Shown here piece by piece: positions 1 to 64,000 of a stretch of 64,000 nt of DNA. A program made the translations under genes and the position numbers. Origin of the DNA: Planctomycetota bacterium (GTDB lineage Bacteria > Planctomycetota > UBA8742 > UBA2392); assembly GCA_020425695.1 (NCBI GenBank), contig JAGQRE010000002.1:5829-69828 (forward strand), written 5' to 3'. Numbering within the stretch: position 1 is the stretch's first letter; every line of letters begins with the position of its first letter. The notes under the pieces were generated by a model. The model was not told the DNA's origin. It saw nothing but the letters and a program-made list of their open reading frames with translations, and searched no databases.

Positions 1-12
1 CTGTTACCGCGC

Positions 13-279
13 ATGGCTTCCGTGGCGATGGTCCTGTTCGGCGCCTTTTACTATTTCGTTGGCGGCACACTCAGCTTTGCATGGGGCGAGGATTGGACCG
101 GCGTTGTCGTGATGGTGTCGGCCGCACTATGGAGCGCTTTCTGCTACTTCCGGCTGATGCGCACCGTGGACGTAAACCCGCGGCGCGGCGCATGGGCCGG
201 CTTCGCAATCGCGTTCCCGGTGTTCGGTGGCTTCTTCGTTGCTGTGTTCTATGGAATCTTCAAAGGCATGACTCAGTGA
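13..279 (+). CDS. small integral membrane protein (hypothetical)
   Basis: 88-aa ORF with three hydrophobic segments (VLFGAFYYFVGG, VVVMVSAALWSAFCYF, FAIAFPVFGGFFVAVFYGIF). Its C-terminal W..YFRL-basic-hydrophobic pattern recurs at the end of the next ORF. The stop overlaps the GTG of the next ORF. Confidence 0.45.
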   Translation: MASVAMVLFGAFYYFVGGTLSFAWGEDWTGVVVMVSAALWSAFCYFRLMRTVDVNPRRGAWAGFAIAFPVFGGFFVAVFYGIFKGMTQ

Positions 280-989
280 GCGAAGCAGGCGCCGTCGTTC
301 CGGAGGACGCGCGTTCGGGTCTGACCCGCTGGGTGCACCGGTTTTTCTACCTGTACATGATGGGCGTGCCGAGCCTGGCGGTGCTTGGGCTGACGCAGCT
401 TACGGGGCATCCGGGCGCGAATGTCAGCCTGCTGTTCTCCAGCACAGCGCTTGCGTGGGTCGTCGGCATTGCCGTTTTCATCGGCACGCTTACGTACATC
501 GCACTCGCAACTGAACTCGTACGCCCGCCCGCAAGCAACCTGCACACGCTGCTGTTGATCTTCGATACGCCTGTGCTGGTGTTTCTCGGCGCATTGGCCG
601 GTGGTCCGCCCGAGTTGGACATTCTCGCCTACGACGGGTTAATCGAAGCACTGGCCGCCGTGCTGGCGCTGATACCGATCCAGTTCACCGGCTCGATCCG
701 CATCCCGGCCAAGAGCGGCAGCGACATCCCCAAAGCCATGCTACTGGTGCTGCTGTTCGGCGCAGGGCCGGCCGCTGTACTGATCGCGATGCTGGTGGGG
801 CTGGCACAGGAAGGTTCGTGGATCGGCATTGTGGCGGTCAGCGTAGCCGTTGGCTGGAGTACCTGGTCGTACTACCGCCTGCTGCGGTACGCGAAGTCCA
901 ACACCGAGAACTGGGGCTGGGTACTGATCGCCCTGCTGATCGGCGCGCTGACCGGCGTCGCGTATGGCATCGTCTCGGCCAACACCTGA
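276..989 (+). CDS. polytopic membrane protein (hypothetical)
   Basis: In-frame GTG at 276. The ORF-track start at 81 lies inside the previous CDS and translates as Arg-rich junk. About 7 hydrophobic helices follow. The C-terminus WSTWSYYRLLRYAKSN..WVLIALLIGALTGVAYGIV is paralogous in pattern to ORF 13-279. Confidence 0.55.
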   Translation: MSEAGAVVPEDARSGLTRWVHRFFYLYMMGVPSLAVLGLTQLTGHPGANVSLLFSSTALAWVVGIAVFIGTLTYIALATELVRPPASNLHTLLLIFDTPVLVFLGALAGGPPELDILAYDGLIEALAAVLALIPIQFTGSIRIPAKSGSDIPKAMLLVLLFGAGPAAVLIAMLVGLAQEGSWIGIVAVSVAVGWSTWSYYRLLRYAKSNTENWGWVLIALLIGALTGVAYGIVSANT

Positions 990-1053
990 AATCGCAGCCG
1001 AACCCAACAGACTTTGCTAAATTGCGGGCCAACAGAATGCCCGAAAGGACGCC

Positions 1054-2508
1054 ATGAAAGCCGAATGCAACGAAGCCATCGACGCCGCCACATCCCTGGG
1101 CGCGAGCTACGCCGACGTGCGCATCATCAACTACCGCAAAGAATCCGTCGCTCTGCGCAACGGCACACCCAGCAACATCTCAAGCAGCGACTCATTCGGC
1201 GCGGGCATTCGCGTGATCGTCAACGGTGCGTGGGGCTTTGCTTCGACGAACCAGGTCGACACTGCCAGCCTGAAATCCACGGCCGAGCGCGCTGTCGCGA
1301 TCGCCAAGGCCAGCGCCCAGGTGAAGAAACAGGACGTGCTGCTGTCGCCGAAAGAAGCCGTGGAAGACATCTGGTGCACGCCATTCACGATTGACCCATT
1401 TAAGGTCAGCCTCGAAGACAAGCTCGGGCTGCTGATGCAGATCGATACGATTCTGCGCAAGAAGCCGGAGATCAAAGTCGCCGTGGCCAACATGCAGTTC
1501 GCGCGCGAGAAGCAATGGTACATGGACAACGAGGGTAGTTTTATCGTGCAGGACCTCGTGCGCTCCGGTGCTGGCTACAGTGCGACGGCCGTCGGCAATG
1601 GCGACGTGCAGATTCGCAGCTACCCGCAAAGCTGGGGCGGCAACCATAAGTGCATGGGCTACGAGATCGTGCACAGCTATGACCTGCTGGGCAACGCCGA
1701 ACGCATCCGCGACGAAGCAATTGAGCTTTTGTCGGCGCCTGAGTGCCCGAGCGGCAAGAAAGATCTGATCCTCGACGGCCCGCAGCTCGCCTTGCAGATT
1801 CACGAAAGCGTAGGCCACGCCAACGAGCTCGACCGTGTGCTCGGCTTCGAGGCCAACTACGCCGGGCGCAGCTTCATGCTGCGCGACCTGCACAACACGC
1901 CGGGCGGTTTCAAGTACGGCAGCGAGCATGTGAATCTCGTGGCCGACTGCACGGTGCCGGGCGGGCTGGCAACGATCGGCTATGACGACGACGGCGTCCG
2001 CGCCGAGCGTTTCCACGTAGTCCAGAACGGCATTCACAAGGACTGGTTCACCACGCGTGAAACGGCGCCGACAGTTGACCGTGAGCATTCAAACGGCTGC
2101 AACCGCGCTGATGGCTTCAGCAACATCCCCATCACGCGCATCCCGAACCTCAGCCTGATGCCCGGCGAGTGGAGCTACGACGACCTGATCGCCGACACCA
2201 AAGACGGCATCATCATGGAAGTGAACAAGAGCTGGAGCATCGACCAGATGCGCCTCAACTTCCAGTTCGGGGCCGAGATCGGGCGCGTGGTGAAGGACGG
2301 CAAGATCACCGGCATCGTGAAGAACCCGAACTACCAGGGCAACACGCCCGAGTTCTGGGGCGCCTGCGACGCCATCTGCAACCAGGACCACTGGGACCTG
2401 TGGGGCGTAATCAACTGCGGCAAAGGCCAACCCGGCCAAACCGCAGAAATGTCCCACGGCGGCGCCCCAACACGATTCAAAGGCATCGAAGTAGGGATCC
2501 GGGGCTGA
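1054..2508 (+). CDS. tldD: TldD/PmbA-family metalloprotease (TldD-like)
   Basis: 484 aa of TldD-like length and layout. The intact zinc motif HESVGHANELD is present in TldD and absent from PmbA. Confidence 0.85.
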   Translation: MKAECNEAIDAATSLGASYADVRIINYRKESVALRNGTPSNISSSDSFGAGIRVIVNGAWGFASTNQVDTASLKSTAERAVAIAKASAQVKKQDVLLSPKEAVEDIWCTPFTIDPFKVSLEDKLGLLMQIDTILRKKPEIKVAVANMQFAREKQWYMDNEGSFIVQDLVRSGAGYSATAVGNGDVQIRSYPQSWGGNHKCMGYEIVHSYDLLGNAERIRDEAIELLSAPECPSGKKDLILDGPQLALQIHESVGHANELDRVLGFEANYAGRSFMLRDLHNTPGGFKYGSEHVNLVADCTVPGGLATIGYDDDGVRAERFHVVQNGIHKDWFTTRETAPTVDREHSNGCNRADGFSNIPITRIPNLSLMPGEWSYDDLIADTKDGIIMEVNKSWSIDQMRLNFQFGAEIGRVVKDGKITGIVKNPNYQGNTPEFWGACDAICNQDHWDLWGVINCGKGQPGQTAEMSHGGAPTRFKGIEVGIRG

Positions 2509-2595
2509 TCTGAACGCGAAGCAGTTCACGCAGTGAACGTTGTGAAGCAGGCGAGCGCAGTAGGTTGATCTGAACGCGAAGCGTAAGCGAGCGCT
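2507..2595. repeat. REP-like repeat cluster upstream of the Y1 transposase-like gene
   Basis: gatctgaacgcgaagc occurs twice (2507-2522 and 2567-2582). A small hairpin gttcac-gca-gtgaac lies at 2524-2538. The second copy extends as gaacgcgaagcgtaagcgagcgct. Confidence 0.7.
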
Positions 2596-2632
2596 ATCTA
2601 ACGACCGTCGCGAAGCCGAGTAGAGGCTGAAC

Positions 2633-3127
2633 ATGCCCGACCACCCACTCGCTTTCTTCCTGACATGGGTGTGCTACGGCACGTGGCTACACGGGGACGA
2701 ACGAGAGTCGGTAGACAAAGCCACCAACCAGTTCGGCGAACCACGGCTGCCATTCAATCCGGCCCAGAAAGCCTCGCGACACAAACAGCTGGCCCATCCG
2801 CCATACAGCCTCGGCCCACGAAAACGCGGAGTTACCTTTCGCACGATCCAGCAAGTGTGCGAGCACAGGAAGTGGCGATTGATGGAACTCAACGTTCGCA
2901 CCAATCACGTGCATGTCGTCGTCTCAAGTGCCGCCTCAGCCGACAAGACCTTGGCCGACCTAAAGGCCTGGTGCACTCGACGTCTGCGAGAAGCCGGATT
3001 GCTCGGGAAGCAAGAACCCGCATGGGCTGAAGAAGGCAGCACGATCTGGCTGTGGACGGACGAGCAGGTGGCGGAGAAGCGGCGCTATGTGCGGGATGAG
3101 CAGGGGCCAGACTTGTTGATGGAGTAG
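2633..3127 (+). CDS. IS200/IS605-type Y1 (HUH) transposase-like protein, RayT-like (REP-associated)
   Basis: 164 aa. The N-terminus FFLTWVCYGTWLHGDERESV and the HUH motif TNHVHVVVSS are typical of IS200-like/REP-associated tyrosine transposases. The gene is flanked by inverted REP-like repeats. Confidence 0.75.
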   Translation: MPDHPLAFFLTWVCYGTWLHGDERESVDKATNQFGEPRLPFNPAQKASRHKQLAHPPYSLGPRKRGVTFRTIQQVCEHRKWRLMELNVRTNHVHVVVSSAASADKTLADLKAWCTRRLREAGLLGKQEPAWAEEGSTIWLWTDEQVAEKRRYVRDEQGPDLLME

Positions 3128-3170
3128 ACGGCGCGAACTTGTTCGTACGTGGGATTTGCCAACCGCCGGT

Positions 3171-3199
3171 AGCGCTCGCTTACGCTTCGCGTTCTGACC
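3171..3199. repeat. REP-like repeat, inverted copy
   Basis: agcgctcgcttacgcttcgcgttctgacc is the reverse complement of the upstream gaacgcgaagcgtaagcgagcgct (24/24 identical core) at 2572-2595. Confidence 0.75.
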
Positions 3200-3214
3200 T
3201 GCTCTAATGCCTTC

Positions 3215-4171
3215 ATGCCTAAGGGATTCTTTACTCAGGGAATTGCGGTTCTGTTTGATGCGGCGCCTTCGCGGGTGGCTATTCGTGAGGCTTTGGAGCC
3301 TGCGTTTGAGATTGCTCGTGAAGACGATGGTGGCGATGGCTGGGCCCAGGGCGGCGACGGTCTGATCGTTACTTATCGTCCCGACGTCAACGGCTACTTC
3401 AACATCGACGTTGTAGCGCAGGCCTGGCCTGACCACATGGGCGACCCTACCGCCGAACCCGAACTTTTCGCGGCCTGGACTTTCGGGCACTTCGGCCCCA
3501 ACGCCTACCCCGGCAACCTTGAGCGCGCCTCTGAGCACAACCTGACCTGGGAAGATGCGAAAGAAGTCGCGGGCAAACATAAAGCGTTCGTCCGCATTCG
3601 CCTCAGCTATGTCTTCGGCGCAAGCGACAACGCGGCCATGCAACCGGACGACGTCGACCCGCGCGACGAACTGAACTTCGCCTACGGCATCGCCGACAAG
3701 TTGCTGCGCATGCCCGGCGCGCTGGCTCTGTTCAACCCGGGTGGCGAAGTGTTGTGCGAACTCGACACGCTTGAGCAGGCAACGGCCTGGGCCATTGAGA
3801 ACGAGCTTGAGCCGCTGGATGTCTGGTCAAACCTGCGCTTCTTTCAGGTGGATGACACGTGGTCGCTGATGGACACCGTCGGCAACGCGCAACTGGATCT
3901 GCCCGATATGGAAGCCGTGTTTCAGCCGGCGCAAACTGACCCGAACGAAGTCGCTGCGCTGCTGCGAAACGTCACCGGCTACATGATCGAGAACGGCGCA
4001 GTGATCGAAGACGGACACACCGTGGACGGCCCCGCAGGCGACGTCTGGCAAGTACACGCCTTCGAGAACAGTCTCAGCAGCCCGCCCCGCGACGTGCTGT
4101 GCATCGTGCCCGAAGGCGTTGAGCCCCCGGCCATGGTTTTCCACCGAGCCGATGAACCCGAAGAAGAGTAG
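3215..4171 (+). CDS. hypothetical acidic cytosolic protein
   Basis: 318-aa ORF with coding-like composition and no TM segment or signal peptide. A 3' fragment of a paralogue sits at 5210-5338. Confidence 0.6.
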   Translation: MPKGFFTQGIAVLFDAAPSRVAIREALEPAFEIAREDDGGDGWAQGGDGLIVTYRPDVNGYFNIDVVAQAWPDHMGDPTAEPELFAAWTFGHFGPNAYPGNLERASEHNLTWEDAKEVAGKHKAFVRIRLSYVFGASDNAAMQPDDVDPRDELNFAYGIADKLLRMPGALALFNPGGEVLCELDTLEQATAWAIENELEPLDVWSNLRFFQVDDTWSLMDTVGNAQLDLPDMEAVFQPAQTDPNEVAALLRNVTGYMIENGAVIEDGHTVDGPAGDVWQVHAFENSLSSPPRDVLCIVPEGVEPPAMVFHRADEPEEE

Positions 4172-4186
4172 ATTCCGCTTGCACCC

Positions 4187-4226
4187 TAGTCATTATTGAC
4201 TACAAACGACTAGTCAATAATGACTA
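4187..4226. promoter_or_regulatory. tandem palindromic operator candidate (PadR-type) upstream of the ABM-padR operon
   Basis: TAGTCAttatTGACTA (4187-4202) and TAGTCAataaTGACTA (4211-4226). The two 16-mers are exact reverse complements of each other and each is itself a TAGTCA-N4-TGACTA palindrome. They lie 19 nt upstream of the ATG at 4245. Confidence 0.6.
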
Positions 4227-4244
4227 TCTAACGAAGAGGACTCC

Positions 4245-4556
4245 ATGTTTACAGTAATTGCTCGCTTTCCCGCGGTTGCCGAGCACCAGAAGGACGTATT
4301 CGAAGCGCTGGACCGAAGCCTTGAGGTTGCCCGCAACGCGCCAGGGCTTCTGGCCTACCAGGTGTTACAGCCGAAGGAAGCCAACCAGCGCGTGGGTCTG
4401 ATGATCTGGGAGACGCGCGACCATTTTCAGAAGATGCTCCAGTCTGAAGAAAGCCGCGCGGTACACGCCGAAGTCAAACCCGAATACTTCGATGGCACAC
4501 CGGGCATTGAGGAACTCGAAGTCGTTTCCAGCTGGCACTCGGAAGCCACGGCATGA
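4245..4556 (+). CDS. antibiotic-biosynthesis-monooxygenase (ABM/Dabb) domain protein
   Basis: 103 aa of ferredoxin-like ABM pattern (FTVIARF..., GLLAYQVLQP, VGLMIWETRDHFQKMLQSEE). The 4-nt overlap with the downstream padR suggests an operon. Confidence 0.65.
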   Translation: MFTVIARFPAVAEHQKDVFEALDRSLEVARNAPGLLAYQVLQPKEANQRVGLMIWETRDHFQKMLQSEESRAVHAEVKPEYFDGTPGIEELEVVSSWHSEATA

Positions 4557-5053
4557 GCTTGAGCGCACATCGCGAGTTGCTGGTGCTGAGTTTCATCCGC
4601 GATCACGCGATACACGGGTACGCTTTGGCCGAGGCTCTGGAAAACGGGCTTGGCCCCGCACTCGGCATCAAGCGCGCGAACCTCTATGCGCTGCTGCAAC
4701 GCCTTGAGGAACGCAAGCTGATTCGGCACAAGACCGTGCGACCGGGCAACGCGCCCGAGCGCCGCGAGTACCGCATCACGGCAAAGGGCAGGGACGGCTA
4801 CCGCGAACTGCTGAGACGTTGCTGGTCCACGGTCCCGGATACGATGCTGCCGCTGGCAGTTCTGCTTCCCAGCCTGGATGAGCTAACGAAAGCGGGGCAA
4901 GCCGAGGCGGTCGCGAGCGCCGTGCTGGGACTGAAGGAACGGATCAAGGCGATCCGCGCGATCCCCGCGCACGGTGGCAGCGCGGGCGCTGCGTTGCAGT
5001 TGATCGAGCAGCACTATGCGCTTGATCTGAAGTTCCTGAGCAGCCTCTCGTAG
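4553..5053 (+). CDS. PadR-family transcriptional regulator
   Basis: wHTH signature LVLSFIRDHAIHGYALAEAL...LYALLQRLEERKLIRHK...REYRITAKGRDGY. Confidence 0.85.
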   Translation: MSLSAHRELLVLSFIRDHAIHGYALAEALENGLGPALGIKRANLYALLQRLEERKLIRHKTVRPGNAPERREYRITAKGRDGYRELLRRCWSTVPDTMLPLAVLLPSLDELTKAGQAEAVASAVLGLKERIKAIRAIPAHGGSAGAALQLIEQHYALDLKFLSSLS

Positions 5054-5209
5054 CCTTGTTTCTTCAGCAGCTTGTAGGCGTGCATCCAGCCGTCAGTCTG
5101 GATGCCGTAGCGTCCCCGGGCTACGGCACATGGCTTCGAGGTAGCGCGAGCCGCCGATGTCGGCCGCTCCACAGCCGAACTCTTTCAGCGGCTCGGCGGT
5201 CTTCGCCTT

Positions 5210-5338
5210 GTCGATGTCTGGCACGTACACGCCTTTGAGAACGGCCTCAGCGGCCCACCCCACGAATTACTGTCTATTATGCCCGAAGGTCTGGAGCCCC
5301 CGGGCATGGTTTTCGGGCGCGACTCAGACGATGAGTAA
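5210..5338 (+). pseudogene. 3'-terminal remnant of a paralogue of CDS 3215-4171
   Basis: It translates to VDVWHVHAFENGLSGPPHELLSIMPEGLEPPGMVFGRDSDDE*. This aligns with the C-terminus GDVWQVHAFENSLSSPPRDVLCIVPEGVEPPAMVFHRADEPEEE* of the 318-aa protein. No matching upstream coding sequence exists (in-frame TAG at 5108). Confidence 0.6.
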
Positions 5339-5395
5339 CAACGCAATACCCCTCGGCCAATTCACCGAGGGGCTGCGGGAAGAGCCGGCGTGGTG

Positions 5396-7048
5396 TTAGC
5401 CGAGCATCTTGCGACGACGTGCGCCCACTGCGAGCACTCCAAACATCAGAATCGCGGCCCAAGTCGCGCCAGTTGCAGCGACGCAGCCGCCTGCACTTCC
5501 GCCGGTTGTTGGTGGCGGTGTCACTCCCTGCTGGTCGGCCGTGCCGGAAACACCGAATTCGAACGGTGTCGTCGTTGACGTGTCGTCGTGGGCAAAGCTC
5601 ACCATGCCGTTGTAAGTCCCGACTGCCGTCACCGTGAAGTAGATCTCAAAAGTGGTCGAGGCTCCCGGTGCCAGACTGGCTGGAAGTACGCCGTTGATGG
5701 TGAAAGCCGGATCACTGGCGGTCACGGCACCGAGATTCAATGCGCCCGTGCCGCTGTTCGCGACGTAAATCGTGACAGGCCCCGCAGGCATCAGGCCAAG
5801 GTCAACGGTGCCGAAGTCGCGCTGCCCGCCTGCGACCGCGCCGTTGCCGATCAGAGCACCGGTTGCGCTGCCCTCACGCACTTCGATGATCGGAACCGGG
5901 GCTGGTGTGGTGCCCATACCGACGATCTCGCAAACGAACGGGTCGGGCTCGTTACTTGCATCGTGTGCAATCTCCACCTGCGCGGACTTTGCGCCGACGG
6001 AGGTCGGGTCAAACGCTACGCTGAACTGCGTTACTCCGGCCGGCGCCACGGTCATCTGCATCATCGTTGTGTCCAGCACGAACTCGCCCGCGTCGCTGCC
6101 GGTAATGCTGACGCCGGTCAGCGTGAGATTCGTGCTGCCTGTGTTGACCAGCTTGAACGTCACGTTCGCTGTGGCACCGTTGTTTATGTCGATTGAGCCG
6201 AAGTCTCGCGTCGTCCCAGCCGCATATGACGCGTAGGTGACCGGTGAGCTATCTGCCGTAACCTGCATGGTTGTGCCGCTGGAGACGACAGGCACGAACG
6301 TGATCAGGGTGTCGAGTGGATACATGTCCATCTCGCCGTTCGAGCCAACAAGCCCGGCAACCGTGCCGTTGATGACTTCCTGATTTGCGCCCGCCGCGCT
6401 CGCAATGCAGACGCTGTTGTGGTCAACACAGGCGTAGGGCTTTGGGTTGCCACCGCTGCCGTAGCGGAAGTCGATTTCACCCTCACGGGCGTGGCCGGCG
6501 GTGTACAGGATCAGCTCAAACAGCACCCAGCCGGGAGCGGGCGTCATAGGCGGGTTGCCGAATGACGGCGCACCGTGGGACGGCGCTGACTGACGAACAC
6601 GACCCCAGCGAATCACGAGCCGTTTGGCACTCGCGCTGTAAACGTACTGCACTTGTGAATCGGTGTAGTTGAGCCATAGCGGTGCGATCACCAGCCCGTC
6701 AGTCGCAACGTCAGGTGTGTCGGTCGCGATGGTTGACGGCGCAGTGCTGGCGTTGCCGAGTGTGATGTAGCCGTTATTGCCGACACGGAAGCGATCATAG
6801 CTGGTCCCAAAGAACGTGAAGTCAAACCCGCTGGGCTGCTGCTCGCTGCTGATGGCGTCCTGCGCGAGATACAGCACGACAGGGTTGACCAGTGGCGTAC
6901 TCTGGAACGCTGTGTTCTGTGAACTGACGGTGTAGCTTGGCGTTGGTGCGGCGGTCGCTGCCGTTGCAACCACAGCGACGGCTGCCAGTGCGGCGAGTCG
7001 AATCGACAATTTGATGCTGCTGTTCATCTCACTTCTCCTCAGTTTCAA
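5396..7048 (-). CDS. secreted surface protein with repeated Ig-like (choice-of-anchor-D-like) modules and a C-terminal sorting-signal-like tail
   Basis: Signal peptide (SIRLAALAAVAVVATAATA). NIDO-like segment FFGTSYDRFRVGNNGYITLG. Repeated FG.VD(L/I).....V.(F/Y).(L/V)(V/A)N.G...L modules. The tail GGSAGGCVAATGATWAAILMFGVLAVGARRRK has a Gly/Cys motif, a TM helix and a basic end. The start could be the internal Met at 7027. Confidence 0.75.
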   Translation of the reverse strand: MKLRRSEMNSSIKLSIRLAALAAVAVVATAATAAPTPSYTVSSQNTAFQSTPLVNPVVLYLAQDAISSEQQPSGFDFTFFGTSYDRFRVGNNGYITLGNASTAPSTIATDTPDVATDGLVIAPLWLNYTDSQVQYVYSASAKRLVIRWGRVRQSAPSHGAPSFGNPPMTPAPGWVLFELILYTAGHAREGEIDFRYGSGGNPKPYACVDHNSVCIASAAGANQEVINGTVAGLVGSNGEMDMYPLDTLITFVPVVSSGTTMQVTADSSPVTYASYAAGTTRDFGSIDINNGATANVTFKLVNTGSTNLTLTGVSITGSDAGEFVLDTTMMQMTVAPAGVTQFSVAFDPTSVGAKSAQVEIAHDASNEPDPFVCEIVGMGTTPAPVPIIEVREGSATGALIGNGAVAGGQRDFGTVDLGLMPAGPVTIYVANSGTGALNLGAVTASDPAFTINGVLPASLAPGASTTFEIYFTVTAVGTYNGMVSFAHDDTSTTTPFEFGVSGTADQQGVTPPPTTGGSAGGCVAATGATWAAILMFGVLAVGARRRKMLG

Positions 7049-7229
7049 ATCTGTTGACCCATCCTCTACGCACGATTCAGGCTATCCGATGGCGATAGCG
7101 CCTGTGTTGGCGGCGTATAGTTCAGGGTTCAGATTCGAAACGAGGCGTGGATGGATTTCACAAGTGAAATCCATGCCCGCTCAAGATCCGCGAGGTCATT
7201 TTGGTTGTGTTAAGCGGCTGGCTTACAGC

Positions 7230-7445
7230 CTATTGGTCCGCAGCCTTCTTCGAGATCGGGCAAGTCTTGATCCCGAGCAGCGTGTAGAGAGGGCAACGAC
7301 CCAACAGCCCGGTCAGCAGCGGCACGAGCCCGACCAGCCCCCAAAGCGTCTTCGGTCCTACAAACACCAGGCTGAGAACGCCAAGCCCCACAAGAACGCG
7401 TAAAACGCGATCAACCGTGCCCTCATTGCGCATCAGAAAGTCCAT
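7230..7445 (-). CDS. DUF2892 (YgaP-like) small membrane protein
   Basis: 71 aa. NEGTVDRVLRVLVGLGVLSL...LVGLVPLLTGLLGRCPLYTLLGI matches the DUF2892 two-helix pattern with conserved CP.Y..LG. Confidence 0.75.
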   Translation of the reverse strand: MDFLMRNEGTVDRVLRVLVGLGVLSLVFVGPKTLWGLVGLVPLLTGLLGRCPLYTLLGIKTCPISKKAADQ

Positions 7446-7561
7446 GGATTGCCCCTTATTTGCCCTGTTAACTTAACGAACAATAGCGCCCCTACATTTC
7501 CGATTCGATTGTGCTTCTGGTCCCGCCATCGGGACTGCTAGACTTCAGTCGGGAGACGACC

Positions 7562-7786
7562 ATGGCAAGCGATGAAGTGAATGCATTGAAAGATATCGTC
7601 AGCAAGATTGACGACCTGGGTGACGTCGGGCGCGAGATCGACAACCTGAAGCGGGCGGTCGAAGCGCTGACCAGCGAACTGAAAGAAGTCCGCAAGTTCG
7701 CCGTTATCAAAGACGTAATCGGCGACACCAACGACACGCTGGCCAAGCTCGTAGATGAGCTACGCAAGTTGCGTGAGAAAGAGTAG
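7562..7786 (+). CDS. small coiled-coil protein (hypothetical)
   Basis: ATG at 7562 preceded by gggaga. 74 aa of heptad-like sequence (VNALKDIVSKIDDLGDVGREIDNLKRAVEALTSELKEVRK). A terminator hairpin follows. Confidence 0.5.
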   Translation: MASDEVNALKDIVSKIDDLGDVGREIDNLKRAVEALTSELKEVRKFAVIKDVIGDTNDTLAKLVDELRKLREKE

Positions 7787-7804
7787 GGCCCGCCGAAGCG
7801 GGCC
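7787..7804. terminator. bidirectional intrinsic terminator between convergent genes
   Basis: ggcccgc-cgaa-gcgggcc followed by ttgttt. It sits between the stop at 7786 (+) and the stop at 7809 (-). Confidence 0.65.
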
Positions 7805-7808
7805 TTGT

Positions 7809-10800
7809 TTACTCGGCTTGCGGCTCCAGCGTTCGCGTTTGCACCTGCCCCCGCGCCAGCGTTACATCCAGCGTGATCGGCAGGTAACCCTGCATCTTCA
7901 CGACCACCCTGTAGTTGCCCGGCTTGAGCGGTCCGACGTCGATCCGCTTGGCCGGTTTCGGCTGAGGCATTCCTATGATGATCGGATTGACCAGGCCCGT
8001 GACGATTACGGGCTCGCCTGTCGCGTCCGTGATCGTGACAAGCGCACCGCTGATAATTTCCGCAGGCAGGTCGACGGTCAACTCCAACCGGGCGGCTGCC
8101 TGCAACTCCAGCGCGACATTGGTTTCCGCATCCAGCTTGATCTCGAACTCCTCGCTGTACGGGTCAACCATCGGCCCCGTAACCTCCAGCCGGTAAAGGC
8201 CGGGCGAAAGCTGCTGACCGAGAAGCTTTGAGCCGACCTTCAGTGGCGCCGGGCGCGTTGTAAGGACAGGCTGCCCTGGCATATCGAGTGCCACCAGGCG
8301 CAGCAGACAGAACGGAAAGGCCTGTTCGTCGAGCTCGATGCCGGTCAGCTTCTGCAACTCGACGTTCAGTGAGCCTTGCATCGACGACAGCTTGAGGTCG
8401 ATGGTGGTCTTTGAGCTGACCTCGACCACTGAACTTTGTCCACCAAAGCCTGGGCAACTGGCAATGACGATGTACTTGCCCGTGACGACTGGAGTCACGA
8501 TGAACTCACCATCCTCATTGGCTGTGATGCGGCTACCTACCATGCCGAGCAGCACATCCGGCCCCAGTCGACCGTTATCCTGGGGGCGTACGGTCAGCTT
8601 GGCCTCGGCGGGATCGAGCCCCTCACCGTGAAGCCTTACGGTCAGTGTTCCGCCGTTGAGCGATCGGCTGACGTCGTGCTCCGCGTTCCAGCCGCTGAAC
8701 TCAACGATGTCGCGGTGGATCGTCGCGCTGCTGGATCGCGACGTTGCGTAAAAATAGTACGAGCCGGGCGGGACTCCCTGGATTTCGAACGCGCCCGCAT
8801 CGTCGGCGAGCACATGCCACAGACCGTTGTTCAGCCCGGTACCCTCCAGCATGTATTCGTTGAATACCGGCTGGCCGTCGAGGGTCACGCAACCAAAAAC
8901 GCGGTTGCCCGGCACGCGCACGCTGTAGTCGATGTCCAGGGTAACGGATTCATCTTCAACGACGACGCGCCGGCGGCTGAACAGGGATTCGTCGAAGGCG
9001 CTGTCGAACTCGTCGACGATGATGATGTAGGTGCCCGGGTCAACGTCTTCCACCTTGTAGTTGCCCTCAATGTCGGTCTCGGCGTGGTAGCTGCGGGGCA
9101 CCGTGCTGTCGGCGAACGTGGTCATGCTGACTTTCGTGTTTGCCGCGGGATTGCCGTCCTTGCCGGTAATGTGCCCGCTGACCGTCAAGCCGGCACCAAA
9201 CACAACGTCGGCCTGCACCGGCAGGTCGTCCACGCGGATGCGAACCGGCGATGAAGTCTTGCCGTCGTAGCTGGCACGCACGACGTAGTCCCCTGGCGCG
9301 ACGCGGTTGAAACGGAAAGCATGTGTTTCGTCGGGGTTGACGCCGTTGAGCCGGTACATGCTGCGCTGAGCATAACTCTCGGTTGCGCCGGCGCGGACCA
9401 GGACCACCTTCACGCTCTGCATGTCTTCGGGAACCTGCGTGCCCCGAAAGCGCACCATGCCCTCAACAGTCACGCCACTGACCATCGTGATGCGCAGGTT
9501 TTGTACAGCGGACTGCCCCGCAGCTACCTCAAGCAGGGCCTCGGCATGGTCGGCATCGCGGGCGTACAGTGTCTGTGCTTCCGCGCTGGCGCCTTCGATT
9601 GTGAAGCTGCCGTCGGCGGCGCATTCCGCCACGACGTCGAAATCGTCTTTCAGCTTCACCAGCGCGCCGCTAACCGGTGCGCCGGCATCATCGACCACGA
9701 CGCCTGAGAGTTCGCGACCTTTGCTGAGCTTGATGACGCCCGCGTCCACGTGGTGTTCACCGTGGTCAGGAACTTCCAATTCACTGACAGCATAACCGGG
9801 TACGCGGAAGCGCATCGTGCTGGTTTGGTCGCGCTCAAGCGTTAGTTGGTACAACCCACCCGGTCCTTCTTCGCAATCCGTAGTGTTGATGCTTACAGCG
9901 GAGCCCATCGGAACCCGGAGCTCCACCATGAAGTCGGCGCTGACCGGCGGGTCGAGCTTGAACGTGAGGAACCGATCACGGCGATACAGCTTGAAGGTCT
10001 CGTCGGACTTCTCCAGCGCATCCTTGCGCAGCCCCACGTAGTTCCGGCTGCCGCGGAAACCCGGAGCCCAGGCGATCAGCCGGAACCCGGCTGTATGCTC
10101 CGGCGCGACGCCGCGTCCTTTGAATTCATAGTAGCCCTGGCTGTCCGCCGTGACGCCTTCCGGCGTGCTCTCGAACTGGAAGTCCGGTGCGCTGGTGCCA
10201 CCGCCCGAGGAAACCGCGTGCGACATCATCTCGCTGTCGAGCTCGGAAAGGCTGCCTTTGCCCAGTGCAGAGTATCGGCGTGCCGAAGCGTCGCCCTTGT
10301 ATTCTGCCGCCAAGCCGACCCAGGCCCCGCCGATGCCGTTATCGTCTTCATCCACGACGCGGCCGCGGACGCTGAACTCGACAACTTCGTCGGCCTCGGT
10401 CGTGCTGCCGGCCGAATTCGCGGGGTCCTTCCTGTTGTCCGCGTTGCCTGGTTTCTCATTTCCCGGTTTCTCGAGCGTGCTGTTCGGATCGCCCTGCAGC
10501 GGGTCGCTGGACGAGCCGTCCACCTCACCGGAAGATTCGCCATCGCCTGTTGCCGAGCCGATTGGTTGAACGGCATTCGGCTTCTCACTGGTCACCAACC
10601 AGCTGGTGCCGACCGCCACTACGCCTCCGACCAGAAGCAGCAGTGCGAACACCACCGCTAAAATCCCAGCTGTCACACCTGCATTAGTACCGGCATTCGC
10701 CATCACCAAGGCCTCCATATTCGTCACCAGAGAACTTGGGACTTTGACGGACGTCTTCGCGCCTTCGCGCATCGATTGCTCGAGATCCAGCCCCGCCGGA

Positions 10801-11321
10801 AGTGCGCCGACACTTAGCAGCTTCTCACGAAGCTTCTCGATGGCGCTGCGCTGGCGGGTCTTGACCGTGCCTTCCGGAATGCCCAGCGCGTTCGCTGTCT
10901 CGACGGCCGTGAAACCCTGTCCGTAGCGCAGCAGCACAACCTCGTGCAACTCGGGGGACAGTTGTTTCGCAGCCTCGAAGGCTTCGCGTGCCAGGGCTTT
11001 CACGCCGGGGTCTTCGGTCGGTTGCATCTCTGCGGCCTCGTTTTCGCGTTTGCGGCGCAGAGCCTCGCGGCGCTGCGTGTCCCGCACGAGGTTGGTGGCA
11101 ATGAAGTAAAGGTAAGTCCGCAGCGAGCCCTGCGTTTTCAGGCGTTTGCGGTGCTTCCAGAGCCGGATGAAGGTCTGCTGAACGACATCCTCGGAGGAAG
11201 CGCCCACCTGCGGGCGCACGTAGCGGTACAGCGGCTCGGTCAATTCGCGTACGACCTGGCGGAAGGCGCTGTTGTCGCCTTCCTGCAGGGCCTTGCGAAG
11301 TTGTTCGAGGTCGCTGCTCAC
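7809..11321 (-). CDS. ECF-type sigma-70 factor fused to a TM helix and a ~900-aa extracytoplasmic array of carboxypeptidase-regulatory-like beta-sandwich domains
   Basis: N-terminal region 2 (EDVVQQTFIRLWKHRKRLK..LRTYLYFIATNLVRD) and region 4 (VVLLRYGQGFTAVETANALGIPEGTVKTRQRSAIEKLREKL). TM helix GILAVVFALLLLVGGVVAVG. After that come repeated G.V.D..G.P..GA.V modules (e.g. GRVVDEDDNGIGGAWVGL, SGVVVDDAGAPVSGALVKL, GHITGKDGNPAANTKVSM). Confidence 0.85.
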   Translation of the reverse strand: MSSDLEQLRKALQEGDNSAFRQVVRELTEPLYRYVRPQVGASSEDVVQQTFIRLWKHRKRLKTQGSLRTYLYFIATNLVRDTQRREALRRKRENEAAEMQPTEDPGVKALAREAFEAAKQLSPELHEVVLLRYGQGFTAVETANALGIPEGTVKTRQRSAIEKLREKLLSVGALPAGLDLEQSMREGAKTSVKVPSSLVTNMEALVMANAGTNAGVTAGILAVVFALLLLVGGVVAVGTSWLVTSEKPNAVQPIGSATGDGESSGEVDGSSSDPLQGDPNSTLEKPGNEKPGNADNRKDPANSAGSTTEADEVVEFSVRGRVVDEDDNGIGGAWVGLAAEYKGDASARRYSALGKGSLSELDSEMMSHAVSSGGGTSAPDFQFESTPEGVTADSQGYYEFKGRGVAPEHTAGFRLIAWAPGFRGSRNYVGLRKDALEKSDETFKLYRRDRFLTFKLDPPVSADFMVELRVPMGSAVSINTTDCEEGPGGLYQLTLERDQTSTMRFRVPGYAVSELEVPDHGEHHVDAGVIKLSKGRELSGVVVDDAGAPVSGALVKLKDDFDVVAECAADGSFTIEGASAEAQTLYARDADHAEALLEVAAGQSAVQNLRITMVSGVTVEGMVRFRGTQVPEDMQSVKVVLVRAGATESYAQRSMYRLNGVNPDETHAFRFNRVAPGDYVVRASYDGKTSSPVRIRVDDLPVQADVVFGAGLTVSGHITGKDGNPAANTKVSMTTFADSTVPRSYHAETDIEGNYKVEDVDPGTYIIIVDEFDSAFDESLFSRRRVVVEDESVTLDIDYSVRVPGNRVFGCVTLDGQPVFNEYMLEGTGLNNGLWHVLADDAGAFEIQGVPPGSYYFYATSRSSSATIHRDIVEFSGWNAEHDVSRSLNGGTLTVRLHGEGLDPAEAKLTVRPQDNGRLGPDVLLGMVGSRITANEDGEFIVTPVVTGKYIVIASCPGFGGQSSVVEVSSKTTIDLKLSSMQGSLNVELQKLTGIELDEQAFPFCLLRLVALDMPGQPVLTTRPAPLKVGSKLLGQQLSPGLYRLEVTGPMVDPYSEEFEIKLDAETNVALELQAAARLELTVDLPAEIISGALVTITDATGEPVIVTGLVNPIIIGMPQPKPAKRIDVGPLKPGNYRVVVKMQGYLPITLDVTLARGQVQTRTLEPQAE

Positions 11322-11414
11322 CTGTTTTCCTCATCGCGGGGCGACGTCCGTCGTCGTCCCTTCACCCCGTACACGCAGCCCGGGCGGGAAACGATTTGGC
11401 AATTGTAGAAATTT

Positions 11415-12227
11415 TCAAGGGCCGCCGGAGACGATGAGGTAGACCACCGGCACGGCGATTCCGGCCAGCAGGAAGATACCGCCGCGCCCTAGCAGGCCTT
11501 TCTTGCCTCGAACCATCAGCATGCCGCTGAAGGCCAGGAACAGCAGCACGATTGCGTAGGCATCCGAAATGTACGTCCACGCGGCCTTGCCTCGATTCAG
11601 GTGCAGCCAGTTTGCGGTGCGCAGGAAGAAGCGGGGCTTCTGGCCGACGTCGTATACGTCGTAGCCGGTCTTGTAGTCCTGCACGGTCAGGTTGCGCCCG
11701 TCGAAGATGATGTCGATGTCTCGCACCGGTATGGTCACGCGCTCGACTTTGGTTGGCTCTTCGCCAATACCGATCCGGTGCAGCGCGGTGATGGCTGCAT
11801 CCCAGTCTTTCTCGGGCAATGCGCCACCGAGTGGATAGACGGTGCTGCCGTCTTTGCCCGCTTCCGTCACTTCGATTTCGTCCCGGTCCGGGCGCACCTG
11901 TACGGACTTGCCCGGCACGGCAATGTCATAGCGCACCAGAGTGCTGTTTGTCGTGAAGACATCGAGCGGTTCGGTTTCGATTCCCAGCTCGGACTTCACG
12001 GCCGCGACGGCGGCGGCTTCCTCGGCGGGCAGAGGCTGCTCGACCGTTATCAGCCGCTCGAAGTGGCTGAAGCTTGGGTCCCATTGGCCAATGTGGTTCA
12101 CGGCCAGACCGGACAACGCGTAGATCACCGTCAGACCCACGGCAAAGAAACCGAAGTCGCGGTGAAGGTTGCGCAGCGTCAGGCGCCAGTTGCCCTTCGG
12201 TACTGGATTCTGCGGCGGGTTCGCCAT
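11415..12227 (-). CDS. PepSY-associated TM-helix family membrane protein
   Basis: LRNLHRDFGFFAVGLTVIYALSGLAVNH at the N-terminus and WLHLNRGKAAWTYISDAYAIVLLFLAFSGMLMV near the C-terminus. The stop of the upstream Mo-enzyme gene is 21 nt away. Confidence 0.7.
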   Translation of the reverse strand: MANPPQNPVPKGNWRLTLRNLHRDFGFFAVGLTVIYALSGLAVNHIGQWDPSFSHFERLITVEQPLPAEEAAAVAAVKSELGIETEPLDVFTTNSTLVRYDIAVPGKSVQVRPDRDEIEVTEAGKDGSTVYPLGGALPEKDWDAAITALHRIGIGEEPTKVERVTIPVRDIDIIFDGRNLTVQDYKTGYDVYDVGQKPRFFLRTANWLHLNRGKAAWTYISDAYAIVLLFLAFSGMLMVRGKKGLLGRGGIFLLAGIAVPVVYLIVSGGP

Positions 12228-12248
12228 GTTCTCGTTTCTTTCGCCCGC

Positions 12249-13163
12249 CTAGGAGAAGCGTTCCTGCTTCCACGGATCAGCACGGTTGTGGTAACCGCGA
12301 GTCTCCCAGAAGCCCGGGTAGTCTCGGTCAGAGAAGTAGATTCCGGTCAGGTACTTGGCGCTTTTCCAGAAATAGCGATCCGGCACCAGGCCCCGCACGG
12401 GCGAGCCATGGGCCTGCGCCAACGGGCGCTGGTTAACTTCGTAGGCCACCAGTACATTTGGCTTCAGCGCTTCCTCAATGTCGACGTTGGCGGTGTAGCC
12501 GTGCGCGGCCTCGAAGATCACGTAGCGGGCTTTGTTCGTTGGCTTTACGCGCTCGGCGATATCGGCGACGCGTACGCCGCTCCAGATTGCGCCCAACAGC
12601 GACCAGCCGGTCACGCAGTGGACATCGCAGGTCTGCTCGATCTGCGTATAACCCTGCAAGTCGCGAAAGCTGAAGTCTGTCGGGTTCTCGACTTCGCCGT
12701 GCACTTTCAGGATGTAGTTGTCGCGGCTTGGGTCGCCGGGTCTGCCGCCCATGGGTTTCAGCGTACTGCGCTCGGTCTGGCCTGGGGGCAGTCGCGGCGT
12801 CTGTTTTGACGTCGCGTCAACGCGAATCAGTTTCGGCTCAGGTGGCGTTTCAACAACTGGCTCAATCTCCGGCTGAGGTTGCCCGTCAACGGTCGCTGTC
12901 GAATCGGGCTTCTCGATGATGGCGCGTTGCCCCGGTGGCAGGCGGCGGCGACCGCCCTCAAGCATCTGCGCGGCGAGATCTTCCTGTTCGCGCTGCCCGG
13001 CAATGGCGTAGGCAATGCCACCCAACGTCACGACTGTGGTACCGGCCGCCAACGCTTGAATAAAACGGCGACGTGCCTTGGCCAGTCGAATCTCGGCCGG
13101 CGATTGATTCGGATCGTCCATGACGAACTCCACGCCCCTGCCCGGGTGAATAATGATACGCAC
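12249..13163 (-). CDS. molybdopterin-dependent oxidoreductase, MsrP/YedY-like (sulfite-oxidase fold), Tat-exported
   Basis: Tat-like signal ARRRFIQALAAGTTVVTL. Moco-domain signature CDVHCVTGWSLLGAIWSGVRVADI and C-terminal FWKSAKYLTGIYFSDRDYPGFWETRGYH. Confidence 0.8.
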   Translation of the reverse strand: MRIIIHPGRGVEFVMDDPNQSPAEIRLAKARRRFIQALAAGTTVVTLGGIAYAIAGQREQEDLAAQMLEGGRRRLPPGQRAIIEKPDSTATVDGQPQPEIEPVVETPPEPKLIRVDATSKQTPRLPPGQTERSTLKPMGGRPGDPSRDNYILKVHGEVENPTDFSFRDLQGYTQIEQTCDVHCVTGWSLLGAIWSGVRVADIAERVKPTNKARYVIFEAAHGYTANVDIEEALKPNVLVAYEVNQRPLAQAHGSPVRGLVPDRYFWKSAKYLTGIYFSDRDYPGFWETRGYHNRADPWKQERFS

Positions 13164-13197
13164 GGATAGGCGGCGGGGCGAACACCGTTCAAAGAAA

Positions 13198-13219
13198 CAC
13201 CGCCCGCGAACGGGCGGTG
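13198..13219. terminator. intrinsic terminator downstream of thrC (hairpin with T-tracts on both strands)
   Basis: caccgcccg-cgaa-cgggcggtg is flanked by ttttt on the + strand. On the - strand it is followed by tttctttg. Confidence 0.65.
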
Positions 13220-13238
13220 TTTTTACTCAATCGTGTCG

Positions 13239-14483
13239 CTAGGCGACGTTCAGGTCTTTGAAGGCAGACAACGTCGGTTTGATGACCGGCGCGTCCGGCA
13301 GCACACCCGGCTCCATCAATGCGTCCATGGTTTTCAGTCCCTGGCCGGTGATGCAGAGGACCGTCGTTTCGTCCGGGTTGATCTTGCCTGCTTCGGCCAA
13401 CTTCTTGAACGTTGCAACAGTTACACCGCCCGCTGTTTCTGTGAACACACCTTCGGTCTCGGCCAGGAGGCGCATCCCGGCGACGATCTCTACGTCCGTC
13501 ACATCATCGCCGCCGCCGCCGCTTTCCTGGCACAGGCGGGCGGCAAAGTAGCCGTCGGCCGGGTTACCGATGGCAATGCTGCGCGCGATCGTGTTCGGTT
13601 CTTTCACCGGCTTGATCAGGTCTGTGCCGGCCTTGATCGCGGCCGTGATCGGGTTGCAGCCGGTCGCCTGAGCGCCCCAGAACTTGCAGTTGGGCTCAGC
13701 TTCAAGCAGCCCGAGCTTGCTGAACTCGTTGAACGCCTTGTTCAGCTTGTTGATGAGACTGCCGCCCGCCATGCAGACGACGACGTTGTCCGGCGCTTTC
13801 CAGCCAAGCTGTTCGGCGACTTCGAAGCCCATGGTCTTGCTGCCTTCGGCGTAGTACGCACGCAGGTTTACGTTCACGATGCCGATGTTGGCGTCGTTGG
13901 CAATCTCGGCGCACAGACGATTCACGTCATCGTAGTGCCCATCGATCTTGATCAGTGTCGCGCCGTAGACCTGCGTGTTGACGACCTTCGCACGCTCGAG
14001 CGACTTGGGAATCAGGATGACCGACTTCAGCCCGGCTTGTGCAGCTTGCGCGGCCACGCTGTTCGCGAGGTTGCCCGTGCTTGCGCAGCCAACGGTCTCG
14101 AAACCAAAACGCTTCGCGCGGGCGATACTGACCGCAACGACGCGGTCCTTGAACGACAGCGTCGGTACGCATACGCCGTCGAACTTGACGTAGAGGTTGT
14201 TGAAGCCGCCGAGACGTTTGCCGAGGTTTTTCGCGTGGTACAGCGGCGTGCCGCCCGTGTTGAAGCCAGAGACAGGCTCCTGCTCCGGCAGCAACTCGCG
14301 ATAGCGCCACATATTGAACGCGCGCTTCTGAATCTGTTCGCGTGTCAGTACCTTCTTCGCGGCGTCGTAGTCGTAAACGACTTCCAGTGGCGCGAAGTCC
14401 ATCTCACATACGTTGATCGGGTTGTCTGCGTATTCCGTGCCGCATTCTCTGCAGCGCAGACCAACCGCTGTGGCAGTACTCAT
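13239..14483 (-). CDS. thrC: threonine synthase
   Basis: 414 aa. N-terminal Zn-ribbon-like LRCRECGTEY and the PLP-lysine motif PTLSFKDRVVAVSI followed by GCASTGNLANSVAAQAA. Confidence 0.9.
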   Translation of the reverse strand: MSTATAVGLRCRECGTEYADNPINVCEMDFAPLEVVYDYDAAKKVLTREQIQKRAFNMWRYRELLPEQEPVSGFNTGGTPLYHAKNLGKRLGGFNNLYVKFDGVCVPTLSFKDRVVAVSIARAKRFGFETVGCASTGNLANSVAAQAAQAGLKSVILIPKSLERAKVVNTQVYGATLIKIDGHYDDVNRLCAEIANDANIGIVNVNLRAYYAEGSKTMGFEVAEQLGWKAPDNVVVCMAGGSLINKLNKAFNEFSKLGLLEAEPNCKFWGAQATGCNPITAAIKAGTDLIKPVKEPNTIARSIAIGNPADGYFAARLCQESGGGGDDVTDVEIVAGMRLLAETEGVFTETAGGVTVATFKKLAEAGKINPDETTVLCITGQGLKTMDALMEPGVLPDAPVIKPTLSAFKDLNVA

Positions 14484-14608
14484 GGCTTTCTCCCGTCCGA
14501 ATCTCTCGGACTTCCATGCTGAGAGCGATGCCCTTTGAACGCTCGCCTCAGATACCTATTGGCCCGTGACGGTGGGGACGTTAGCAGGCTTCCCTCCAGA
14601 TGCCAGAA

Positions 14609-14636
14609 GGGAGCCCCGACACCGGCCAGGGCTCCC
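14609..14636. terminator. possible terminator hairpin after the HEAT-repeat gene
   Basis: gggagccc-12 nt-gggctccc. On the - strand it is followed by ttctgg (weak T-tract). Confidence 0.35.
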
Positions 14637-14662
14637 TCAGGGGAAAGGCACTCATGATTCTG

Positions 14663-16048
14663 CTAGCCGGAAATCCGCTTCAAGGCTTCACCCGCCCAGT
14701 AACGAACGTCTTCATCTTCGTCCTGCAAAGCGGCGTGCAGGGCGGATTCCGCAGGCTTCGCTTCAGGCCCGACCTTTTCAAGTGCACGGGCTGCGTTGAA
14801 CCGAATGCGCTCATCTTCGTCTGAAAGGCACGCGGCAAGCTCAGTGACTGCGCGGGCTGCGTCGTCACCCATATGCGTGAACGCGTTCAAGGCCCGCAGC
14901 TTGACGTGCGTGTTGCCATCCGCGAGTGCCTTGCGCAGAGACGAAACCGCGGCACTGCCAATCGCGCCCAGCGCTTCACTTGCGGCGCGGCTGATGTCGC
15001 CGGTTTCATCCTTCATCGCTTCAATCAGCTTCGGTACGGCACTTGAGGCGGCACTGCCTACTTCGCGTAGAGCGTCGGCTGCCTGTGTGCGTACGGCGGT
15101 ATCATCAAGAAGCTCCGTCAGTGCCGGCACGGCCTCTTTGGCGTCTGGTCCTATACGCCCCAGTGCAATCACAGCGCGCCGGCGTACGCGGGCATCTTCA
15201 TCACTAAGCGTTCCAATCAGCGCCTGCACCGAACCCTTGCCGATACGTCCCAGTGACTTCGCAGCCGCCGCACGCACTTCCGAGCCGGCGTCTTTCAGCG
15301 CCTTCGTCAGAACCGGCACTGCAACCTCCGCAGCCGGGCCGATGTTGCCCAGCGCCTCGGCCGCAATGTACCGCACGCTATCTACATCATCTTTCACCGA
15401 ATCCATTAGCGCCGGTACAGCGCCGGATGCAGCCGGGCCGATCCGCCCAAGCGCATATGCCGCGTCAAAACGTACGTTCGGGTCGTCATCCTTAAGCGCG
15501 TTGCACAGGGGCCCGACGGCCTCGGCGCCCATGTCGCCCAAGGCCTCGGCGGCGGCGCGGCGGACGTCCACTTTCTCGTCCTTGAGCGCCATCATCAGTT
15601 CCGGGATCGCTTCCTTTGCCGCACGCCCGATCTTGCGCAGGGCTTCGGCGGCGTAGCAGCGAATCTCGCCGGCCGTGTCACGTAGCTGATGGGCCACGGA
15701 AGGGACCGCGTCAACGGCGCGATGCCCGATCATGCGAATGGCATCCAGCGCGCGCTGGCGCAGGTGAACGCTCTTTTCGCCGAGGGAATCGATCAGCACC
15801 GGTACCGATGCGGTACCTATCCGCCCAAGCGCGAAGCCAGCATCAAACACCACGTGCGGGTCGTCATCGCGCAAAGCCTTGCCAAGGGCCGGTGCGGCCG
15901 AGCTCGCCTGCGAGCCCAACTTGCCAAGCGCCTCAGCAGCACTGCGGCGCACAGACGGGTCCTTGTCGCCTAGTCGTTCAATCAGTCGCTCAATCTCTGG
16001 AGTCGTCATGTCGTCGTCCTCAATTCGATATGCCCCAGTGTACCACAC
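14663..16048 (-). CDS. HEAT-repeat (PBS-lyase-type) protein
   Basis: 461 aa made of about 13 copies of the D..VR..AA.ALG.IG unit (e.g. DPSVRRSAAEALGKLG, DVRRAAAEALGDMG, DARVRRRAVIALGRIG). Confidence 0.85.
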   Translation of the reverse strand: MWYTGAYRIEDDDMTTPEIERLIERLGDKDPSVRRSAAEALGKLGSQASSAAPALGKALRDDDPHVVFDAGFALGRIGTASVPVLIDSLGEKSVHLRQRALDAIRMIGHRAVDAVPSVAHQLRDTAGEIRCYAAEALRKIGRAAKEAIPELMMALKDEKVDVRRAAAEALGDMGAEAVGPLCNALKDDDPNVRFDAAYALGRIGPAASGAVPALMDSVKDDVDSVRYIAAEALGNIGPAAEVAVPVLTKALKDAGSEVRAAAAKSLGRIGKGSVQALIGTLSDEDARVRRRAVIALGRIGPDAKEAVPALTELLDDTAVRTQAADALREVGSAASSAVPKLIEAMKDETGDISRAASEALGAIGSAAVSSLRKALADGNTHVKLRALNAFTHMGDDAARAVTELAACLSDEDERIRFNAARALEKVGPEAKPAESALHAALQDEDEDVRYWAGEALKRISG

Positions 16049-16112
16049 TGCGATTGCTCGCGTAGCACTTGCGGGGTTACATGATCTTGATTCGGGAGAT
16101 TGCGACGAACGC

Positions 16113-17459
16113 CTACTTCAAGTCGACGACCCACTCTTGCCATTCGGTCTGGAAGTCTTCCAACTCGACACTGAACCGGGCTTTGAAGTCGCTGTGGGCA
16201 GTGTCTGTACGGTAGTAGTCGACGAGCAAGTGCAGATACGGCTTGCGGTACTCGTCCGGCTTCTCAAACAGGCAGTACCACGCCACGGAGCCGGCGAGCG
16301 CATACTTTTCGACAGAACTGATCGGTTCACCCGCCGCAAAGCCCGAGAAGCCCTGCGCGAAAATCGGCTTTAGCTTCGGAACTTCGCCCTTCTTGCCTGC
16401 CCAGTACTTCTTAATTGTGTAGGTGCGCTGGTCTTCAAGCCCCTTGAGTTTGTACTTGCTGTCGGAGATCTGAAGGTCCTCAAACACGACGGCGATGCTC
16501 TCGACAATCCAGGCGTGCTCTTTCGTGGTCGCCAGGTCGTAGCTGGCCCATCCCCCACGGCGCCCGCGCAGCCCAATCTCGACGAGCCGATGCGCGCATT
16601 CGTGGTACATAGTGCGCGCGAGGTTGTCCTTTGCTTTGTTCTTGCGCCCTACGTAGTCACAACGCTCGGCGTTGATGAAGACGGCCTGCAGTGTACCGAC
16701 ATGCATGCCGCCGTTGGTTTCGCCCATGGGGTAACCGATGTCGGTCGTGAACTGCACAAAGGTCTTGGACTTCTTGCAGCACCAGACAACATTCGGCGCC
16801 TCGCGTTGCGGAATCACATCGCCCAGCAACTCAAAGAAGATCTCGTGGTAGCGCTGCAACAGCCCAGCGTACTTGAAGGCACGCTTCCAGTCGAGGTCCG
16901 TCACCAGCGTGAAATGCTCGCCGACCAGCACATACGGCTGCTCCCAGCTAACGTCGTAGTCCGGCTTGGAGGTTTCAGCGTCGAGGTTCAATACCAGCTT
17001 CGAGTACTGCTCAAAGCTTGCCTTACTGAGCCAGCCAAGCCCGTCCAGCCACTTACGACCCATCGACTCGTTTGCGCCGACATGGTCGGGGTCGAGTTGC
17101 AGAATCTGCTGGGCACCCTGCCCCGCCTTCTCCACGCCGACGGCCCGCCGTTTGTTCACGCCCTCGACGCGATCCAGATATGCACCCCAGGCTTCGCTCG
17201 TGTATTCGTCGTCTTTGCCTTCACACTCTGTGATGATTTCCCGCGCGCGCTCAAGGTTGTCGCCGGTTACGGACTCGCACAGTCTGCGCGCCTCGGAATA
17301 CAGCTTGTTCTCAAGGCAGTATTCACCCAGGGCGAGCGTGGCATCGTGATAGCCGGGCTGGGAAGGATGGTACGGCAGTGGTTCAAGCTCAGCGTGGAGG
17401 CACGCCGCAGCCAGAACAAGCAACAAGGAGAGTTGAGCGAATTCGCGGAACAACTTCAT
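16113..17459 (-). CDS. secreted HExxH protein (DUF1570-like putative metallopeptidase)
   Basis: Signal peptide MKLFREFAQLSLLLVLAAACLHA. The single zinc-type motif is MYHECAHRLVE. The family assignment is from memory of DUF1570 and is unverified. Confidence 0.55.
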   Translation of the reverse strand: MKLFREFAQLSLLLVLAAACLHAELEPLPYHPSQPGYHDATLALGEYCLENKLYSEARRLCESVTGDNLERAREIITECEGKDDEYTSEAWGAYLDRVEGVNKRRAVGVEKAGQGAQQILQLDPDHVGANESMGRKWLDGLGWLSKASFEQYSKLVLNLDAETSKPDYDVSWEQPYVLVGEHFTLVTDLDWKRAFKYAGLLQRYHEIFFELLGDVIPQREAPNVVWCCKKSKTFVQFTTDIGYPMGETNGGMHVGTLQAVFINAERCDYVGRKNKAKDNLARTMYHECAHRLVEIGLRGRRGGWASYDLATTKEHAWIVESIAVVFEDLQISDSKYKLKGLEDQRTYTIKKYWAGKKGEVPKLKPIFAQGFSGFAAGEPISSVEKYALAGSVAWYCLFEKPDEYRKPYLHLLVDYYRTDTAHSDFKARFSVELEDFQTEWQEWVVDLK

Positions 17460-17579
17460 GGGCGTACGCCGAGGGGTGGGCGTGACGGGGATGCTCGCAG
17501 TTTAGTCTGTCCGCAAATCAGAGGCGAGTGCTCTTGCAGGTTTGATTTGCGGTTCCGCACACGTCGGCAGAGCCTGCGC

Positions 17580-18008
17580 CTAGAACTGGATATCCTGACC
17601 AAAGCTGAACTCAACCCAGTTGCCGTCCGGGTCACGGATGATCGTCCAGTAACCGACGGGTGGCCCGCTGTCCTGCGGCTCGTACTCCAGAATCCCTAGT
17701 TCACGGGCTTTGGTCGCGACATGATCGACCGCTTCGCGACTCTCAACGGTGAACCCCAGATGATCCATCCGGCGATTCGGACCCTCTTCACCACCACTGA
17801 GCAGCACCAGCACAAAATCCAGACCCAGCGGGCGCGCCGAAACCCAGTACACCGGCATGCTGTCGCCGTCGCGCTCGTGCACGATGCTCATGCCGCATAC
17901 CGAGGCATAGAATTTCGCCGTCGCACTGGTATCGCGGCAACGCAACGCCAGGTGCGTCAACCCGACTTTGCCGACACCGCCAAGATCACTCGGATCTCTT
18001 TCATTCAT
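17580..18008 (-). CDS. VOC/glyoxalase-family protein
   Basis: 142 aa. LTHLALRCRDTSATAKFYASVCGM...HLGFTVES...DPDGNWVEF is the typical paired beta-alpha-beta-beta-beta glyoxalase pattern. Confidence 0.8.
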   Translation of the reverse strand: MNERDPSDLGGVGKVGLTHLALRCRDTSATAKFYASVCGMSIVHERDGDSMPVYWVSARPLGLDFVLVLLSGGEEGPNRRMDHLGFTVESREAVDHVATKARELGILEYEPQDSGPPVGYWTIIRDPDGNWVEFSFGQDIQF

Positions 18009-18172
18009 GGGCCCAGATTAGCGTGAACGGCGCCCGATCGCGACGATCGGTTTTACGCATTCGTTGCGCCCCTGAACCCGCCCGGAAGATTCCCGGGTGG
18101 AAAATCCGGGAACTTGTGAAAGCCGTGTAACGTCTATGGCAATGACAGGGTATTAGTGGCAGGAACATAACG

Positions 18173-18343
18173 ATGAAAGCCAACACAGACAAAATCGCTA
18201 ACGCCTCTCCCACCTATGCACGCCTGCTGGCCAGTGCCCGCGCAGCCCAGTCACGCCGACGTGAACTGGCCCGTTTCCTGACGTCGAAACGCCAGCGCTG
18301 CGAGTTCGAGCAGATCATGCAGGCCCTCACGGTAGGCGGGTAA
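18173..18343 (+). CDS. possible small protein (56 aa), below the ORF-track cutoff
   Basis: ATG at 18173, TAA at 18341. It translates to MKANTDKIANASPTYARLLASARAAQSRRRELARFLTSKRQRCEFEQIMQALTVGG. A perfect 11-bp terminator hairpin follows 18 nt later. Confidence 0.3.
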   Translation: MKANTDKIANASPTYARLLASARAAQSRRRELARFLTSKRQRCEFEQIMQALTVGG

Positions 18344-18360
18344 CCGAACACAAATACTGA

Positions 18361-18387
18361 ACCGGGCGGCCTTTATGGCCGCCCGGT
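18361..18387. terminator. bidirectional intrinsic terminator
   Basis: accgggcggcc-tttat-ggccgcccggt is a perfect 11-bp stem followed by tttg. It lies between the small ORF (+) and the peroxiredoxin (-). Confidence 0.75.
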
Positions 18388-18415
18388 TTGCCTTCAACCA
18401 ACCCAATATCTGAGC

Positions 18416-19069
18416 CTACAGCGACTTCTTGTTGAGATAGAAGTCGATGCGCTCGTACTCTTTGTGGGTCTCGCGCTCGGCGACGTCGGCAACGCTCTTG
18501 GGCGGCGGGACGATTACCTGGTCGCCCGGCTTCCAGTTCACTGGTGCGGCCACGCCGTGCTTGTCGGTGGTCTGCAGACCATCAAGCAGGCGCACAACTT
18601 CGTCGATGTTGCGACCGACGTTCAATGGGTAGTAGATGATCGCGCGGACGGTGTTCTTCGGGTCGATCACGAACACGGCGCGCACGGTCGCGGTCTGGCT
18701 TTCGTTCGGGTGCAGCAGCCCGTAGCTCTGGGCAACCTTGGTGTCGAGGTCAGCGATCAGCGGGTAGTTGATCTCGACGTCCAGGATCTTCTTCAGGTTC
18801 TCTCGCCAGGCGAGGTGGCTGTGGATGCTGTCGATGCTGAGCCCGATCAGCTTGGTGTTGCGCTGCTCGAACTCTTTGCTGCGACGGGCAAACTCAGTCA
18901 GCTCGGTGCTGCAGACCGGCGTGAAGTCGGCCGGGTGGCTGAACAGGATGGCCCATTTGTCCTTCTTCCACTCGTGGAAGTTGAGTTGGCCTTCGGTGGT
19001 AACGGCGGTGAACTCCGGTGCGGCGTCGCCGATGCGCGGGATGCCGCGGTATTCTTGTGCTTCACTCAT
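18416..19069 (-). CDS. 1-Cys peroxiredoxin (Prx6-type)
   Basis: 217 aa. Active-site motif FSHPADFTPVCSTEL. No resolving Cys is apparent. Confidence 0.9.
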   Translation of the reverse strand: MSEAQEYRGIPRIGDAAPEFTAVTTEGQLNFHEWKKDKWAILFSHPADFTPVCSTELTEFARRSKEFEQRNTKLIGLSIDSIHSHLAWRENLKKILDVEINYPLIADLDTKVAQSYGLLHPNESQTATVRAVFVIDPKNTVRAIIYYPLNVGRNIDEVVRLLDGLQTTDKHGVAAPVNWKPGDQVIVPPPKSVADVAERETHKEYERIDFYLNKKSL

Positions 19070-19185
19070 TGCTGTATCTCCAAAATTCAGTCTTCGAAAA
19101 AGTAGTTGTTCAGTTGATAACGCGCCTCATTCGACATCGCATTCGTAATTCCCCTTCAAAGCATCAAGCGAGTGTTAAAGAAAAT

Positions 19186-19208
19186 CGCCCGGGCCAAAGA
19201 CCCGGGCG
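19186..19208 (-). terminator. intrinsic terminator after rpmA
   Basis: cgcccggg-ccaaaga-cccgggcg. On the - strand it is followed by attttcttt. Confidence 0.6.
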
Positions 19209-19233
19209 AAGTGTGCTCTCATCGTTTTCGTGC

Positions 19234-19488
19234 CTAGCTGGCGGCCGTCTTGATGAACACCTTCTTCCGGGAAGTGCCGGAGAAACACATCACGCCGTCG
19301 CACAGAGCGAACAGCGTGTAGTCGCGTCCCATACCGACGTTCTTGCCCGGGTGGTACTTGGTGCCAACTTGACGAACAAGGATGTTACCAGCACGCACGA
19401 ATTGACCGCCGGACTTCTTCAGTCCGCGGTACTTCGCATTGCTGTCGCGGCCGTTCTTGGTACTGCCGCCGCCCTTTTTATGTGCCAT
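19234..19488 (-). CDS. rpmA: 50S ribosomal protein L27
   Basis: [52 protein letters not shown] is a canonical L27 sequence. Confidence 0.95.
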
Positions 19489-19531
19489 GACCGTATCCTA
19501 TCGCATGCACAGACACTGCTGTCTGTGGTGA

Positions 19532-19846
19532 CTATGCCTTGATGTTGGTTACCTTGACAAGGGTGTGGCGCTGACGATGCCCGCGCTTGCGCTTGCTGTT
19601 GGCCTTGCGGCGACGGTACGTGAAGGCGATCAGCTTCTTGTCCTTGATCTCTTCCAGTACTTCGACTTCGACGCTGGCGCCGGCAACCTTCGGGGCGCCG
19701 ACCTTGACGTTGTCGCCATCAGCCACGAGCAGCACGTCATCAAGCACGATCTTGCCGCCTTGTTCCTGGCCGAGGCGATCAAGCTTGAACTCGGTGCCCT
19801 TCTCGACGCGGTACTGTCGCCCGCCGTCTGCAATGATTGCGTACAT
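19532..19846 (-). CDS. rplU: 50S ribosomal protein L21
   Basis: MYAIIADGGRQYRVEKG...RRRKANSKRKRGHRQ is a canonical L21 sequence. It lies upstream of rpmA as usual. Confidence 0.95.
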   Translation of the reverse strand: MYAIIADGGRQYRVEKGTEFKLDRLGQEQGGKIVLDDVLLVADGDNVKVGAPKVAGASVEVEVLEEIKDKKLIAFTYRRRKANSKRKRGHRQRHTLVKVTNIKA

Positions 19847-20202
19847 TCTTTACCCTTGCTTGCTGCTTCCACTGTCGGCGGCAGCGGGGGACAGAAAAAC
19901 CTGTCGCTCAACCCGATGCCTGAACCGGGGCGGAAAAGGTAGCTACCCCAGCCAAAGCGTCAAGCCCGAGGTCATGGAAAACTTGAACCCGGACACCAGA
20001 CGACGTCTAGAGTTCTGCCGGCGTGCCCGGGCCCTGCAACTACCCCACGTTAGCTGAATATGGAACGAAAGCGAAAACACTAGCCTCTGCTACCGGCCTC
20101 TCAGCCGGTTACCCCATACCTTTCCTCTATCACTAGCCCCTCAAGCGCTTGCTGTTAGCATGCGCGCCCTTAGCGCCAATCCGGGCGCCAGACGGAGATG
20201 CC

Positions 20203-21930
20203 ATGACGCAGGATGTCAGTGAATACCGGGCCGTACGTGAAGAAAAGCGTGAAGCGCTCAAGGCGCTGGGCGTGAATCCGTACGAAGTACGAACGCCCGA
20301 GCGCACCACGAACGCCGCCATTCGAACAGAATTTGAAACCGCCGAAGCCGGCGCCACTGAAGAAAACCCGGCCGTGCTGAAGGACTGCGGCATCGCCGGG
20401 CGCGTATTGGCCAACCGCAAGATGGGCAAGAAGGCCATCTTCCTCGACGTCTACGACGGCACCGGCAAGCTGCAGGTCTACATGAACGCCAAGGGCGTCG
20501 GCGAACAGGGCATGGCCATCCACGAGAACCTGGACCTTGGCGACTTCGTCTGGGTGAAGGGTGACGTCCAACGCACCCGAACGGGCGAAGTAACGCTGTT
20601 CGCCAGTGAGCTGCGATTCCTGACCAAGGCCCTGAGCGTGCCACCCCTGCCGCGTGAGTTCACCGATGAAGACGGCAACAAGAAATCCATCGACGCGCTG
20701 ACTGACCCTGAGTTGCGCCACCGCAAGCGTTATCTGGACCTGATGGTCCACGGCGAGGTCCGGGAACGCTTTGAACAGCGCAGCAAAGTCATCACGACCA
20801 TCCGCCACTATCTTGAAGCACAGGGCTTCCTTGAGGTCGAAACACCGATGATGCACCCGGTGCCGGGCGGCGCACGTGCACGCCCGTTCATCACGCACCA
20901 CAACGCGCTAGGGATGAACCTGTACCTGCGAATCGCCCCGGAGCTCTATCTCAAGCGCCTGCTGGTTGGCGGCTTCGAGCGCGTCTTTGAGGTCAACCGC
21001 AACTTCCGCAACGAAGGCATTGACCAGACCCACAACCCGGAATTCACCATGCTTGAGTTGTACGAGGCCTACGCCGACTACGAACGCATGATGGAACTGA
21101 CAGAGGGCATGATTGTCGCGGCCGCCAAGGCCCTGCGCGGCAACGACGACTTGAAGTTCAACTGGCTGGGGCACGAGATCGACCTGACGCCGCCCTTCCG
21201 CCGCGCCAGCTATGGTGACTTGTTCGCTGAGCATGTCGGGTTCGCCATGACCGACAAGGACAAGGTCGCGGCCGAAGCTAAGCGCCTTGAGATCGACCCG
21301 AAGCAGGACTACTGGAACACCGTCAACGAGATCCTTGAAGAACACGTCGAGTCAAAGCTGATTCAGCCGACCTTCATGATCGACTACCCGACGGCCATCT
21401 GCCCGCTGACGAAATCCAAGCCCGACAACCCGGACATTGCCGAGCGCTTTGAACTGTTCGTCGCCGGCATGGAGTTCGGCAACGCCTTCAGCGAGTTGAA
21501 CGAGCCAGTAGAACAACTGCGACGCTTCGTTGAGCAGGTTGAGCTTGGCAAGGCCTCGCAGGATGTAGAAGCGCCGAAGGAAGTTGACTACGACTACGTA
21601 GAAGCGCTGGAGGCAGGCATGCCGCCGGCGGGCGGTCTCGGCGTGGGCATCGACCGCCTGGTGATGCTGCTGACGGGCACGGACAGCATCCGCGAGGTGA
21701 TTCTGTTTCCGCAGATGCGCCGCGAACATCTGGACCAACAGGACGCGCCGGTCCAGCGCGCGCGAATCGCCATTGATTCGGTTCTGGAAGAGCTGGAATC
21801 GCCTGAGTTACGCAAGATTGAAGGCTTCCAGCAACTCAAGGCACGCTTCGAAGAGTTGGTCGGGCATGCGAGGATCTTGCTTGGCAGTCCGGACCAGAAG
21901 GCTGGAACGCCGGAAGACGACAAAGGCTGA
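20203..21930 (+). CDS. lysS: lysine--tRNA ligase (class II) with a ~70-aa C-terminal extension
   Basis: ATG at 20203 preceded by ggaga (the ORF-track TTG at 20149 is probably too early). Class II motifs FRNEGIDQTHNPEFTMLELYEAYADY and GGLGVGIDRLVMLLTG are present. Confidence 0.95.
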   Translation: MTQDVSEYRAVREEKREALKALGVNPYEVRTPERTTNAAIRTEFETAEAGATEENPAVLKDCGIAGRVLANRKMGKKAIFLDVYDGTGKLQVYMNAKGVGEQGMAIHENLDLGDFVWVKGDVQRTRTGEVTLFASELRFLTKALSVPPLPREFTDEDGNKKSIDALTDPELRHRKRYLDLMVHGEVRERFEQRSKVITTIRHYLEAQGFLEVETPMMHPVPGGARARPFITHHNALGMNLYLRIAPELYLKRLLVGGFERVFEVNRNFRNEGIDQTHNPEFTMLELYEAYADYERMMELTEGMIVAAAKALRGNDDLKFNWLGHEIDLTPPFRRASYGDLFAEHVGFAMTDKDKVAAEAKRLEIDPKQDYWNTVNEILEEHVESKLIQPTFMIDYPTAICPLTKSKPDNPDIAERFELFVAGMEFGNAFSELNEPVEQLRRFVEQVELGKASQDVEAPKEVDYDYVEALEAGMPPAGGLGVGIDRLVMLLTGTDSIREVILFPQMRREHLDQQDAPVQRARIAIDSVLEELESPELRKIEGFQQLKARFEELVGHARILLGSPDQKAGTPEDDKG

Positions 21931-22020
21931 TTCCAACGCCGCCCTTCGCCATTTGCTGGGCTTATGCGTATCAAGTAGCCGATATAGTGGCAGCCCTGAC
22001 TGACCCCTGCTGAACGCCTG

Positions 22021-25000
22021 ATGATCGTAGCTCGCGGTTTTGCATTCCTTTTCTTCATGCTGCTTGCGGCCGCGATGATGCTGTGGCAGGTGAACCACCT
22101 GGTGCTGGATTACAACAGCTCGTGGTCGCCGATGGGTACATTGGCGATGATGGGGCTGGGGCTGGGCGCACTTGTCGCCTCGGTCTGGGGCAACCGGGCT
22201 TCGATTAACCGTGCGTCACTGGGGCTGCTGGCTCTGCTGAGCTTGCCACTGCTGCCGATCGTGGCCGTCGTCGCGGGGCTGCTCAGCCTGCTGCAACTGC
22301 GCAGCGCCGATCACCGAAGCATCTGGCAGACCGCCCTGCGTATCGGCGCAGTGGGCACCCTGAATGTACTGCTTCCGCTTGCCGTAGGCGCTGTCGCCAT
22401 TGGTGGCAGTCCCGGCCTGAACGCCGGCTGGGTTGGCGTAAAGCTGCAGTTCTTTGTAGTCGTGGATTACTTTCTCTGCCGCGCGATCCTGCACTACTTC
22501 ACCAGCGGGGCCAGCGCGTTCGTGAGTCTCAGGTTCCTGCGCAAGCGCGTCATGAGCCTGCTGGCCGTCGTCGGCATCATGCTTGGCGTGCTCGTGTTGA
22601 TCCTCGTCAACAGCGTGATGACAGGCTTTCAATCCGACTTCCGCGAGCAGATGCGCGGCAGCCTCTCCCATGTGCTGGTGCGCTTTCGCTCTGAAGACAT
22701 CACCATGCATCTGCCGCAGGAAGAGCTGCGAGCGGCCGAGTGGGCCGAGTACGTCAAACGCATCGAAGCCAGCGAAGAGATGCAACTACCGTGGCAGATT
22801 GCGCTGGAAAACGCGCTGGTGCTCTACCGCGAAGACAAGAAGCACGACAGCGACGACAAGGATGGGCTGCCCGACCCTCGCGACTGGGCCTACGCGCAAC
22901 CGCCGATTGTCCCGGGCGGCGATGACCCCGTGAAGCCGGACAAGCCGGATGAAGGCGAACTCACGGGTGATGAAAAGGCTTTCATCAGACGCCTGCGAAC
23001 CGGGCACGGGCTTACCGACCTCGACCGCGAGTACCTGCGCGACGAAGACGGCAACATCACGACGCCGATGCGCTTCTACATCTCAAGGCTGGGCAACGTG
23101 GACGAGGCCAAGGTAAAGGACGGTATCCACCTGTCATGGTTCTCACCGATCTTCCGTGAAGCACTGCAGGAAGAGTTCGAACGCACCGAGACGGCATTGA
23201 AAGAACACGTCGACAGCGAAGGCACGCCCGATGTCGAAGGCGTTTCGTGGCGTGTCTCCGTGAAGACGTTCATCACGCCGAAGTCCGGCTCGCGCGAGTT
23301 GCCTATTGCCGATCTCGTCGGCGTGGACATGCAGCGCGAGCCGAAAATCAGCAACCTCGGCAAGTACGTCGCCGACGCCGAGCTAACCGAGTTTCGTGAT
23401 CAATACGTCCTGGGCCCCATGCTGAACATGCTGGGCGCGACACTGGGCTGGGAAACCGAAGACAGCGTCGAAGCCACGGAAGCGCGCCGAACGTTCATGT
23501 TCACGGAAGACGGGCGCGACACCGGGCGTGTGCCCAAAGACTTCACCAACACGCTGGCGATTCGGCGTTTTACCACGGCAACCGGGCGTGTGCGCTGGCG
23601 CGAGTTCGACAACGTCCGCTATCTCGAGTTCAGCCCCGGACGACCGATCTATGAACGCGTACGCGAGGCGTACAAAGACGCCAGTCGCACGGAAGACCTG
23701 ACCAGGCTGGGCGAAATCCTCGAAACCTGCGAAGCCGACGTGCGTGCCATCCTGCTAAAGCACATGGCGAACGAAGCCCCCGGCGAGCGCTTTGAGCAAG
23801 TGAACTACACCGGCTGCCGGATCATCTTCGAGCGCTACCTGACCGGGCTTAGTGAATCCGTCGAAGCCATCCGTATCTTCTACGGCGAGAATTCGTCGCT
23901 GCTGAAGGAGTTCACCAGCGGCGCCGCAGACAACGATACCCCGACACCTGATGTTGACCTGATCAACACGGTCTGGGGCGAACTGAACGAAGCGACGAAG
24001 CCCATTGAAAAAGAGGTCCGGGCGCTGGATGCCACAGAGGCCGAGCGAGAAGCGAGCCTGCTCGCACTCGGGGCCGCGTACATCCGCATCTACGACGAAG
24101 CGATCAAGCAGGCCGAGAAGCAGAAGCTGCGCGGCGCACTGGACCTGTTGCAGAATCTGCGTGCCTACGCCGGTAACCCGGAAGACCTGCTGCCGTTGCG
24201 CAAACGCATGGGCTTCCGCCTGAAGGTGCCTTTGGCGTACGCGGCTCAGAACTTCGACGCGCAATCCGAAGCCGTACGAAATCGCATGCAGGCCTACCGC
24301 GAAGTGCTGCCGTTGCGCACGTCCATGCGTCCCGGTGAAAGCGTCGACGAGTACAAGGCCCGCGCCACCAAGGACGGGATGCGCCCCGAAGACGACAAGC
24401 CCGGCATCATTCTGGGTGACGCGCTGGCAGAGTCAGCCCTTGGCGCAGGTGTAAACATTGGTGACTCGATCGCAGTCACCATTCCCCGCATCTACTTCGA
24501 GGAAAACCGACTGATCCCCAAGACGGTCGAAGTCTGGTTCAAGGTTACCGGTTTCTTCCGCAGCGGGCTGTACGAAGAAAACCGCGGGCGCATGTACTGC
24601 GACTTTGAAGAATTGACGAGCCTGCTGGCCGACAGCGAAGTCCGCTACATTGTTGGCGCGCGCCTGAAAGACTATCGCCAGTACGAAGGCCAGAATGAAA
24701 GCGACAAACTGAAGTCGGATATTCGGGAGTCACTGGGCCAGCACCGCGTGCGTTACATGAGCGTCGGCGTCTGGGAAGATGAAACCCGCACGCTGCTTGA
24801 GGCCGTGAACATTGAGCGCACTCTGATCGGGCTGATCGTCAGCTTCATCATCGTGCTGGCCGGCGGCGCCATCGTGATCATCGTGTATCAACTGGTAAAC
24901 GAGAAGGTGAAAGACATCGGCATATTGAAAGCGCTGGGGCATTCGCCCTGGGGCATCCGCAGCGTCTTCATGTTCAACGCGCTGTTCATCGGGCTGTTCG

Positions 25001-25266
25001 GCGCGGTGCTGGGTGCCGGGCTGGGGATGCTGGCGTCGCAGTATCTGAACACTATTGAAGACACGATTGATGAGCTGACGGGCATTCGCCTGTTCCCGCC
25101 TGACGTCTACTTCCTGACGTACATCCCGAGCGTCAAGGGCGCTGACCTGCTGTGGCTGGCCATGGATGTGGCCGTGCCGGTGGTCATGTTCGGCTTCTTC
25201 TGCGGCATCCTGCCCAGCATGGCAGCCGCTCGAAAAGACCCGGTTGAAGCCCTGCACTACGAGTAA
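22021..25266 (+). CDS. FtsX/LolE-type ABC-transporter permease with extra N-terminal TM domain and a very large periplasmic insert
   Basis: 1081 aa. About 175 aa of extra TM helices precede the LolC/E-like start SLRFLRKRVMSLLAVVGIMLGVLVLILVNSVMTGFQ. About 650 aa separate this from the C-terminal FtsX helices (DIGILKALGHSPWGIRSVF...AAARKDPVEALHYE). No ATPase gene is adjacent. Confidence 0.8.
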   Translation: MIVARGFAFLFFMLLAAAMMLWQVNHLVLDYNSSWSPMGTLAMMGLGLGALVASVWGNRASINRASLGLLALLSLPLLPIVAVVAGLLSLLQLRSADHRSIWQTALRIGAVGTLNVLLPLAVGAVAIGGSPGLNAGWVGVKLQFFVVVDYFLCRAILHYFTSGASAFVSLRFLRKRVMSLLAVVGIMLGVLVLILVNSVMTGFQSDFREQMRGSLSHVLVRFRSEDITMHLPQEELRAAEWAEYVKRIEASEEMQLPWQIALENALVLYREDKKHDSDDKDGLPDPRDWAYAQPPIVPGGDDPVKPDKPDEGELTGDEKAFIRRLRTGHGLTDLDREYLRDEDGNITTPMRFYISRLGNVDEAKVKDGIHLSWFSPIFREALQEEFERTETALKEHVDSEGTPDVEGVSWRVSVKTFITPKSGSRELPIADLVGVDMQREPKISNLGKYVADAELTEFRDQYVLGPMLNMLGATLGWETEDSVEATEARRTFMFTEDGRDTGRVPKDFTNTLAIRRFTTATGRVRWREFDNVRYLEFSPGRPIYERVREAYKDASRTEDLTRLGEILETCEADVRAILLKHMANEAPGERFEQVNYTGCRIIFERYLTGLSESVEAIRIFYGENSSLLKEFTSGAADNDTPTPDVDLINTVWGELNEATKPIEKEVRALDATEAEREASLLALGAAYIRIYDEAIKQAEKQKLRGALDLLQNLRAYAGNPEDLLPLRKRMGFRLKVPLAYAAQNFDAQSEAVRNRMQAYREVLPLRTSMRPGESVDEYKARATKDGMRPEDDKPGIILGDALAESALGAGVNIGDSIAVTIPRIYFEENRLIPKTVEVWFKVTGFFRSGLYEENRGRMYCDFEELTSLLADSEVRYIVGARLKDYRQYEGQNESDKLKSDIRESLGQHRVRYMSVGVWEDETRTLLEAVNIERTLIGLIVSFIIVLAGGAIVIIVYQLVNEKVKDIGILKALGHSPWGIRSVFMFNALFIGLFGAVLGAGLGMLASQYLNTIEDTIDELTGIRLFPPDVYFLTYIPSVKGADLLWLAMDVAVPVVMFGFFCGILPSMAAARKDPVEALHYE

Positions 25267-25298
25267 TCACGAAGACTGCCCTGCTCTAAGCGTCGCCC

Positions 25299-25817
25299 CT
25301 ACTTCCAGTCGATGCCTTCGATCTTCAGCAGTTTGCGTTTGCGCGGCAGCCCGCCGCTGAAGCCGCCCAGCCTGCCGTGCGCTGCGAGTACGCGATGGCA
25401 CGGAATGATAATCGGCAACGGGTTGGCCCCCACCGCGTTGCCGACGGCGCGTGCTGCGCCTGGGCGTCCCACGTTCTCGGCCAATTCCGCATAGCTTGTG
25501 GGCTGCCCATACTTCACTTTCTGCAGGCGACGCCAGACAGAACGCTGGAATTCTGTGCCACTTGACAAGTCAAGTGGCACTTCAAACTTCTCACGCGCAC
25601 TCAGCATGTACTCGACAATTTCGTTGCAGGCCTGATCCAGTATCTCCCAGGGATGGTGCTTGCCGCGCCCGGCGTCGTGACGGCCCTTCAACAAGCCCGG
25701 AAGCAGATGGTCCAGACGTTTGCCCAGGCTGATCGTGATCAACCCGTGCTCGCCGCCGGCCAGCCCGAGTTCGCCAAGCGGTGAATCCACATAGGCAACG
25801 GCAAGGCGATTGTGCAT
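25299..25817 (-). CDS. ogt: methylated-DNA--protein-cysteine methyltransferase
   Basis: Active site IIIPCHRVL with upstream YGQPTSYAELA..GRPGAARAVGNA. The likely start is the internal Met (MHNRLAVAYVDSPLGEL) at 25817. Confidence 0.85.
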   Translation of the reverse strand: MHNRLAVAYVDSPLGELGLAGGEHGLITISLGKRLDHLLPGLLKGRHDAGRGKHHPWEILDQACNEIVEYMLSAREKFEVPLDLSSGTEFQRSVWRRLQKVKYGQPTSYAELAENVGRPGAARAVGNAVGANPLPIIIPCHRVLAAHGRLGGFSGGLPRKRKLLKIEGIDWK

Positions 25818-25867
25818 GGCGCGGCTCCGCGAGATCGGGTGTAATCTTGAGTCTAAACAAGGTGGGT

Positions 25868-26722
25868 ATGTCAGTCGCAAGCGAGAAAACTGCTTTCAAC
25901 CCGTGGACTTCGCTGCAGCGATACCGGCGCTACGGGTCGCGCGCACCCGGCGACTTCAGCTTTGCGGAAAAACTGAAGTTCGGCGTGGCTTCAGGAACAG
26001 CACGGCTGGTGATCCGCTCAATCTTCAGTACATGTCGTTGGCAAGTCGAAGGCGATGACGCGTTTCGAGATGACCTGCTGCAGCGGCGGCGCAGTTTCAT
26101 CTTCCTGTTGTGGCATAACCGGATGCCCGCGTTTTTCGCCTACGCGACATCTCTGGTGGTCAGAAATCCCGCCTTCAGCATGGAGAGCATTATCTCCGCC
26201 AGCCGGGACGGTGAGTTGCTGGCACGCCCCATTCGCGAACTCAGCGGCGGTGAGATTCGCGGCAGTAGTTCAAAGGACGCGGCCAAAGCACTACGCACGG
26301 CCGTTGCGCTGGCGAAAGCGGGCTCGAACATCGCATCCGTCGGGGACGGCCCCCGCGGCCCCCGCTATCGTCTTAAACCGGGCTTGATTCTTCTGGCTCG
26401 TGAGTCAGGGCTGCCCATCATCCCGGTTACGTGGGCGGGCAGCGGTGTGCTTCAAATGCACCGCGCCTGGGATCAACTGATGATCCCGCTGCCCGGCAGC
26501 CGAATCCGTCTGCGCTTTGATGCGCCTGTGAGCGTCGCCCCGGATGCCGATGCGCGACAAATTGCCCGCACTCGCCGAAACCTTGAGCAACGCATGAAAG
26601 CGCTGACAGACTGGGCAGACACCGAGACGCGCATCCGTATCCAGTTTCCGAAGCCCAAGCCAGGCGAGGTCCTGAAGCGCCGCCCGCGCATTGAGCTTGA
26701 GGGAAAACACTTCGACGATTAG
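25868..26722 (+). CDS. DUF374-type lysophospholipid-acyltransferase-family protein
   Basis: LWHNRM..., SRDGELLARPIRELSGGEIRGSSSKDAAKALR and GDGPRGPRYRLKPGLILLARESGLPIIPV match the DUF374 pattern. The start is taken at ATG 25868. Confidence 0.7.
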   Translation: MSVASEKTAFNPWTSLQRYRRYGSRAPGDFSFAEKLKFGVASGTARLVIRSIFSTCRWQVEGDDAFRDDLLQRRRSFIFLLWHNRMPAFFAYATSLVVRNPAFSMESIISASRDGELLARPIRELSGGEIRGSSSKDAAKALRTAVALAKAGSNIASVGDGPRGPRYRLKPGLILLARESGLPIIPVTWAGSGVLQMHRAWDQLMIPLPGSRIRLRFDAPVSVAPDADARQIARTRRNLEQRMKALTDWADTETRIRIQFPKPKPGEVLKRRPRIELEGKHFDD

Positions 26723-26791
26723 GCTTTCGCTGCTGCCGCCCGCTGTTCGTACTACAGTCGGAGCCGTACCCTAGCTTTCACGAGCCTTGCC

Positions 26792-28567
26792 ATGACCCAG
26801 AAACTCATCGTCCCGATAGCAGCTGTGGCCCTTGCCGTTCTCGCGGGTATTGCCATCTGGTTCCTGATGGACGACTCGACTCCAGCCCCCATCGTCGCGG
26901 GCAACGAGGCCGACACTCCGGTTGATCCGAAGACGGACTCACCGCCACCGCTGAGCGCCACCGACTTCGATCCCGCACGCCTGCAACCGGACCCTGTCGT
27001 CATTGAACGCCCCGACCAACCGTTCGAAGCGCCGGAAGAAACGATTCGCATCATTGTCAGCGGGCGCGTCGTAACCAACGACGGCGTAGGAGTTGCCGGT
27101 GCCCGAGTTCTGGTTGTCGGCGGTGGCGGGGGGCGTCTGATTCCACGACAAAGTGACCGAAACCGTGGACTGCACGGCTCCGGCTACACCGACTCTTCCG
27201 GCTTTTACCGTTTGCTCGCGTGGTCAAACGGCAGCGCAGGCGGCTCTCACCGCCGAGCCATGGTCGCAGCCGAGACACCGGACGGCGGCATCGCGATCGC
27301 CGAGTCGGTCGAGCTTCCTGAAGAACCAACGTTTGAGATGGCAGACCTGGTCGTGACAGCAGGGCGTGTCATTGAAGGGCAAGTATTCGGTGCAGACGGG
27401 CAACCCGCCCCCGGTGCTGAAGTCAGGTTGCGGTCCAGCGGACCGGTCATGGTCGCAAGCCTGGGCGGACGAATTCCGTCAGCCCACGAACGCCCACTGG
27501 TCAGAACCGTAATCGCGGACCAGCGAGGGAACTACCGCGCTGCCAATCTGCCGCAGGGGCGATACGGCATGGAGGCTTTCGGCGCCTACTTCGGTGCGAC
27601 AACGGGGCGAACGGTCGTGGACGTCGTCGAAGTTCCCAGCGCATGGCACGAAGTCCGGCTTGTCGCCGACAACATGATCCGTGGCGTCCTGACGGACCAG
27701 TCCGGTGTCGGCGTCGCCGGCGCGGTAATGCGTCTGACAGGCGGGACGAACGCCGCATCCAACGCGTCAGACATCAGTGATTTCCGCCGCAGCGACGACC
27801 GCGAAGACCTTTCGCTGCGCGCTCGCGACACCATCAAGGCACGATTCCCCGAAGGTCGACTGGGATCACGCATGCATTGCATCACCGACAGCGCCGGGCG
27901 CTTCGGCTTCCTGAACCCCGGTGCAGGTGAGTTCACGATTGTCACGCGTGTCGGCAACACGGAGTTGCGAGAAGAGGGTGTGACGGTCAGCCCCAGCGAC
28001 TACTCGCTGCAGATTGACGTCGGCACCAGCGTTGGCGGGCTGGTTCGTGACGCAGAGACGTCACGCGTCATTGAGCGCTTCGATGCGCGACTCCTGCCGG
28101 GAACTGGCTCGACTGCAAACTCGCCGTTCGAAGGCGTTGCCGAAAATGGACGCTTTGACTTCCACCCGGGCGGGGCGTACTCGTTTTCCAACCCGCCGAC
28201 CGGCAGCGTACGCGTACGAGTCTGCGCACCCGGTTATGCACCGGCCGTGCTGGTTGTTGAGAGTCTCAGCGAAGGCGACCAGCGCCGTGACCTTGACATC
28301 ATACTGAAGCCGTTGTGTGAAGTGTCGGCGAGACTCGTCCGCGACGGGCGCGCGCTCGACCTTGAACCTTGCGCCTTGCTGTTCGACGACCGGCTCGCCT
28401 ACGAAGCTTCCAGTGACGAACTTGGACGCGTGCGCATTCCGGGCGTCACTCCGCAAACCTACAAAGTGAAGGTCGTACTCGCCGACGGCACGGAGCTGGA
28501 GGGCAGCGTTGAGGTCCCCGCGCGCAGACAGGCCGATCTTGAAATCGTCGTTGAGCCCGCGAAGTGA
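26792..28567 (+). CDS. membrane-anchored protein with carboxypeptidase-regulatory-like beta-sandwich repeats
   Basis: N-terminal anchor IVPIAAVALAVLAGIAIWFL. Repeats such as GRVVTNDGVGVAGARVLVV, GQVFGADGQPAPGAEVRL and GVLTDQSGVGVAGAVMRL follow. Confidence 0.65.
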   Translation: MTQKLIVPIAAVALAVLAGIAIWFLMDDSTPAPIVAGNEADTPVDPKTDSPPPLSATDFDPARLQPDPVVIERPDQPFEAPEETIRIIVSGRVVTNDGVGVAGARVLVVGGGGGRLIPRQSDRNRGLHGSGYTDSSGFYRLLAWSNGSAGGSHRRAMVAAETPDGGIAIAESVELPEEPTFEMADLVVTAGRVIEGQVFGADGQPAPGAEVRLRSSGPVMVASLGGRIPSAHERPLVRTVIADQRGNYRAANLPQGRYGMEAFGAYFGATTGRTVVDVVEVPSAWHEVRLVADNMIRGVLTDQSGVGVAGAVMRLTGGTNAASNASDISDFRRSDDREDLSLRARDTIKARFPEGRLGSRMHCITDSAGRFGFLNPGAGEFTIVTRVGNTELREEGVTVSPSDYSLQIDVGTSVGGLVRDAETSRVIERFDARLLPGTGSTANSPFEGVAENGRFDFHPGGAYSFSNPPTGSVRVRVCAPGYAPAVLVVESLSEGDQRRDLDIILKPLCEVSARLVRDGRALDLEPCALLFDDRLAYEASSDELGRVRIPGVTPQTYKVKVVLADGTELEGSVEVPARRQADLEIVVEPAK

Positions 28568-29607
28568 AATCCTCAAGCCGGACAATCACCATCGGAGAAA
28601 ACGAGGCGAACCAGCGCCTCGACCGCTTCGTACGCAAACTGCTTGATGACGTCAGTCTTTCCGCGATCTACAAATTGCTGCGCACCAAACAGATCACCGT
28701 CAACCAGCGCAAAGCCAAGCCAGACGCACGACTCAAGGCTGGTGACGTTGTCAGCTTCCGGCAGGCCGCCACCGACCGGCACTTTCAGCCGAAGGTGCGC
28801 GCAAAGTCCGAGCGCGGTCTGTCAAACCGCCGAGATTTTGAAGTCGTCTATGAAGACGTTCACTTCATCGCCGTGAACAAACCCACCGGTGTGCTTGTTC
28901 ATGCAGGAGACCGCGGCACCGACAAAGATACGCTGATTGACCAGGTCACGGCCTATGTGCTTGAACAGCCTCAGCCTGAAGGCGACTCACTGCGCGAGTA
29001 CGTCAAACCATCGCCGACTTTCAGCCCCGGGCTGGTGCACCGCCTTGACCGCGCGACCAGTGGGCTGGTGCTGATCGGCAAGACTCTGCCTGCGATGCAG
29101 GAACTCTCGCGCATGATCAAGAAGCGCAACGTAAGAAAGACGTATGTCGCCCTTGCCATCGGTGGGCTGCCACAGCGCGAGGGCACAATCAACGTCCCGA
29201 TCGCGAGGCAGGAAGACGCTCGCGGGCGGCGCCGCAAAGTCAAAACCGGCGAAGGGCGTGTCGCGGTAACGAACTACAAGGTGCTGGCCCAACGAGGCAC
29301 TTACACGCTGGTCGAACTCGAACTGGTCACCGGGCGCACGCACCAGATCCGTGCCCATCTCGCGCACGTTGGTGCACCTGTAGCCGGTGACGACGAATAC
29401 GGTGATCGCGAGAAAAACCGCCACGCCGGTGAAAAGCTCGGGCTTCGCCGGCAGTTTCTGCACGCTTCAAGGCTCGAATTCACGCACCCGCTGTCAGGCG
29501 CTGAACTTGACCTCGTGGCACCGCTTTGGACAGAGTTGCAGACAGCACTCGACGCGGCCGGCTTTAAGCCCGATGATCTTCCCCCATGGCTGTCTCTCAA
29601 AAACTGA
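28564..29607 (+). CDS. RluA-family 23S rRNA pseudouridine synthase (S4 domain + catalytic domain)
   Basis: S4-like N-terminus (QRLDRFVRKLL..ISLSAIYKLLR) and the catalytic motif HRLDRATSGLVLIGK. HQIRAHLAHVGAPVAGD lies downstream. Confidence 0.9.
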   Translation: MKSSSRTITIGENEANQRLDRFVRKLLDDVSLSAIYKLLRTKQITVNQRKAKPDARLKAGDVVSFRQAATDRHFQPKVRAKSERGLSNRRDFEVVYEDVHFIAVNKPTGVLVHAGDRGTDKDTLIDQVTAYVLEQPQPEGDSLREYVKPSPTFSPGLVHRLDRATSGLVLIGKTLPAMQELSRMIKKRNVRKTYVALAIGGLPQREGTINVPIARQEDARGRRRKVKTGEGRVAVTNYKVLAQRGTYTLVELELVTGRTHQIRAHLAHVGAPVAGDDEYGDREKNRHAGEKLGLRRQFLHASRLEFTHPLSGAELDLVAPLWTELQTALDAAGFKPDDLPPWLSLKN

Positions 29608-31037
29608 ACACGACGCTTCTGGCTCTGCTGGTCGGCACAGTGCTGGTCGTAACTGCATGCCAGTCAAGTGGCGTGGATACGGTGGACATTTCCCCACCGC
29701 ACGAATACCAGTTCGAAAGGCGACAAGGGCGGCGCACGCCGGTGATCCTGATCCCCGGGACACTCGGCAGCCGGCTCTACAACACCGAAAACGGCGAGAT
29801 CGCCTGGGGTAACTTCTCGGCCACGATCTCCGAGCTCCAGGACGAGCTGGACCTGCCGATCGATCGCCCTCGCCTTACCCAGAACCGCGACAATCTGGCC
29901 GCCTACCGAGTCCTCGACCGGGCCGAGATCCTCCTGAAGGAAGGCAGCGGCGAAGTCAGTTTCTATGCTGAGTTGATTGACCATCTCAGCCAGACACTCG
30001 GCTATCGTCCGGCCTACGGCAAGCGTTTCCACCGCGGGCACGACCTGTTCGTCTTCTTCTATGATTGGCGACGCAGCAACGTCGAGGCCGCCACGCAACT
30101 GCGCGAGTTTATTGAAAGCATCCGCCGCGACCTGCGCCAACCGAAGCAGAAGTTCACCTTCCTGGCGGTTTCCAACGGGGGGATGATCGCCCGCTACTAT
30201 TTGCGTTACGGCGGTCGCGACGTCGTCACCGGTCATGAACTGGATGAGCCACTGAACCCGAACTGGAACGGGCTTCAGGATTGTGAACGGCTCATCTGCA
30301 TGGGCACGCCCCATGTCGGAACGATTGACGCGCTTCACCTGATTCACGACGGCTATGCGCCGAACGTTCTGGCGCGGCGCTATCCGCCGGCCACGATCTT
30401 CAGTTTCCCTGCCGCGTTTGAGTTGATGCCGGAACCCGGTGAGCCGGTTTTCGTCGGTGAAGGCGGTGAGTCACTCGACATCGACATCTGGGACTCCGAC
30501 ACCTGGGAACAATACGGGCTGTCGGTGTTCGCTGAGTCGCAACAGGACCGTTTGAAGGGTGAGATCGCGGAGACGGTTCGCCCCGGCGAAGACCGCGATG
30601 TGTTGTTCAACCAGCGCATGAACGATCAGCGGGCGTACCTCGAGCTTGTCTTGAAACATGCGCATCGCTTCCGCGACGCGATTGCCGGCGAGCCGGGCGT
30701 GCCCACGGAGGTCATACTGGGCGTGAACACCCCGACACTGGCCAGAGTCGGGCTCGTCCGCGATGGCGAAGACTGGCAGCTGTTCTTCCGCCCCCGTTTT
30801 CCGGGCGGGCGCTACGACCCGATGGCCGAGGCGATCTATGCCAGCGGAGACGGCGTCGTCACGCGACGCTCAGGGCTCGGGCTGCCGTTGCCGCAAAGTT
30901 CAGCCGAGTTGCTTGACCGCGGCGACAATTTCCGCCGGGCTCTTTCGTCCTGGACATTCACGCCGTTCTCGCACCGCGAAATGTTTGACGACCAGATGCT
31001 GCGACTCACTCTTGCCGAGACCTTGTCCGAGCCCTAA
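29586..31037 (+). CDS. lipoprotein, LCAT/PGAP1-like alpha/beta-hydrolase (putative lipase/acyltransferase)
   Basis: Lipobox LVVTAC. PVILIPGTLGSRLY resembles the LCAT-family N-terminal motif. The nucleophile-elbow variant is LAVSNGGM. Confidence 0.55.
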   Translation: MAVSQKLNTTLLALLVGTVLVVTACQSSGVDTVDISPPHEYQFERRQGRRTPVILIPGTLGSRLYNTENGEIAWGNFSATISELQDELDLPIDRPRLTQNRDNLAAYRVLDRAEILLKEGSGEVSFYAELIDHLSQTLGYRPAYGKRFHRGHDLFVFFYDWRRSNVEAATQLREFIESIRRDLRQPKQKFTFLAVSNGGMIARYYLRYGGRDVVTGHELDEPLNPNWNGLQDCERLICMGTPHVGTIDALHLIHDGYAPNVLARRYPPATIFSFPAAFELMPEPGEPVFVGEGGESLDIDIWDSDTWEQYGLSVFAESQQDRLKGEIAETVRPGEDRDVLFNQRMNDQRAYLELVLKHAHRFRDAIAGEPGVPTEVILGVNTPTLARVGLVRDGEDWQLFFRPRFPGGRYDPMAEAIYASGDGVVTRRSGLGLPLPQSSAELLDRGDNFRRALSSWTFTPFSHREMFDDQMLRLTLAETLSEP

Positions 31038-31091
31038 CCTCGCCCCGTAAGACGCCGATTGGGCGTCTGTATTCATGTAGTGAGCAAAGCC

Positions 31092-32363
31092 ATGCCGACT
31101 ACCGCCATTCTCGGACTCCAGTGGGGCGACGAGGGCAAAGGCAAACTTGTCGATTCCGTAAGCGCTCGGCAGGACTTCTGCGTGCGCTTCCAAGGCGGCG
31201 GCAACGCCGGGCACACGGTCTACCCCGAAGGCAAGAAGATCGTTCTGCACCACCTGCCGACCGGCGTTCTGCACAAAGACTGCGTAAACGTAATGGCGCA
31301 GGGCATGGTGATGGACCCGTTCAAGCTGCTTGAAGAGATCGCGGAAGTCGAGGCGCGCGGGCTGAAGCTTGATGGGCGCCTGTTCATCAGTGATCGCATC
31401 GCGATCACGACCCCACTGCACCTGACGCTTGATGTTTCACGCGAAGCCGGCGACGTCGCCAACCAGATCGGCACCACCAAACGCGGCATCGGCCCCACCT
31501 ACGCGGACAGGTACGACCGTGTAGGGCTGCGCATGGCTGACCTGCTGGATGAGGTTTCCCTGCGTGAGGCCCTGCAGCGCACCCAGAACGTGCGCGCCTG
31601 CCAGACAACCGACGACGCGCCGAACGTAGAGAGCATGCTGAAGCCATTGCTCGAAGTCGGTGAGAAGCTGCGCAAGTACGTCGCCGACACCTCGCTTATG
31701 CTGGCCGAGGCCATGGCTGAAAACAAAAACATCCTGTTCGAGGGTGCGCAGGGCGCGATGCTGGACGTGGTTCAGGGCACGTACCCTTACGTGACCTCAA
31801 GCTACACGACGGCGGCCGGCATCCCCGCGGGTGTAGGGCTCGCACTTTCGGTTGAGAAAGTCATCGGCGTCACCAAGGCCTACTGCACCCGTGTTGGTGA
31901 AGGCCCGTTCCCCACGGAGTTGACCGACGAAACCGGCAACAAGTTGCGAGAGGCCGGCGGCGAGTTCGGCGCGACCACAGGGCGCCCGCGCCGCTGCGGC
32001 TGGATCGACCTGTTCGCGCTGCGCTACGTTTGCCGAATCTCCGGCGTTACGCACATCGCGATCACAAAACTTGATGTCCTGTCAGGATTTAACGAGTTGA
32101 AGGTAGGCGTGGGTTATGAGGGGCACGACGCGCCCGGACTACCGGCCGACATCCGCAAGTTCATCGCGCTTAAGCCAAAGTACGAAACGCTGCCGGGCTG
32201 GAAGGACGACATCAGCAAGGCAACCAACGCCGCCGACCTGCCGGACAACGCCCGCGCCTATCTGCGCTACGTAGAAGACTTCGTCGGCGTGCCGATCGGC
32301 ATCATCAGCGTAGGTCCCGAACGCGAAGCCAGCTTCGAAACCGACGGCGCACCCAAGGGTTAG
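31092..32363 (+). CDS. purA: adenylosuccinate synthetase
   Basis: GLQWGDEGKGK P-loop, GTTKRGIGPTYADR and GATTGRPRRCGW. The start is taken at ATG 31092. Confidence 0.95.
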   Translation: MPTTAILGLQWGDEGKGKLVDSVSARQDFCVRFQGGGNAGHTVYPEGKKIVLHHLPTGVLHKDCVNVMAQGMVMDPFKLLEEIAEVEARGLKLDGRLFISDRIAITTPLHLTLDVSREAGDVANQIGTTKRGIGPTYADRYDRVGLRMADLLDEVSLREALQRTQNVRACQTTDDAPNVESMLKPLLEVGEKLRKYVADTSLMLAEAMAENKNILFEGAQGAMLDVVQGTYPYVTSSYTTAAGIPAGVGLALSVEKVIGVTKAYCTRVGEGPFPTELTDETGNKLREAGGEFGATTGRPRRCGWIDLFALRYVCRISGVTHIAITKLDVLSGFNELKVGVGYEGHDAPGLPADIRKFIALKPKYETLPGWKDDISKATNAADLPDNARAYLRYVEDFVGVPIGIISVGPEREASFETDGAPKG

Positions 32364-32401
32364 TCAGCCTGGGGCCCCACATCTGCAGCCTCAGGCTAGA
32401 C

Positions 32402-33256
32402 CTAGCGGTTTTCCTCGGTTTCGACTTCGCCTTCGATGGGCGCCAACGGCCACGCAACAAAAGTTGGTCCGTCACGACCGTCATCTGTGCTTGCCCGGTC
32501 AAGGGCGTCCAGGACGATAAAGAGTGCACCCCATGGCAAGTCGTCCTCGACAGCAATGAGGATGTCTCGTACAATCCCGGGCCGCCTTCCTGTAGTTCGC
32601 TTCTCCGATTCCTGAAGCGATCGAGAGAGTTCAGCCGCCGCAGTCTGCCAGATTGCGGAGTTCCAATCGCCGCCATCGAGTTCGGACAGCTTCAGGGTCG
32701 CCCCTTCTATTGACTGCTGGTCCTCGGGCGTAAGCCCGATCGCGAACTGGATGGTCCCGTTGGACACCGTGACCGCCAAGTGGAGTGAGTTGTAGAAGTA
32801 GGATAGGCCTTCGTCGCGCGGAAGCTCTACCGGTACCCGCTCTCCTCTCGCCGACACCAGATGGGCCTCAACGCGGTAAAGCAAGTGCGAGACTAGCTGC
32901 TCGGCGGCTTGCAGGAACCACATAGCAGGCGCATCTGGTGGTGCGGTAAAAATGACAACATTGTGGCTAACACCATCCACGTCCCGGCCAGTAAGCCCGA
33001 CGCGCTCATCAACAACTTCTGCGAAATCACTAGTCGCTTTTCGAAGCGAATCTACGTCAGCTGAAGTGCAACCTCCGTTCAGGAACCAGTTGTACGCGCC
33101 GTTCTCCTTCCTGACGTCAATGCGCAGCGGCTTGGTTACCGGCGCGGCGGTCTGCTTAGCTACACATGCACCAAGCAGGATCGCAGTTACCAAGAAGGCA
33201 GTAGGCAAACGCAGGAGCATAGGGTCTACAAACGGTGCCGGAGGGGTTTCGTTCAC
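32402..33256 (-). CDS. hypothetical lipoprotein
   Basis: The internal Met at 33220 gives MLLRLPTAFLVTAILLGAC (lipobox). No recognisable domain. Confidence 0.5.
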   Translation of the reverse strand: MNETPPAPFVDPMLLRLPTAFLVTAILLGACVAKQTAAPVTKPLRIDVRKENGAYNWFLNGGCTSADVDSLRKATSDFAEVVDERVGLTGRDVDGVSHNVVIFTAPPDAPAMWFLQAAEQLVSHLLYRVEAHLVSARGERVPVELPRDEGLSYFYNSLHLAVTVSNGTIQFAIGLTPEDQQSIEGATLKLSELDGGDWNSAIWQTAAAELSRSLQESEKRTTGRRPGIVRDILIAVEDDLPWGALFIVLDALDRASTDDGRDGPTFVAWPLAPIEGEVETEENR

Positions 33257-33390
33257 CTTGTCAAGGCAAAGAAACTGGCAAGGCGCTTGCGAGCGTACGA
33301 ATTTAGGGTTTTCCGGGATGTCACAGCGGGTGGTTTGCGTCTAGAATGTAGGGGCTCAGTGGTTTCGCAATTCGCGTAACCCTACCAGGA

Positions 33391-33624
33391 GTGATGATGG
33401 CGGCTACCATTCGCAAACTTTCGCTTAGCTTCCCACAGAAGCTGATCCGCGAGCCGATCCTGCACAACATTTCGACGCGCTTCGGCGTTTCGTTCAACAT
33501 CCTTCGTGCCAACGTGACTGACGAACTGGGCTTTCTTGAGCTTTCGCTTGAAGGCGACACCGAGTCGCTTGAGAAAGTGCTTGAGTACCTGCGCAGTCTC
33601 GCCGTGACGATTGAAGAGTCGTAG
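33391..33624 (+). CDS. NIL-domain small protein
   Basis: 77 aa. REPILHNISTRFGVSFNILRANVT..GFLELSLEGD resembles the NIL (MetN C-terminal-like) domain. Confidence 0.55.
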   Translation: MMMAATIRKLSLSFPQKLIREPILHNISTRFGVSFNILRANVTDELGFLELSLEGDTESLEKVLEYLRSLAVTIEES

Positions 33625-33693
33625 CACTCGAGGCTCGGGTGGCTTTCTCCCCTGATTGACGGTCAGGTGAAGCACTCTATCGTTCATGACTAC

Positions 33694-33770
33694 GCGCCCG
33701 TAGCTCAGTTGGATAGAGCGGCGGTTTCCGGAGCCGCAGGTCAGAGGTTCGAATCCTCTCGGGCGTGCCA
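33694..33770 (+). tRNA. tRNA-Arg (anticodon CCG), CCA encoded
   Basis: Hand-folded. Acceptor GCGCCCG/CGGGCGT (terminal G1-U72 wobble). D arm GCTC-AGTTGGATA-GAGC. Anticodon arm GCGGT-TTCCGGA-GCCGC gives anticodon CCG. T arm AGAGG-TTCGAAT-CCTCT. Then G73 and CCA. Confidence 0.9.
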
Positions 33771-35315
33771 GACTTGATGAAGGTCGTCGGAATCGGCTCC
33801 GGCGACTTTCTTTTTCTGCCACTCGGCGTTTGTAAGTCGCAGCGCTTCAAAGGGTTGCTCAAGCTCGACCTTCAACTCACCGTCCTCGAAAGTGCAGTTC
33901 GAACACAGTAGTTGAAGCATCTTGCGCTTCTCTACCGCATCCTGCTTCAAGAACAGCGTGTGGGCCTTCTTGGCTAGTTCGAGCAGTTGAACGCCCTCCT
34001 CGACGAAGTCCTCGCTTGCCTGCTGGTGTTGCTCGATCTTCGCGAGTAGCTCCTCCTGCTCTTTGCGCCACTTCTCCTGTAAGCGCATGCAGCGGTCCTC
34101 CGTGAGCTTGCCTTCGAGGTAGTCCTCGTAGGCTCTGTCCGCTCGGGTCTCAAGCTTGGTGTACTCCGCCTGCAAGCGGGCGAGAGAAGCCGCATGGAGC
34201 TTCTTCTTGTGGGCTTGGCTCTGCTTGAGTCCATCGGCAACAATGCGCAGGATGTCCTCGCCAAAGTCGAGTTGGCGAAGGACGCCTGCGAAGACCTTGT
34301 CCAGTTCCTCTTCACGGAAGCGCATCTTCTTTCCGGGGCCTTTGTGCTTGCCACCGGGCGCATAGTAGCGGTATTTGCCGCCTTTTTTGGCATCGCCGAC
34401 GAACTGGCGGCCCGACGCAGCGTCCTGAATCAGGCTGTTGTAGGCGAAGAGGTGTTTGCGCTTGACCGACTTCTTGCCCTTGCTGTTGCGCTTGTCTCGG
34501 GCTTCCTGAGCGCGGTGCCAGAGGTCTATGGAGATGAGCGGTTCATAGACGCCATCTATCAACTTGCCGCCCCACTCGAACATGCCGGTGTACATTCTTC
34601 GGTTGAGGATTAGGGCGACAGACGGCGCGCAGAAGGGCTTGTCTGTCTTCGGTGAACGCCAGCCGTGCTCATCCGCCATTCTGCCAATCTCGCTCATCGA
34701 GTAGCTGGCCGTCGCGTACTGCTGAAACATCCACTCGATCATCGGCGCGTACGTCGGGTCAGGAATGATGATGTTCCTGCCCTCCTCGCCCCGAACGTTG
34801 GCGTATCCAATGGGCGCACTTGTCGGCCACATGCCCTCGTCGGCCTTCTGCCTCATGCCTTTCTTGGCCTCCATACTAAGGTTGTCGCTGTAACGCTTGG
34901 CAATCGCAACGTGGATCGTGTGCATGAACGTCTTGTCCGTCGAGACGCCGGGACTGAGCACCTCGCCCTCGCGGACCAGATGCAGACATGCACCGAGTTG
35001 GTCCACCTTCACGAAATCGACGAGGTTGCGGTAAAGGCGATCCGTCTTTTCGGCTAGGATCGCAGGTGCAGACTCAGGTCGCTCGCTCACGAACTGGAGC
35101 ATGTCTCCGAATGCCTTGCGACCGGCGACTTTCGCGCTTTCAGCTTCGACAAACTCCCGCAGAACGCAGAAACCATTGGCCTTCGCATAGTCGCGAAGCA
35201 GTTTCAACTGAGCCGCGACCGAGTAGCCCTCTGACTGCTGCTCAAGCGTGCTAACACGTGCGTAAATGACGGCGGGCCGCTTCGCGGCGTCGTCAGGTTG
35301 AGGATGGGTTTTCAA
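33741..35315 (-). CDS. large serine recombinase (integrase)
   Basis: 524 aa. Resolvase-type catalytic domain AVIYARVSTLEQQSEGYSVAAQ...EKTDRLYRN, a recombinase domain, a ribbon region without cysteines and a long C-terminal coiled coil. TTG start with agggag SD. The last 10 codons (WHAREDSNL*) are the reverse complement of the tRNA-Arg T-arm/acceptor. Confidence 0.9.
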   Translation of the reverse strand: MKTHPQPDDAAKRPAVIYARVSTLEQQSEGYSVAAQLKLLRDYAKANGFCVLREFVEAESAKVAGRKAFGDMLQFVSERPESAPAILAEKTDRLYRNLVDFVKVDQLGACLHLVREGEVLSPGVSTDKTFMHTIHVAIAKRYSDNLSMEAKKGMRQKADEGMWPTSAPIGYANVRGEEGRNIIIPDPTYAPMIEWMFQQYATASYSMSEIGRMADEHGWRSPKTDKPFCAPSVALILNRRMYTGMFEWGGKLIDGVYEPLISIDLWHRAQEARDKRNSKGKKSVKRKHLFAYNSLIQDAASGRQFVGDAKKGGKYRYYAPGGKHKGPGKKMRFREEELDKVFAGVLRQLDFGEDILRIVADGLKQSQAHKKKLHAASLARLQAEYTKLETRADRAYEDYLEGKLTEDRCMRLQEKWRKEQEELLAKIEQHQQASEDFVEEGVQLLELAKKAHTLFLKQDAVEKRKMLQLLCSNCTFEDGELKVELEQPFEALRLTNAEWQKKKVAGADSDDLHQVWHAREDSNL

Positions 35316-35469
35316 GACTTGCTCCCTGTGTGAAGGTTTAGAAATACACCTTCCCTTTCGCAGGAGCCCTCACAGGGTTTAGTTCTAGGGGGTTTCAGCG
35401 GGTCGGTCAATCCCACAAGAAAGAAGATAGTCAACTGAATCTGGACTCAACTTTGTTCACCGAGCCTGT

Positions 35470-36873
35470 TCATGCCACCGGCAGAACCGATAGCACGTCC
35501 AAGTCTGGTGGTGTCCACCAAGCCTTTCTTGAAATCACTTCCATCCGTCCGTTCTTGTTGACATCGAACGCTGACCACCTCCCCTCCCAACCCGCTAGCG
35601 AGAGGAACACCGCCGTGCAGAGCTTGCTGAGTTCGCAATACCGCCGCATCAACTCATCGAACGGAACGCCGGATACTCCTTCGTGAACCATGCGGTTCCT
35701 GAACTCTGTCAGCGAGTTGACTGACTTTCGGTGACCTAGAACGCTGCGGAGCATCCGGTTCACGCTCCCAGCGAAGTCTCGCGAAACGCTTGAGATCGGC
35801 ACGCCGTCGAATGCACTCAGCCACTGCGCCTTCACGCATTCGAGGAAGACAAACCCGTTCAGAAAACCCTGCTCCAGAGGGCTCATGTTCTTGTGTCGGT
35901 GGAACCAGCCTGAGATTGCCGCAAAGTTGAATCCGGATTCGAGCAGATGCTCGACTCTCGGCCAGCACTCCGCCAGCACGGGCGCGAGAGTGGACTCGCT
36001 GTTCGCTAGAGGGATGGAGTCGATGCACCAATCATCTGGCATCGTGTCATCGTCGCGGAACAGGCAGAAGCGGGCATCGTCTAGCCCATGCTCTGCCGGG
36101 GACAGGTGGGTGCAAAGTTTGGGCTGCAATCCAGTCGCCGCCCGCAGCAGGCCCGCCAAGGCGACATAGGCGCGTTGGAGTTTGTCCCACTCCTTGTATG
36201 TGCCGTTAGGTAGCATTAGGTAGTGGTCCGGGTATGTCACGTAGTCCGGTTCGGGCAGAGGTTCGTCGCGAACTTTGTTGACGAACTCGCGCATGGCTTC
36301 GGCATGTGGGACCGAATCACCGGGAAACGTTCGAAACAGGCCCTCCTTGCCCTGCATCTGGATGCGGTACGCTCGCATCGTAACCCACGGGGCATCGTCG
36401 TCGTCCAGTTCAGTTTCCGGTCTAGTCGATACCTGAAAGGTGGAGAACAGCAGATCGTCAAAGGCAAAGCCATCGCCCCATACTCGCTGGCCCATCTCCT
36501 GCCCCTTCTTCGAGTAAACACGAGCGTGAAGAGCGGGCAGCGGACGAAGGTCAATGGTCCTGCCGTTCATGGGCAGACCGTCGATCAACGAGGCTCGGAA
36601 AGGCAGAAGAGTGTGTTGCCCGGTCGTATCCCCAACTTCGTCACGAACGATGTACTTCGTCTGAGTGTCGCCCGGAGCATGAAACGAGTTCTTGCCCGAC
36701 AAGATTTCCGCTTCAACGGCGACCAGAGCCTGAAAGGGCTCGGCTGGGAGAAACGAACGAAACCGCAGAATGATGTTCGTTATGTACTTGTCTTCGTTCT
36801 CGTTGAAAAGCGAGACGCCCTCAAAGCGAAGCCCCGTTTCGATAGGCGTGTGGTAGTTCTTGTCGAGTCTCAA
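35470..36873 (-). CDS. hypothetical protein with C-terminal HEPN-like R-x4-H motif (ApeA/Abi-like candidate)
   Basis: 467 aa. The C-terminal helical region has SVNSLTEFRNRMVHEGVSG (RNxxxH, the Rx4-6H HEPN signature). The N-terminal ~300 aa are unrecognised. TTG start, so the start is uncertain. Confidence 0.55.
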   Translation of the reverse strand: MRLDKNYHTPIETGLRFEGVSLFNENEDKYITNIILRFRSFLPAEPFQALVAVEAEILSGKNSFHAPGDTQTKYIVRDEVGDTTGQHTLLPFRASLIDGLPMNGRTIDLRPLPALHARVYSKKGQEMGQRVWGDGFAFDDLLFSTFQVSTRPETELDDDDAPWVTMRAYRIQMQGKEGLFRTFPGDSVPHAEAMREFVNKVRDEPLPEPDYVTYPDHYLMLPNGTYKEWDKLQRAYVALAGLLRAATGLQPKLCTHLSPAEHGLDDARFCLFRDDDTMPDDWCIDSIPLANSESTLAPVLAECWPRVEHLLESGFNFAAISGWFHRHKNMSPLEQGFLNGFVFLECVKAQWLSAFDGVPISSVSRDFAGSVNRMLRSVLGHRKSVNSLTEFRNRMVHEGVSGVPFDELMRRYCELSKLCTAVFLSLAGWEGRWSAFDVNKNGRMEVISRKAWWTPPDLDVLSVLPVA

Positions 36874-37318
36874 GGCCTAGCTCCAGCTTCTGACGCACGG
36901 GTTGTCCAACGTGACTCCGAGCCCTGATGGCTCTCCATGTTGAACGCTGTTGGGTTTCGTCCGCACCAAGATTGTACATGCTCTTGCGACAGACCAGCGA
37001 TGAGCGAAAGCGGTTTCACGTAGCTGGATTTGGGGGAGGGGGGTGAGCGCAACTGGGGGGAGGGGTTGCCTTTGCCTTCACTGTAGTTACTAGTGAGCGG
37101 AGCGATCATTCCCACGCAAGTGAGCGGAGCGAGCGCAGCGTGGCGCGTGTCTCTCACCGGGTTTTAATCGGCCAGTATGTTATTCAGTGCTTTTACTTAG
37201 CCTGCCAATCGGAATGTGGCGTCTGCTGTTTGGACATTTCCGGACTACCAAATGGAACGACTTGGCTGCTCAATGGAATTCCATCCAGTAGGCAAATCTC
37301 ACCAAACAGCAGCCATTT

Positions 37319-38101
37319 CTAAAGATCATCGAAGTCAGGAATCTGGACTTCCTTGAGTGCATTGCGATGGGCGAAGTGGCTTAGTGGCCAGAGATTCGTC
37401 GGATACTTGTGTCCATCATAGGTGACTCCAGAGATCAGCCCCAACTCTTTGAGTGTAAGGATGGAGCGCGTCACGGTCTCGTGCTTGAGGTTCAGGATGC
37501 GAGCGATCCGATTAGGCGTACCGACAAACATGTGACCGGAACGAACGATTCGCGAGTACACGAGAAGGTCAACGACCCACGTGCGAGCGTTGTTCTCGCG
37601 AAGCAGGGGAATCAAGTGCAGGAAGACGGGAACGAACGCCAAGTGCTTCCCAGCCTTTCGGGTCAGGTCCTTGCCGGTCTTGGGTGAGTGTGGCCTGAGT
37701 ATCCGCTTGCTTCCCTTCACGATCTCCCGCAGGACACCCACTTCGACTAGCTCCTTCTTGGCCCGTCGAACCGTCTCGTGCGTCATGCCAAGAATGCTGG
37801 AAGCTCGACGGTCGCCGAAGTACCAGTTTTTGGGCTTCTTATTCCTTGGAAACGAGAACGTGAAGATATGGGCAAAGAGCAGCTTCGACGAGGGACGGAG
37901 TCTAGCCATGCAAACCGCCAGCGGCAAACGTAAGAAGCGTAGGTAGAACCCATCGTCCGTAAACTCCCACGGGTTGAACAGCACGGAGTCGCTGAACCAC
38001 TTCTCGTGGGGCCGCACTCGGTTTTTCAGTTCCTCAAGCCACCACTCCGGTGTCGTACTCTTGGGCGGCTCTACGGACTGGGCGTTAGCGGTTTCTCCCA
38101 T
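37319..38101 (-). CDS. two-winged-helix DNA-binding protein (plasmid Rep-like or regulator)
   Basis: Two HTH-like units are present: ASSILGMTHETVRRAKKELVEVGVLREI and IARILNLKHETVTRSILTLKELGLISGV. Strong SD gaaggag before the ATG. Confidence 0.55.
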   Translation of the reverse strand: MGETANAQSVEPPKSTTPEWWLEELKNRVRPHEKWFSDSVLFNPWEFTDDGFYLRFLRLPLAVCMARLRPSSKLLFAHIFTFSFPRNKKPKNWYFGDRRASSILGMTHETVRRAKKELVEVGVLREIVKGSKRILRPHSPKTGKDLTRKAGKHLAFVPVFLHLIPLLRENNARTWVVDLLVYSRIVRSGHMFVGTPNRIARILNLKHETVTRSILTLKELGLISGVTYDGHKYPTNLWPLSHFAHRNALKEVQIPDFDDL

Positions 38102-38158
38102 GTCAGAACTCCTTCACCGGGACAGGACACAGCAAAGAATAGTCAACAATCAAAGAAG

Positions 38159-38182
38159 AAGGCCGCCCCGAAGGACGGCCTT
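38159..38182 (-). terminator. intrinsic terminator after the 73-aa gene
   Basis: On the - strand: aaggccg-tccttcgggg-cggcctt followed by cttctttg. Confidence 0.5.
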
Positions 38183-38456
38183 TGTAGTTCTGCCTCGATT
38201 GTCGCCTGCTCATGTCCGAACCGAATCACAAATGAACCCGCGCAGCGCTGATTGTCGAGGTCAGCGTAGTACGGCGAGTCTGCGCGGGTGACTTCTGTAA
38301 GTTTGTAGCCAACCTCGACGGGCGTATTCTATGCGTTGAGGCCGGATGTTCCTAACAAAAAAGAAGATTGGGTGGCTGGACACTGACCGAGCAAATTCAC
38401 GTACGTGTCTCTCTAGCTAGGAAATGGCACCGGAGTGACTTCCAGTTTGCTCGCAC

Positions 38457-38678
38457 TCATGGACGGACCCTAGAAACTTCAACCTGCTCTCCGCGTTCAG
38501 CCTCGACAACCATCATGCCCGGATTGGCGTTTCGAAAGATCAACTCCGCATCGAATTTGGAACGCGCTACGACCTTCACTTGTTTCGGCCTGCGGGCCGA
38601 CTGTTTCTTGAGTTTGCCCTTCGTCCTTCGGCGATGAGGGCGAACCGTAAGTGTGTAAAGATGGTACTTTCGAGGCAT
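38457..38678 (-). CDS. small basic protein (hypothetical)
   Basis: 73 aa with a Lys/Arg-rich N-terminal half (RPHRRRTKGKLKKQSARRPKQVK). Tightly packed after the 86-aa ORF. Confidence 0.4.
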   Translation of the reverse strand: MPRKYHLYTLTVRPHRRRTKGKLKKQSARRPKQVKVVARSKFDAELIFRNANPGMMVVEAERGEQVEVSRVRP

Positions 38679-38692
38679 CGGAGTTCGTCCCG

Positions 38693-38953
38693 CTACTGTC
38701 TATTCGCTCGTTCGCACAGCGTTTGCCCCTCTTCCTCTCGCGCCATCCTCTGCGCCAACTTCACGGCCTCATCGAACTCCGCGTCGCTGCCTTCGAGAAC
38801 TTCCAGCACGGCTTCACCCTTGTCGTTGATGATGCGGTACCCGATCCAGCCGAATTCGGCGGACTCCTTGAAGGTCTGGATCGTGAACTTCCCAACTTGT
38901 TTTTCGTTGGTCGTTAGGCGTCCACTGGGTCGTGAAGTTCTGTAGGTAGGCAT
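38693..38953 (-). CDS. hypothetical small protein
   Basis: 86-aa ORF with coding-like composition. Same strand and tight spacing with its neighbours. Confidence 0.45.
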   Translation of the reverse strand: MPTYRTSRPSGRLTTNEKQVGKFTIQTFKESAEFGWIGYRIINDKGEAVLEVLEGSDAEFDEAVKLAQRMAREEEGQTLCERANRQ

Positions 38954-39022
38954 CGCTTATTCGCTTTCTGCGGGAGAACCCCGCGACGCCATTGTACCAA
39001 CGCCAGACGAAATCGCTTTCGT

Positions 39023-40432
39023 CTACGCAGCACCGGGCACGACGCGGCGCTGTTTGTTGTATTGGCTGGCGTATTTCAGCCCGTGCCCCTCCTTGCTGGC
39101 AAACGAGTCGCCTAACGCAGGCAGGTACAGCTTCTTCGCGCACTCGCCCGTCTCGGGACACAAGAACTGCCATTCGACTCCACCGTTCGGAAGCTCCTTT
39201 GGAGTAAACTGAATGCGCTGAATCTTGGACCGCTTGGAGGACTGTGGCTCAGTGCGTGCCTCACCGAAGCGGAGGGCTGCATCACCAAGCACGTCTGGTT
39301 CTTCAACAACCTCGACGCTGTAGCCGAGGCCCAACTCCGGCTGTTCATTCGACGAGTTGTCCCACTGATAGTTGATCGTGAAGCTCTGACCACTTCCCTC
39401 ATCCATCCAGACAAACTGTCCTTGATGCTCGCGTTTGTTGAACAGCCCACGCTGCCTAAGCATGTCGAGCGTGAGGCACAGGCTGTCCTCGACCAATCGG
39501 GCTCGGGGCCGCCCCTTGAAACGACCGCTGCCAAGCCGCGTCGTCTGATGGCTGGGAAGCTTGCCAGCACGCTTCCCGCTCTTGGTCTTGGGCTTACGTT
39601 TGGATTTCTTGGCGGGCTTCGTGGTACGCTGCTTGCACCTTTTCTCAGCCGACTTTTTTGCGAACCCGGCGTCTAAGTCATCGTCACCCAAGTCCACCGC
39701 TGGATCGAAGCGAGCCTCACCGACTGGCATGTTGCCCAAAGAGGCATTGACGACCAAGCGTTGCCAGTCATCAGGGAAACACTCCGCGAAGTGCGGACAG
39801 TCAAGTAGGGTCTCCGGGATCGGGAAGCCTTCCCACTCCTTCTCCAGTTCTTTGAAGGGGACGGAACCGTTCAGGTACCGACCTAACGCTTTCAGACGAT
39901 GATCGGCGATGTGGTTCTTGAGCAGGTAGTCGGCCAGTTGCCTGCGCTTCTTGTGGGCTATGCTCTTGTGATGCGGTCTGGTTGTGATGGGGACGCTCTC
40001 CCACTCAGAGTAGTCGATTCCGTCGTCGGTGGCTTGTTGCGCCTCGTAGCTCGCCCACGAAGCCCCCGCTTTGCGCTCCTCGACAGATAGGCGCGTACAC
40101 TCAACGACGAAGTTCTCGAAGCTCCTCATCGCGTTATTGAGGCTGTCGGTGATGCGCAGTAGCTCGCCAGTGGATGTCGGCCCACCGTGTTCGCCGCCCT
40201 GCTTGATGCGCCAGTCTTTGCTCAAGTCGGCTGTGACTCCATCAAGAGCCTTGCCGACTTTCTCGTAGTCCGCCAAAAGGCGCTGCAACATCAGGGACGC
40301 CGCACCTGCGAGCTTGCCTTCGCGAATGTGCTGTTCTAACCGACTGAGCAGAAGGACTACGACGTTCGCTTGGAAGTCCTCGTCCTTCATCGCCATCTTG
40401 ATGGCTTCCGCGAGTGTGTCGGCGTCAAACAT
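39023..40432 (-). CDS. hypothetical protein with Lys-rich linker and degenerate ribbon-like C-terminus
   Basis: 469 aa with a helical N-terminal half. Linker KKSAEKRCKQRTTKPAKKSKRKPKTKSGKRAGK. C-terminus WQFLCPETGECAKKLYLPALGDSFASKEGHGLKYASQ. Confidence 0.55.
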   Translation of the reverse strand: MFDADTLAEAIKMAMKDEDFQANVVVLLLSRLEQHIREGKLAGAASLMLQRLLADYEKVGKALDGVTADLSKDWRIKQGGEHGGPTSTGELLRITDSLNNAMRSFENFVVECTRLSVEERKAGASWASYEAQQATDDGIDYSEWESVPITTRPHHKSIAHKKRRQLADYLLKNHIADHRLKALGRYLNGSVPFKELEKEWEGFPIPETLLDCPHFAECFPDDWQRLVVNASLGNMPVGEARFDPAVDLGDDDLDAGFAKKSAEKRCKQRTTKPAKKSKRKPKTKSGKRAGKLPSHQTTRLGSGRFKGRPRARLVEDSLCLTLDMLRQRGLFNKREHQGQFVWMDEGSGQSFTINYQWDNSSNEQPELGLGYSVEVVEEPDVLGDAALRFGEARTEPQSSKRSKIQRIQFTPKELPNGGVEWQFLCPETGECAKKLYLPALGDSFASKEGHGLKYASQYNKQRRVVPGAA

Positions 40433-40600
40433 GGCCTATCTCTGCTAGTGCGATGCGGGTTCGAGTTCGCTTGAACCGCAGTCCATTTGACCGGGCAACC
40501 GCGCGTGAGGTCAACTAGTCAAGAAAGGCTGGGTCAACGGGACGAACCTCATCATGCGGGAGTGCTCCAGTTGTGGGGCGAAATCGCTTTCGTTTGGGTA

Positions 40601-40936
40601 CTACTGGTGGGTCGGCTGGCCCGCGTCCTCGAAATCGGTGTGCTCTGTGACCCACGCGGCGATGCCGGGGATCACCCAGAACGTGTAAATGCCGAGCGTG
40701 ATGACCATCAGCGCGAACTGCTTGATCCAGAGACCGAGCATGTCGAACCCATTGCCGACGAACTTGAGGCGACGCCCATCGATGTAAGTGTGCTTAGCTC
40801 GCCATTTGTAGTACATGCAGGCAGCCCACGGGTATCCGATACCTAGCGTAAACAGCGTGAGAAGAAAGGCTCCGATTCCCGTCCCCAAGAACGTGGCCGC
40901 GCCACCGTCGAACGTGAAGTGCTTGCTCTTGCCCAT
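40601..40936 (-). CDS. small 3-TM membrane protein (DUF898/YjgN-like pattern)
   Basis: FLLTLFTLGIGYPWAACMYYKWRAKHTYIDGRRLKFVG and VITLGIYTFWV resemble the YjgN repeat. Strong SD aaggag 7 nt before the ATG. Confidence 0.55.
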   Translation of the reverse strand: MGKSKHFTFDGGAATFLGTGIGAFLLTLFTLGIGYPWAACMYYKWRAKHTYIDGRRLKFVGNGFDMLGLWIKQFALMVITLGIYTFWVIPGIAAWVTEHTDFEDAGQPTHQ

Positions 40937-41001
40937 TGGTCGCTCCTTGTGAGTTGAGAGTTTGAGTTGAGAGTTTGAGGTGAAGACTCGTGTGGCGGCT
41001 G

Positions 41002-42513
41002 CTAGTCGCCGTACCGCACAGTGGCGTCTCGCACGGGATCAGGCACGGACGCTGTACCCTGAACGTCGTTTAGGACGATGAGGTCCACTGAGCCATCCGA
41101 ATCGACATCCGACGCCCTGATGTCCTTGGGCCGGGCTCCCGCTGCATAGTTGACCCCGGACCCAAAGCTGAGCGGACCAGTGCTCAAGAACACGGTGAGG
41201 CTGTCATCGTCTGTCCAGTGGGTAACTGCGAGGTCCGGAACACCGTCGTTGGTTAGGTCTTTGCCCACGATCCCGTAAGCGCCGTGAGCCAACGTCAGAG
41301 ACGAATTGAAGGTGAAACCGCCTGTGCCGTTTCCTGTGAAGAGCCCAATGCTCGCGTTGGCATTCGCGGTGGCGACATCGATCTTGTTGTCACCGTTGAA
41401 GTCCGCAGCAGCCAAGTCTCGCGACGAGACTCCGGTGCCAAGGTTCGTAACTGTTGGAACGGCTAGCCAAGTGCTGTTAGCAGATGTCGCTCGCAGAACA
41501 TGCAAGCGCGAGTCCCCCGCCCCACCGTCATACTCCAGTGCCAGAACCGCCGCGTCGCCGCCAGCTTGCAACTGGCAGAAGTAGAGTTGAAGTCGGTTCG
41601 ATTGCCCCACGGACCGCGATGGGGCGGCAGTGAACTGGCCGGAGCCGTTGTTGCGATAGACGGTGATTTGCGAGCTACCCTGAGGTGCCGCGAACGTCCA
41701 AGAGCCCACGATGATGTCGGGGTAGCCGTCGCTGGTTACATCGCCAATGGTCACGCTGTGTGTGTTGCCACTTAGCCACCCAAGGATCGTGCCGGTGAAC
41801 CCGCTACCGGTGTTCTGAAAGTAATACAGTCCTTGGAGCCCTCCCGGTGAGGACAGTCCAATGGCTACTACGTCCAGCAAGCTATCGCCGTTGAGGTGGC
41901 CTGAAGCCAGTTCGTACATCGGTCCTGAACCGACGATGGTGTAGTTGGCAGGTGCGGCGAACGTGCGCGAGCCGGTATTAGTCGTCAGTGTGATGCCTTG
42001 AATCGATGGTCCCGATCTCGCCGTCACGATGTCGGGCTTGCCGTCAGTCCCGAAATCCGATACGGCCAAGTCGGCTGCGTTCTGGCCGATAGCGCAGGTC
42101 GATGAAGCACTGAACGTACCGGGCGTGGTCTGAGGCGGTGCCGGTTGAACGAACAGGATGAAGTTGCCGGTGTCCATCTGCGTGCCGCTGTCGAACACCG
42201 TGACGGAGAACGAGTGGTTGCCGGTGGTCGTCGGTGTTCCGGAGAGAACACCAGAGGCGCTCAGAGCGAGGCCAGTTGGAAGCGTTCCCGTGGCGGACCA
42301 CGTGAAGGGTGATGTCCCGCCAGAAGCTTGGAAGTTGAACGTGTAGGCAACGCCTTCGTCGCCGTCTGGAACGGTCGAGGTATCGAGTGTCAACGCAAGC
42401 GGTGGCGTACTCCCGCCGCCCGACGAGCCACCTCCACCACCGTCCTTGCTGTCGTCACATGCTCCAAGCACAACAAGCGTCAGCAAGACGAACAGAATCA
42501 GCACATACTTCAT
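41002..42513 (-). CDS. lipoprotein with Ig-like (cadherin/dystroglycan-type) domain and FG-GAP/VCBS beta-propeller repeats
   Basis: Start taken at the internal Met MKYVLILFVLLTLVVLGAC (lipobox). SGGTSPFTWSATGTLPTGLALSASGVLSGTPT is the Ig-like unit. Six D.(N/S/T)(G/S)DG..D repeats are present (DFGTDGKPDIV, DVTSDGYPDII, DFNGDNKIDVA, DLTNDGVPDLA, DVDSDGSVDLI). Confidence 0.8.
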   Translation of the reverse strand: MKYVLILFVLLTLVVLGACDDSKDGGGGGSSGGGSTPPLALTLDTSTVPDGDEGVAYTFNFQASGGTSPFTWSATGTLPTGLALSASGVLSGTPTTTGNHSFSVTVFDSGTQMDTGNFILFVQPAPPQTTPGTFSASSTCAIGQNAADLAVSDFGTDGKPDIVTARSGPSIQGITLTTNTGSRTFAAPANYTIVGSGPMYELASGHLNGDSLLDVVAIGLSSPGGLQGLYYFQNTGSGFTGTILGWLSGNTHSVTIGDVTSDGYPDIIVGSWTFAAPQGSSQITVYRNNGSGQFTAAPSRSVGQSNRLQLYFCQLQAGGDAAVLALEYDGGAGDSRLHVLRATSANSTWLAVPTVTNLGTGVSSRDLAAADFNGDNKIDVATANANASIGLFTGNGTGGFTFNSSLTLAHGAYGIVGKDLTNDGVPDLAVTHWTDDDSLTVFLSTGPLSFGSGVNYAAGARPKDIRASDVDSDGSVDLIVLNDVQGTASVPDPVRDATVRYGD

Positions 42514-43001
42514 GGTTCCCTCTTCCCGTGCGCACCACGCACTACGGGAAGAAGAGTCTTCGGCGGGCTTGAGGTTACGCCAAATTGGGAGGAGACGCCC
42601 CCGTGCCGCCCACAGTACAGGCTCCGCCAGAAGCCCTTCCAACGAGCAGACAGCAAGGACGCCCCCAAACGGGGGCGTCTCTCGCGTCTACGGCGTTGAA
42701 ATCATTGAATCTGGCGGATTCGTACTGTGCCGCAGATGCGTAAGACGCATCCAAAGGTTGTTACTTGCCCAAGCAGCTACACTGCTGCTCCTGTTTCTGG
42801 TCTCCTAAAGCCCTCAGCGCGTCGCTGTTGCAAATCCGCGCCCGTGGGCGACCTCCGTATCATACCAGCGGTTCTGGAGCGCTCAGAGGGCATTTTCCGT
42901 GGCGAGCACATGCCTGCGGAGGTTTATTTTCAGGGGTTCCAGAGGATTTCGGCATCCGTGCCTGTTAGGTTTGCGATTGCTCCGCTGGAAGCCCGTCTCA
43001 C

Positions 43002-43138
43002 GTGCAGACGGCAAGGACGCTTCGAGGATCACCTTGAAGCGTCCATTCCGGTTTAACTGTGCAGACGATTCTGGCCACAACACGGCATTCCGGTTTAAAT
43101 CGGCATCTCGTTCGGGCAGAAAACGCCATTCCGGTTAA
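43002..43138. repeat. iteron-like direct repeats
   Basis: cattccggtttaa occurs at 43044 and 43086, and cattccggttaa at 43127 (spacing 42 and 41 bp). The first and third copies are followed within 2-3 nt by gtgcagacg (43059) and gtgcaagcg (43140); a further gtgcagacg lies at 43002. Non-coding gap between ardC and the FG-GAP gene. Confidence 0.6.
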
Positions 43139-43204
43139 AGTGTGCAAGCGCTTTCGTGCCCCGAATCGAGTCGCGCCGCGAAAGCGCTTTCGCGAGGGCA
43201 GGGC

Positions 43205-44098
43205 TTATGCCGCCCTCTTGAGCATCGCTTCTGGAGCCGCCTCCGCTTCCTGACTCGATTCGTTGGCCGTGTTCAGAATGTACTCCGCAGCCTTCTGGCC
43301 TTGGGCTGCGCCGATCACCAGCGCCTTGGAGTTGCCCCTCAAGAAGGACTTCCAGTGCGCGATGTATGCCGCGTTGTTCTCGATGACCGGGCGTTCTATC
43401 CCTGCCTCAGTAGACAGGAACGAAGCGCAGAACTCGGCGACCAACTCCTCTTGGCTGTACTCGTGGCGCGTGCGGAAGGAGTCCGTCACAGCCTTGCGGT
43501 TCAACCGACTCTCGTGGCCCGTGGAGTGGCCAAGCTCGTGAAAGGCGACGTTGTAGAACTCTTCGGCGCGGTCGAAGTATCCCGGCTCCGGCAACGTGAC
43601 AGTGTCCCGACTTGGCGAGTAGAACGCCCCGTTTCCACCGTAGCTGATGCGCGGGCGTATTGGCATGTCGTCGAGGATGCACTGAGCCGACTTGATAGGA
43701 TCAAAGAGCTTGGGCTTGCGTCCGGGCAGCGCCGGGGCTTCCACTCCGTCACACTGCTCGACGTTGAACACGGTGTAGTAGCGCAGGATGAAGGACTGGC
43801 GGGTCTCGCCGGTCTCCTTGTCCTCGACCTCGATGCGCTTCCAGAACACGCATGGCCAGCCCTTCTCGCCCTTGCGCACGTTGCCTCCACACTTCTGCGC
43901 TTGCTTGTACGTGGCCCAGAAAGGCGAGCCGTAGGGAGCGCTACCAAGCAGCGCCACGTTGACGCCGCGATAGAGCTTGCCGGTCACGAGACTGGTGGGC
44001 ATGAACTCCGGTGCCGCCCAAGTCTTGCGCCACGGCGGCGTGCCCTGCTCAAGCAGGTTCAGAATCCGTTCGGTAACGATCTCGTAGACGGTAGGCAT
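43205..44098 (-). CDS. ardC: ArdC-like antirestriction protein (ssDNA-binding N-domain + zincin metallopeptidase domain)
   Basis: Internal Met start MPTVYEIVTERILNLLEQGTPPWRKTW (ArdC N-domain/DUF1738 signature). The C-terminal motif is FHELGHSTGHESRLNR. Confidence 0.85.
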   Translation of the reverse strand: MPTVYEIVTERILNLLEQGTPPWRKTWAAPEFMPTSLVTGKLYRGVNVALLGSAPYGSPFWATYKQAQKCGGNVRKGEKGWPCVFWKRIEVEDKETGETRQSFILRYYTVFNVEQCDGVEAPALPGRKPKLFDPIKSAQCILDDMPIRPRISYGGNGAFYSPSRDTVTLPEPGYFDRAEEFYNVAFHELGHSTGHESRLNRKAVTDSFRTRHEYSQEELVAEFCASFLSTEAGIERPVIENNAAYIAHWKSFLRGNSKALVIGAAQGQKAAEYILNTANESSQEAEAAPEAMLKRAA

Positions 44099-44337
44099 GG
44101 CAGTCCTCCTTTCGGACGCCGTATCAGGAAAGCCGCAAGCGCGGCACAGAGAGCGCGGCCTTTGGCAAAGTTGCTGTTCGGGATTGAGGTTCGCGGTGAG
44201 GTGTCGGGCGGGGCAAGAGTTGCCGAAGTGCCCGGTCACCTGAACCAATAGAAGTATAACCTTTATGCTGGCCGAAATCGACTGAGTCGTGGGTTTATTT
44301 TGGTATTACTTTTATTCGGAACGGCTAGAGTCAGGTC

Positions 44338-44529
44338 ATGGGCAGGAAAGAGCTACCAGAGTCGAAGAAGCGCCGTCCCTACGCCGGAAAGATGGCCCCC
44401 GATCTCTACAAGAGGTTGAAGGCCCGTGCCAAGGCCGAAGCTAAAGCCCAAGGCCGACCACCCAGCGTCTCTCGCGTGATCGAAAAGGCGGTTGAGCGTT
44501 ACCTAAGAACGCCGCTCAGTTCCGATTGA
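44338..44529 (+). CDS. ribbon-helix-helix-like small DNA-binding protein
   Basis: 63 aa. A basic N-terminus is followed by MAPDLYKRLKARAKAEA...SVSRVIEKAVERYL (RHH-like beta-alpha-alpha). Divergent from ardC across an AT-rich gap. Confidence 0.5.
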   Translation: MGRKELPESKKRRPYAGKMAPDLYKRLKARAKAEAKAQGRPPSVSRVIEKAVERYLRTPLSSD

Positions 44530-44725
44530 AGACGCTCCACTCGGCGATCTAGGTGTGTCGGCTTTCTCTTCTGGTTCGGCGGTTGTGCTCCCAAGAGTGA
44601 GTCGATGTGAACGAACCTCAACGGTGTGGACTCTAGCCGACACCTTTCCACAACTCGCTCAATTCAGACATTGGTGTCGCGTCGGCCTGTAGAATGTTGG
44701 ACGGTTGAATTTGGAGTCCACGGCA

Positions 44726-45550
44726 ATGGCTGAAACATCTTTCGATGAGGCACTTAAGGGGCTCGCGGAGGCGCAATCCTCTTTGCCCAAGTTGTGGTAC
44801 CGCATTAAGAACCACGTCCCGTGTTTCCTGATCTCGGATGGCTTGCTGCGTCATTGGCGAAGCAAGGTGTACCCCCACCTCGATCTCTCAACGGTTGGCT
44901 TTGCACGGATCGACACCTTCCAGCGCCCAGAGGAAGAAGAGCGACTGTTCACGACGGACTGGCACCTGTTTCAGTGGTGGATGGGCGAGATAGAGGCGTG
45001 CGTGGAAGCTGTTGCAGCGCCTTTGGGAAAGACGATCATGCCCGGCATTCCAACGGCACAGAACGGACCCGCTGTAGCGAGTCAACTTCGTAAGGCATGG
45101 GAAGCTGTCGTCGCGTCTATCAACTGGCAGTACAAGCACTGGGACAGCGAAGACGCTCGGCGCAACGAAGCGCCAGAAATCAACTTCACAAACCTGCACT
45201 TCATTGCGGAGGGATGCGAGCGTTGGTTGACCGAAGCCGTAGCGAGGATCGAAACCGCCAAGCAACTTCTTGCGATGTCTCAACGGGACACCAAGGTCGC
45301 GATCAAGTCGGCAAAACTGAAAACGCCCAAGAAGGGAAGAGAAGGCCAAGTGATGTCCATTCTCAAGGACGAACCCGGTCTCAACCAAGCCGAAGTAGCA
45401 AACAGGATGGGCTTGGACCGCTCCGCTCTCTCTCGCGGACGCCTCAAGACAGCCTTTCAGAAGGCCAAGGCACTGTACTCAAGCCCCGACTTGCCCGCTG
45501 GGCACAAGAAACTCGATGGCTCGGTTGAAGCCTACGCTGAGGATGAATGA
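44726..45550 (+). CDS. hypothetical protein with C-terminal HTH
   Basis: ATG at 44726. The C-terminal LNQAEVANRMGLDRSALSRGRL is HTH-like. The rest is unrecognised. Confidence 0.5.
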   Translation: MAETSFDEALKGLAEAQSSLPKLWYRIKNHVPCFLISDGLLRHWRSKVYPHLDLSTVGFARIDTFQRPEEEERLFTTDWHLFQWWMGEIEACVEAVAAPLGKTIMPGIPTAQNGPAVASQLRKAWEAVVASINWQYKHWDSEDARRNEAPEINFTNLHFIAEGCERWLTEAVARIETAKQLLAMSQRDTKVAIKSAKLKTPKKGREGQVMSILKDEPGLNQAEVANRMGLDRSALSRGRLKTAFQKAKALYSSPDLPAGHKKLDGSVEAYAEDE

Positions 45551-45688
45551 GTGTTGCGATGCAACAACCAGCGCCACAAGAGGCCCACCATCTGGGCGGT
45601 CGCAACCGGGTAGGACGAGTTGTTGCAGCAATGACGGGATTACTTGAGTGGCGGCCATGAAGGCGGCCATATTCAGGGGTCCCGAACC

Positions 45689-45898
45689 ATGTCCGCTCCC
45701 AAGTTACGCACGACACAAGTCCGTCGTTGGACGACGGCGCAATCACTGTGCTGGATTGCCAAGACTGGTGCTCACCTGCTGCTTCTTTGGGCCGCATTCT
45801 CGACTGGAGATTACATGCGCTTGATTGCATCGGCTTTGATTCTCGCCACCATCCTAGTTGAGGCTTTGTCGGCGGTTGCCAAGACTCCGGTTGACTAG
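45689..45898 (+). CDS. possible small 2-TM membrane protein
   Basis: The internal ATG gives 69 aa with two hydrophobic helices (LCWIAKTGAHLLLLWAAF, LIASALILATILVEALSAV). Weak support. Confidence 0.3.
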   Translation: MSAPKLRTTQVRRWTTAQSLCWIAKTGAHLLLLWAAFSTGDYMRLIASALILATILVEALSAVAKTPVD

Positions 45899-46096
45899 CG
45901 CGCACGCAACCAGAGATGCGCCTATAGATCGACGCGAAGAGCACTACAACGCAATACGGGCGAATCTGTCCTGTGCAGCCAGTATCAGTATCGCCGCACG
46001 CGACATAGTTTCTGTTTTCTTCGACACGCGCTATAGCTAAGCTCTGCGCCAAGGCCAGATGGCCAAACACTGTCAATTCACCTCAAGGGGGTACCC

Positions 46097-48628
46097 ATGC
46101 GAAAGCGCCTGCTGCTTGCAGTGCTTGTTGGTCTTATGCTGGCTGGCTGCGCTGGTGAGGACGATGGTGGAGGGGGTTCGGGTGGCGGCGGTGGGTCTCC
46201 GACAGGGAACATCTCTGGCACGATTACCCCCTTCAACGAGTACCCAGTTGTCACGGCGGCAGAAGCGACCGACTCTACGACGGCCAGCCCACTTCAAGTC
46301 GCAGGTCCGAAGGCAGGCGAGTTGCTATTCGTCTTGGGAACCCTCTCTAGCTCTGGCGGAGACACATCGGACCGCGTGACATTCACCGAAGGGAACACCG
46401 CGACATACAACGTGAAAATCAGTTGGCTTGACGGAACCAATCAGGATGTGGACCTTACGGTCAGTCGATTCGACGGAACTACCACGAACCTCCTCACACT
46501 AAACGGCACAACCAATCCCGAGTTCGGTAACTTCGCCGTAACGGGAGGTGCGGGCGCGACGATCATCTTCGACATCACTCTCTTCTCCGGCACGAGCACA
46601 CAGTGGCGGATGGACGTAACCGTTCTATCCGGTAGCCCGTCCAGTGTTCGCCCGCCGTTCCCCGACTATCCAAAGACCGAGTACGATCCAATGGAAGTCG
46701 CAGTTGAAGGTCAGGATGCTGTTCCCGACCGCCTGCTAGTTACTTTCGAAAAGAACGTCTCCACCCAAATGCAAGCTGACCTCTTAGCCCTACACGGCCT
46801 CGCCGCAGCACGAACCCTCAGTGGAGGAGCCGTAGTGGCAGAACGCTTGCAGCCGACCTCAACGGACCCACTCCACTCCGCAGTTTCCCACCTCGTAGAG
46901 TTGGCGAATCTGTCGGCCCACCTTTCGATGCACCCATACATTACAGTTGCCGAACCGGACTACATTCGCCGTCACTTCCTGACTCCAAACGACCCGCACT
47001 TCGCCGCGTATCAAGCTTGGCACTACAACGCCATCAATCTTCCTGCGGCGTGGAACATCACCACCGGTTCAACCTCTGTCATCGTCGCCGTTGTTGATAC
47101 AGGCGTCGTATTGAGTCACCCGGACTTGGCAGGCAGATTGATAGGTGGTTACGATTTCATCTCGAATCCACAAGTTGCACTTGACGGAAACGGCATCGAC
47201 AACAACCCGGATGATCCCGGCGACAATCCGGGGCAAGGCTCTTCGTTCCACGGCACTCATGTGGCTGGAACCATAGGCGCGGCGTCGAACAACTCGACTG
47301 GTGGTGCAGGCGTAGATTGGAACTGCAAGCTCATGCCATTGCGCGTACTGGGAGCAGGCGGAGGAGCCGACAGCGACATAGCTGAGGCAGTTAGGTACGC
47401 AGCACGCTTGACGAACGCGAGCGGCACATTGCCACCCAACCGAGCAGACATCATCAACATGTCGCTCGGTAGTCCGGCAAGCACGACAGTCTTGGCCAAT
47501 GCGATTACCGCTGCAAGTACAGCAGGATGCACGCTGATCGCCGCAGCGGGGAACAACGCACAGCAAGGGAATGCGCCCAACTTCCCGGCCTCGTATGCGG
47601 AGGTCATTGCGGTTGGCGCTATCAACCGAAACTATGCCCGCGCGGTGTACAGCAACACCACCAGTGGCACGACTGTTTGTGCACCCGGTGGAGAAACAAC
47701 GTTCCCATTCTCCACGCAGGACGGCGTCCTTAGCACTTGGCGCGACGACACGGCGACACCTGCTGTGAACAAGTACCAATGGCAGCAGGGTACTTCGATG
47801 GCTTCACCGCACGTGGCTGGTGTTGCCGCCCTGATGCTCGCAGTCAACCCCTCTCTCACTCCAGCCAACATCCGAACTATCTTGACCAGTACGGCATTGG
47901 ACCTTGGCACGTCAGGGTACGACGCCGAGTACGGGTTTGGACTCGTGCGTGCAGAAGCAGCGTTGATCGCAGCGGGAGGCACACTCCCAGCCAATCCGCC
48001 AACGGCAGCCGTTACTAACAACATCGTCCTTGTTCCGTCCGGAGCAGCGACTGCCTACACGAGCGTGGTGAACATCGGTGGCGGGACGCTCTCTGTGAGT
48101 AACCCTCAAGCGTTTCACTTTGGCACGGAGAGTTGGCTCGGCGTTTCGCTGCAACAGAACGGGACGCAAGTGCTTGTGGTGCTGAGCATCAATCAGGCCC
48201 AACTAACCACGGGAAACCTCTACTATGCAGTTGCCACGGTAGACACGAACGACTCCAGCGCGCCCGTCGTCCCGATTGCCGTGCTAGTTAACAAGCTGGC
48301 ACCGAAAGCCGTAACGTATCAAGTTCGTGTGCGAGCAGTGGATGTCGCAACGGGGCAAGTTGAAGGCGAAGTCTTCACGGACGCATCTTCGGGGTTTTCC
48401 TACACGCTCTCGGGCCTTGATCCCGCTGACTACTTCGTCGTCGGCTTCGTTGATCGAGACACCAGCGGCTCGCTGACGAACAACGACCTCTACGGAGCCT
48501 ATCCGTCATTTACGATACCTAGCGCAGTGACGGTCACGGGTGGTGCGAACACCACTGGGATCAACTTCCCACTTGAACGACACACCGTTGGGATCACGGC
48601 AGTAGGCTCCGCGCAAGCGGTCCCCTAG
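46097..48628 (+). CDS. secreted/lipoprotein subtilisin-family (S8) serine protease
   Basis: Lipobox LMLAGC. I9-like propeptide. Catalytic triad motifs VAVVDTGV, HGTHVAGTIGA and GTSMASPHVAGVAA. C-terminal beta-sandwich region. Confidence 0.9.
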   Translation: MRKRLLLAVLVGLMLAGCAGEDDGGGGSGGGGGSPTGNISGTITPFNEYPVVTAAEATDSTTASPLQVAGPKAGELLFVLGTLSSSGGDTSDRVTFTEGNTATYNVKISWLDGTNQDVDLTVSRFDGTTTNLLTLNGTTNPEFGNFAVTGGAGATIIFDITLFSGTSTQWRMDVTVLSGSPSSVRPPFPDYPKTEYDPMEVAVEGQDAVPDRLLVTFEKNVSTQMQADLLALHGLAAARTLSGGAVVAERLQPTSTDPLHSAVSHLVELANLSAHLSMHPYITVAEPDYIRRHFLTPNDPHFAAYQAWHYNAINLPAAWNITTGSTSVIVAVVDTGVVLSHPDLAGRLIGGYDFISNPQVALDGNGIDNNPDDPGDNPGQGSSFHGTHVAGTIGAASNNSTGGAGVDWNCKLMPLRVLGAGGGADSDIAEAVRYAARLTNASGTLPPNRADIINMSLGSPASTTVLANAITAASTAGCTLIAAAGNNAQQGNAPNFPASYAEVIAVGAINRNYARAVYSNTTSGTTVCAPGGETTFPFSTQDGVLSTWRDDTATPAVNKYQWQQGTSMASPHVAGVAALMLAVNPSLTPANIRTILTSTALDLGTSGYDAEYGFGLVRAEAALIAAGGTLPANPPTAAVTNNIVLVPSGAATAYTSVVNIGGGTLSVSNPQAFHFGTESWLGVSLQQNGTQVLVVLSINQAQLTTGNLYYAVATVDTNDSSAPVVPIAVLVNKLAPKAVTYQVRVRAVDVATGQVEGEVFTDASSGFSYTLSGLDPADYFVVGFVDRDTSGSLTNNDLYGAYPSFTIPSAVTVTGGANTTGINFPLERHTVGITAVGSAQAVP

Positions 48629-48654
48629 CACTAAGATGGAGTGGAGTCAGGAAG

Positions 48655-49002
48655 ATGACGGTACAAGAGTTGAAGGATCAACTCAGGGCTATTCAGAACA
48701 ACCCGTGGTTGCAGACGCGGGAAGAGGTCAATGTCAACGCTGACACCATTCTCGATCTGTTGGGTACACCGGACGACAAATGGTCATCAGGGCACGAGGA
48801 TGCCGCTCTAGGAGTGATCGAGACATCCGCTGTTGCTGTGAAGAAACTTCTTCAACCGCTTTGCAGCGAAGTACCCAGAGGCGAGTCGGCCAAGCGAAAG
48901 GCTTCAAGAGAGTGCGCTGAGGGGCTGATTCAAAAGAAGTCGAGTGACTGGACTACGCACGACTTCAACAATGCGGCGACGTCACACTCAGACCTCGTGT
49001 GA
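48655..49002 (+). CDS. hypothetical protein
   Basis: 115-aa ORF with SD aggaag, 26 nt after the protease stop. No recognisable motif. Confidence 0.45.
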   Translation: MTVQELKDQLRAIQNNPWLQTREEVNVNADTILDLLGTPDDKWSSGHEDAALGVIETSAVAVKKLLQPLCSEVPRGESAKRKASRECAEGLIQKKSSDWTTHDFNNAATSHSDLV

Positions 49003-49034
49003 TCCAACGCGTCCGCTAACAAGCAGGTAAGGGA

Positions 49035-50057
49035 ATGGCGCTCAGCATCGGTTACACTGGCCATCGCTTTACTGGGGCACTGGCCCATCACAACAAGCAG
49101 CACAACCTCACAACCAACTGGGGACAGCTAGTATGGTCCGCAATCACAGTAGGGCGACCTAGCCTTGCGGAGGTTGTGAGGTTTGGTCCGTTCTCGCTGT
49201 TCGAGATCATCTATCGCTCTTTCATGCTGTTTGCGAATCTACAACAGTCAGGTTCGCGTCTCATCAAGTCGGACGCCTACAAGAGTCTCGACCCATCTGA
49301 AAAGGGAGCGGTTTCGTACTTCGTTGGCCAAACAATGACGAAGCTGCTGTCAGCCGACCTGTTCGACGTTGACTGGCTGCTTCATCTAGACGTTTACGGA
49401 CGCGGATTGCCTCGTCGATTGAGGAGGGGTAAGAAGCGACCAGACCTCATCGGACTCAATCGAGCGCTCGACTGGCTCGTGGTCGAGTCAAAGGGACATT
49501 CGAATCCTGCTACGAAGGCGCTGGCCGAGCGCGCCAAGTTTCAGGCGCTACATCTTCGCACCATTGACGGTAGCTATCCGTTCCTGAGGTTGGGAGCGGC
49601 AACCTATTTCAGCCGCAGCGGATTCTTGCGGACGATCCTAGTAGACCCCTACGACATACCCGAAGATGCGGAAGACCTCGATCTCGAAGTGGAGGAGTTC
49701 TTTCGCGCCTACTACCGCCTGTTGCTCCACAGGCTGACGGAGTCACCCGGAATTGCGGTCTGGCGCAATCCGATTGCTGGCCGGGAATACCGCTTCGCGT
49801 GGCTCCACGCCGCGAACATGGGTTTCGGCTTGGATGCAGAAATCGCGGAGCGAGTGGAGAGTGAAACCAACCTGTCGGACGGCGTGATTCGGCTTCCCGC
49901 ACGGCGCGACGTAGAGCTTAACCAAAACGCCGTACGCAACGCGGACTTCCCGGAAGCCCCGTCGCACATACATGTAGGTGGTGATGGCTCCATCGTCGTC
50001 TTGGGGCAGAGGTGGCGCGAGAGTGCGATGAGGTTACCCCCTGCTGAACGACGATAA
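49035..50057 (+). CDS. hypothetical protein with PD-(D/E)xK (NERD-like) nuclease motif set
   Basis: 340 aa. DPSEKGAVSYFVGQ (helix Glu), KRPDLIGL (PD) and DWLVVESKGHSN (E-x-K) appear in the canonical order and spacing. The C-terminal ~170 aa are unrecognised. Confidence 0.5.
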   Translation: MALSIGYTGHRFTGALAHHNKQHNLTTNWGQLVWSAITVGRPSLAEVVRFGPFSLFEIIYRSFMLFANLQQSGSRLIKSDAYKSLDPSEKGAVSYFVGQTMTKLLSADLFDVDWLLHLDVYGRGLPRRLRRGKKRPDLIGLNRALDWLVVESKGHSNPATKALAERAKFQALHLRTIDGSYPFLRLGAATYFSRSGFLRTILVDPYDIPEDAEDLDLEVEEFFRAYYRLLLHRLTESPGIAVWRNPIAGREYRFAWLHAANMGFGLDAEIAERVESETNLSDGVIRLPARRDVELNQNAVRNADFPEAPSHIHVGGDGSIVVLGQRWRESAMRLPPAERR

Positions 50058-50102
50058 AAATGCAGCGTCCACCTGATATGGTCCCAGAGGCACCCCGTTC
50101 GT

Positions 50103-51128
50103 TCAACTCGCGACAACTTCGCAAACCCCATCTAGAGCACCCTTGGTGAAGCCTTTTGCCTGAGCCTCGTCGACGGACGACCACGCGTTGAAGACGAAGC
50201 CTTGGGGTTCTCGCAACTGCTTCGGCACATCGGCGCTAGTTAGTATCTGGCCCGGCTTCGCGTGGTTGCAGATTCGAGCCGCGAGATTGAGCGGCACTCC
50301 AACAACGTCGTAAAAGTCTTCTCCAGCAGACCCGTGTTCGCGCTGCTTGAGAGACAAAACTTCTCCAGTCGCAATCGCCGCGCCTATCCCCGTAGGTGGC
50401 GCGAAATTGAACCCATCGGCGGCGACCTTCCACTCCTCCATGACCGAGATCAGCGAAGACACCGCCTGCTGAATAGCTTCGACGAGGCCCTCCTCACCTT
50501 CGTCGGGCAACCACAAGAACATGCAGCCGTCACCCAACGGTTTCCGAATCACACGACACGGGTCTTCTGGCGTGGAAGAAATGACCACCCGCCAGAACTC
50601 AAGCATTAGTTCTGGAGTGTTGGCGTTTCGGTCCGGCGTTTGATTCAGCCAAGAAGTGAATCCTCTAATGTCGATGAAGGCCGCTACAACACGGCGGGCT
50701 ACGCAATGCAGCGGCACGTCAATGTCCGGTACCGGCCAATCCGGCTGCAACAGATCGTCAAGGTCAACGGGAAACACGGTCACTCTGACTTCTTTGGAAT
50801 CTAGATCGAACTCAGCCTCAAAATCGCATGTTCCCGAGCCCAGTCCTCCCATGCCGTCTTCGTCGCCCTTGGCGTCTTCGAAGTACAAGCTCACCCGGCC
50901 CGGCACAGTCACAACGAACTCATCGCGCCTCGCATCGGTGAAGTCAGGCTCAATGTCGCTAAAGTCGCCTACGCCTTGCCAGCCCGGCAAGTCCGAAATC
51001 CACCCTGAATCCGCACCGTTCAACCAGTCATAGAACGGCTGGAGATCGCCGTCGTCAAACCAGTCGTGTATCCACTGCGGAATGCCGTCATCCGGGCTCT
51101 TTGCTGGTTCAACCTTCCTAGCGGCCAT
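50103..51128 (-). CDS. class III nucleotidyl (adenylate/guanylate-type) cyclase domain protein with unknown acidic/Trp-rich N-terminal domain
   Basis: The C-terminal half carries VAAFIDIRGFTSW (metal Asp 1), PLGDGCMFLW (metal Asp 2), GIGAAIATGEV and VGVPLNLAARICNHAKPGQILTS (Asn/Arg transition-state pair). The N-terminal ~150 aa (IPQWIHDWFDDGDLQPFYDWLNG...) have no recognisable fold. Confidence 0.8.
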   Translation of the reverse strand: MAARKVEPAKSPDDGIPQWIHDWFDDGDLQPFYDWLNGADSGWISDLPGWQGVGDFSDIEPDFTDARRDEFVVTVPGRVSLYFEDAKGDEDGMGGLGSGTCDFEAEFDLDSKEVRVTVFPVDLDDLLQPDWPVPDIDVPLHCVARRVVAAFIDIRGFTSWLNQTPDRNANTPELMLEFWRVVISSTPEDPCRVIRKPLGDGCMFLWLPDEGEEGLVEAIQQAVSSLISVMEEWKVAADGFNFAPPTGIGAAIATGEVLSLKQREHGSAGEDFYDVVGVPLNLAARICNHAKPGQILTSADVPKQLREPQGFVFNAWSSVDEAQAKGFTKGALDGVCEVVAS

Positions 51129-51504
51129 CTCTTATCCTCTGCATCAGCCTGACAAACCGAACAAAGATCGATTCTGCTGGCCGCATGTTACCGCGAAATC
51201 GCTTTCGTGGCTCCAACCACGAGCATGTTCGTGATCTGTTCAATGACTTCGAGTGGATTGCTGACGCCCCCCGACCAGAAGGCGTCCCATACCCGGTCAA
51301 TCATGCTGCGAAGGTTGCCAGTCACCTTGTTCTGCCTTGTGTGCGAGGACTGTGCTGCCTGCCGGAACAGTCCGCCCTGAGCCGTTTGCGTTGTTGATGG
51401 GGCCGCGCATCATCGGCAAGAATACGCTGTCGGCAATAGTGCCGGGGTGTTCTACGCGGGGCTATGTCGCATCAAGATGTAGGCTAGCGGCCAAGGAGGC
51501 GGTG

Positions 51505-52083
51505 ATGAGTGGCGAACTGTTTCTGTGGGTGTACTCACCTACATATAAGCCGAAGGCCGAAGTTGGCGGGCTGGTCGCGGCGAACATCGATGAAGCAAGG
51601 CGAGCGTTGATCGAGATGCTCCCCGGCAAGACCCAGGAAGTATTCCCGATTGAAGCTGATGATGGCTCGCAATACGGGGAAGCAGTTCAGTCCCCCAACA
51701 AGCGCGTGTTCAGTTGGTTCATATCGGCTACGGATACCGACGTGGAAGATGTCCTTGGTGTGGAGCCGGGCGAGAGCGCAATGCCATATGTCGTGTTTGC
51801 CGAGTCCGGAGACTCGTGGGTTGGTCCGCATGTATGCCGAGCGCCCAACATCGTCGCAGCCCTGAATGCGGCCCTTTCCCACGAGAAGCTAAAACTCGCG
51901 GGCGGCAAGTCCGCCGATCAACTCGACATGGCTGCGACCGAGCACCGCGTGCGAATCGATGACGCGAGTTGGGCAAACGGGGACCGGGCGGGCGAGACCA
52001 ACGCAACCTTGGTGATTCGCTGGCTGGAAATGGACCCGCCGCCTCATCGATTCGATCTCGCAACGTGGCAGCGGCTCAGATAG
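51505..52083 (+). CDS. hypothetical protein
   Basis: ATG at 51505 with strong SD aaggagg. 192 aa, soluble, no recognised motif. Confidence 0.5.
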   Translation: MSGELFLWVYSPTYKPKAEVGGLVAANIDEARRALIEMLPGKTQEVFPIEADDGSQYGEAVQSPNKRVFSWFISATDTDVEDVLGVEPGESAMPYVVFAESGDSWVGPHVCRAPNIVAALNAALSHEKLKLAGGKSADQLDMAATEHRVRIDDASWANGDRAGETNATLVIRWLEMDPPPHRFDLATWQRLR

Positions 52084-52352
52084 CCGCGCGTCCAGTCTTT
52101 GGTCCACTCCCGATACGCCGGGCACTCGTCAAGCGATTCCGCTCCACGCAAAAAAGCAGTGGCGAATCCAGCGTCGCCTCCCACAAGGGGTGCCGCCATT
52201 TGTCCACAAAGAAAAAACAAGGGTTAAACAGGTCCAGTCGTGCATAAGTGCCGTGGCAAATGAACTTAAGGGCACCTCCTTGGAGTTGCCAACTTCTCAG
52301 TGACACCTCTTATCAACCGTTGCCCGATGACTTAATGTGGATAGATTGAGCC

Positions 52353-52440
52353 TGCTGGCGGTGGGACTCGAACCCACAATGAGCCGGGGAAGCTCCGTGG
52401 TTTTAGAAACCACTGCGTCTACCAGTTCCGCCACACCAGC
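52353..52440 (-). tRNA. type-II Leu-like tRNA with anticodon CUA (predicted amber-suppressor tRNA); no encoded CCA
   Basis: Hand-folded from the reverse complement. Acceptor GCTGGTG/CGCCAGC. The D region TGGCGGAACTGGTAGACGC is the tRNA-Leu signature. Anticodon arm GTGGT-TTCTAAA-ACCAC gives C34 U35 A36. The variable region is 19 nt with a 4-5 bp stem. T arm GTGGG-TTCGAGT-CCCAC. Discriminator A73. Confidence 0.8.
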
Positions 52441-52614
52441 AGGGTTGTCAGCGGGCACCAGCGCAATCTGGTGCCCGCAGAACTTAACAGACTAGCATCA
52501 CGCCCTAAGCAAATGCGGCGTGTTGGGGGATTGTGGATTGCGTGCTTTCGCGTTCGCTTTGTAGAAGCCGCGATAAGTGAGCGCGCTTCCCACTTAAGGA
52601 AGCGGAGCGGTGGA

Positions 52615-53592
52615 ATGGCAAGGTCTGATCTCGTCCTGAGCTTGATAGAAGCCGGAGTCAAGGGCGATCAGGCGCGTTTGCGCCGCACGGTCGAAGCATT
52701 GATCGCTGATGAGAGAGCAAAGCAGCACAATGCTCTGGCGGACAGACTAGATCGTGTAATCTCGAAACAGCCAGAGGCAGCAGCCAACGTCATCGCGGAT
52801 CAAATCTCTTCGACCGATTTGTTCAGCGCCAAGACTCCCGAAAGACAGCTAAGCGAACTCGTGCTTCCCAGCCCGATTACGAAGCTCGTCCGGCAGATGA
52901 TAGAAGAGCAACATCGAAGTGAACTACTCAAAGCGTACAACCTCAAACCACGCCATCGTCTCATTGCGGTAGGGCCTCCCGGCAATGGAAAGACCTCACT
53001 CGCGGAAGCCATTGCCTACGAACTTATGGTTCCCCTGATTACATTGAGCTATGAGGGGATCATCGGCAGCTATCTCGGCCAGACGGCGCAACGACTCGGA
53101 CGACTGTTCAGCTTTGTGCGCCAGCGCTCCTGCGTGCTCTTTATTGATGAATTCGATGCGCTGGGCAAGGAGCGAGGCGACCTGCACGAGACCGGCGAAA
53201 TCAAGCGAGTCGTCAACTCCCTGCTGCTCCAGATTGACTCGCTTCCCAGCCATGTCGTTCTGGTAGCGGCGAGCAATCACGAGGAACTGCTTGACCGAGC
53301 GGCGTGGCGTCGGTTTGAGATCAAGATCGATCTACCAAAGCCAACCGTCAAACAGCGAATTCAGTGGTTGTCTCGCCTCAAGAAATCCCTTAAACAGTCT
53401 TTGGGATACGACATTGAGAAGTTGGCAAGAAAGTTAGCAGGTGCAAGCTTCTCTGATCTGGAACAGTTTTCCTTGAACATCAGACGCAGGTACGTGCTGG
53501 AACAACCTCAGAGCAGCCTACGGAAGATTGTCAACTCCGAGCTTTCGACACTTCGCTCACGTAAAGGCCGCTCAAGCACCTCAGGACAATAG
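52615..53592 (+). CDS. classical AAA+ ATPase (IetA-like)
   Basis: ATG at 52615. Walker A VGPPGNGKTSLAEA, Walker B VLFIDEFDALG and second region of homology VAASNHEELLDRAAWRRF. The downstream S8 gene starts 11 nt after the stop. Confidence 0.85.
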   Translation: MARSDLVLSLIEAGVKGDQARLRRTVEALIADERAKQHNALADRLDRVISKQPEAAANVIADQISSTDLFSAKTPERQLSELVLPSPITKLVRQMIEEQHRSELLKAYNLKPRHRLIAVGPPGNGKTSLAEAIAYELMVPLITLSYEGIIGSYLGQTAQRLGRLFSFVRQRSCVLFIDEFDALGKERGDLHETGEIKRVVNSLLLQIDSLPSHVVLVAASNHEELLDRAAWRRFEIKIDLPKPTVKQRIQWLSRLKKSLKQSLGYDIEKLARKLAGASFSDLEQFSLNIRRRYVLEQPQSSLRKIVNSELSTLRSRKGRSSTSGQ

Positions 53593-53603
53593 GTCCTTCG
53601 GCA

Positions 53604-56189
53604 ATGCCAGACGAGCGCCTACCATACTTGGTCTTTAGGAACCTGACGCGAAGTCCGGCGAGAGGTGCTGGCGGGGGCAACAAGAGACCTCCTCGTGAAT
53701 TGTCCACGGCCCAAAGGGCGTCAGTGGCCACGAAGATGCAGCGGCTGGAAGAAGTGACCAATGCTTGGTTACAAGCGTCACCCGCTGGGATGTCTCCAGA
53801 ACGCGTGCTTGTCTTCGAGGTTGCGCATCACATCAAAGACTTCCGTGAGTCCGTTGAGCGCATAGGGATGTCGTGGCTCTTCGAGAGCGCCGGTGAAGAG
53901 AGGGAGCCAAGTGACCAGTTCTATCTGGAAAAAAAGTCCACCGGAAGTCCGTGGACGACATCCGACAGCCCCCTAACTGAGCACTATTACTTTACCTCCA
54001 CCAACGCCAGAGCAGTCCAAGACGTGATCGCGAGATGGCATGACCACGCACGAGGGCGCCTGAGACCACGTCTAAACACAAAGTGGATGGAACTCTTCGC
54101 AATGCTGAAAGACGTGCGCTACTGGTCAGCGCGAGACCGTCTCAGTCACTCCTACGTTCTTGAAAACTGGGCCAGTCGCCTCGAACTGTCGCCACAAGAA
54201 CCCGTGAGAGCGGAAGCGGAGCTTTGGTGGCGAGGAGACCGTCATCAGGACGCAGCCTCTCGATTTGAAGCAAGCGTGGTCGCCAGTGGAGGCAACGTAC
54301 TCCAATTCAGCGTTCGTCCTGAGATCGCCTATCATGCCGCATTGATCGAATTGCCCGCCGACACGGCCCGGTTGGCGATAGACCATCAAGATCGGCTATC
54401 CGAAGTTGCAGCCCTTGCCTGCGAAGACGTCCTACTCTTCCAAGGAGCAGGGCAGACTGCGGCTCCACGAATCGCTGAATCTGGCGAAACATTGCGACGA
54501 GACCGGTCAACCACCACGCCACTTCGATCCGGTTCTCCGGTCGCCGCTGCATTGGACGGCTACCCTCTCGCAAATCATGCGCTGCTCACAGAGCGAATTG
54601 ACGTGCTTGACCCAGACAATCTCGGTGAACTAATCGACCCGGAGTACCGCCTCCACGGAACCGAAGTGGCCTCCGTGATGGTCTGCGGCGAAGGAGTCCT
54701 GCCCGGCGAGACCCTGCAAAACCGGATCGTGATCCATCCCGTTTTGGCACCTAAGGTGGAGGCTTTGGACGGAACCGTTCGCGAGCGACTGCCGGATGAC
54801 CAACTCTCGGTTGACTATATACACAGGGCAATCGTCAATGTTCTCGACGCCTACCCCTCAGTTCGCGTGTTCAACATCTCTATTGGCGACGAAGGGCGTC
54901 ACTTCCTGAAAGCGGTAAGTCCTCTGGCACGCTTGCTGGATTGGATTAGCTGGGAGCGCGGCGTACTGTTCGTCGTGAGTGCCGGTAACTACACCAAGGA
55001 CTTGGAGCTTGACGATGACATCTCAGCGCTAGATGCCAGCGGATTGCAAGCTAAGTCAATCAAGTCGATGTTGGACACAGTGTGGGATCGTCAGGTGTTG
55101 TCTCCAGCCGATTCCGTGAATGCGCTCACCGTTGGTGCGGCAAACTCCGATGGAAGCGGAGATTCATTCAACCTTGCATCGGGACTGGTGCTTCCAATCC
55201 AGAGCATGCACATGGCGAGCCCCCTAAATCGCATTGGCTGGGGATTCAAGGGTAGTATTTCGCCGGAAGTGCTGTTTCCCGGAGGTCGCCAGCCGTATCG
55301 CGCGCCGCTGCCGGGGATCGCAGGCGATGCCGCGAAAAGGCTCACACTGAGCAGGTCCCGAGCGCAACCGGGGTTGCGCGTCGCAACTCCGGGAAGGCAA
55401 GGTCTGACCGACGAAATTGCGTGGGGCCGGGGAACGAGCCTAGCCGCAGCCTTGGCAACGCGGCTCGCCGCGCTCGTCTTGGAGAAGATGGCCGAACTCA
55501 GGGCTACGCGGAGCGAGTTCGCCCAATTAGACGCCCGCCTCGATTTTGTTCTCGCCAAGTGCATGCTAATCCACGGTGCAAGGTGGGGCTCAACGGTGAC
55601 CGATCACTTTGATGATGCCGGGCTGTCGAAGGCCGACCTAGCGAGACTGATGGGGTTTGGCATTGCAAACCCCGAGACTTCCATTGGCTGCTTGAGCAAC
55701 CGCGCAACGGTGATCGCCAGCGGCGAGATAGGAGTAAATGAGCAGCATGACTTTGAGTTCCCGCTACCTCCATGCCTATCTGGTGCAACCGCGACGAGAG
55801 AAGTTGTCGCCTCCTTGGCATGGATGGCCCCCACGAATCCTAACTTTCCGAGCCAGTATAGTTGCGTTCGCTGTGAGGTCATCGGAGTGAAGCGTGGCAC
55901 CGAGTTCCAACTGGAAGAGGACGAAGTCCAGTACAAGAAGTCAAAACTCGGTACGACCCAGCATCGCGTACTCAGGGGCTTTCGGCCAACAAGTGTATTC
56001 GACGACGGCAAGAGCCTGCGCATACGGGTAAAGTGTTTGGAAACTCCAGCACTAGCGGGAGCAGCCTTGGACTTGGAGGAGTTGGCGGTCCCGTATGGCC
56101 TCGCCGTTACAATATCCACAGAAGCTGATCTGCCGATCTACACCGAGATCGCCTCGCGACTAGGCGTTGCACTGCCAGTGAGGCGCTAG
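53604..56189 (+). CDS. cytosolic S8-family serine peptidase with large unknown N-terminal region (IetS-like)
   Basis: 861 aa with no signal peptide. Triad candidates are AALDGYPLANH (Asp), LHGTEVASVMVCG (His) and GRGTSLAAALATRLAA (Ser). The first ~320 aa and last ~200 aa are unrecognised. Confidence 0.8.
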   Translation: MPDERLPYLVFRNLTRSPARGAGGGNKRPPRELSTAQRASVATKMQRLEEVTNAWLQASPAGMSPERVLVFEVAHHIKDFRESVERIGMSWLFESAGEEREPSDQFYLEKKSTGSPWTTSDSPLTEHYYFTSTNARAVQDVIARWHDHARGRLRPRLNTKWMELFAMLKDVRYWSARDRLSHSYVLENWASRLELSPQEPVRAEAELWWRGDRHQDAASRFEASVVASGGNVLQFSVRPEIAYHAALIELPADTARLAIDHQDRLSEVAALACEDVLLFQGAGQTAAPRIAESGETLRRDRSTTTPLRSGSPVAAALDGYPLANHALLTERIDVLDPDNLGELIDPEYRLHGTEVASVMVCGEGVLPGETLQNRIVIHPVLAPKVEALDGTVRERLPDDQLSVDYIHRAIVNVLDAYPSVRVFNISIGDEGRHFLKAVSPLARLLDWISWERGVLFVVSAGNYTKDLELDDDISALDASGLQAKSIKSMLDTVWDRQVLSPADSVNALTVGAANSDGSGDSFNLASGLVLPIQSMHMASPLNRIGWGFKGSISPEVLFPGGRQPYRAPLPGIAGDAAKRLTLSRSRAQPGLRVATPGRQGLTDEIAWGRGTSLAAALATRLAALVLEKMAELRATRSEFAQLDARLDFVLAKCMLIHGARWGSTVTDHFDDAGLSKADLARLMGFGIANPETSIGCLSNRATVIASGEIGVNEQHDFEFPLPPCLSGATATREVVASLAWMAPTNPNFPSQYSCVRCEVIGVKRGTEFQLEEDEVQYKKSKLGTTQHRVLRGFRPTSVFDDGKSLRIRVKCLETPALAGAALDLEELAVPYGLAVTISTEADLPIYTEIASRLGVALPVRR

Positions 56190-56939
56190 TTTGCGGCGCA
56201 CGCGCTGATTTCAATGAGTGCGAACCTGTTCCGTGGGTTAGCCCCGGACGGAGGTAGCCCGGTCACTCGACGGCCACGACGCGCTACAGGCTTATTGTGC
56301 GAGGTCCTGAGCACGACGAGCATTCACTTGGATGCGGCGCAAGTCGTTCGGTATTTTGCTTGTATCTGTATGTTGGTACGGCTTTAGAATTGAAACTGCA
56401 TGGCAACGACAGCGAACATCTTTGCGGTGCTACTGCTTACGGTGATGCCGTACGTGAGGCCGTGCAACTGCGCCGGGTTCACCCTGTTTTGCCAGTGCGG
56501 AGTTAGCGTCGAAGAGGCTGACGACGCCAAGAGTGAACGACGCGACGACGCGGCTCCCGAGCCAATGTGCCCTAAGTGAGCGGATCATTCGCCTGCTCAG
56601 GATGAGCAGGATGGTGAAGGCTCTCCTCGTGACAACCACTCACCGGCCAATCACGACTCTCCCTGCAAACAACCACTGAATCCAGAGCTTGGAAACGGCA
56701 TTGAACTGCCGCAGGTGGTCACGTCGGGCGTTCAGTCGATGCCTTCATCCGTGGCAATACTGACCAGCAGCAGCTTCGCTCTGACTGTTTCGCTGCCACA
56801 GCCGATGAACCCGCGTCCGCCTCCCGAATCCATCGGGCTACAGATAGTTCGTACGACCATCCTCAGAATCTAGGCACCGCTCTCGTTAGCTGGCTTCCGG
56901 CCAGCGTTTGGTGATTTGGTCCCCAATGAGAGCGGACTC

Positions 56940-58340
56940 ATGCGTATATCTACGATTGCCATTTGCCTCCTTACGGTCGGGCTCAGCCTCGCTGCCTGTA
57001 CGTCGGCTGCCAGCCACGAGCGCGACAACTTTGACAGGTATGATGAAGAGCGCCTTGCCGCGCTAGCTGATGCGCTCGACGAGCTTCCAAAAAGTAGTGA
57101 AGGGATCGAGCAAATCGATCCGGGTTTGGCGGGCACGCTTGATCTTAATCAACTCATCCGTCTATCGGAGGTTCATAGCCCGCGCCTCGCTGCCGCTTAC
57201 GAAAAGTGGCGCGGCTCTGTTTCCGGGATCACCGCCGCAACGGCCTTGCCCGATGCCACGCTCAGCTACACAGAGTTCATCCGGTCGATTGAAACCCGGC
57301 TTGGTCCCATTGAACGACGCTTCATGTTTCAACAGCGCGTCCCGAATCCGGGGAAGCTGATAGCGCGTGAGGAACAGGCGGCGGGCGTTGCTTCCGCAAT
57401 GAAAGCGAACTTCGAAGCAACTCGGCTGGGTCTGCGGGAATCGCTGGTGCTTGCCTATGTCGATTTGCAGGCGTTGGACGCCCGGTTGGAGATTCTGAAT
57501 CAGCTTGCCGAGACATTGCGGACGATAGAGGAGGTCATTGAGGCCCGCGTAACTGCCAACCTTGCCCCGCAGTCTGCACTCCTTCGGGTACAGGTCGAAG
57601 CCGAGAAACTTGAGAGCGATGCACGGTCGTTGGAGAGGCGCCGACCGGCCATCGCCGCGACACTGTCTGCAATCGTCGGAACGCGTGTTTCGGCTGAGGC
57701 TCGCGCCGTCAGGCTGAGCAACTCGGCTCCTGCGGAGTTACCTCAAGAAGCAAAGCTCTACGCACTCGCCATCGATCATCCGTCCGTACAGGAGGAGTTC
57801 GCTCGGGTTGCTATTGCCGACGCCAAGGTGGATGAGGCCGGTTGGATGTGGGTTCCCGACATGTTCTTCGGTGTCGAGTACCAGATGGTCGGCAAACCGG
57901 ACATCTCGTCCGCGATGCTCCCTAACGAGTACGGCGAAGACGCGGTGGCGGTCACGGTCGGCATCACGATCCCGTGGCAGTTCCACGTCAACTTGGCGCG
58001 TGGAGACAAAGCGCGAGCAGAGCGACAGGCCGCCCGATTCATGGTCGATCAACGTCGCCTCGACATACAGGCCAGACTGGAACAGCAGCTATTCGCCCGA
58101 ACTGACGCCTCCCGGCTGATTGGGCTGTACGAAGAGACAGTGTTACCCAAGGCGCGTCAGACACTCGAACTGGTGCGCGGTGACTTCACATCCGACAGCG
58201 CGACGCTCACCGATGTACTTGACTCCGAGCGTTCACTGCTGGCTGCGGAACTTTCATTAGTCAATGCGCGAGTCGATCTGCTTAAGGCAGAGGCCCGCAT
58301 CGAATCCATCGTCGCCAGAGAACTGGAAACGGTCGAATAG
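56940..58340 (+). CDS. cusC: TolC/NodT-family outer-membrane efflux lipoprotein (CusC-like)
   Basis: Start at the internal ATG MRISTIAICLLTVGLSLAAC (lipobox). TolC-type repeats are LDLNQLIRLSEVHSPRLAAA and DVLDSERSLLAAELSLVNARVDLLKAEARI. The ORF-track start is 56916. Confidence 0.7.
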   Translation: MRISTIAICLLTVGLSLAACTSAASHERDNFDRYDEERLAALADALDELPKSSEGIEQIDPGLAGTLDLNQLIRLSEVHSPRLAAAYEKWRGSVSGITAATALPDATLSYTEFIRSIETRLGPIERRFMFQQRVPNPGKLIAREEQAAGVASAMKANFEATRLGLRESLVLAYVDLQALDARLEILNQLAETLRTIEEVIEARVTANLAPQSALLRVQVEAEKLESDARSLERRRPAIAATLSAIVGTRVSAEARAVRLSNSAPAELPQEAKLYALAIDHPSVQEEFARVAIADAKVDEAGWMWVPDMFFGVEYQMVGKPDISSAMLPNEYGEDAVAVTVGITIPWQFHVNLARGDKARAERQAARFMVDQRRLDIQARLEQQLFARTDASRLIGLYEETVLPKARQTLELVRGDFTSDSATLTDVLDSERSLLAAELSLVNARVDLLKAEARIESIVARELETVE

Positions 58341-58349
58341 GAGAAAACC

Positions 58350-59024
58350 ATGAAGTACGCATTCGCATTTATTGCCTCGTTCATCCTCGTAGCAGGGCTT
58401 ACGGCAGTTGTACGCGTTAGCGCCAGCGACGCACCCATCGCTGACTCCATCCCTCAAGAAGAAAAGAAGGACACGAAAGAGGACGCTCCCAAGAAAGACG
58501 CAAAGGACCCTCACCACGGTCACGACATGGGCGACAAGAAAGACAACTCGGGCAAAGACGAAAAGAAGGACAAAGAGAAGTCCGAGTGGGATGGGGAAGT
58601 CGAAACTGACTTGAAGAATGAAAAGGACCCGGTGAACGGCAAAGAGGTCGGCGACAGCGAGCATCACGTCGTCTTCCACGGGTTCAAGGTTCACTTCGCG
58701 GACGAAAAGTCGATCAAGAAGTTCAAACGCCGTCCGATCCAGTTCCTGACGCCACTCGAACTGGAAAAAACGACTGATGGCGAAGTGAAGAAAGTCGATC
58801 CTGCCGATTTCAAGGACCCGCCCATCATTCCAGACACCTGCCCCATGATGGGTGGAGACATATTCGCCGACGATGGCGTCTACATCCTGCATCGCGGCTA
58901 CAAAATCTACTTCTGCTGCTGGAATGGCTGTGCGGACGACTTCCTTGCCGAAGCGTCAAAGCACTACGCCGCATACGGGCTGGAGGAGAAAGACGGCAAG
59001 CTCGTTCCCAAAAAGGAAGGCTAG
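58350..59024 (+). CDS. periplasmic His/Lys/Asp-rich protein with two YHS/TRASH-like domains (metal chaperone candidate)
   Basis: Signal peptide. KDPHHGHDMGDKKD low-complexity stretch. DPVNGKEV...FHGFKVHFADEKSIKKF (Cys-less YHS-like) and DTCPMMGGDIF...GYKIYFCCWNGCADDF. Confidence 0.6.
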   Translation: MKYAFAFIASFILVAGLTAVVRVSASDAPIADSIPQEEKKDTKEDAPKKDAKDPHHGHDMGDKKDNSGKDEKKDKEKSEWDGEVETDLKNEKDPVNGKEVGDSEHHVVFHGFKVHFADEKSIKKFKRRPIQFLTPLELEKTTDGEVKKVDPADFKDPPIIPDTCPMMGGDIFADDGVYILHRGYKIYFCCWNGCADDFLAEASKHYAAYGLEEKDGKLVPKKEG

Positions 59025-59053
59025 TCAACTCACTCTTTTGACAGGTCAAGACC

Positions 59054-60676
59054 ATGAATGATGAAAAGCATGAGAAGACGCCGCCGGAGTCCGGGGTTGC
59101 CCCGGACTCCCGCATGCGTGTCATCCTTTGGGGCTCAATCGGTGCTGGCGCACTACTTGGGTTTGTATTCGCCCTCGCAATGCCAGCTACTTGGTTACTT
59201 GTGCCCCAAAAGCCGGAACACGCCCACGAAGGTGAAGTCGCTCAGGATGCGAAGAGCCCCAAGGAGTTCTATGCGTGCCCGATGTTCTGCACCCGGCTGG
59301 ATAAGCCGGGAACCTGCCCAGTCTGTGGCATGGATATGGAACTCTTCGTGGATACCGGTGCACGGATGCCCCTCGATGGCGCAATTCGGAAGAGCATGAG
59401 CCTCGAAACCGAAGCGATTGAAACCCGGATGCTGGCCAAGGAAATTACGACGCTCGGGAATTTCGAACCGGATGAAACGCGACAAAAAGTCGTCGCTGCT
59501 TGGGTCGATGGCCGCATTGAAAAACTGTATGCGGACTTCACCGGCATTCCAGTAGAGAAGGGCTGGCACCTCTTCGATCTATACAGCCCAGACCTCTACG
59601 CTGCGCAAAAAGAACTGATCGTTGCGCGTGAAGCCACGGAACGAGAAGGAGTCTCCGAGACAGGCAAACGGGAGGCGGAGAGGCTGCTTGAGAACTCTCG
59701 CGAGAAACTGCGCCTGCTCGGTCTGGCCGAAGATCAGGTAGCGTACATCGAGACTCTGGATAAGCCGAACCTAACGCTGACAATACCCTCGCCCGATGCC
59801 GGAGTTGTCACACAGAAATACGCCCACGTCGGAATGTATGTGAAGCAGGGACAGCCGGTGTTTCGCGTGACTGACCTATCACGCTTGTGGCTGATTGTAG
59901 AGGTTCACGAACGAGACCTTGGCTTCATCGCACTAGGTCAAAAAGTTGGCATCAAGGTCAACGCCTATCCCGGACGCACGTTTGAGGGTGACGTTGGTTT
60001 CATTGATCCGGCGTTGGACATGACCACGCGCACGGTTCGCGTCAGAGTTGAAGTTCCCAACGAAGAAAATCTCTTGAAGCCGGGCATGTACGGCGAGGCA
60101 ACGATCTTCGCGGAGCTTGGACAGGATGCGGAACTTGCCAAGCCCGAACTCAAGGGCGACTACGCCTGTCCCATGCACCCGCTGGAACGAGCCAGCGACG
60201 GGACCGCGACCTGTGACATCTGCGGGATGCGCATGGTCAAGCACGACCACGATCATGGTGGCAAGGCTCGTAAGTTATGGGCGATTCCCCGCGAAGCAGT
60301 GATGTCCACGGGCGACCGCCAGATCATCTACATCGAGTGGTGGGTCAGAGAGACAGACCACCCTCCCCACTCACCAGACGAAGACCCAGACTACGAGATG
60401 CTCCACGAGCCTGAGTACCAAGGATTCTCCGTAGAGCTTGGGCCTCTGGCAGCGGAGTACCACATCATGGAAGACGGAACCCGTCACAAGCTGCGCGAGT
60501 ACTACCCGATGATCGGTGGGCTACCCACCGGCATTCGAATGCCAGACGGGGAGATCGGCTGGCGCATCGTCACAAATGGCCAGTTCTTGATCGACAGCCA
60601 AATGGAACTCACCGGGAAACCATCTCTCCTACGTCCCGATGGAGGCGAGAAGGCGGACCCACACGCGGGCCACTAA
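59054..60676 (+). CDS. cusB: RND efflux periplasmic adaptor (CusB-like) with two CPM...C..CGM metal-binding ribbons
   Basis: Membrane-fusion-protein core ([12 protein letters not shown]..., [56 protein letters not shown]). Inserted metal-binding ribbons are [23 protein letters not shown] and [25 protein letters not shown]. Confidence 0.8.
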
Positions 60677-60678
60677 CT

Positions 60679-62985
60679 ATGAGCGAGCACAAACACAAGA
60701 ACGGAAAGCCGTCGCAAACCGAGCCGTCGCCCGGTGGAGATTTCACATGCCCGATGCACCCCGAAGTCCGCGAGGACAAACCGGGAGATTGTCCGAAATG
60801 CGGCATGGCACTGGAGCCGACTCGTCCGACGAGCAAGCTAACAAAGTGGACTTGCCCAATGCATCCACAGGTCGTGAGGGATGGACCGGGCGACTGCCCT
60901 ATCTGCGGCATGGCGTTGGAGCCCATGACGCCAAGTGATGAGGAGGAGGAGAGCAGCGAACTCAAAGACATGACACGGCGATTCTGGGTCAGTGTCGCTT
61001 TGACGATCCCCGTCTTCGTGATCGCAATGGCTCACATGATCCCCGGCGACCCGTTGCTCAGCCTCGCATCCCGGAACCTATGGAGTTGGGTTGAACTTTC
61101 ACTCTCAACGCCGGTAGTGCTTTGGGGGGCTTGGCCGTTCTTCGTGCGGGCAATCAAGTCGGTGAAGAACGTCAGCCCTAACATGTTCACTCTGATCGGA
61201 CTCGGCGTCGCGGTGGCCTATGTCTACAGCGTTGTCGCTGTCGTGGCTCCCGGCATCTTCCCCGCCTCCTTCCGTGATACGCACGGAAACGTAGGCGTCT
61301 ACTTCGAGGCTGCGGCCGTGATTACGACGCTCGTGCTGCTGGGACAGGTCCTAGAGCTTCGCGCCCGTAGTCGAACTGGACAGGCGATCAAGGCGCTACT
61401 GGGGATGGCCGCCAAGTCGGCGCGACGCATCACGAAAGATGGCGAAGAGGACGTACCTCTCGAACACGTCAACGTCGGAGACAAGTTGCGGGTCCGTCCC
61501 GGCGAGAAGGTCCCGGTCGACGGTGAAGTACTCGAAGGTAAGAGCAACGTAGACGAATCGATGGTTTCCGGCGAACCCGTCCCGGTGGAGAAAGCACAAG
61601 GGGACAAAGTAATCGGTTCAACGGTGAACGGCACGGGTGCCCTCGTTATCCGTGCAGAGAAAGTCGGCAGCGACACCCTGCTTTCCCGCATCGTGGATAT
61701 GGTTGCTCAAGCCCAGCGAAGCCGCGCGCCCATCCAAAAACTGGCCGATGTTGTTTCACGATATTTCGTGCCGGGCGTTATCGTCATAGCCATCCTCACG
61801 TTCATCATCTGGTCGGTTTTCGGCCCCGCTCCAGCGATGGCTTACGCGCTGGTTAACTCCGTGGCCGTTCTGATCATCGCATGCCCTTGCGCGTTGGGGC
61901 TGGCGACACCCATCTCGATCATGGTCGCAACCGGCAAGGGGGCGTCGTTTGGTGTGTTGTTTCGTAACGCAGAGGCCATCGAGCGGATGCGTGAAGTCGA
62001 TACTCTGGTCGTGGACAAGACCGGAACGCTGACAGAAGGCAAGCCAAAGCTCGTAGCCGTTGAGCCCAGCGACGAACTAAGCGAAGACAGCTTTCTAGAG
62101 CTTGTAGCGTCACTCGAAACTGGCAGCGAGCACCCGTTGGCGAACGCTATTGTCGAAGGTGCAAAAGAGCGTGGCATCAAACCCGGCAATGCCGATCAGT
62201 TCGAATCACATACAGGAAAAGGCGTAAGTGGCAGGGTAAACGGGCGAGATGTGGCGCTAGGCAACACTGCGTTGATGAAGCAAGTCGGGGTCGATGTTGA
62301 CGACCTTGCAAATCACGCCGACGAACTTCGACGTGAAGGACAAACCGTCATGTTCGTCGCCGTTGACGGCAAACCGGGGGGACTGCTTGGTGTTGCCGAT
62401 CCAATCAAAGAGACAACTCCCGATGCAATAGGGACGCTGCGCGCAGCGGGAATGCACATCGTTGTGCTAACGGGTGACAACGAGAAAACGGCGAAGGCCG
62501 TCGCGGACAAGCTCGGCGTTGAGGATGTGATTGCAGGCGTCTTGCCCGACCAGAAAGCCGAGAAGGTCAAAGCTTTGCAAGCAGCAGGCAAGATTGTCGC
62601 TATGGCTGGCGACGGAGTGAACGACGCGCCCGCTCTGGCACAGGCCGATGTGGGAATTGCGATGGGCACCGGAACCGACGTAGCGATGGAGAGCGCCCAC
62701 GTCACGCTAGTGAAGGGCGATTTGAGAGGAATCGTTCGAGCACGCCAGCTAAGCGAAGCCACTCTACGGAACATCAAGCAAAACCTGTTCTTCGCGTTTA
62801 TCTACAACGGGCTGGGTGTGCCGGTTGCGGCTGGGCTGCTCTATCCGGTGTTCGGAATTCTGCTGTCACCAATGATTGCCGCAGCGGCAATGAGTTTCAG
62901 TTCTGTTTCTGTAATCGCCAACGCACTGCGACTTCGCAGAGCGAAAGTTGACGCCGTTCCCGAACCACAAGGGAGCCGACAATGA
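60679..62985 (+). CDS. copA: Cu(I)/Ag(I)-translocating P1B-type ATPase
   Basis: The N-terminus has two copies of the ribbon motif ([25 protein letters not shown] and [25 protein letters not shown]). TM CPC motif [11 protein letters not shown], phosphorylation site DKTGTLT, and [10 protein letters not shown]. Confidence 0.95.
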
Positions 62986-64000
62986 TTGATCGTATTCTTA
63001 AGCTCTGCTTGCAGACGCCCCTGCTCGTGCTCATCGCGGCTGCGGTCGCCGCCGTCTTCGGCTTCCAAAGTCTTCAAGATAACCCGAAGGATGCGATCCC
63101 GGACATCAGCGAGAATCAGGTCATCGTCTCAACGGAATGGATGGGACGAAGCCCGCAAGATGTCGAGGATCAGGTTACTTATCCGCTCGCGCAGCAAATG
63201 CAGGGTATCCCTGATGTTGTTGACGTGCGAACGATCAGCGGCTTCGGATTCTCGCGCATCTATGTCGTGTTTCAGGATGGTGTCGATGTCTATTGGGCTC
63301 GCTCTCGCGTGCTCGAAAGGCTGGCTGTCGCGTCAGGAGACCTCCCGGAAGGCGTAAAGCCCGCTCTCGGGCCAGATGCTACGTCGCTTGGACAAGTCTT
63401 CTGGTACACAGTCGAAGGTCCCTACAACCTTGCTGAGTTGCGTACAGTTCAGGACTACACGGTCCGCTACGCGTTGCAGAACGCAGAGGGCGTCGCCGAA
63501 GTGGCCAGTGTGGGTGGCTACGTCCGCGAATATCAGATCGATGTGAACCCGGATGCTCTGAGGGCGCACAAGCTCAGTCTTGATCACATCGTGATGGCCG
63601 TGAAGTCGAGCAACCTTGACGTGGGCGCAAAGACCATCGAACAGGGCGGGCTTGAGTATCTGATTCGAGGCGTGGGGTTTGTGAAATCCATCCACGACCT
63701 CGAACAGATCGTGGTGAAAAACGAAGGCCACGTTCCTGTTCTGCTCGGGGACGTGGCAACGGTTCAACTTGGACCTGAGTTCCGACGCGGGGCACTCGCC
63801 GATGAGCATGGCGAACGTGTCGGCGGCGTCGTCACCATGCGCTACGGCGCGAATCCACAACAGGTGATAGAGAACGTCAAAGAGGAACTCCGAAAACTTG
63901 AGCCTGCGTTACCGGACGGCGTCGAGGTCAAAGTCTTCTACGACCGCACGGAACTCATCGACGAAACGCTCGAAACGCTGGCCGACACAACCATCGCCGA
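62982..64000 (+). CDS. cusA: CusA/CzcA-family heavy-metal RND efflux pump (5' part, runs off the window)
   Basis: Not in the ORF track because no stop occurs in the window. ATG at 62982 overlaps the copA stop (ATGA). I translated it as [69 protein letters not shown]...[14 protein letters not shown]...[16 protein letters not shown]. This closely parallels the CusA N-terminus. Confidence 0.85.

Follow-up and report, generated by a model that had tools for sequence, protein, structure and literature searches.

A Leu-type tRNA gene with the anticodon CUA lies inside a strain-specific genomic island of a Planctomycetota bacterium. The window, i.e. the whole stretch of 64,000 nucleotides analysed here (GCA_020425695.1, JAGQRE010000002.1:5829-69828), comes from a metagenome-assembled genome that is assigned to the Planctomycetota by the names on identical proteins. 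The tRNA is probably a genuine suppressor that inserts Leu at UAG, is carried by the island, is maintained by selection and has a low or conditional activity; its expression, its charging with leucine, its read-through of UAG and its benefit are what we infer from the features described below. The first-pass annotation of this DNA had described the gene as a natural amber-suppressor candidate. The present analysis supports and strengthens this reading, the gene keeping the status of a candidate.

Identity and structure of the tRNA

52353..52440, minus strand: class II Leu-type tRNA with anticodon CUA (ARAGORN, Rfam, cloverleaf as minimum-free-energy fold, D-arm match)

On the window, ARAGORN calls two tRNAs, namely the tRNA-Arg(CCG) at the island border described below and a tRNA with the anticodon cta at 52352-52441 on the minus strand. 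The label printed for the latter, 'tRNA-Pyl', is automatic for every cta anticodon and reflects the anticodon only. The Rfam model RF00005 matches 52353-52440 on the minus strand from end to end (model positions 1-71), with a good score of 55.2 bits against a gathering score of 29 and an E-value of 3.7e-9, and the minimum-free-energy fold of the 88 nt is a cloverleaf. These results confirm the long-variable-arm, Leu-type tRNA with a CUA anticodon that had initially been recognised by eye.

The acceptor stem, as read from the sequence, comprises 7 bp (GCUGGUG/CGCCAGC), including one U-G pair, and the D stem comprises 3 bp of the Leu type (GCG...CGC). The anticodon stem GUGGU/ACCAC has five perfect base pairs and closes the 7-nt loop UUCUAAA, with U33, the anticodon C34 U35 A36, and A37 A38; stem and loop are thus as described in the first-pass annotation. 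The anticodon corresponds to the plus-strand TAG at 52404-52406, with C34 at 52406, U35 at 52405 and A36 at 52404, so that position 35, for which raw reads were to be inspected at 52406, is in fact at 52405. The variable arm GAGCU-UCCCC-GGCUC forms a 5-bp stem with a 5-nt loop, and the T arm is GUGGG-UUCGAGU-CCCAC. The features needed for translation are intact: 7-bp acceptor and 5-bp T stems, U8, A14, G18G19, U33, the GUUCGAG T loop and the discriminator A73. As expected of an amber suppressor, the canonical loop of 7 nt presents CUA, preceded by U33 and followed by a purine at position 37. The bases after A73 are GGC, so that the gene, unlike the neighbouring tRNA-Arg, does not encode CCA.

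With regard to the amino acid, 20 aligned columns of the D arm (columns 8-27) were compared with the annotated class II tRNAs of E. coli MG1655. The D arm, GUGGCGGAACUGGUAGACGCAG, matches leuX(CAA) in 17 of the 20 columns and leuZ(UAA) in 16, versus 13 for serT and 10 for tyrT. Together with A73, this bears out the Leu hallmarks previously noted in the D region and at the discriminator. The tRNA exhibits the long variable arm, the A73 and the Leu-type D arm (3-bp stem, GG placement and GGUAGAC motif) of the tRNA-Leu class, and it shares its T loop and the A37-A38 context with the Leu isoacceptors that read UUR. The anticodon loop, UUCUAAA, differs by a single substitution from that of leuX (UUCAAAA), as had been claimed; that of leuZ is UUUAAAA. 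Judged from these sequence features, the tRNA is of the Leu type and one base away from a CAA anticodon. Its overall identity to E. coli leuX is only 66%, and blastn found no match to the tRNA in plasmids, phages or E. coli genomes.

Conservation of the tRNA

Contigs spanning the tRNA, which are short, were recovered by exact-protein look-ups of neighbouring genes. Four independent metagenome assemblies are 100% identical through the tRNA, CTA included: L001 (SAMN08389198), L057 (SAMN08389196), L058 (ERZ27309150) and L059 (ERZ27309162). Since these four independent assemblies agree, the CTA anticodon is not an assembly error.

A second, deeply diverged lineage, hereafter lineage B, is represented by two Logan contigs from SRR31660265/6, L043 and L044, whose overlap is 100% identical. 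Its module has the same composition: an orphan gene, the tRNA(cta), IetA and IetS. Between the window and lineage B, the 4-fold degenerate sites differ at 63% in IetA, 69% in IetS and 62% in the orphan gene, which corresponds to saturation, and ordinary non-coding DNA is approximately 36-64% identical. In the tRNA, 86 of 87 bases are identical and CTA is kept. The two copies differ by a substitution in the D loop and by the loss of a single base between variable arm and T stem; their anticodon loops are the same. Even if the divergence were only 20%, one mismatch or none in 87 sites would be expected with a probability of 8e-8. On this comparison of two sequences, strong purifying selection is shown to act on the tRNA, CUA included, and the gene appears to be functional and maintained; only two lineages of this tRNA(CUA) are known, and covariation inside the tRNA itself is nil. 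At position 35, where an A would restore CAA, the only diverged orthologue has a U and the four assemblies read CTA. As CUA and 86 of 87 bases were kept across saturated synonymous divergence, the tRNA is not a recent accident. It had been proposed that the gene results from the same change that creates the supP suppressor of E. coli. The distance of one base from CAA stands, but the gene is not a fresh mutation and belongs to an old, conserved CUA lineage.

Leader, trailer and putative promoter

52451..52478, minus strand: 11-bp GC-rich hairpin in the 5' leader, GCGGGCACCAG-loop-CUGGUGCCCGC, 10 nt upstream of the mature tRNA 5' end
52479..52490, minus strand: conserved motif CUGUUAAGUUCU just upstream of the hairpin, identical in both lineages
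52205..52352, minus strand: 3' trailer with conserved blocks (alignment of the two lineages)

Conservation extends beyond the tRNA on both sides. The 51-nt leader (52441-52491) is 90% identical between the two lineages, versus 36-64% for other non-coding DNA. Its hairpin is a perfect 11-bp inverted repeat that occurs once in the window and folds with -26.3 kcal/mol (z=-4.55). In lineage B (L043) it is kept with a compensatory change from C-G to U-A at 52452/52477. It may act as a hairpin of the leader RNA or, at the DNA level, as an operator common to the divergent promoters of the tRNA and IetAS. The motif CUGUUAAGUUCU may hold a -10-like element, TAAGTT, of a putative tRNA promoter; a scan of the region with the sigma-70 consensus found no promoter.

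The trailer is 63.5% identical between the lineages, versus 35.5% for the adjoining 52084-52204. It begins with 16 invariant nucleotides right after the tRNA, and its conserved blocks (CAAUCUAUCCACAUUA directly 3' of the tRNA, GGGCAA..GUUGAUAA, AGUUGGCAA and UGUUUUUUCUUUGUGG) end in a U-rich stretch. The trailer possibly acts as a terminator or, by analogy with 3'ETS-leuZ of E. coli, gives rise to a trailer-derived RNA. The Rfam search of the tRNA region returned no family other than tRNA, and none in the trailer. Theta ribozymes often directly follow phage tRNA-Sup genes (PMC10879173). An HDV-like or theta ribozyme was considered for the trailer and rejected, as it had no Rfam support and no convincing P1 pairing was seen by eye.

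These conserved flanks bear on two other explanations of the gene. In the first, the product would be a tRNA-like RNA acting outside translation: a decoy or sensor for enzymes of phages or of defence systems that target tRNAs, a source of regulatory fragments or of a 3'-trailer sRNA, or a recombination target. The leader hairpin and trailer blocks are conserved beyond the needs of an ordinary tRNA gene, E. coli leuZ has the trailer-derived sRNA 3'ETS-leuZ, which is annotated in MG1655, conflicts between phages and hosts commonly centre on tRNAs, and no UAG-containing client gene was found in the window. However, every translation feature of the tRNA is intact and its anticodon loop is fully conserved, neither a repeat of the tRNA 3' half nor an integrase beside the tRNA marks an att site, and tRNA is the only Rfam family that matches. 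We regard a non-translational role as unlikely.

The second explanation is an accident or artefact: a redundant copy of tRNA-Leu might recently have mutated from CAA to CUA, the gene might be a pseudogene in decay, or the sequencing or assembly might be at fault. A single base does separate CUA from CAA, the gene lies in a horizontally acquired island, where pseudogenes are common, and CCA is not encoded, unlike in tRNA-Arg. All stems are nevertheless intact, the four assemblies are identical, and the near-complete identity of the tRNA persists despite the saturated synonymous sites. The compensatory change in the leader and the change in the D loop further argue against a recent transfer of the tRNA alone into a diverged locus. 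An accident or artefact is thus highly improbable.

The genomic island and its genes

33694..33770, plus strand: tRNA-Arg(CCG) with encoded CCA, integration site and left island border (ARAGORN, Rfam, sister comparison)
33741..35315, minus strand: large serine recombinase at the island border (Pfam Resolvase 2.2e-20 and Recombinase 4.8e-13)
46097-48628: second S8 subtilase, a secreted lipoprotein with the signal peptide MRKRLLLAVLVGLMLAGC and no adjacent IetA
50103-51128, minus strand: 341-aa cyclase-like gene (weak PADLOC PycC matches, E=7e-5 and 0.002; no Pfam match)
51215..51325, minus strand: remnant of the N-terminus of a type I restriction-modification HsdM, 37 codons (tblastn 78% over 37 aa)
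51505..52083, plus strand: orphan 192-aa gene (hyp192), convergent with the tRNA and beside it in both lineages
52615..53592, plus strand: IetA AAA+ ATPase, oriented divergently from the tRNA and separated from it by 174 nt (PADLOC IetA 4e-139, Pfam AAA)
53604..56189, plus strand: IetS S8 subtilase (PADLOC IetS 6.9e-215, Pfam Peptidase_S8)

The window aligns collinearly with the sister genome GCA_041398505.1 (contig JAWKUP010000002.1, L054) from position 21092 onwards, at 96.3% identity, and the alignment stops exactly at 33770, where tRNA-Arg(CCG) ends. Beyond this point the sister genome carries unrelated housekeeping genes, and the rest of the window, up to 64000, shows no further homology to it. 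The GC content drops from approximately 0.61 to approximately 0.57 into this segment. The end of the homology at a tRNA 3' end, the recombinase at the border and the shift in composition mark the segment as a genomic island of at least 30.2 kb, with a right border beyond the window; no repeat of the 3' ends of tRNA-Arg or tRNA(CUA) marks a right border within the window. The tRNA(CUA) lies approximately 18.6 kb inside. It had been placed beside a mobile region, but the comparison with the sister genome reveals island on both of its sides.

The cargo of the island comprises the lipoprotein subtilase, the cyclase-like gene, the orphan gene, the tRNA, IetAS, and a cluster for Cu/Ag efflux with a P-type ATPase. 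The lipoprotein subtilase is not a paralogue partner of the IetS type; it begins with the lipoprotein signal peptide, and no IetA lies beside it. Two types of repeats are observed elsewhere in the island. The 16-nt near-palindrome GCGAAATCGCTTTCGT and its variants occur in five intergenic copies (39007, 40578, 43142, 43178 and 51193), several of them right after stop codons, and may be island-specific terminator-like or regulatory hairpins. Three direct repeats of approximately 20 nt (CATTCCGGTTTAA...) at 43044-43146, with a spacing of 41-42 nt, lie immediately upstream of a 369-aa ORF at 43142, in an arrangement that resembles iterons or an operator array.

The 5' side of the tRNA had been described as facing an ATPase/protease pair. 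This orientation is confirmed, and the pair is IetAS, with PADLOC E-values of 4e-139 and 7e-215; the start of IetA was placed from the profile and the ribosome-binding site. IetAS is said to have been presented as a defence system by Gao et al. in 2020. IetA homologues show 91% identity in lineage B and then drop to at most 57%. In two other lineages with 56-57% IetA identity (L049-L053), no tRNA is found within 4 kb of IetA, which is packed directly behind other genes. The tRNA was thus rejected as a general component of IetAS, being absent from the IetAS loci of these two lineages; of the loci compared, only those of the window lineage and lineage B have it.

On the other side of the tRNA, the orphan gene ends in TAG in both lineages. 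Only two homologues of its protein were found among 5.8 billion proteins, the amino acid identity is 64-71%, no match was obtained in Pfam, PHROG, NCBIfam or PADLOC, and the AF2 model, with a pLDDT of 35, is unusable. Past the position at which it is truncated in the window, the hsdM frame runs on over at least 158 aa in lineage B (L044, 3-476), up to the end of the contig, and over at least 73 aa in a population variant from the same sample series (L064, 3-221). In the window, the remainder of hsdM is replaced by the cyclase-like gene, whose 341-aa product may be a nucleotide cyclase belonging to a defence system; no effector is evident. The orphan gene, the tRNA and IetAS therefore form a stable core amid changing neighbours, as is seen in defence islands.

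UAG usage and the genetic code

UAG had been described as a common stop in this window, and the stops that had been listed are all TAG on the right strand, with rpmA likewise ending in TAG. In a crude ORF call, 27 of 56 ORFs end in TAG, 20 in TGA and 9 in TAA, in a genome of approximately 60% GC. Once obvious shadows are removed, TAG is the stop of 23 out of 48 curated ORFs, rpmA and purA among them, and core genome and island have similar shares of it. Backup stops are not found nearby: the next in-frame UAA or UGA lies at a median of 55 codons after the UAG stop. As UAG is the commonest stop and has no backup, an efficient constitutive suppressor would be costly.

UAG ends profile-complete genes at the expected Pfam or PADLOC lengths, e.g. 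rpmA, purA, IetA and IetS, and no long ORF interrupted by UAG was found in the window. One candidate for an in-frame UAG, at 45635-48634, was rejected, since it is a non-coding stretch between genes, after which a lipoprotein signal peptide begins. The comparison of the two lineages lends no support to conserved read-through extensions of hyp192, IetA or IetS, and in lineage B the stop of IetA is TGA. The genome and the island therefore use the standard code, and nothing visibly depends on suppression. The suggestion that the tRNA belongs to a recoding phage is not supported either, as neither phage genes nor in-frame UAG codons speak for it; no phage structural genes are present.

The same data bear on the possibility that UAG is a sense codon, read as leucine or pyrrolysine, with this tRNA as its cognate. 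The 'tRNA-Pyl' printed by ARAGORN would agree with pyrrolysine, but it is printed for any cta. A sense UAG is hardly compatible with its use as the terminator of approximately half of the ORFs, rpmA, purA, IetA and IetS among them, at profile-expected lengths, with the lack of UAG-interrupted long ORFs and of pyl genes in the window, or, in the case of pyrrolysine, with a long variable arm and a Leu-type D arm. We consider a change of code, or pyrrolysine, to be extremely improbable.

Other Leu-type tRNA(CUA) genes and the link to defence

Suppressor tRNAs have been found in 0.3% of 42,109 standard-code bacterial genomes (PMC13092985). When we scanned for a Leu-type D arm combined with a CUA loop, 19 of 185,579 GTDB species genomes matched, 16 of which were confirmed as tRNA(cta) by ARAGORN; in IMG/VR, 7 contigs matched and 6 were confirmed. 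The genome of the window itself does not figure among the GTDB representatives. None of these tRNAs is more than 74% identical to the tRNA of the window, and none lies next to IetAS. Most of the other Leu-type tRNA(CUA) loci have no PADLOC match nearby, and the neighbours are mixed, with ordinary genes besides cas, IS and MazF cases. A general link between Leu-type tRNA(CUA) and defence was consequently rejected, the neighbours of this kind (cas, MazF, IS) being anecdotal.

Among the individual loci, those of two Bryobacterales species (MAGs; L019, 3230-3318; L020, 1770-1862) have an IS1-like transposase immediately behind the Leu-type tRNA(CUA) and in the same orientation, an arrangement suggesting that the suppressor tRNA travels with, or serves, the insertion sequence. 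In a Hyphomicrobiales MAG (L013, 1150-1239), the tRNA(CUA) adjoins type I CRISPR-associated genes of the GSU0053/GSU0054 families, and at L025 (7272-7354) a Leu-type tRNA(CUA) adjoins a MazF/PemK toxin.

A metagenome scan with the anticodon-arm pattern returned only coding sequences of LeuRS and no tRNA. In these JGI contigs (L036-L042), the 20 specified bases of the anticodon arm encode EQWFLKTT within the LeuRS genes, which is a coincidence. Of three viral scans with parts of the tRNA, two had no match. The third revealed 25 nt identical to the 3' end of the tRNA (T arm and acceptor) in IMGVR_UViG_3300033121_000490 (L055, 2584-2678), within a 95-nt tRNA-like sequence that is not a tRNA and lies beside a tRNA-Trp; this may represent a degenerate tRNA or the core of an attP site.

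The position of the gene raises the question of a role in defence. The tRNA might be a silent suppressor induced by infection, whose read-through of UAG would corrupt the proteomes of phage and host (abortive infection) or switch on too early the UAG-gated late genes of stop-codon-recoded phages; in a variant of this explanation, the tRNA would be co-regulated with IetAS via the divergent control region. In both lineages the tRNA lies among defence genes (HsdM or the cyclase-like gene on one side, IetAS on the other), the hyp192-tRNA-IetAS core persists amid gene turnover on its borders, and a palindromic hairpin is conserved between the tRNA and the promoter region of IetA. The cost of constitutive activity in a UAG-rich genome argues for conditional use, some other tRNA(CUA) genes adjoin cas, MazF or IS elements, as described above, and phages gate late genes with tRNA-Sup (PMC10879173). 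In contrast, a tRNA is lacking from the IetAS loci of two other lineages, PADLOC gives no match near most of the other Leu-type tRNA(CUA) loci, and the literature searched holds neither a precedent for suppressor defence on the host side nor a description of a defence island that includes a suppressor tRNA encoded by the host. No recoded phages of Planctomycetota are documented here, and linkage inside one island can be plain hitch-hiking. A defence-linked suppressor is therefore quite unlikely. It is very doubtful that a silent UAG-to-Leu suppressor serves as an active anti-phage element gated by a leader palindrome common to the IetAS control region; if it did, infection would switch on a lethal, proteome-wide read-through in a UAG-rich cell, or would mis-time UAG-gated phage genes.

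Proposed function

For the maintained UAG-to-Leu suppressor of low or conditional activity that we favour, the following sequence of events can be proposed. The gene would be transcribed from its own promoter, divergently from IetAS, with a structured 5' leader that RNase P would remove, and CCA would be added by the CCA-adding enzyme. According to the identity rules of tRNA-Leu, LeuRS would charge the tRNA via A73 and the architecture of the D arm and tertiary contacts. The sequence A36-A37-A38 would fit the context of MiaA (i6A37) in tRNAs that decode codons starting with U. The charged tRNA would then compete with RF1 and insert leucine at UAG. Its activity must be weak or conditional, since UAG ends approximately half of the genes and the next non-UAG stop lies at a median of 55 codons; low expression or control by the conserved leader hairpin/palindrome, for example, could account for this.

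Natural suppressor tRNAs in bacteria with the standard code are rare and mostly unexplained. The present case is informative because it combines purifying selection, a mobile defence island and the use of UAG as the main stop, and even a modest activity would extend many proteins, including ribosomal protein L27. A segment of approximately 430 bp (52190-52620) provides a clonable test case for how cells tolerate or regulate a stop-codon suppressor, and for whether read-through is ever used in conflicts between phages and hosts or among mobile elements. As a naturally evolved, Leu-type candidate amber suppressor with its own leader, the gene may also be of use for genetic-code engineering in non-model bacteria.

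Comparison with known systems

The supP suppressor, which arose from E. coli leuX by a change from CAA to CUA, shares with the tRNA of the window the UUR-reading, class II Leu kind, A37-A38, the D-arm pattern and CUA. However, supP is a laboratory mutation in a chromosomal gene, whereas the tRNA described here is natural and island-borne, with a CUA that is conserved between lineages. The E. coli LeuRS reads A73 and the architecture of the D arm and tertiary contacts, and not the anticodon.

Other unusual tRNAs differ in architecture. tRNA-Pyl has a variable loop of 3 nt, an anticodon stem of 6 bp and a small D loop; in contrast, the tRNA of the window exhibits a variable arm of at least 15 nt, an anticodon stem of 5 bp and a Leu-type D loop, and no pyl genes are present among the annotated neighbours in the window. 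An allo-tRNA (8/4 or 9/3) was rejected on account of the canonical 7-bp acceptor and 5-bp T stems. With regard to IetAS, the adjacent, divergent genes are clear IetA and IetS according to PADLOC. IetAS is a two-gene system, of which the tRNA is here a neighbour and not a defining part.

The suppressor tRNAs reported for standard-code bacteria (PMC13092985) are likewise cognate to a stop codon that the genome still uses. Compared with that set, UAG is here the majority stop, and purifying selection is shown for the gene, which lies in a defence island. Finally, the tRNA-Sup(CUA) of phages (code 15; theta-ribozyme-linked, PMC10879173) is likewise borne by a mobile element and has conserved flanks, and Leu-type CUA tRNAs occur in IMG/VR. 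Unlike in these phages, there are no phage structural genes, no in-frame UAG in the genes of the island and no HDV-like ribozyme match in the trailer; the carrier is instead a serine-recombinase island whose cargo combines defence and Cu/Ag resistance.

Follow-up and report, generated by a model that had tools for sequence, protein, structure and literature searches.

A divergent predicted IetAS gene pair on a tRNA-Arg-associated island in a Planctomycetota bacterium

In the 64,000-nucleotide stretch of Planctomycetota DNA that was analysed here (the window), two adjacent genes clearly belong, by profile and alignment comparisons, to the known IetAS system, although they are divergent, and the type of system is not new. 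The best overall explanation of the locus, to which we assign a probability of about 85%, is an IetAS toxin-antitoxin/abortive-infection module carried on a >30-kb island integrated at a tRNA-Arg gene of a Planctomycetota chromosome. By itself, the locus leaves the existing knowledge of IetAS unchanged. As a divergent Planctomycetota example of a defence/addiction system, it could be useful for studies of the IetAS mechanism, with respect to the clade structure, the prodomain-like N-terminal region of IetS and the unfoldase features of IetA. It is also a clean natural case of IetAS on a tRNA-integrated island alongside metal-resistance cargo, and on such an island element stabilisation and phage defence would both make sense.

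The ietA-ietS pair and its relatives

Both genes are intact and lie on the + strand. The first, ietA (52615-53592), encodes a 325-aa classical-clade AAA+ ATPase, the predicted antitoxin/regulator, and was assigned from PADLOC, Pfam and PDB matches and from alignment. The second, ietS (53604-56189), starts with ATG and encodes an 861-aa cytosolic S8 subtilase, the predicted toxin/effector, which was assigned from PADLOC, Pfam, an AF2 model and Foldseek. Each gene ends with a TAG codon. The spacer of 11 nt (53593-53603, + strand; GTCCTTCGGCA), read directly from the sequence between the ietA stop TAG and the ietS start ATG, confirmed the original prediction of two co-directional genes with an 11-nt gap, as did the coordinates of the genes. 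The spacing and orientation are compatible with an operon. In the mechanical ORF list, the ORF upstream of ietS begins at a GTG at 52471, but the supported start of ietA is the ATG at 52615, because the alignments with the IetA HMM and with 76 homologues begin at residue 1. The region directly 3' of ietS (56190-56915) contains no long ORF.

The two proteins matched the PADLOC profiles over essentially their full lengths. IetA matched PDLC04232 with an E value of 2.5e-139 (residues 1-319 on profile positions 1-322 of 330), and three more PADLOC IetA models at E<=1e-73. IetS matched PDLC04233 with an E value of 6.9e-215 (residues 3-859 on profile positions 3-850 of 855), and the second IetS model, PDLC04234, at 2.5e-122. 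The elements of the IetAS definition in PADLOC/DefenseFinder, i.e., an IetA profile, an IetS profile, adjacent co-directional genes and ietA located upstream, are all present. The identification of the pair as ietAS in the original prediction was therefore upheld by these full-length matches, and the lack of an HMM hit, which had been named there as a refutation, did not occur. In the NCBIfam collection, the top matches were likewise IteA_antiphage (NF042959) for IetA, with 234.2 bits (E 2.4e-69) against a cut-off of 510, and IteS_antiphage (NF042956) for IetS, with 79.3 bits (E 1.9e-22) against a cut-off of 900; the latter model has 747 positions, as compared with the 861 aa of the window IetS. 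Because these scores are far below the curated cut-offs, the window pair lies outside the IteA/IteS equivalogs.

Relatives of the pair were found in at least 591 genome stretches from many phyla. The nearest relatives share 30-36% identity with IetS and 45-57% with IetA, and no IetS closer than about 35% identity was found in a collection of 5.8 billion proteins, in which the 96% relative described below was included. In 78 of 80 related loci, again from many phyla, ietA immediately precedes ietS in the same orientation, and the remaining two loci end at contig ends. About one third of the 80 loci are housed in other defence operons, approximately 17 in type I R-M operons (HsdM, HsdS, HsdR) and approximately 10 in BREX type 3 operons (BrxC, PglXI, BrxHII, PglZ). 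Relatives of IetA are also encoded on 556 plasmids, 373 of which are conjugative.

The window pair agrees with the long-IetS clade of PADLOC (approximately 855 aa) in the order and close spacing of the genes, in the lengths of the proteins and in the conserved residues, and it belongs to this clade, far from the founding pair of pTiC58. The pTiC58 pair, also on a mobile element, likewise consists of an AAA+ gene directly upstream of an S8 protease gene, whose cytosolic product has about 840 aa, and its proteins show 32% (IetA, over 256 aa) and 24% (IetS, over 522 aa) identity to those of the window. The catalytic and C-terminal domains of pTiC58 IetS are homologous to residues 307-859 of the window IetS (hhalign probability, 98.9%), whereas the N-terminal 300 or so residues show no detectable sequence similarity to pTiC58 IetS. 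Since the pTiC58 pair matches the PADLOC IetS models only weakly, at about 1e-25, and also falls below the NCBIfam cut-offs, IetAS is a loose superfamily of at least three clades, in which the protease and C-terminal domains are common but the N-terminal ~300 aa of IetS are not. The sequence of this N-terminal region is specific to the long-IetS clade. In the literature, we found no published experiment that can be assigned to this clade.

The island carrying the pair

A contig of a close relative aligned to positions 21092-33770 of the window (12.7 kb) with 96.3% nucleotide identity, and the alignment stopped exactly at 33770. This position, the left junction of the ietAS island, is the 3' end of a tRNA-Arg(CCG) gene (33694-33770, + strand; ARAGORN). 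Beyond it, the relative is no longer collinear and has unrelated genes instead, and the GC content of the window changes from about 0.61 to about 0.57. Since the relative is devoid of everything past tRNA-Arg, IetAS rides on an island whose length exceeds 30 kb. A gene for a large serine recombinase is located at the island edge (33741-35315, − strand; Pfam Resolvase, E 2.2e-20; Recombinase, E 4.8e-13), and its product is likely to be the integrase of the island. The listed ORF overlaps tRNA-Arg, and therefore the true start is probably internal. The same island encodes an ArdC-like anti-restriction protein (43205-44248, − strand; Pfam ArdcN, E 1.2e-29; MPTase-PolyVal, E 7.2e-31) and also bears copper efflux genes. 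The presence of ArdC marks an element as conjugative or mobilisable.

A Leu-like tRNA of class II, whose CUA anticodon reads amber codons, is encoded at 52352-52441 on the − strand (ARAGORN; Rfam tRNA, 55.2 bits, E 3.4e-10). It is divergent from ietA and 173 nt upstream of it, and it has a D-arm in common with a tRNA-Leu. We regard it as context only for ietAS. Within the window, no confident second defence system was detected, and the sole other defence-like match nearby was a weak PycC-like cyclase. The surroundings had been described in the original prediction as a typical defence-island context, between this tRNA and a decayed region next to a metal-resistance cluster; the tRNA and the metal-efflux cluster are indeed there, but the serine recombinase, ArdC and copper efflux genes depict an integrative mobile island, not a classical defence island. 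By this comparison of genomes, and with homologues scattered over many phyla and plasmids, the pair is accessory and horizontally mobile and not a part of the core genome. Conservation as a core locus, another possible refutation raised beforehand, is contradicted by the end of the similarity to the 96.3% relative at 33770.

Predicted features of IetA and IetS

The Pfam AAA domain of IetA (E 2e-29) begins at residue 118, and the best PDB matches by sequence were the D2 domain of p97/VCP (E 1e-43), VAT, Cdc48 and FtsH. Walker A (GPPGNGKT) occupies aa 120-127, Walker B is D178/E179 in FIDEFD, pore loop 1 is Y153-L154-G155, and AASNHEELLDRAAWRRF contains the sensor-1 residue N221 and the arginine fingers R232/R233. 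In an alignment of 77 IetA sequences, Walker A and B, the L-G-x-T of the pore loop, sensor-1 and the RRF arginine fingers were invariant or nearly so, and pore-loop position 153 was variable. As far as sequence can tell, IetA is nearest to the substrate-threading unfoldases, PAN included, and has kept every feature of such enzymes. Each motif quoted earlier for this classical AAA ATPase (GPPGNGKT, LFIDEFD and the SRH) was found. A helical N-terminal domain is also present, as had been proposed, but its size is about 90-115 aa instead of about 130 aa, with PDB alignments beginning at about residue 92 and the Pfam domain at 118.

The Pfam Peptidase_S8 domain of IetS covers aa 347-633. The catalytic core (54555-55439, + strand) consists of D318 (54555-54557) in LDGYPLANH, H351 (54654-54656) in HGTEVAS, the oxyanion residue N462 (54987-54989) and S612 (55437-55439) in GTSLAAA. 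All four residues, among them the Asp/His/Ser candidates proposed from the window sequence, were invariant in an alignment of 51 IetS sequences. The first 40 residues are hydrophilic. Hydropathy analysis found no export signal (within the first 40 aa, no 10-residue stretch had a Kyte-Doolittle mean above 0.68) and no transmembrane segment (best 19-residue window in the whole protein, 1.28). From this hydropathy scan, IetS is predicted to be cytosolic, in agreement with the original description of an 861-aa subtilase without a signal peptide.

The AF2 model of IetS had a pLDDT of 81 and a pTM of 0.87, and the best Foldseek matches of the whole model were pro-subtilases, i.e., ProN-Tk-SP (3afg, E 3.5e-18), PCSK9 and pro-Tk-subtilisin (2e1p), with E values from 3.5e-18 to 1e-9 and alignments spanning about 560-680 columns. 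The pro-subtilases and the IetS model share the order of a prodomain-like alpha/beta module, a catalytic domain and a C-terminal beta-sandwich. The sequence identity is 12-16%, and the pro-subtilases are secreted and self-activating, whereas IetS is predicted to be cytosolic, extends about 200 residues further at the N-terminus and is paired with a separate AAA+ ATPase. The C-terminal beta-sandwich of IetS (aa ~695-861; 55686-56189, + strand), delimited from the AF2 secondary structure, contains Q786, H787 and C811, which were invariant in the 51-sequence alignment, and the hhalign comparison described above shows its homology with the C-terminal part of pTiC58 IetS.

The N-terminal region (aa 1-315; 53604-54548, + strand) was delimited from the AF2 secondary structure of two models. 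Its predicted elements are a long helix at residues 35-58 and ferredoxin-like modules (beta-alpha-beta-beta-alpha-beta) in tandem, with flexible parts at aa 1-35 and 92-124, and the last module (aa ~200-290) occupies, in the model, the usual position of a subtilase prodomain. When this domain was searched in isolation, no PDB structural match was obtained at E<1e-3, and the best hits were ACT/ferredoxin-like folds. An exhaustive phmmer search with the N-terminal region retrieved 871 representatives. Among the 150 matches listed, the region aligned at or near the N-terminus of the matched proteins, mostly of about 800-890 aa, and it was not found in any other protein architecture. In the models, the N-terminal region looks like a subtilase prodomain, a reading that derives from the order of secondary structures and the whole-chain Foldseek alignments. 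It had been proposed as a candidate sensor or substrate-recognition module of about 320 aa, but it resembles a prodomain-type regulatory module more than a recognisable sensor.

Proposed function and alternative explanations

On pTiC58 and SGI1, the protease IetS acts as the toxin and the ATPase IetA as its antitoxin (PMC5006074; PMC13069673). The founding system, credited in PMC8562856 and PMC13069673 to Yamamoto et al. 2009, was first recognised because it determines the stability and incompatibility of pTiC58, and the SGI1 homologue aids island maintenance (PMC13069673; PMC5006074). The older identity of IetAS is accordingly that of a plasmid/island addiction toxin-antitoxin module; it is as relevant as defence and had been omitted from the original prediction. 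SgiAT of Salmonella Genomic Island 1 (PMC5006074) is borne by a mobile element like the window pair. In JCVI-syn2.0, deletion of the ATPase alone was lethal, and both mycoplasmas and E. coli showed toxin-antitoxin behaviour of the pair (PMC8562856). The two-gene logic of this Mycoplasma pair, TA132/133, is alike by description: cells need the ATPase only if they also have the protease, which is toxic in several hosts. Its proteins (353 and 757 aa) differ in size from those of the window. With regard to defence, IetAS systems tested in E. coli also protect against phages, the protease activity is required, and an ietA mutant could not be made (PMC13069673). A Bacillus cereus homologue shows an abortive-infection phenotype, and its toxicity is set off by the phage SPbeta gene yosG (10.1101/2022.08.27.505566). 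The E. coli system ietHAS (Liu-DS4; PMC13069673) has the same ATPase and protease core plus an SNF2 helicase, whereas the window pair is not adjoined by a helicase gene. Some relatives of the window pair do adjoin SNF2 helicases (BrxHII/DrmD-like), but these are parts of complete BREX type 3 operons and not of three-gene iet units. The mechanism of IetAS was called unresolved in the original prediction, and this still held as of April 2026 (PMC13069673).

The toxicity of IetS, the antitoxin role of IetA, the need for the protease and abortive infection with a phage-protein trigger are carried over here, by analogy, from other clades. Most likely, by the same analogy, IetA continuously neutralises IetS, which would be freed when a phage infects the cell or when the island is lost. 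In this scheme, IetS would be a subtilase of the cytosol that poisons the cell by its proteolysis. IetA would be a hexameric substrate-threading AAA+ unfoldase that keeps IetS from doing harm while IetA itself is there, has ATP and is not blocked. IetA may grip IetS via the prodomain-like, clade-specific N-terminal region, and may repeatedly remodel it or hold it in an inactive, zymogen-like state. A phage protein could then block or titrate IetA, or ietA expression could be lost together with the island, and IetS would escape. The freed protease would cleave cellular proteins, and growth would stop before the release of phage progeny, or element-free cells would die. A bolder version, which we consider rather doubtful, is that the N-terminal ~300 aa are both a built-in inhibitory prodomain and the handle for IetA, and that perpetual unfolding, not binding, neutralises the toxin, so that any drop in IetA activity, caused by phage inhibitors, ATP depletion or element loss, would arm the protease, as in an ATP-fuelled dead-man switch. 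If true, toxin neutralisation of this kind would be new, and it would account for the mechanism of IetAS.

The pair may instead be mainly an addiction module, which stabilises the tRNA-Arg island by post-segregational killing, with an anti-phage role absent or incidental here. We hold this as a tentative possibility. It accords with the roles in pTiC58 and SGI1, with the location on an integrative island (serine recombinase, ArdC) that is missing from the 96% relative, with the frequency of IetA relatives on conjugative plasmids and with the scarcity of other defence genes in the vicinity. The chromosomal type I R-M and BREX operons that embed about one third of the homologues argue against it, since this embedding indicates defence rather than element maintenance; indirectly, it also suggests phage protection by the long-IetS clade. 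The two roles are compatible, since a single toxin-antitoxin principle can underlie both.

More distant from the toxin-antitoxin reading is an AAA+ protease comparable to ClpXP, HslUV or PAN-proteasome, in which IetA would select and unfold specific substrates, such as phage proteins, for degradation by IetS, and the destruction of phage components, not host suicide, would give protection. The strict coupling of the two genes and the full threading machinery that IetA shares with proteasome-activating and FtsH-type ATPases are in line with such a machine. In other clades, however, IetS alone is toxic, IetA is its neutraliser and defence is abortive. Moreover, subtilases are open monomeric endopeptidases and not chambered, and the IetS model, with monomeric pro-subtilases as its best matches, lacks a ring-forming architecture; we judge this explanation improbable. 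That the pair is left over from, or analogous to, the AAA ATPase EccA and the subtilase mycosin of type VII secretion, or is another housekeeping pair for protein processing, is effectively refuted: the NCBIfam matches to T7SS_EccA (IetA, E 1.8e-7) and T7SS_mycosin (IetS, E 2.3e-6) reach 30.1 and 27 bits, far below the cut-offs of 466.65 and 278.75, and are due to nothing more than the general AAA and S8 folds. IetS also has neither a signal peptide nor a membrane anchor by hydropathy, no ESX genes are located nearby, and the locus is missing from the close relative and scattered across phyla. It is very unlikely that ietA and ietS are inactive relics hitch-hiking on the island. Apart from the stretch downstream of ietS, nothing specific speaks for decay, and both ORFs are full length with respect to the HMMs and have kept all of the family-invariant catalytic and nucleotide-binding residues.

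Identity of the gene pair and its clade

Two open reading frames on the plus strand, ietA (ATG start at 52615, stop TAG at 53590-53592, 325 aa) and ietS (53604-56189, ATG start, 861 aa), were found in the window as the original prediction had described them, and the TAG of ietA is followed after 11 nt by the ATG of ietS. The ietA frame can also be read from a GTG at 52471. The ATG at 52615 is the supported start, since the alignments with the IetA profile and with 76 homologous sequences begin at residue 1 of the shorter product. A promoter and terminator scan of the region from 52.2 to 57 kb gave counts not above those of shuffled sequence.

The PADLOC profiles settled, at the level of sequence, the identity of the pair as IetAS. 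IetA matched PDLC04232 with an E-value of 2.5e-139 (profile positions 1-322 of 330) and IetS matched PDLC04233 with an E-value of 6.9e-215 (profile positions 3-850 of 855). Both the observation and the interpretation of the original prediction, which read the two genes as an IetAS pair, were correct. Pfam returned only generic AAA and Peptidase_S8 domains for the two proteins. The best NCBIfam matches were IteA_antiphage for IetA (234 bits against a cut-off of 510) and IteS_antiphage for IetS (79 bits against a cut-off of 900), and because these scores lie far under the equivalog cut-offs, we placed the pair in a different subclade from that of these models.

The founding pair on pTiC58 (locus L001, 27874-28860 and 28864-31374) was used for comparison. 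The two IetA proteins share 32% identity over 256 aa (E 4e-45), and the two IetS proteins share 24% over 522 aa (E 4e-13). In a profile comparison, residues 307-859 of IetS from the window clade aligned with residues 287-829 of the pTiC58 IetS at 98.9% probability, whereas nothing in the first ~300 residues was aligned. The pTiC58 pair likewise falls under the NCBIfam cut-offs, and the PADLOC IetS models match it only at about 1e-25. As both pairs are below these cut-offs and are distant from each other, IetAS is a loose superfamily made up of three or more clades. Within it, the window pair is a divergent new member of this known system and a typical member of the clade with long (~855 aa) IetS.

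Conserved features of IetA and IetS

All of the motifs quoted for IetA in the original prediction were found, i.e., the Walker A sequence GPPGNGKT (aa 120-127), Walker B (D178/E179) and the second region of homology (AASNHEELLDRAAWRRF), while the N-domain, estimated there at ~130 aa, proved to be about 90-115 aa. In the 77-sequence IetA alignment, Walker A, Walker B, the pore-loop L-G-x-T, the stretch GKERGD...GEIKRVVNSLL, sensor-1 N221 and the arginines of RRF are invariant or nearly so. The nearest proteins are threading unfoldases, namely the D2 domain of p97 (E 1e-43), VAT, Cdc48, PAN and FtsH. This fully conserved unfoldase machinery may guide mechanistic work.

The quoted motifs of IetS were likewise all present, with D318 in LDGYPL, H351 in HGTE and S612 in GTS. 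An alignment of 51 sequences from IetS relatives shows these three residues and the oxyanion N462 to be invariant. The active sites of the two proteins are intact, and decay of ietAS is excluded because the motifs are intact. A Kyte-Doolittle scan detected no hydrophobic leader, in agreement with the claim that IetS has no export signal; the 10-residue mean peaked at 0.68 within the first 40 residues, and no 19-residue window of the whole protein exceeded 1.28.

The AlphaFold2 model of IetS was confident (pLDDT 81, pTM 0.87). Its best Foldseek matches in the PDB were pro-subtilases that retain the prodomain together with a C-terminal beta-sandwich; ProN-Tk-SP (3afg) matched with an E-value of 3.5e-18 over 681 aligned columns, and PCSK9 and pro-Tk-subtilisin were also among the best matches. 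No solved IetS structure was found by a PDB sequence search (E<=0.01) or among the Foldseek matches. In the N-terminal ~300 residues, a long helix is predicted to precede tandem beta-alpha-beta-beta-alpha-beta modules. When this region was modelled in isolation (pLDDT 76), Foldseek found no PDB match at E<1e-3, the best being generic ACT/ferredoxin-like folds, and the proposal that it is a recognisable sensor or substrate-recognition domain was not supported. An exhaustive phmmer search with residues 1-300 matched 871 representative proteins. Among the 150 matches listed, no other domain architecture was found; in all of them the region lies at the protein's own N-terminus or close to it, and most were ~800-890 aa in length, the shorter ones being taken to be fragments. 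From these positions and lengths, the region is regarded as specific to the clade and not common to other systems. In the predicted structure it appears prodomain-like, and such a clade-specific region may also guide mechanistic work. In the C-terminal beta-sandwich, Q786, H787 and C811 (aa 786-811, encoded at 55959-56036 on the plus strand) are invariant in the 51 sequences, and R782, G783 and E788 are nearly invariant. The R-G-[ST] stretch at about aa 782-784 is recognisable in the pTiC58 IetS too.

Relatives of the pair and its possible function

The exact IetS sequence had no match in public assemblies, in collections without the window's own genome, and the nearest IetS in a collection of 5.8 billion proteins was 35% identical. 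When a single genome of each species was scanned, at least 591 related stretches were identified, all at 29-36% identity, in Planctomycetota, Pseudomonadota, Chloroflexota, Bacillota, Nitrospirota, Actinomycetota and other phyla. The two genes are coupled. Of the 80 loci fetched, 78 have an IetA homologue (45-58% identity) as the immediate upstream neighbour in the same orientation, and the remaining two are interrupted by contig ends. Clustering of the flanking ORFs of the 80 loci revealed no third conserved iet gene, and it did reveal defence genes that recur next to ietAS in the same orientation. The long-clade pairs are inserted in type I R-M operons (HsdM, HsdS and HsdR) in ~17 of these loci and in BREX type 3 operons (BrxC, PglXI, BrxHII and PglZ) in ~10, always in the orientation of the operon genes. 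In 9/80 the pair has a tRNA gene as its immediate neighbour. Among plasmid records, 556 (373 of them conjugative) contain IetA relatives and 77 contain full-length IetS relatives.

As the original prediction stated, the mechanism of IetAS is unresolved, and it was still described as unknown in April 2026 (PMC13069673). On pTiC58, IetS is a toxin and IetA an antitoxin (PMC13069673), and the same roles belong to the IetS-type protease and the IetA-type ATPase of SGI1 (PMC5006074). In a minimal mycoplasma, loss of the ATPase alone is lethal, and the pair is a toxin-antitoxin system in several hosts (PMC8562856). Phage defence requires the protease activity, and ietA mutants could not be constructed (PMC13069673). 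A system from Bacillus cereus works through abortive infection, and expression of the phage SPbeta gene yosG makes it toxic (10.1101/2022.08.27.505566). Toxin-antitoxin and abortive-infection behaviour of the window pair would be by analogy with these other clades, from which it is imported. We infer that IetA neutralises IetS and that the N-terminal region of IetS takes part. In the model that we prefer, which joins these reports with the features of the window pair, hexameric IetA would engage IetS using ATP and its pore loops, probably through the prodomain-like N-terminal region and the flexible tail of IetS, and would keep IetS inactive in a zymogen-like manner. A phage protein that interferes with IetA, or loss of the island, would then free IetS, which would cleave cellular proteins and arrest the cell.

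A serious alternative is that addiction, by which the pair stabilises its island, is the main benefit at this locus; such a role is compatible with defence. A different arrangement, in which IetA and IetS together form a ClpXP-like degradation machine, is unlikely because the genetics of the other clades are against it and the subtilase fold is open and monomeric. A relationship of the pair to the EccA/mycosin proteins of T7SS and a housekeeping role were both rejected and are effectively excluded.

The island and its other genes

The host belongs to the Planctomycetota. An 896 kb contig of the MAG GCA_041398505.1 encodes proteins with 98% identity to a sigma-factor protein and 99% identity to PurA. 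This contig aligns with window positions 21092-33770 at 96.3% nucleotide identity, and the alignment ends exactly at the 3' end of tRNA-Arg(CCG) (33694-33770). Past the junction, the MAG has genes for NIL-domain, CdsA and acyltransferase proteins, none of which occurs anywhere in the window, and at 33770 the GC content of the window drops from ~0.61 to ~0.57. The alignment break, the gene content and the GC drop show that ietAS is carried as cargo on an integrative island exceeding 30 kb. The island has no counterpart in this 96% identical MAG, and the pair is accessory. The right end lies beyond the window (past 64000), and a search for direct and inverted repeats in 33-64 kb as att-like ends gave only short, chance-level matches. 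The locus is valuable mainly because it illustrates cleanly how IetAS sits on an island integrated at a tRNA gene.

Besides several unknown genes, the island encodes a large serine recombinase (33741-35315, minus strand), an ArdC anti-restriction protein (43205-44248, minus strand) and, after ietAS, a copper/silver efflux cluster (OEP, a YHS protein, a CusB-like protein and a P-type ATPase). A second S8 subtilase (46097-48628, plus strand, 843 aa; Pfam Peptidase_S8 E 9.8e-59) is secreted; it has a lipoprotein-type signal sequence (MRKRLLLAVLVGLMLAGC), and its role is unrelated to IetS. Three intergenic 20-nt direct repeats (CATTCCGGTTTAA...) at 43044-43146, 41-42 nt apart, look like iterons or operator sites; they were reported to adjoin the minus-strand ArdC-like gene at its start end (high-coordinate side).

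A class II tRNA of 90 nt with a CUA anticodon lies at 52352-52441 on the minus strand (ARAGORN label tRNA-Pyl; Rfam tRNA 55 bits). It has a Leu-like D-arm, a long variable arm and discriminator A73, and could be an amber suppressor inserting Leu. Its anticodon arm had no exact copy in viral or metagenome contigs. Even so, 16 of the 36 long ORFs of the window, both iet genes among them, end in TAG, which makes it the commonest stop. A link between this tRNA and the TAG-terminated iet genes was unsupported and was rejected, since read-through would lengthen the two products by just 17 and 65 unremarkable residues, no convincing TAG-interrupted gene was found within the window, and none of ten tRNAs adjoining homologous loci has a CUA anticodon.

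Apart from ietAS, the search of the island gave no confident defence system, and the sole candidate was a weak match to a PycC-like cyclase. This 341 aa protein (50103-51128, minus strand; PADLOC E 7e-5; Pfam Guanylate_cyc E 0.022) contains FIDIRGFTSW and weakly resembles class III nucleotide cyclases and the Pycsar protein PycC. The convergent gene at 49035-50057 on the plus strand encodes a 340 aa protein with no family match, whose PD...ESK-like motif is suggestive of a PD-(D/E)xK nuclease. The two genes could constitute an uncharacterised signalling defence pair.
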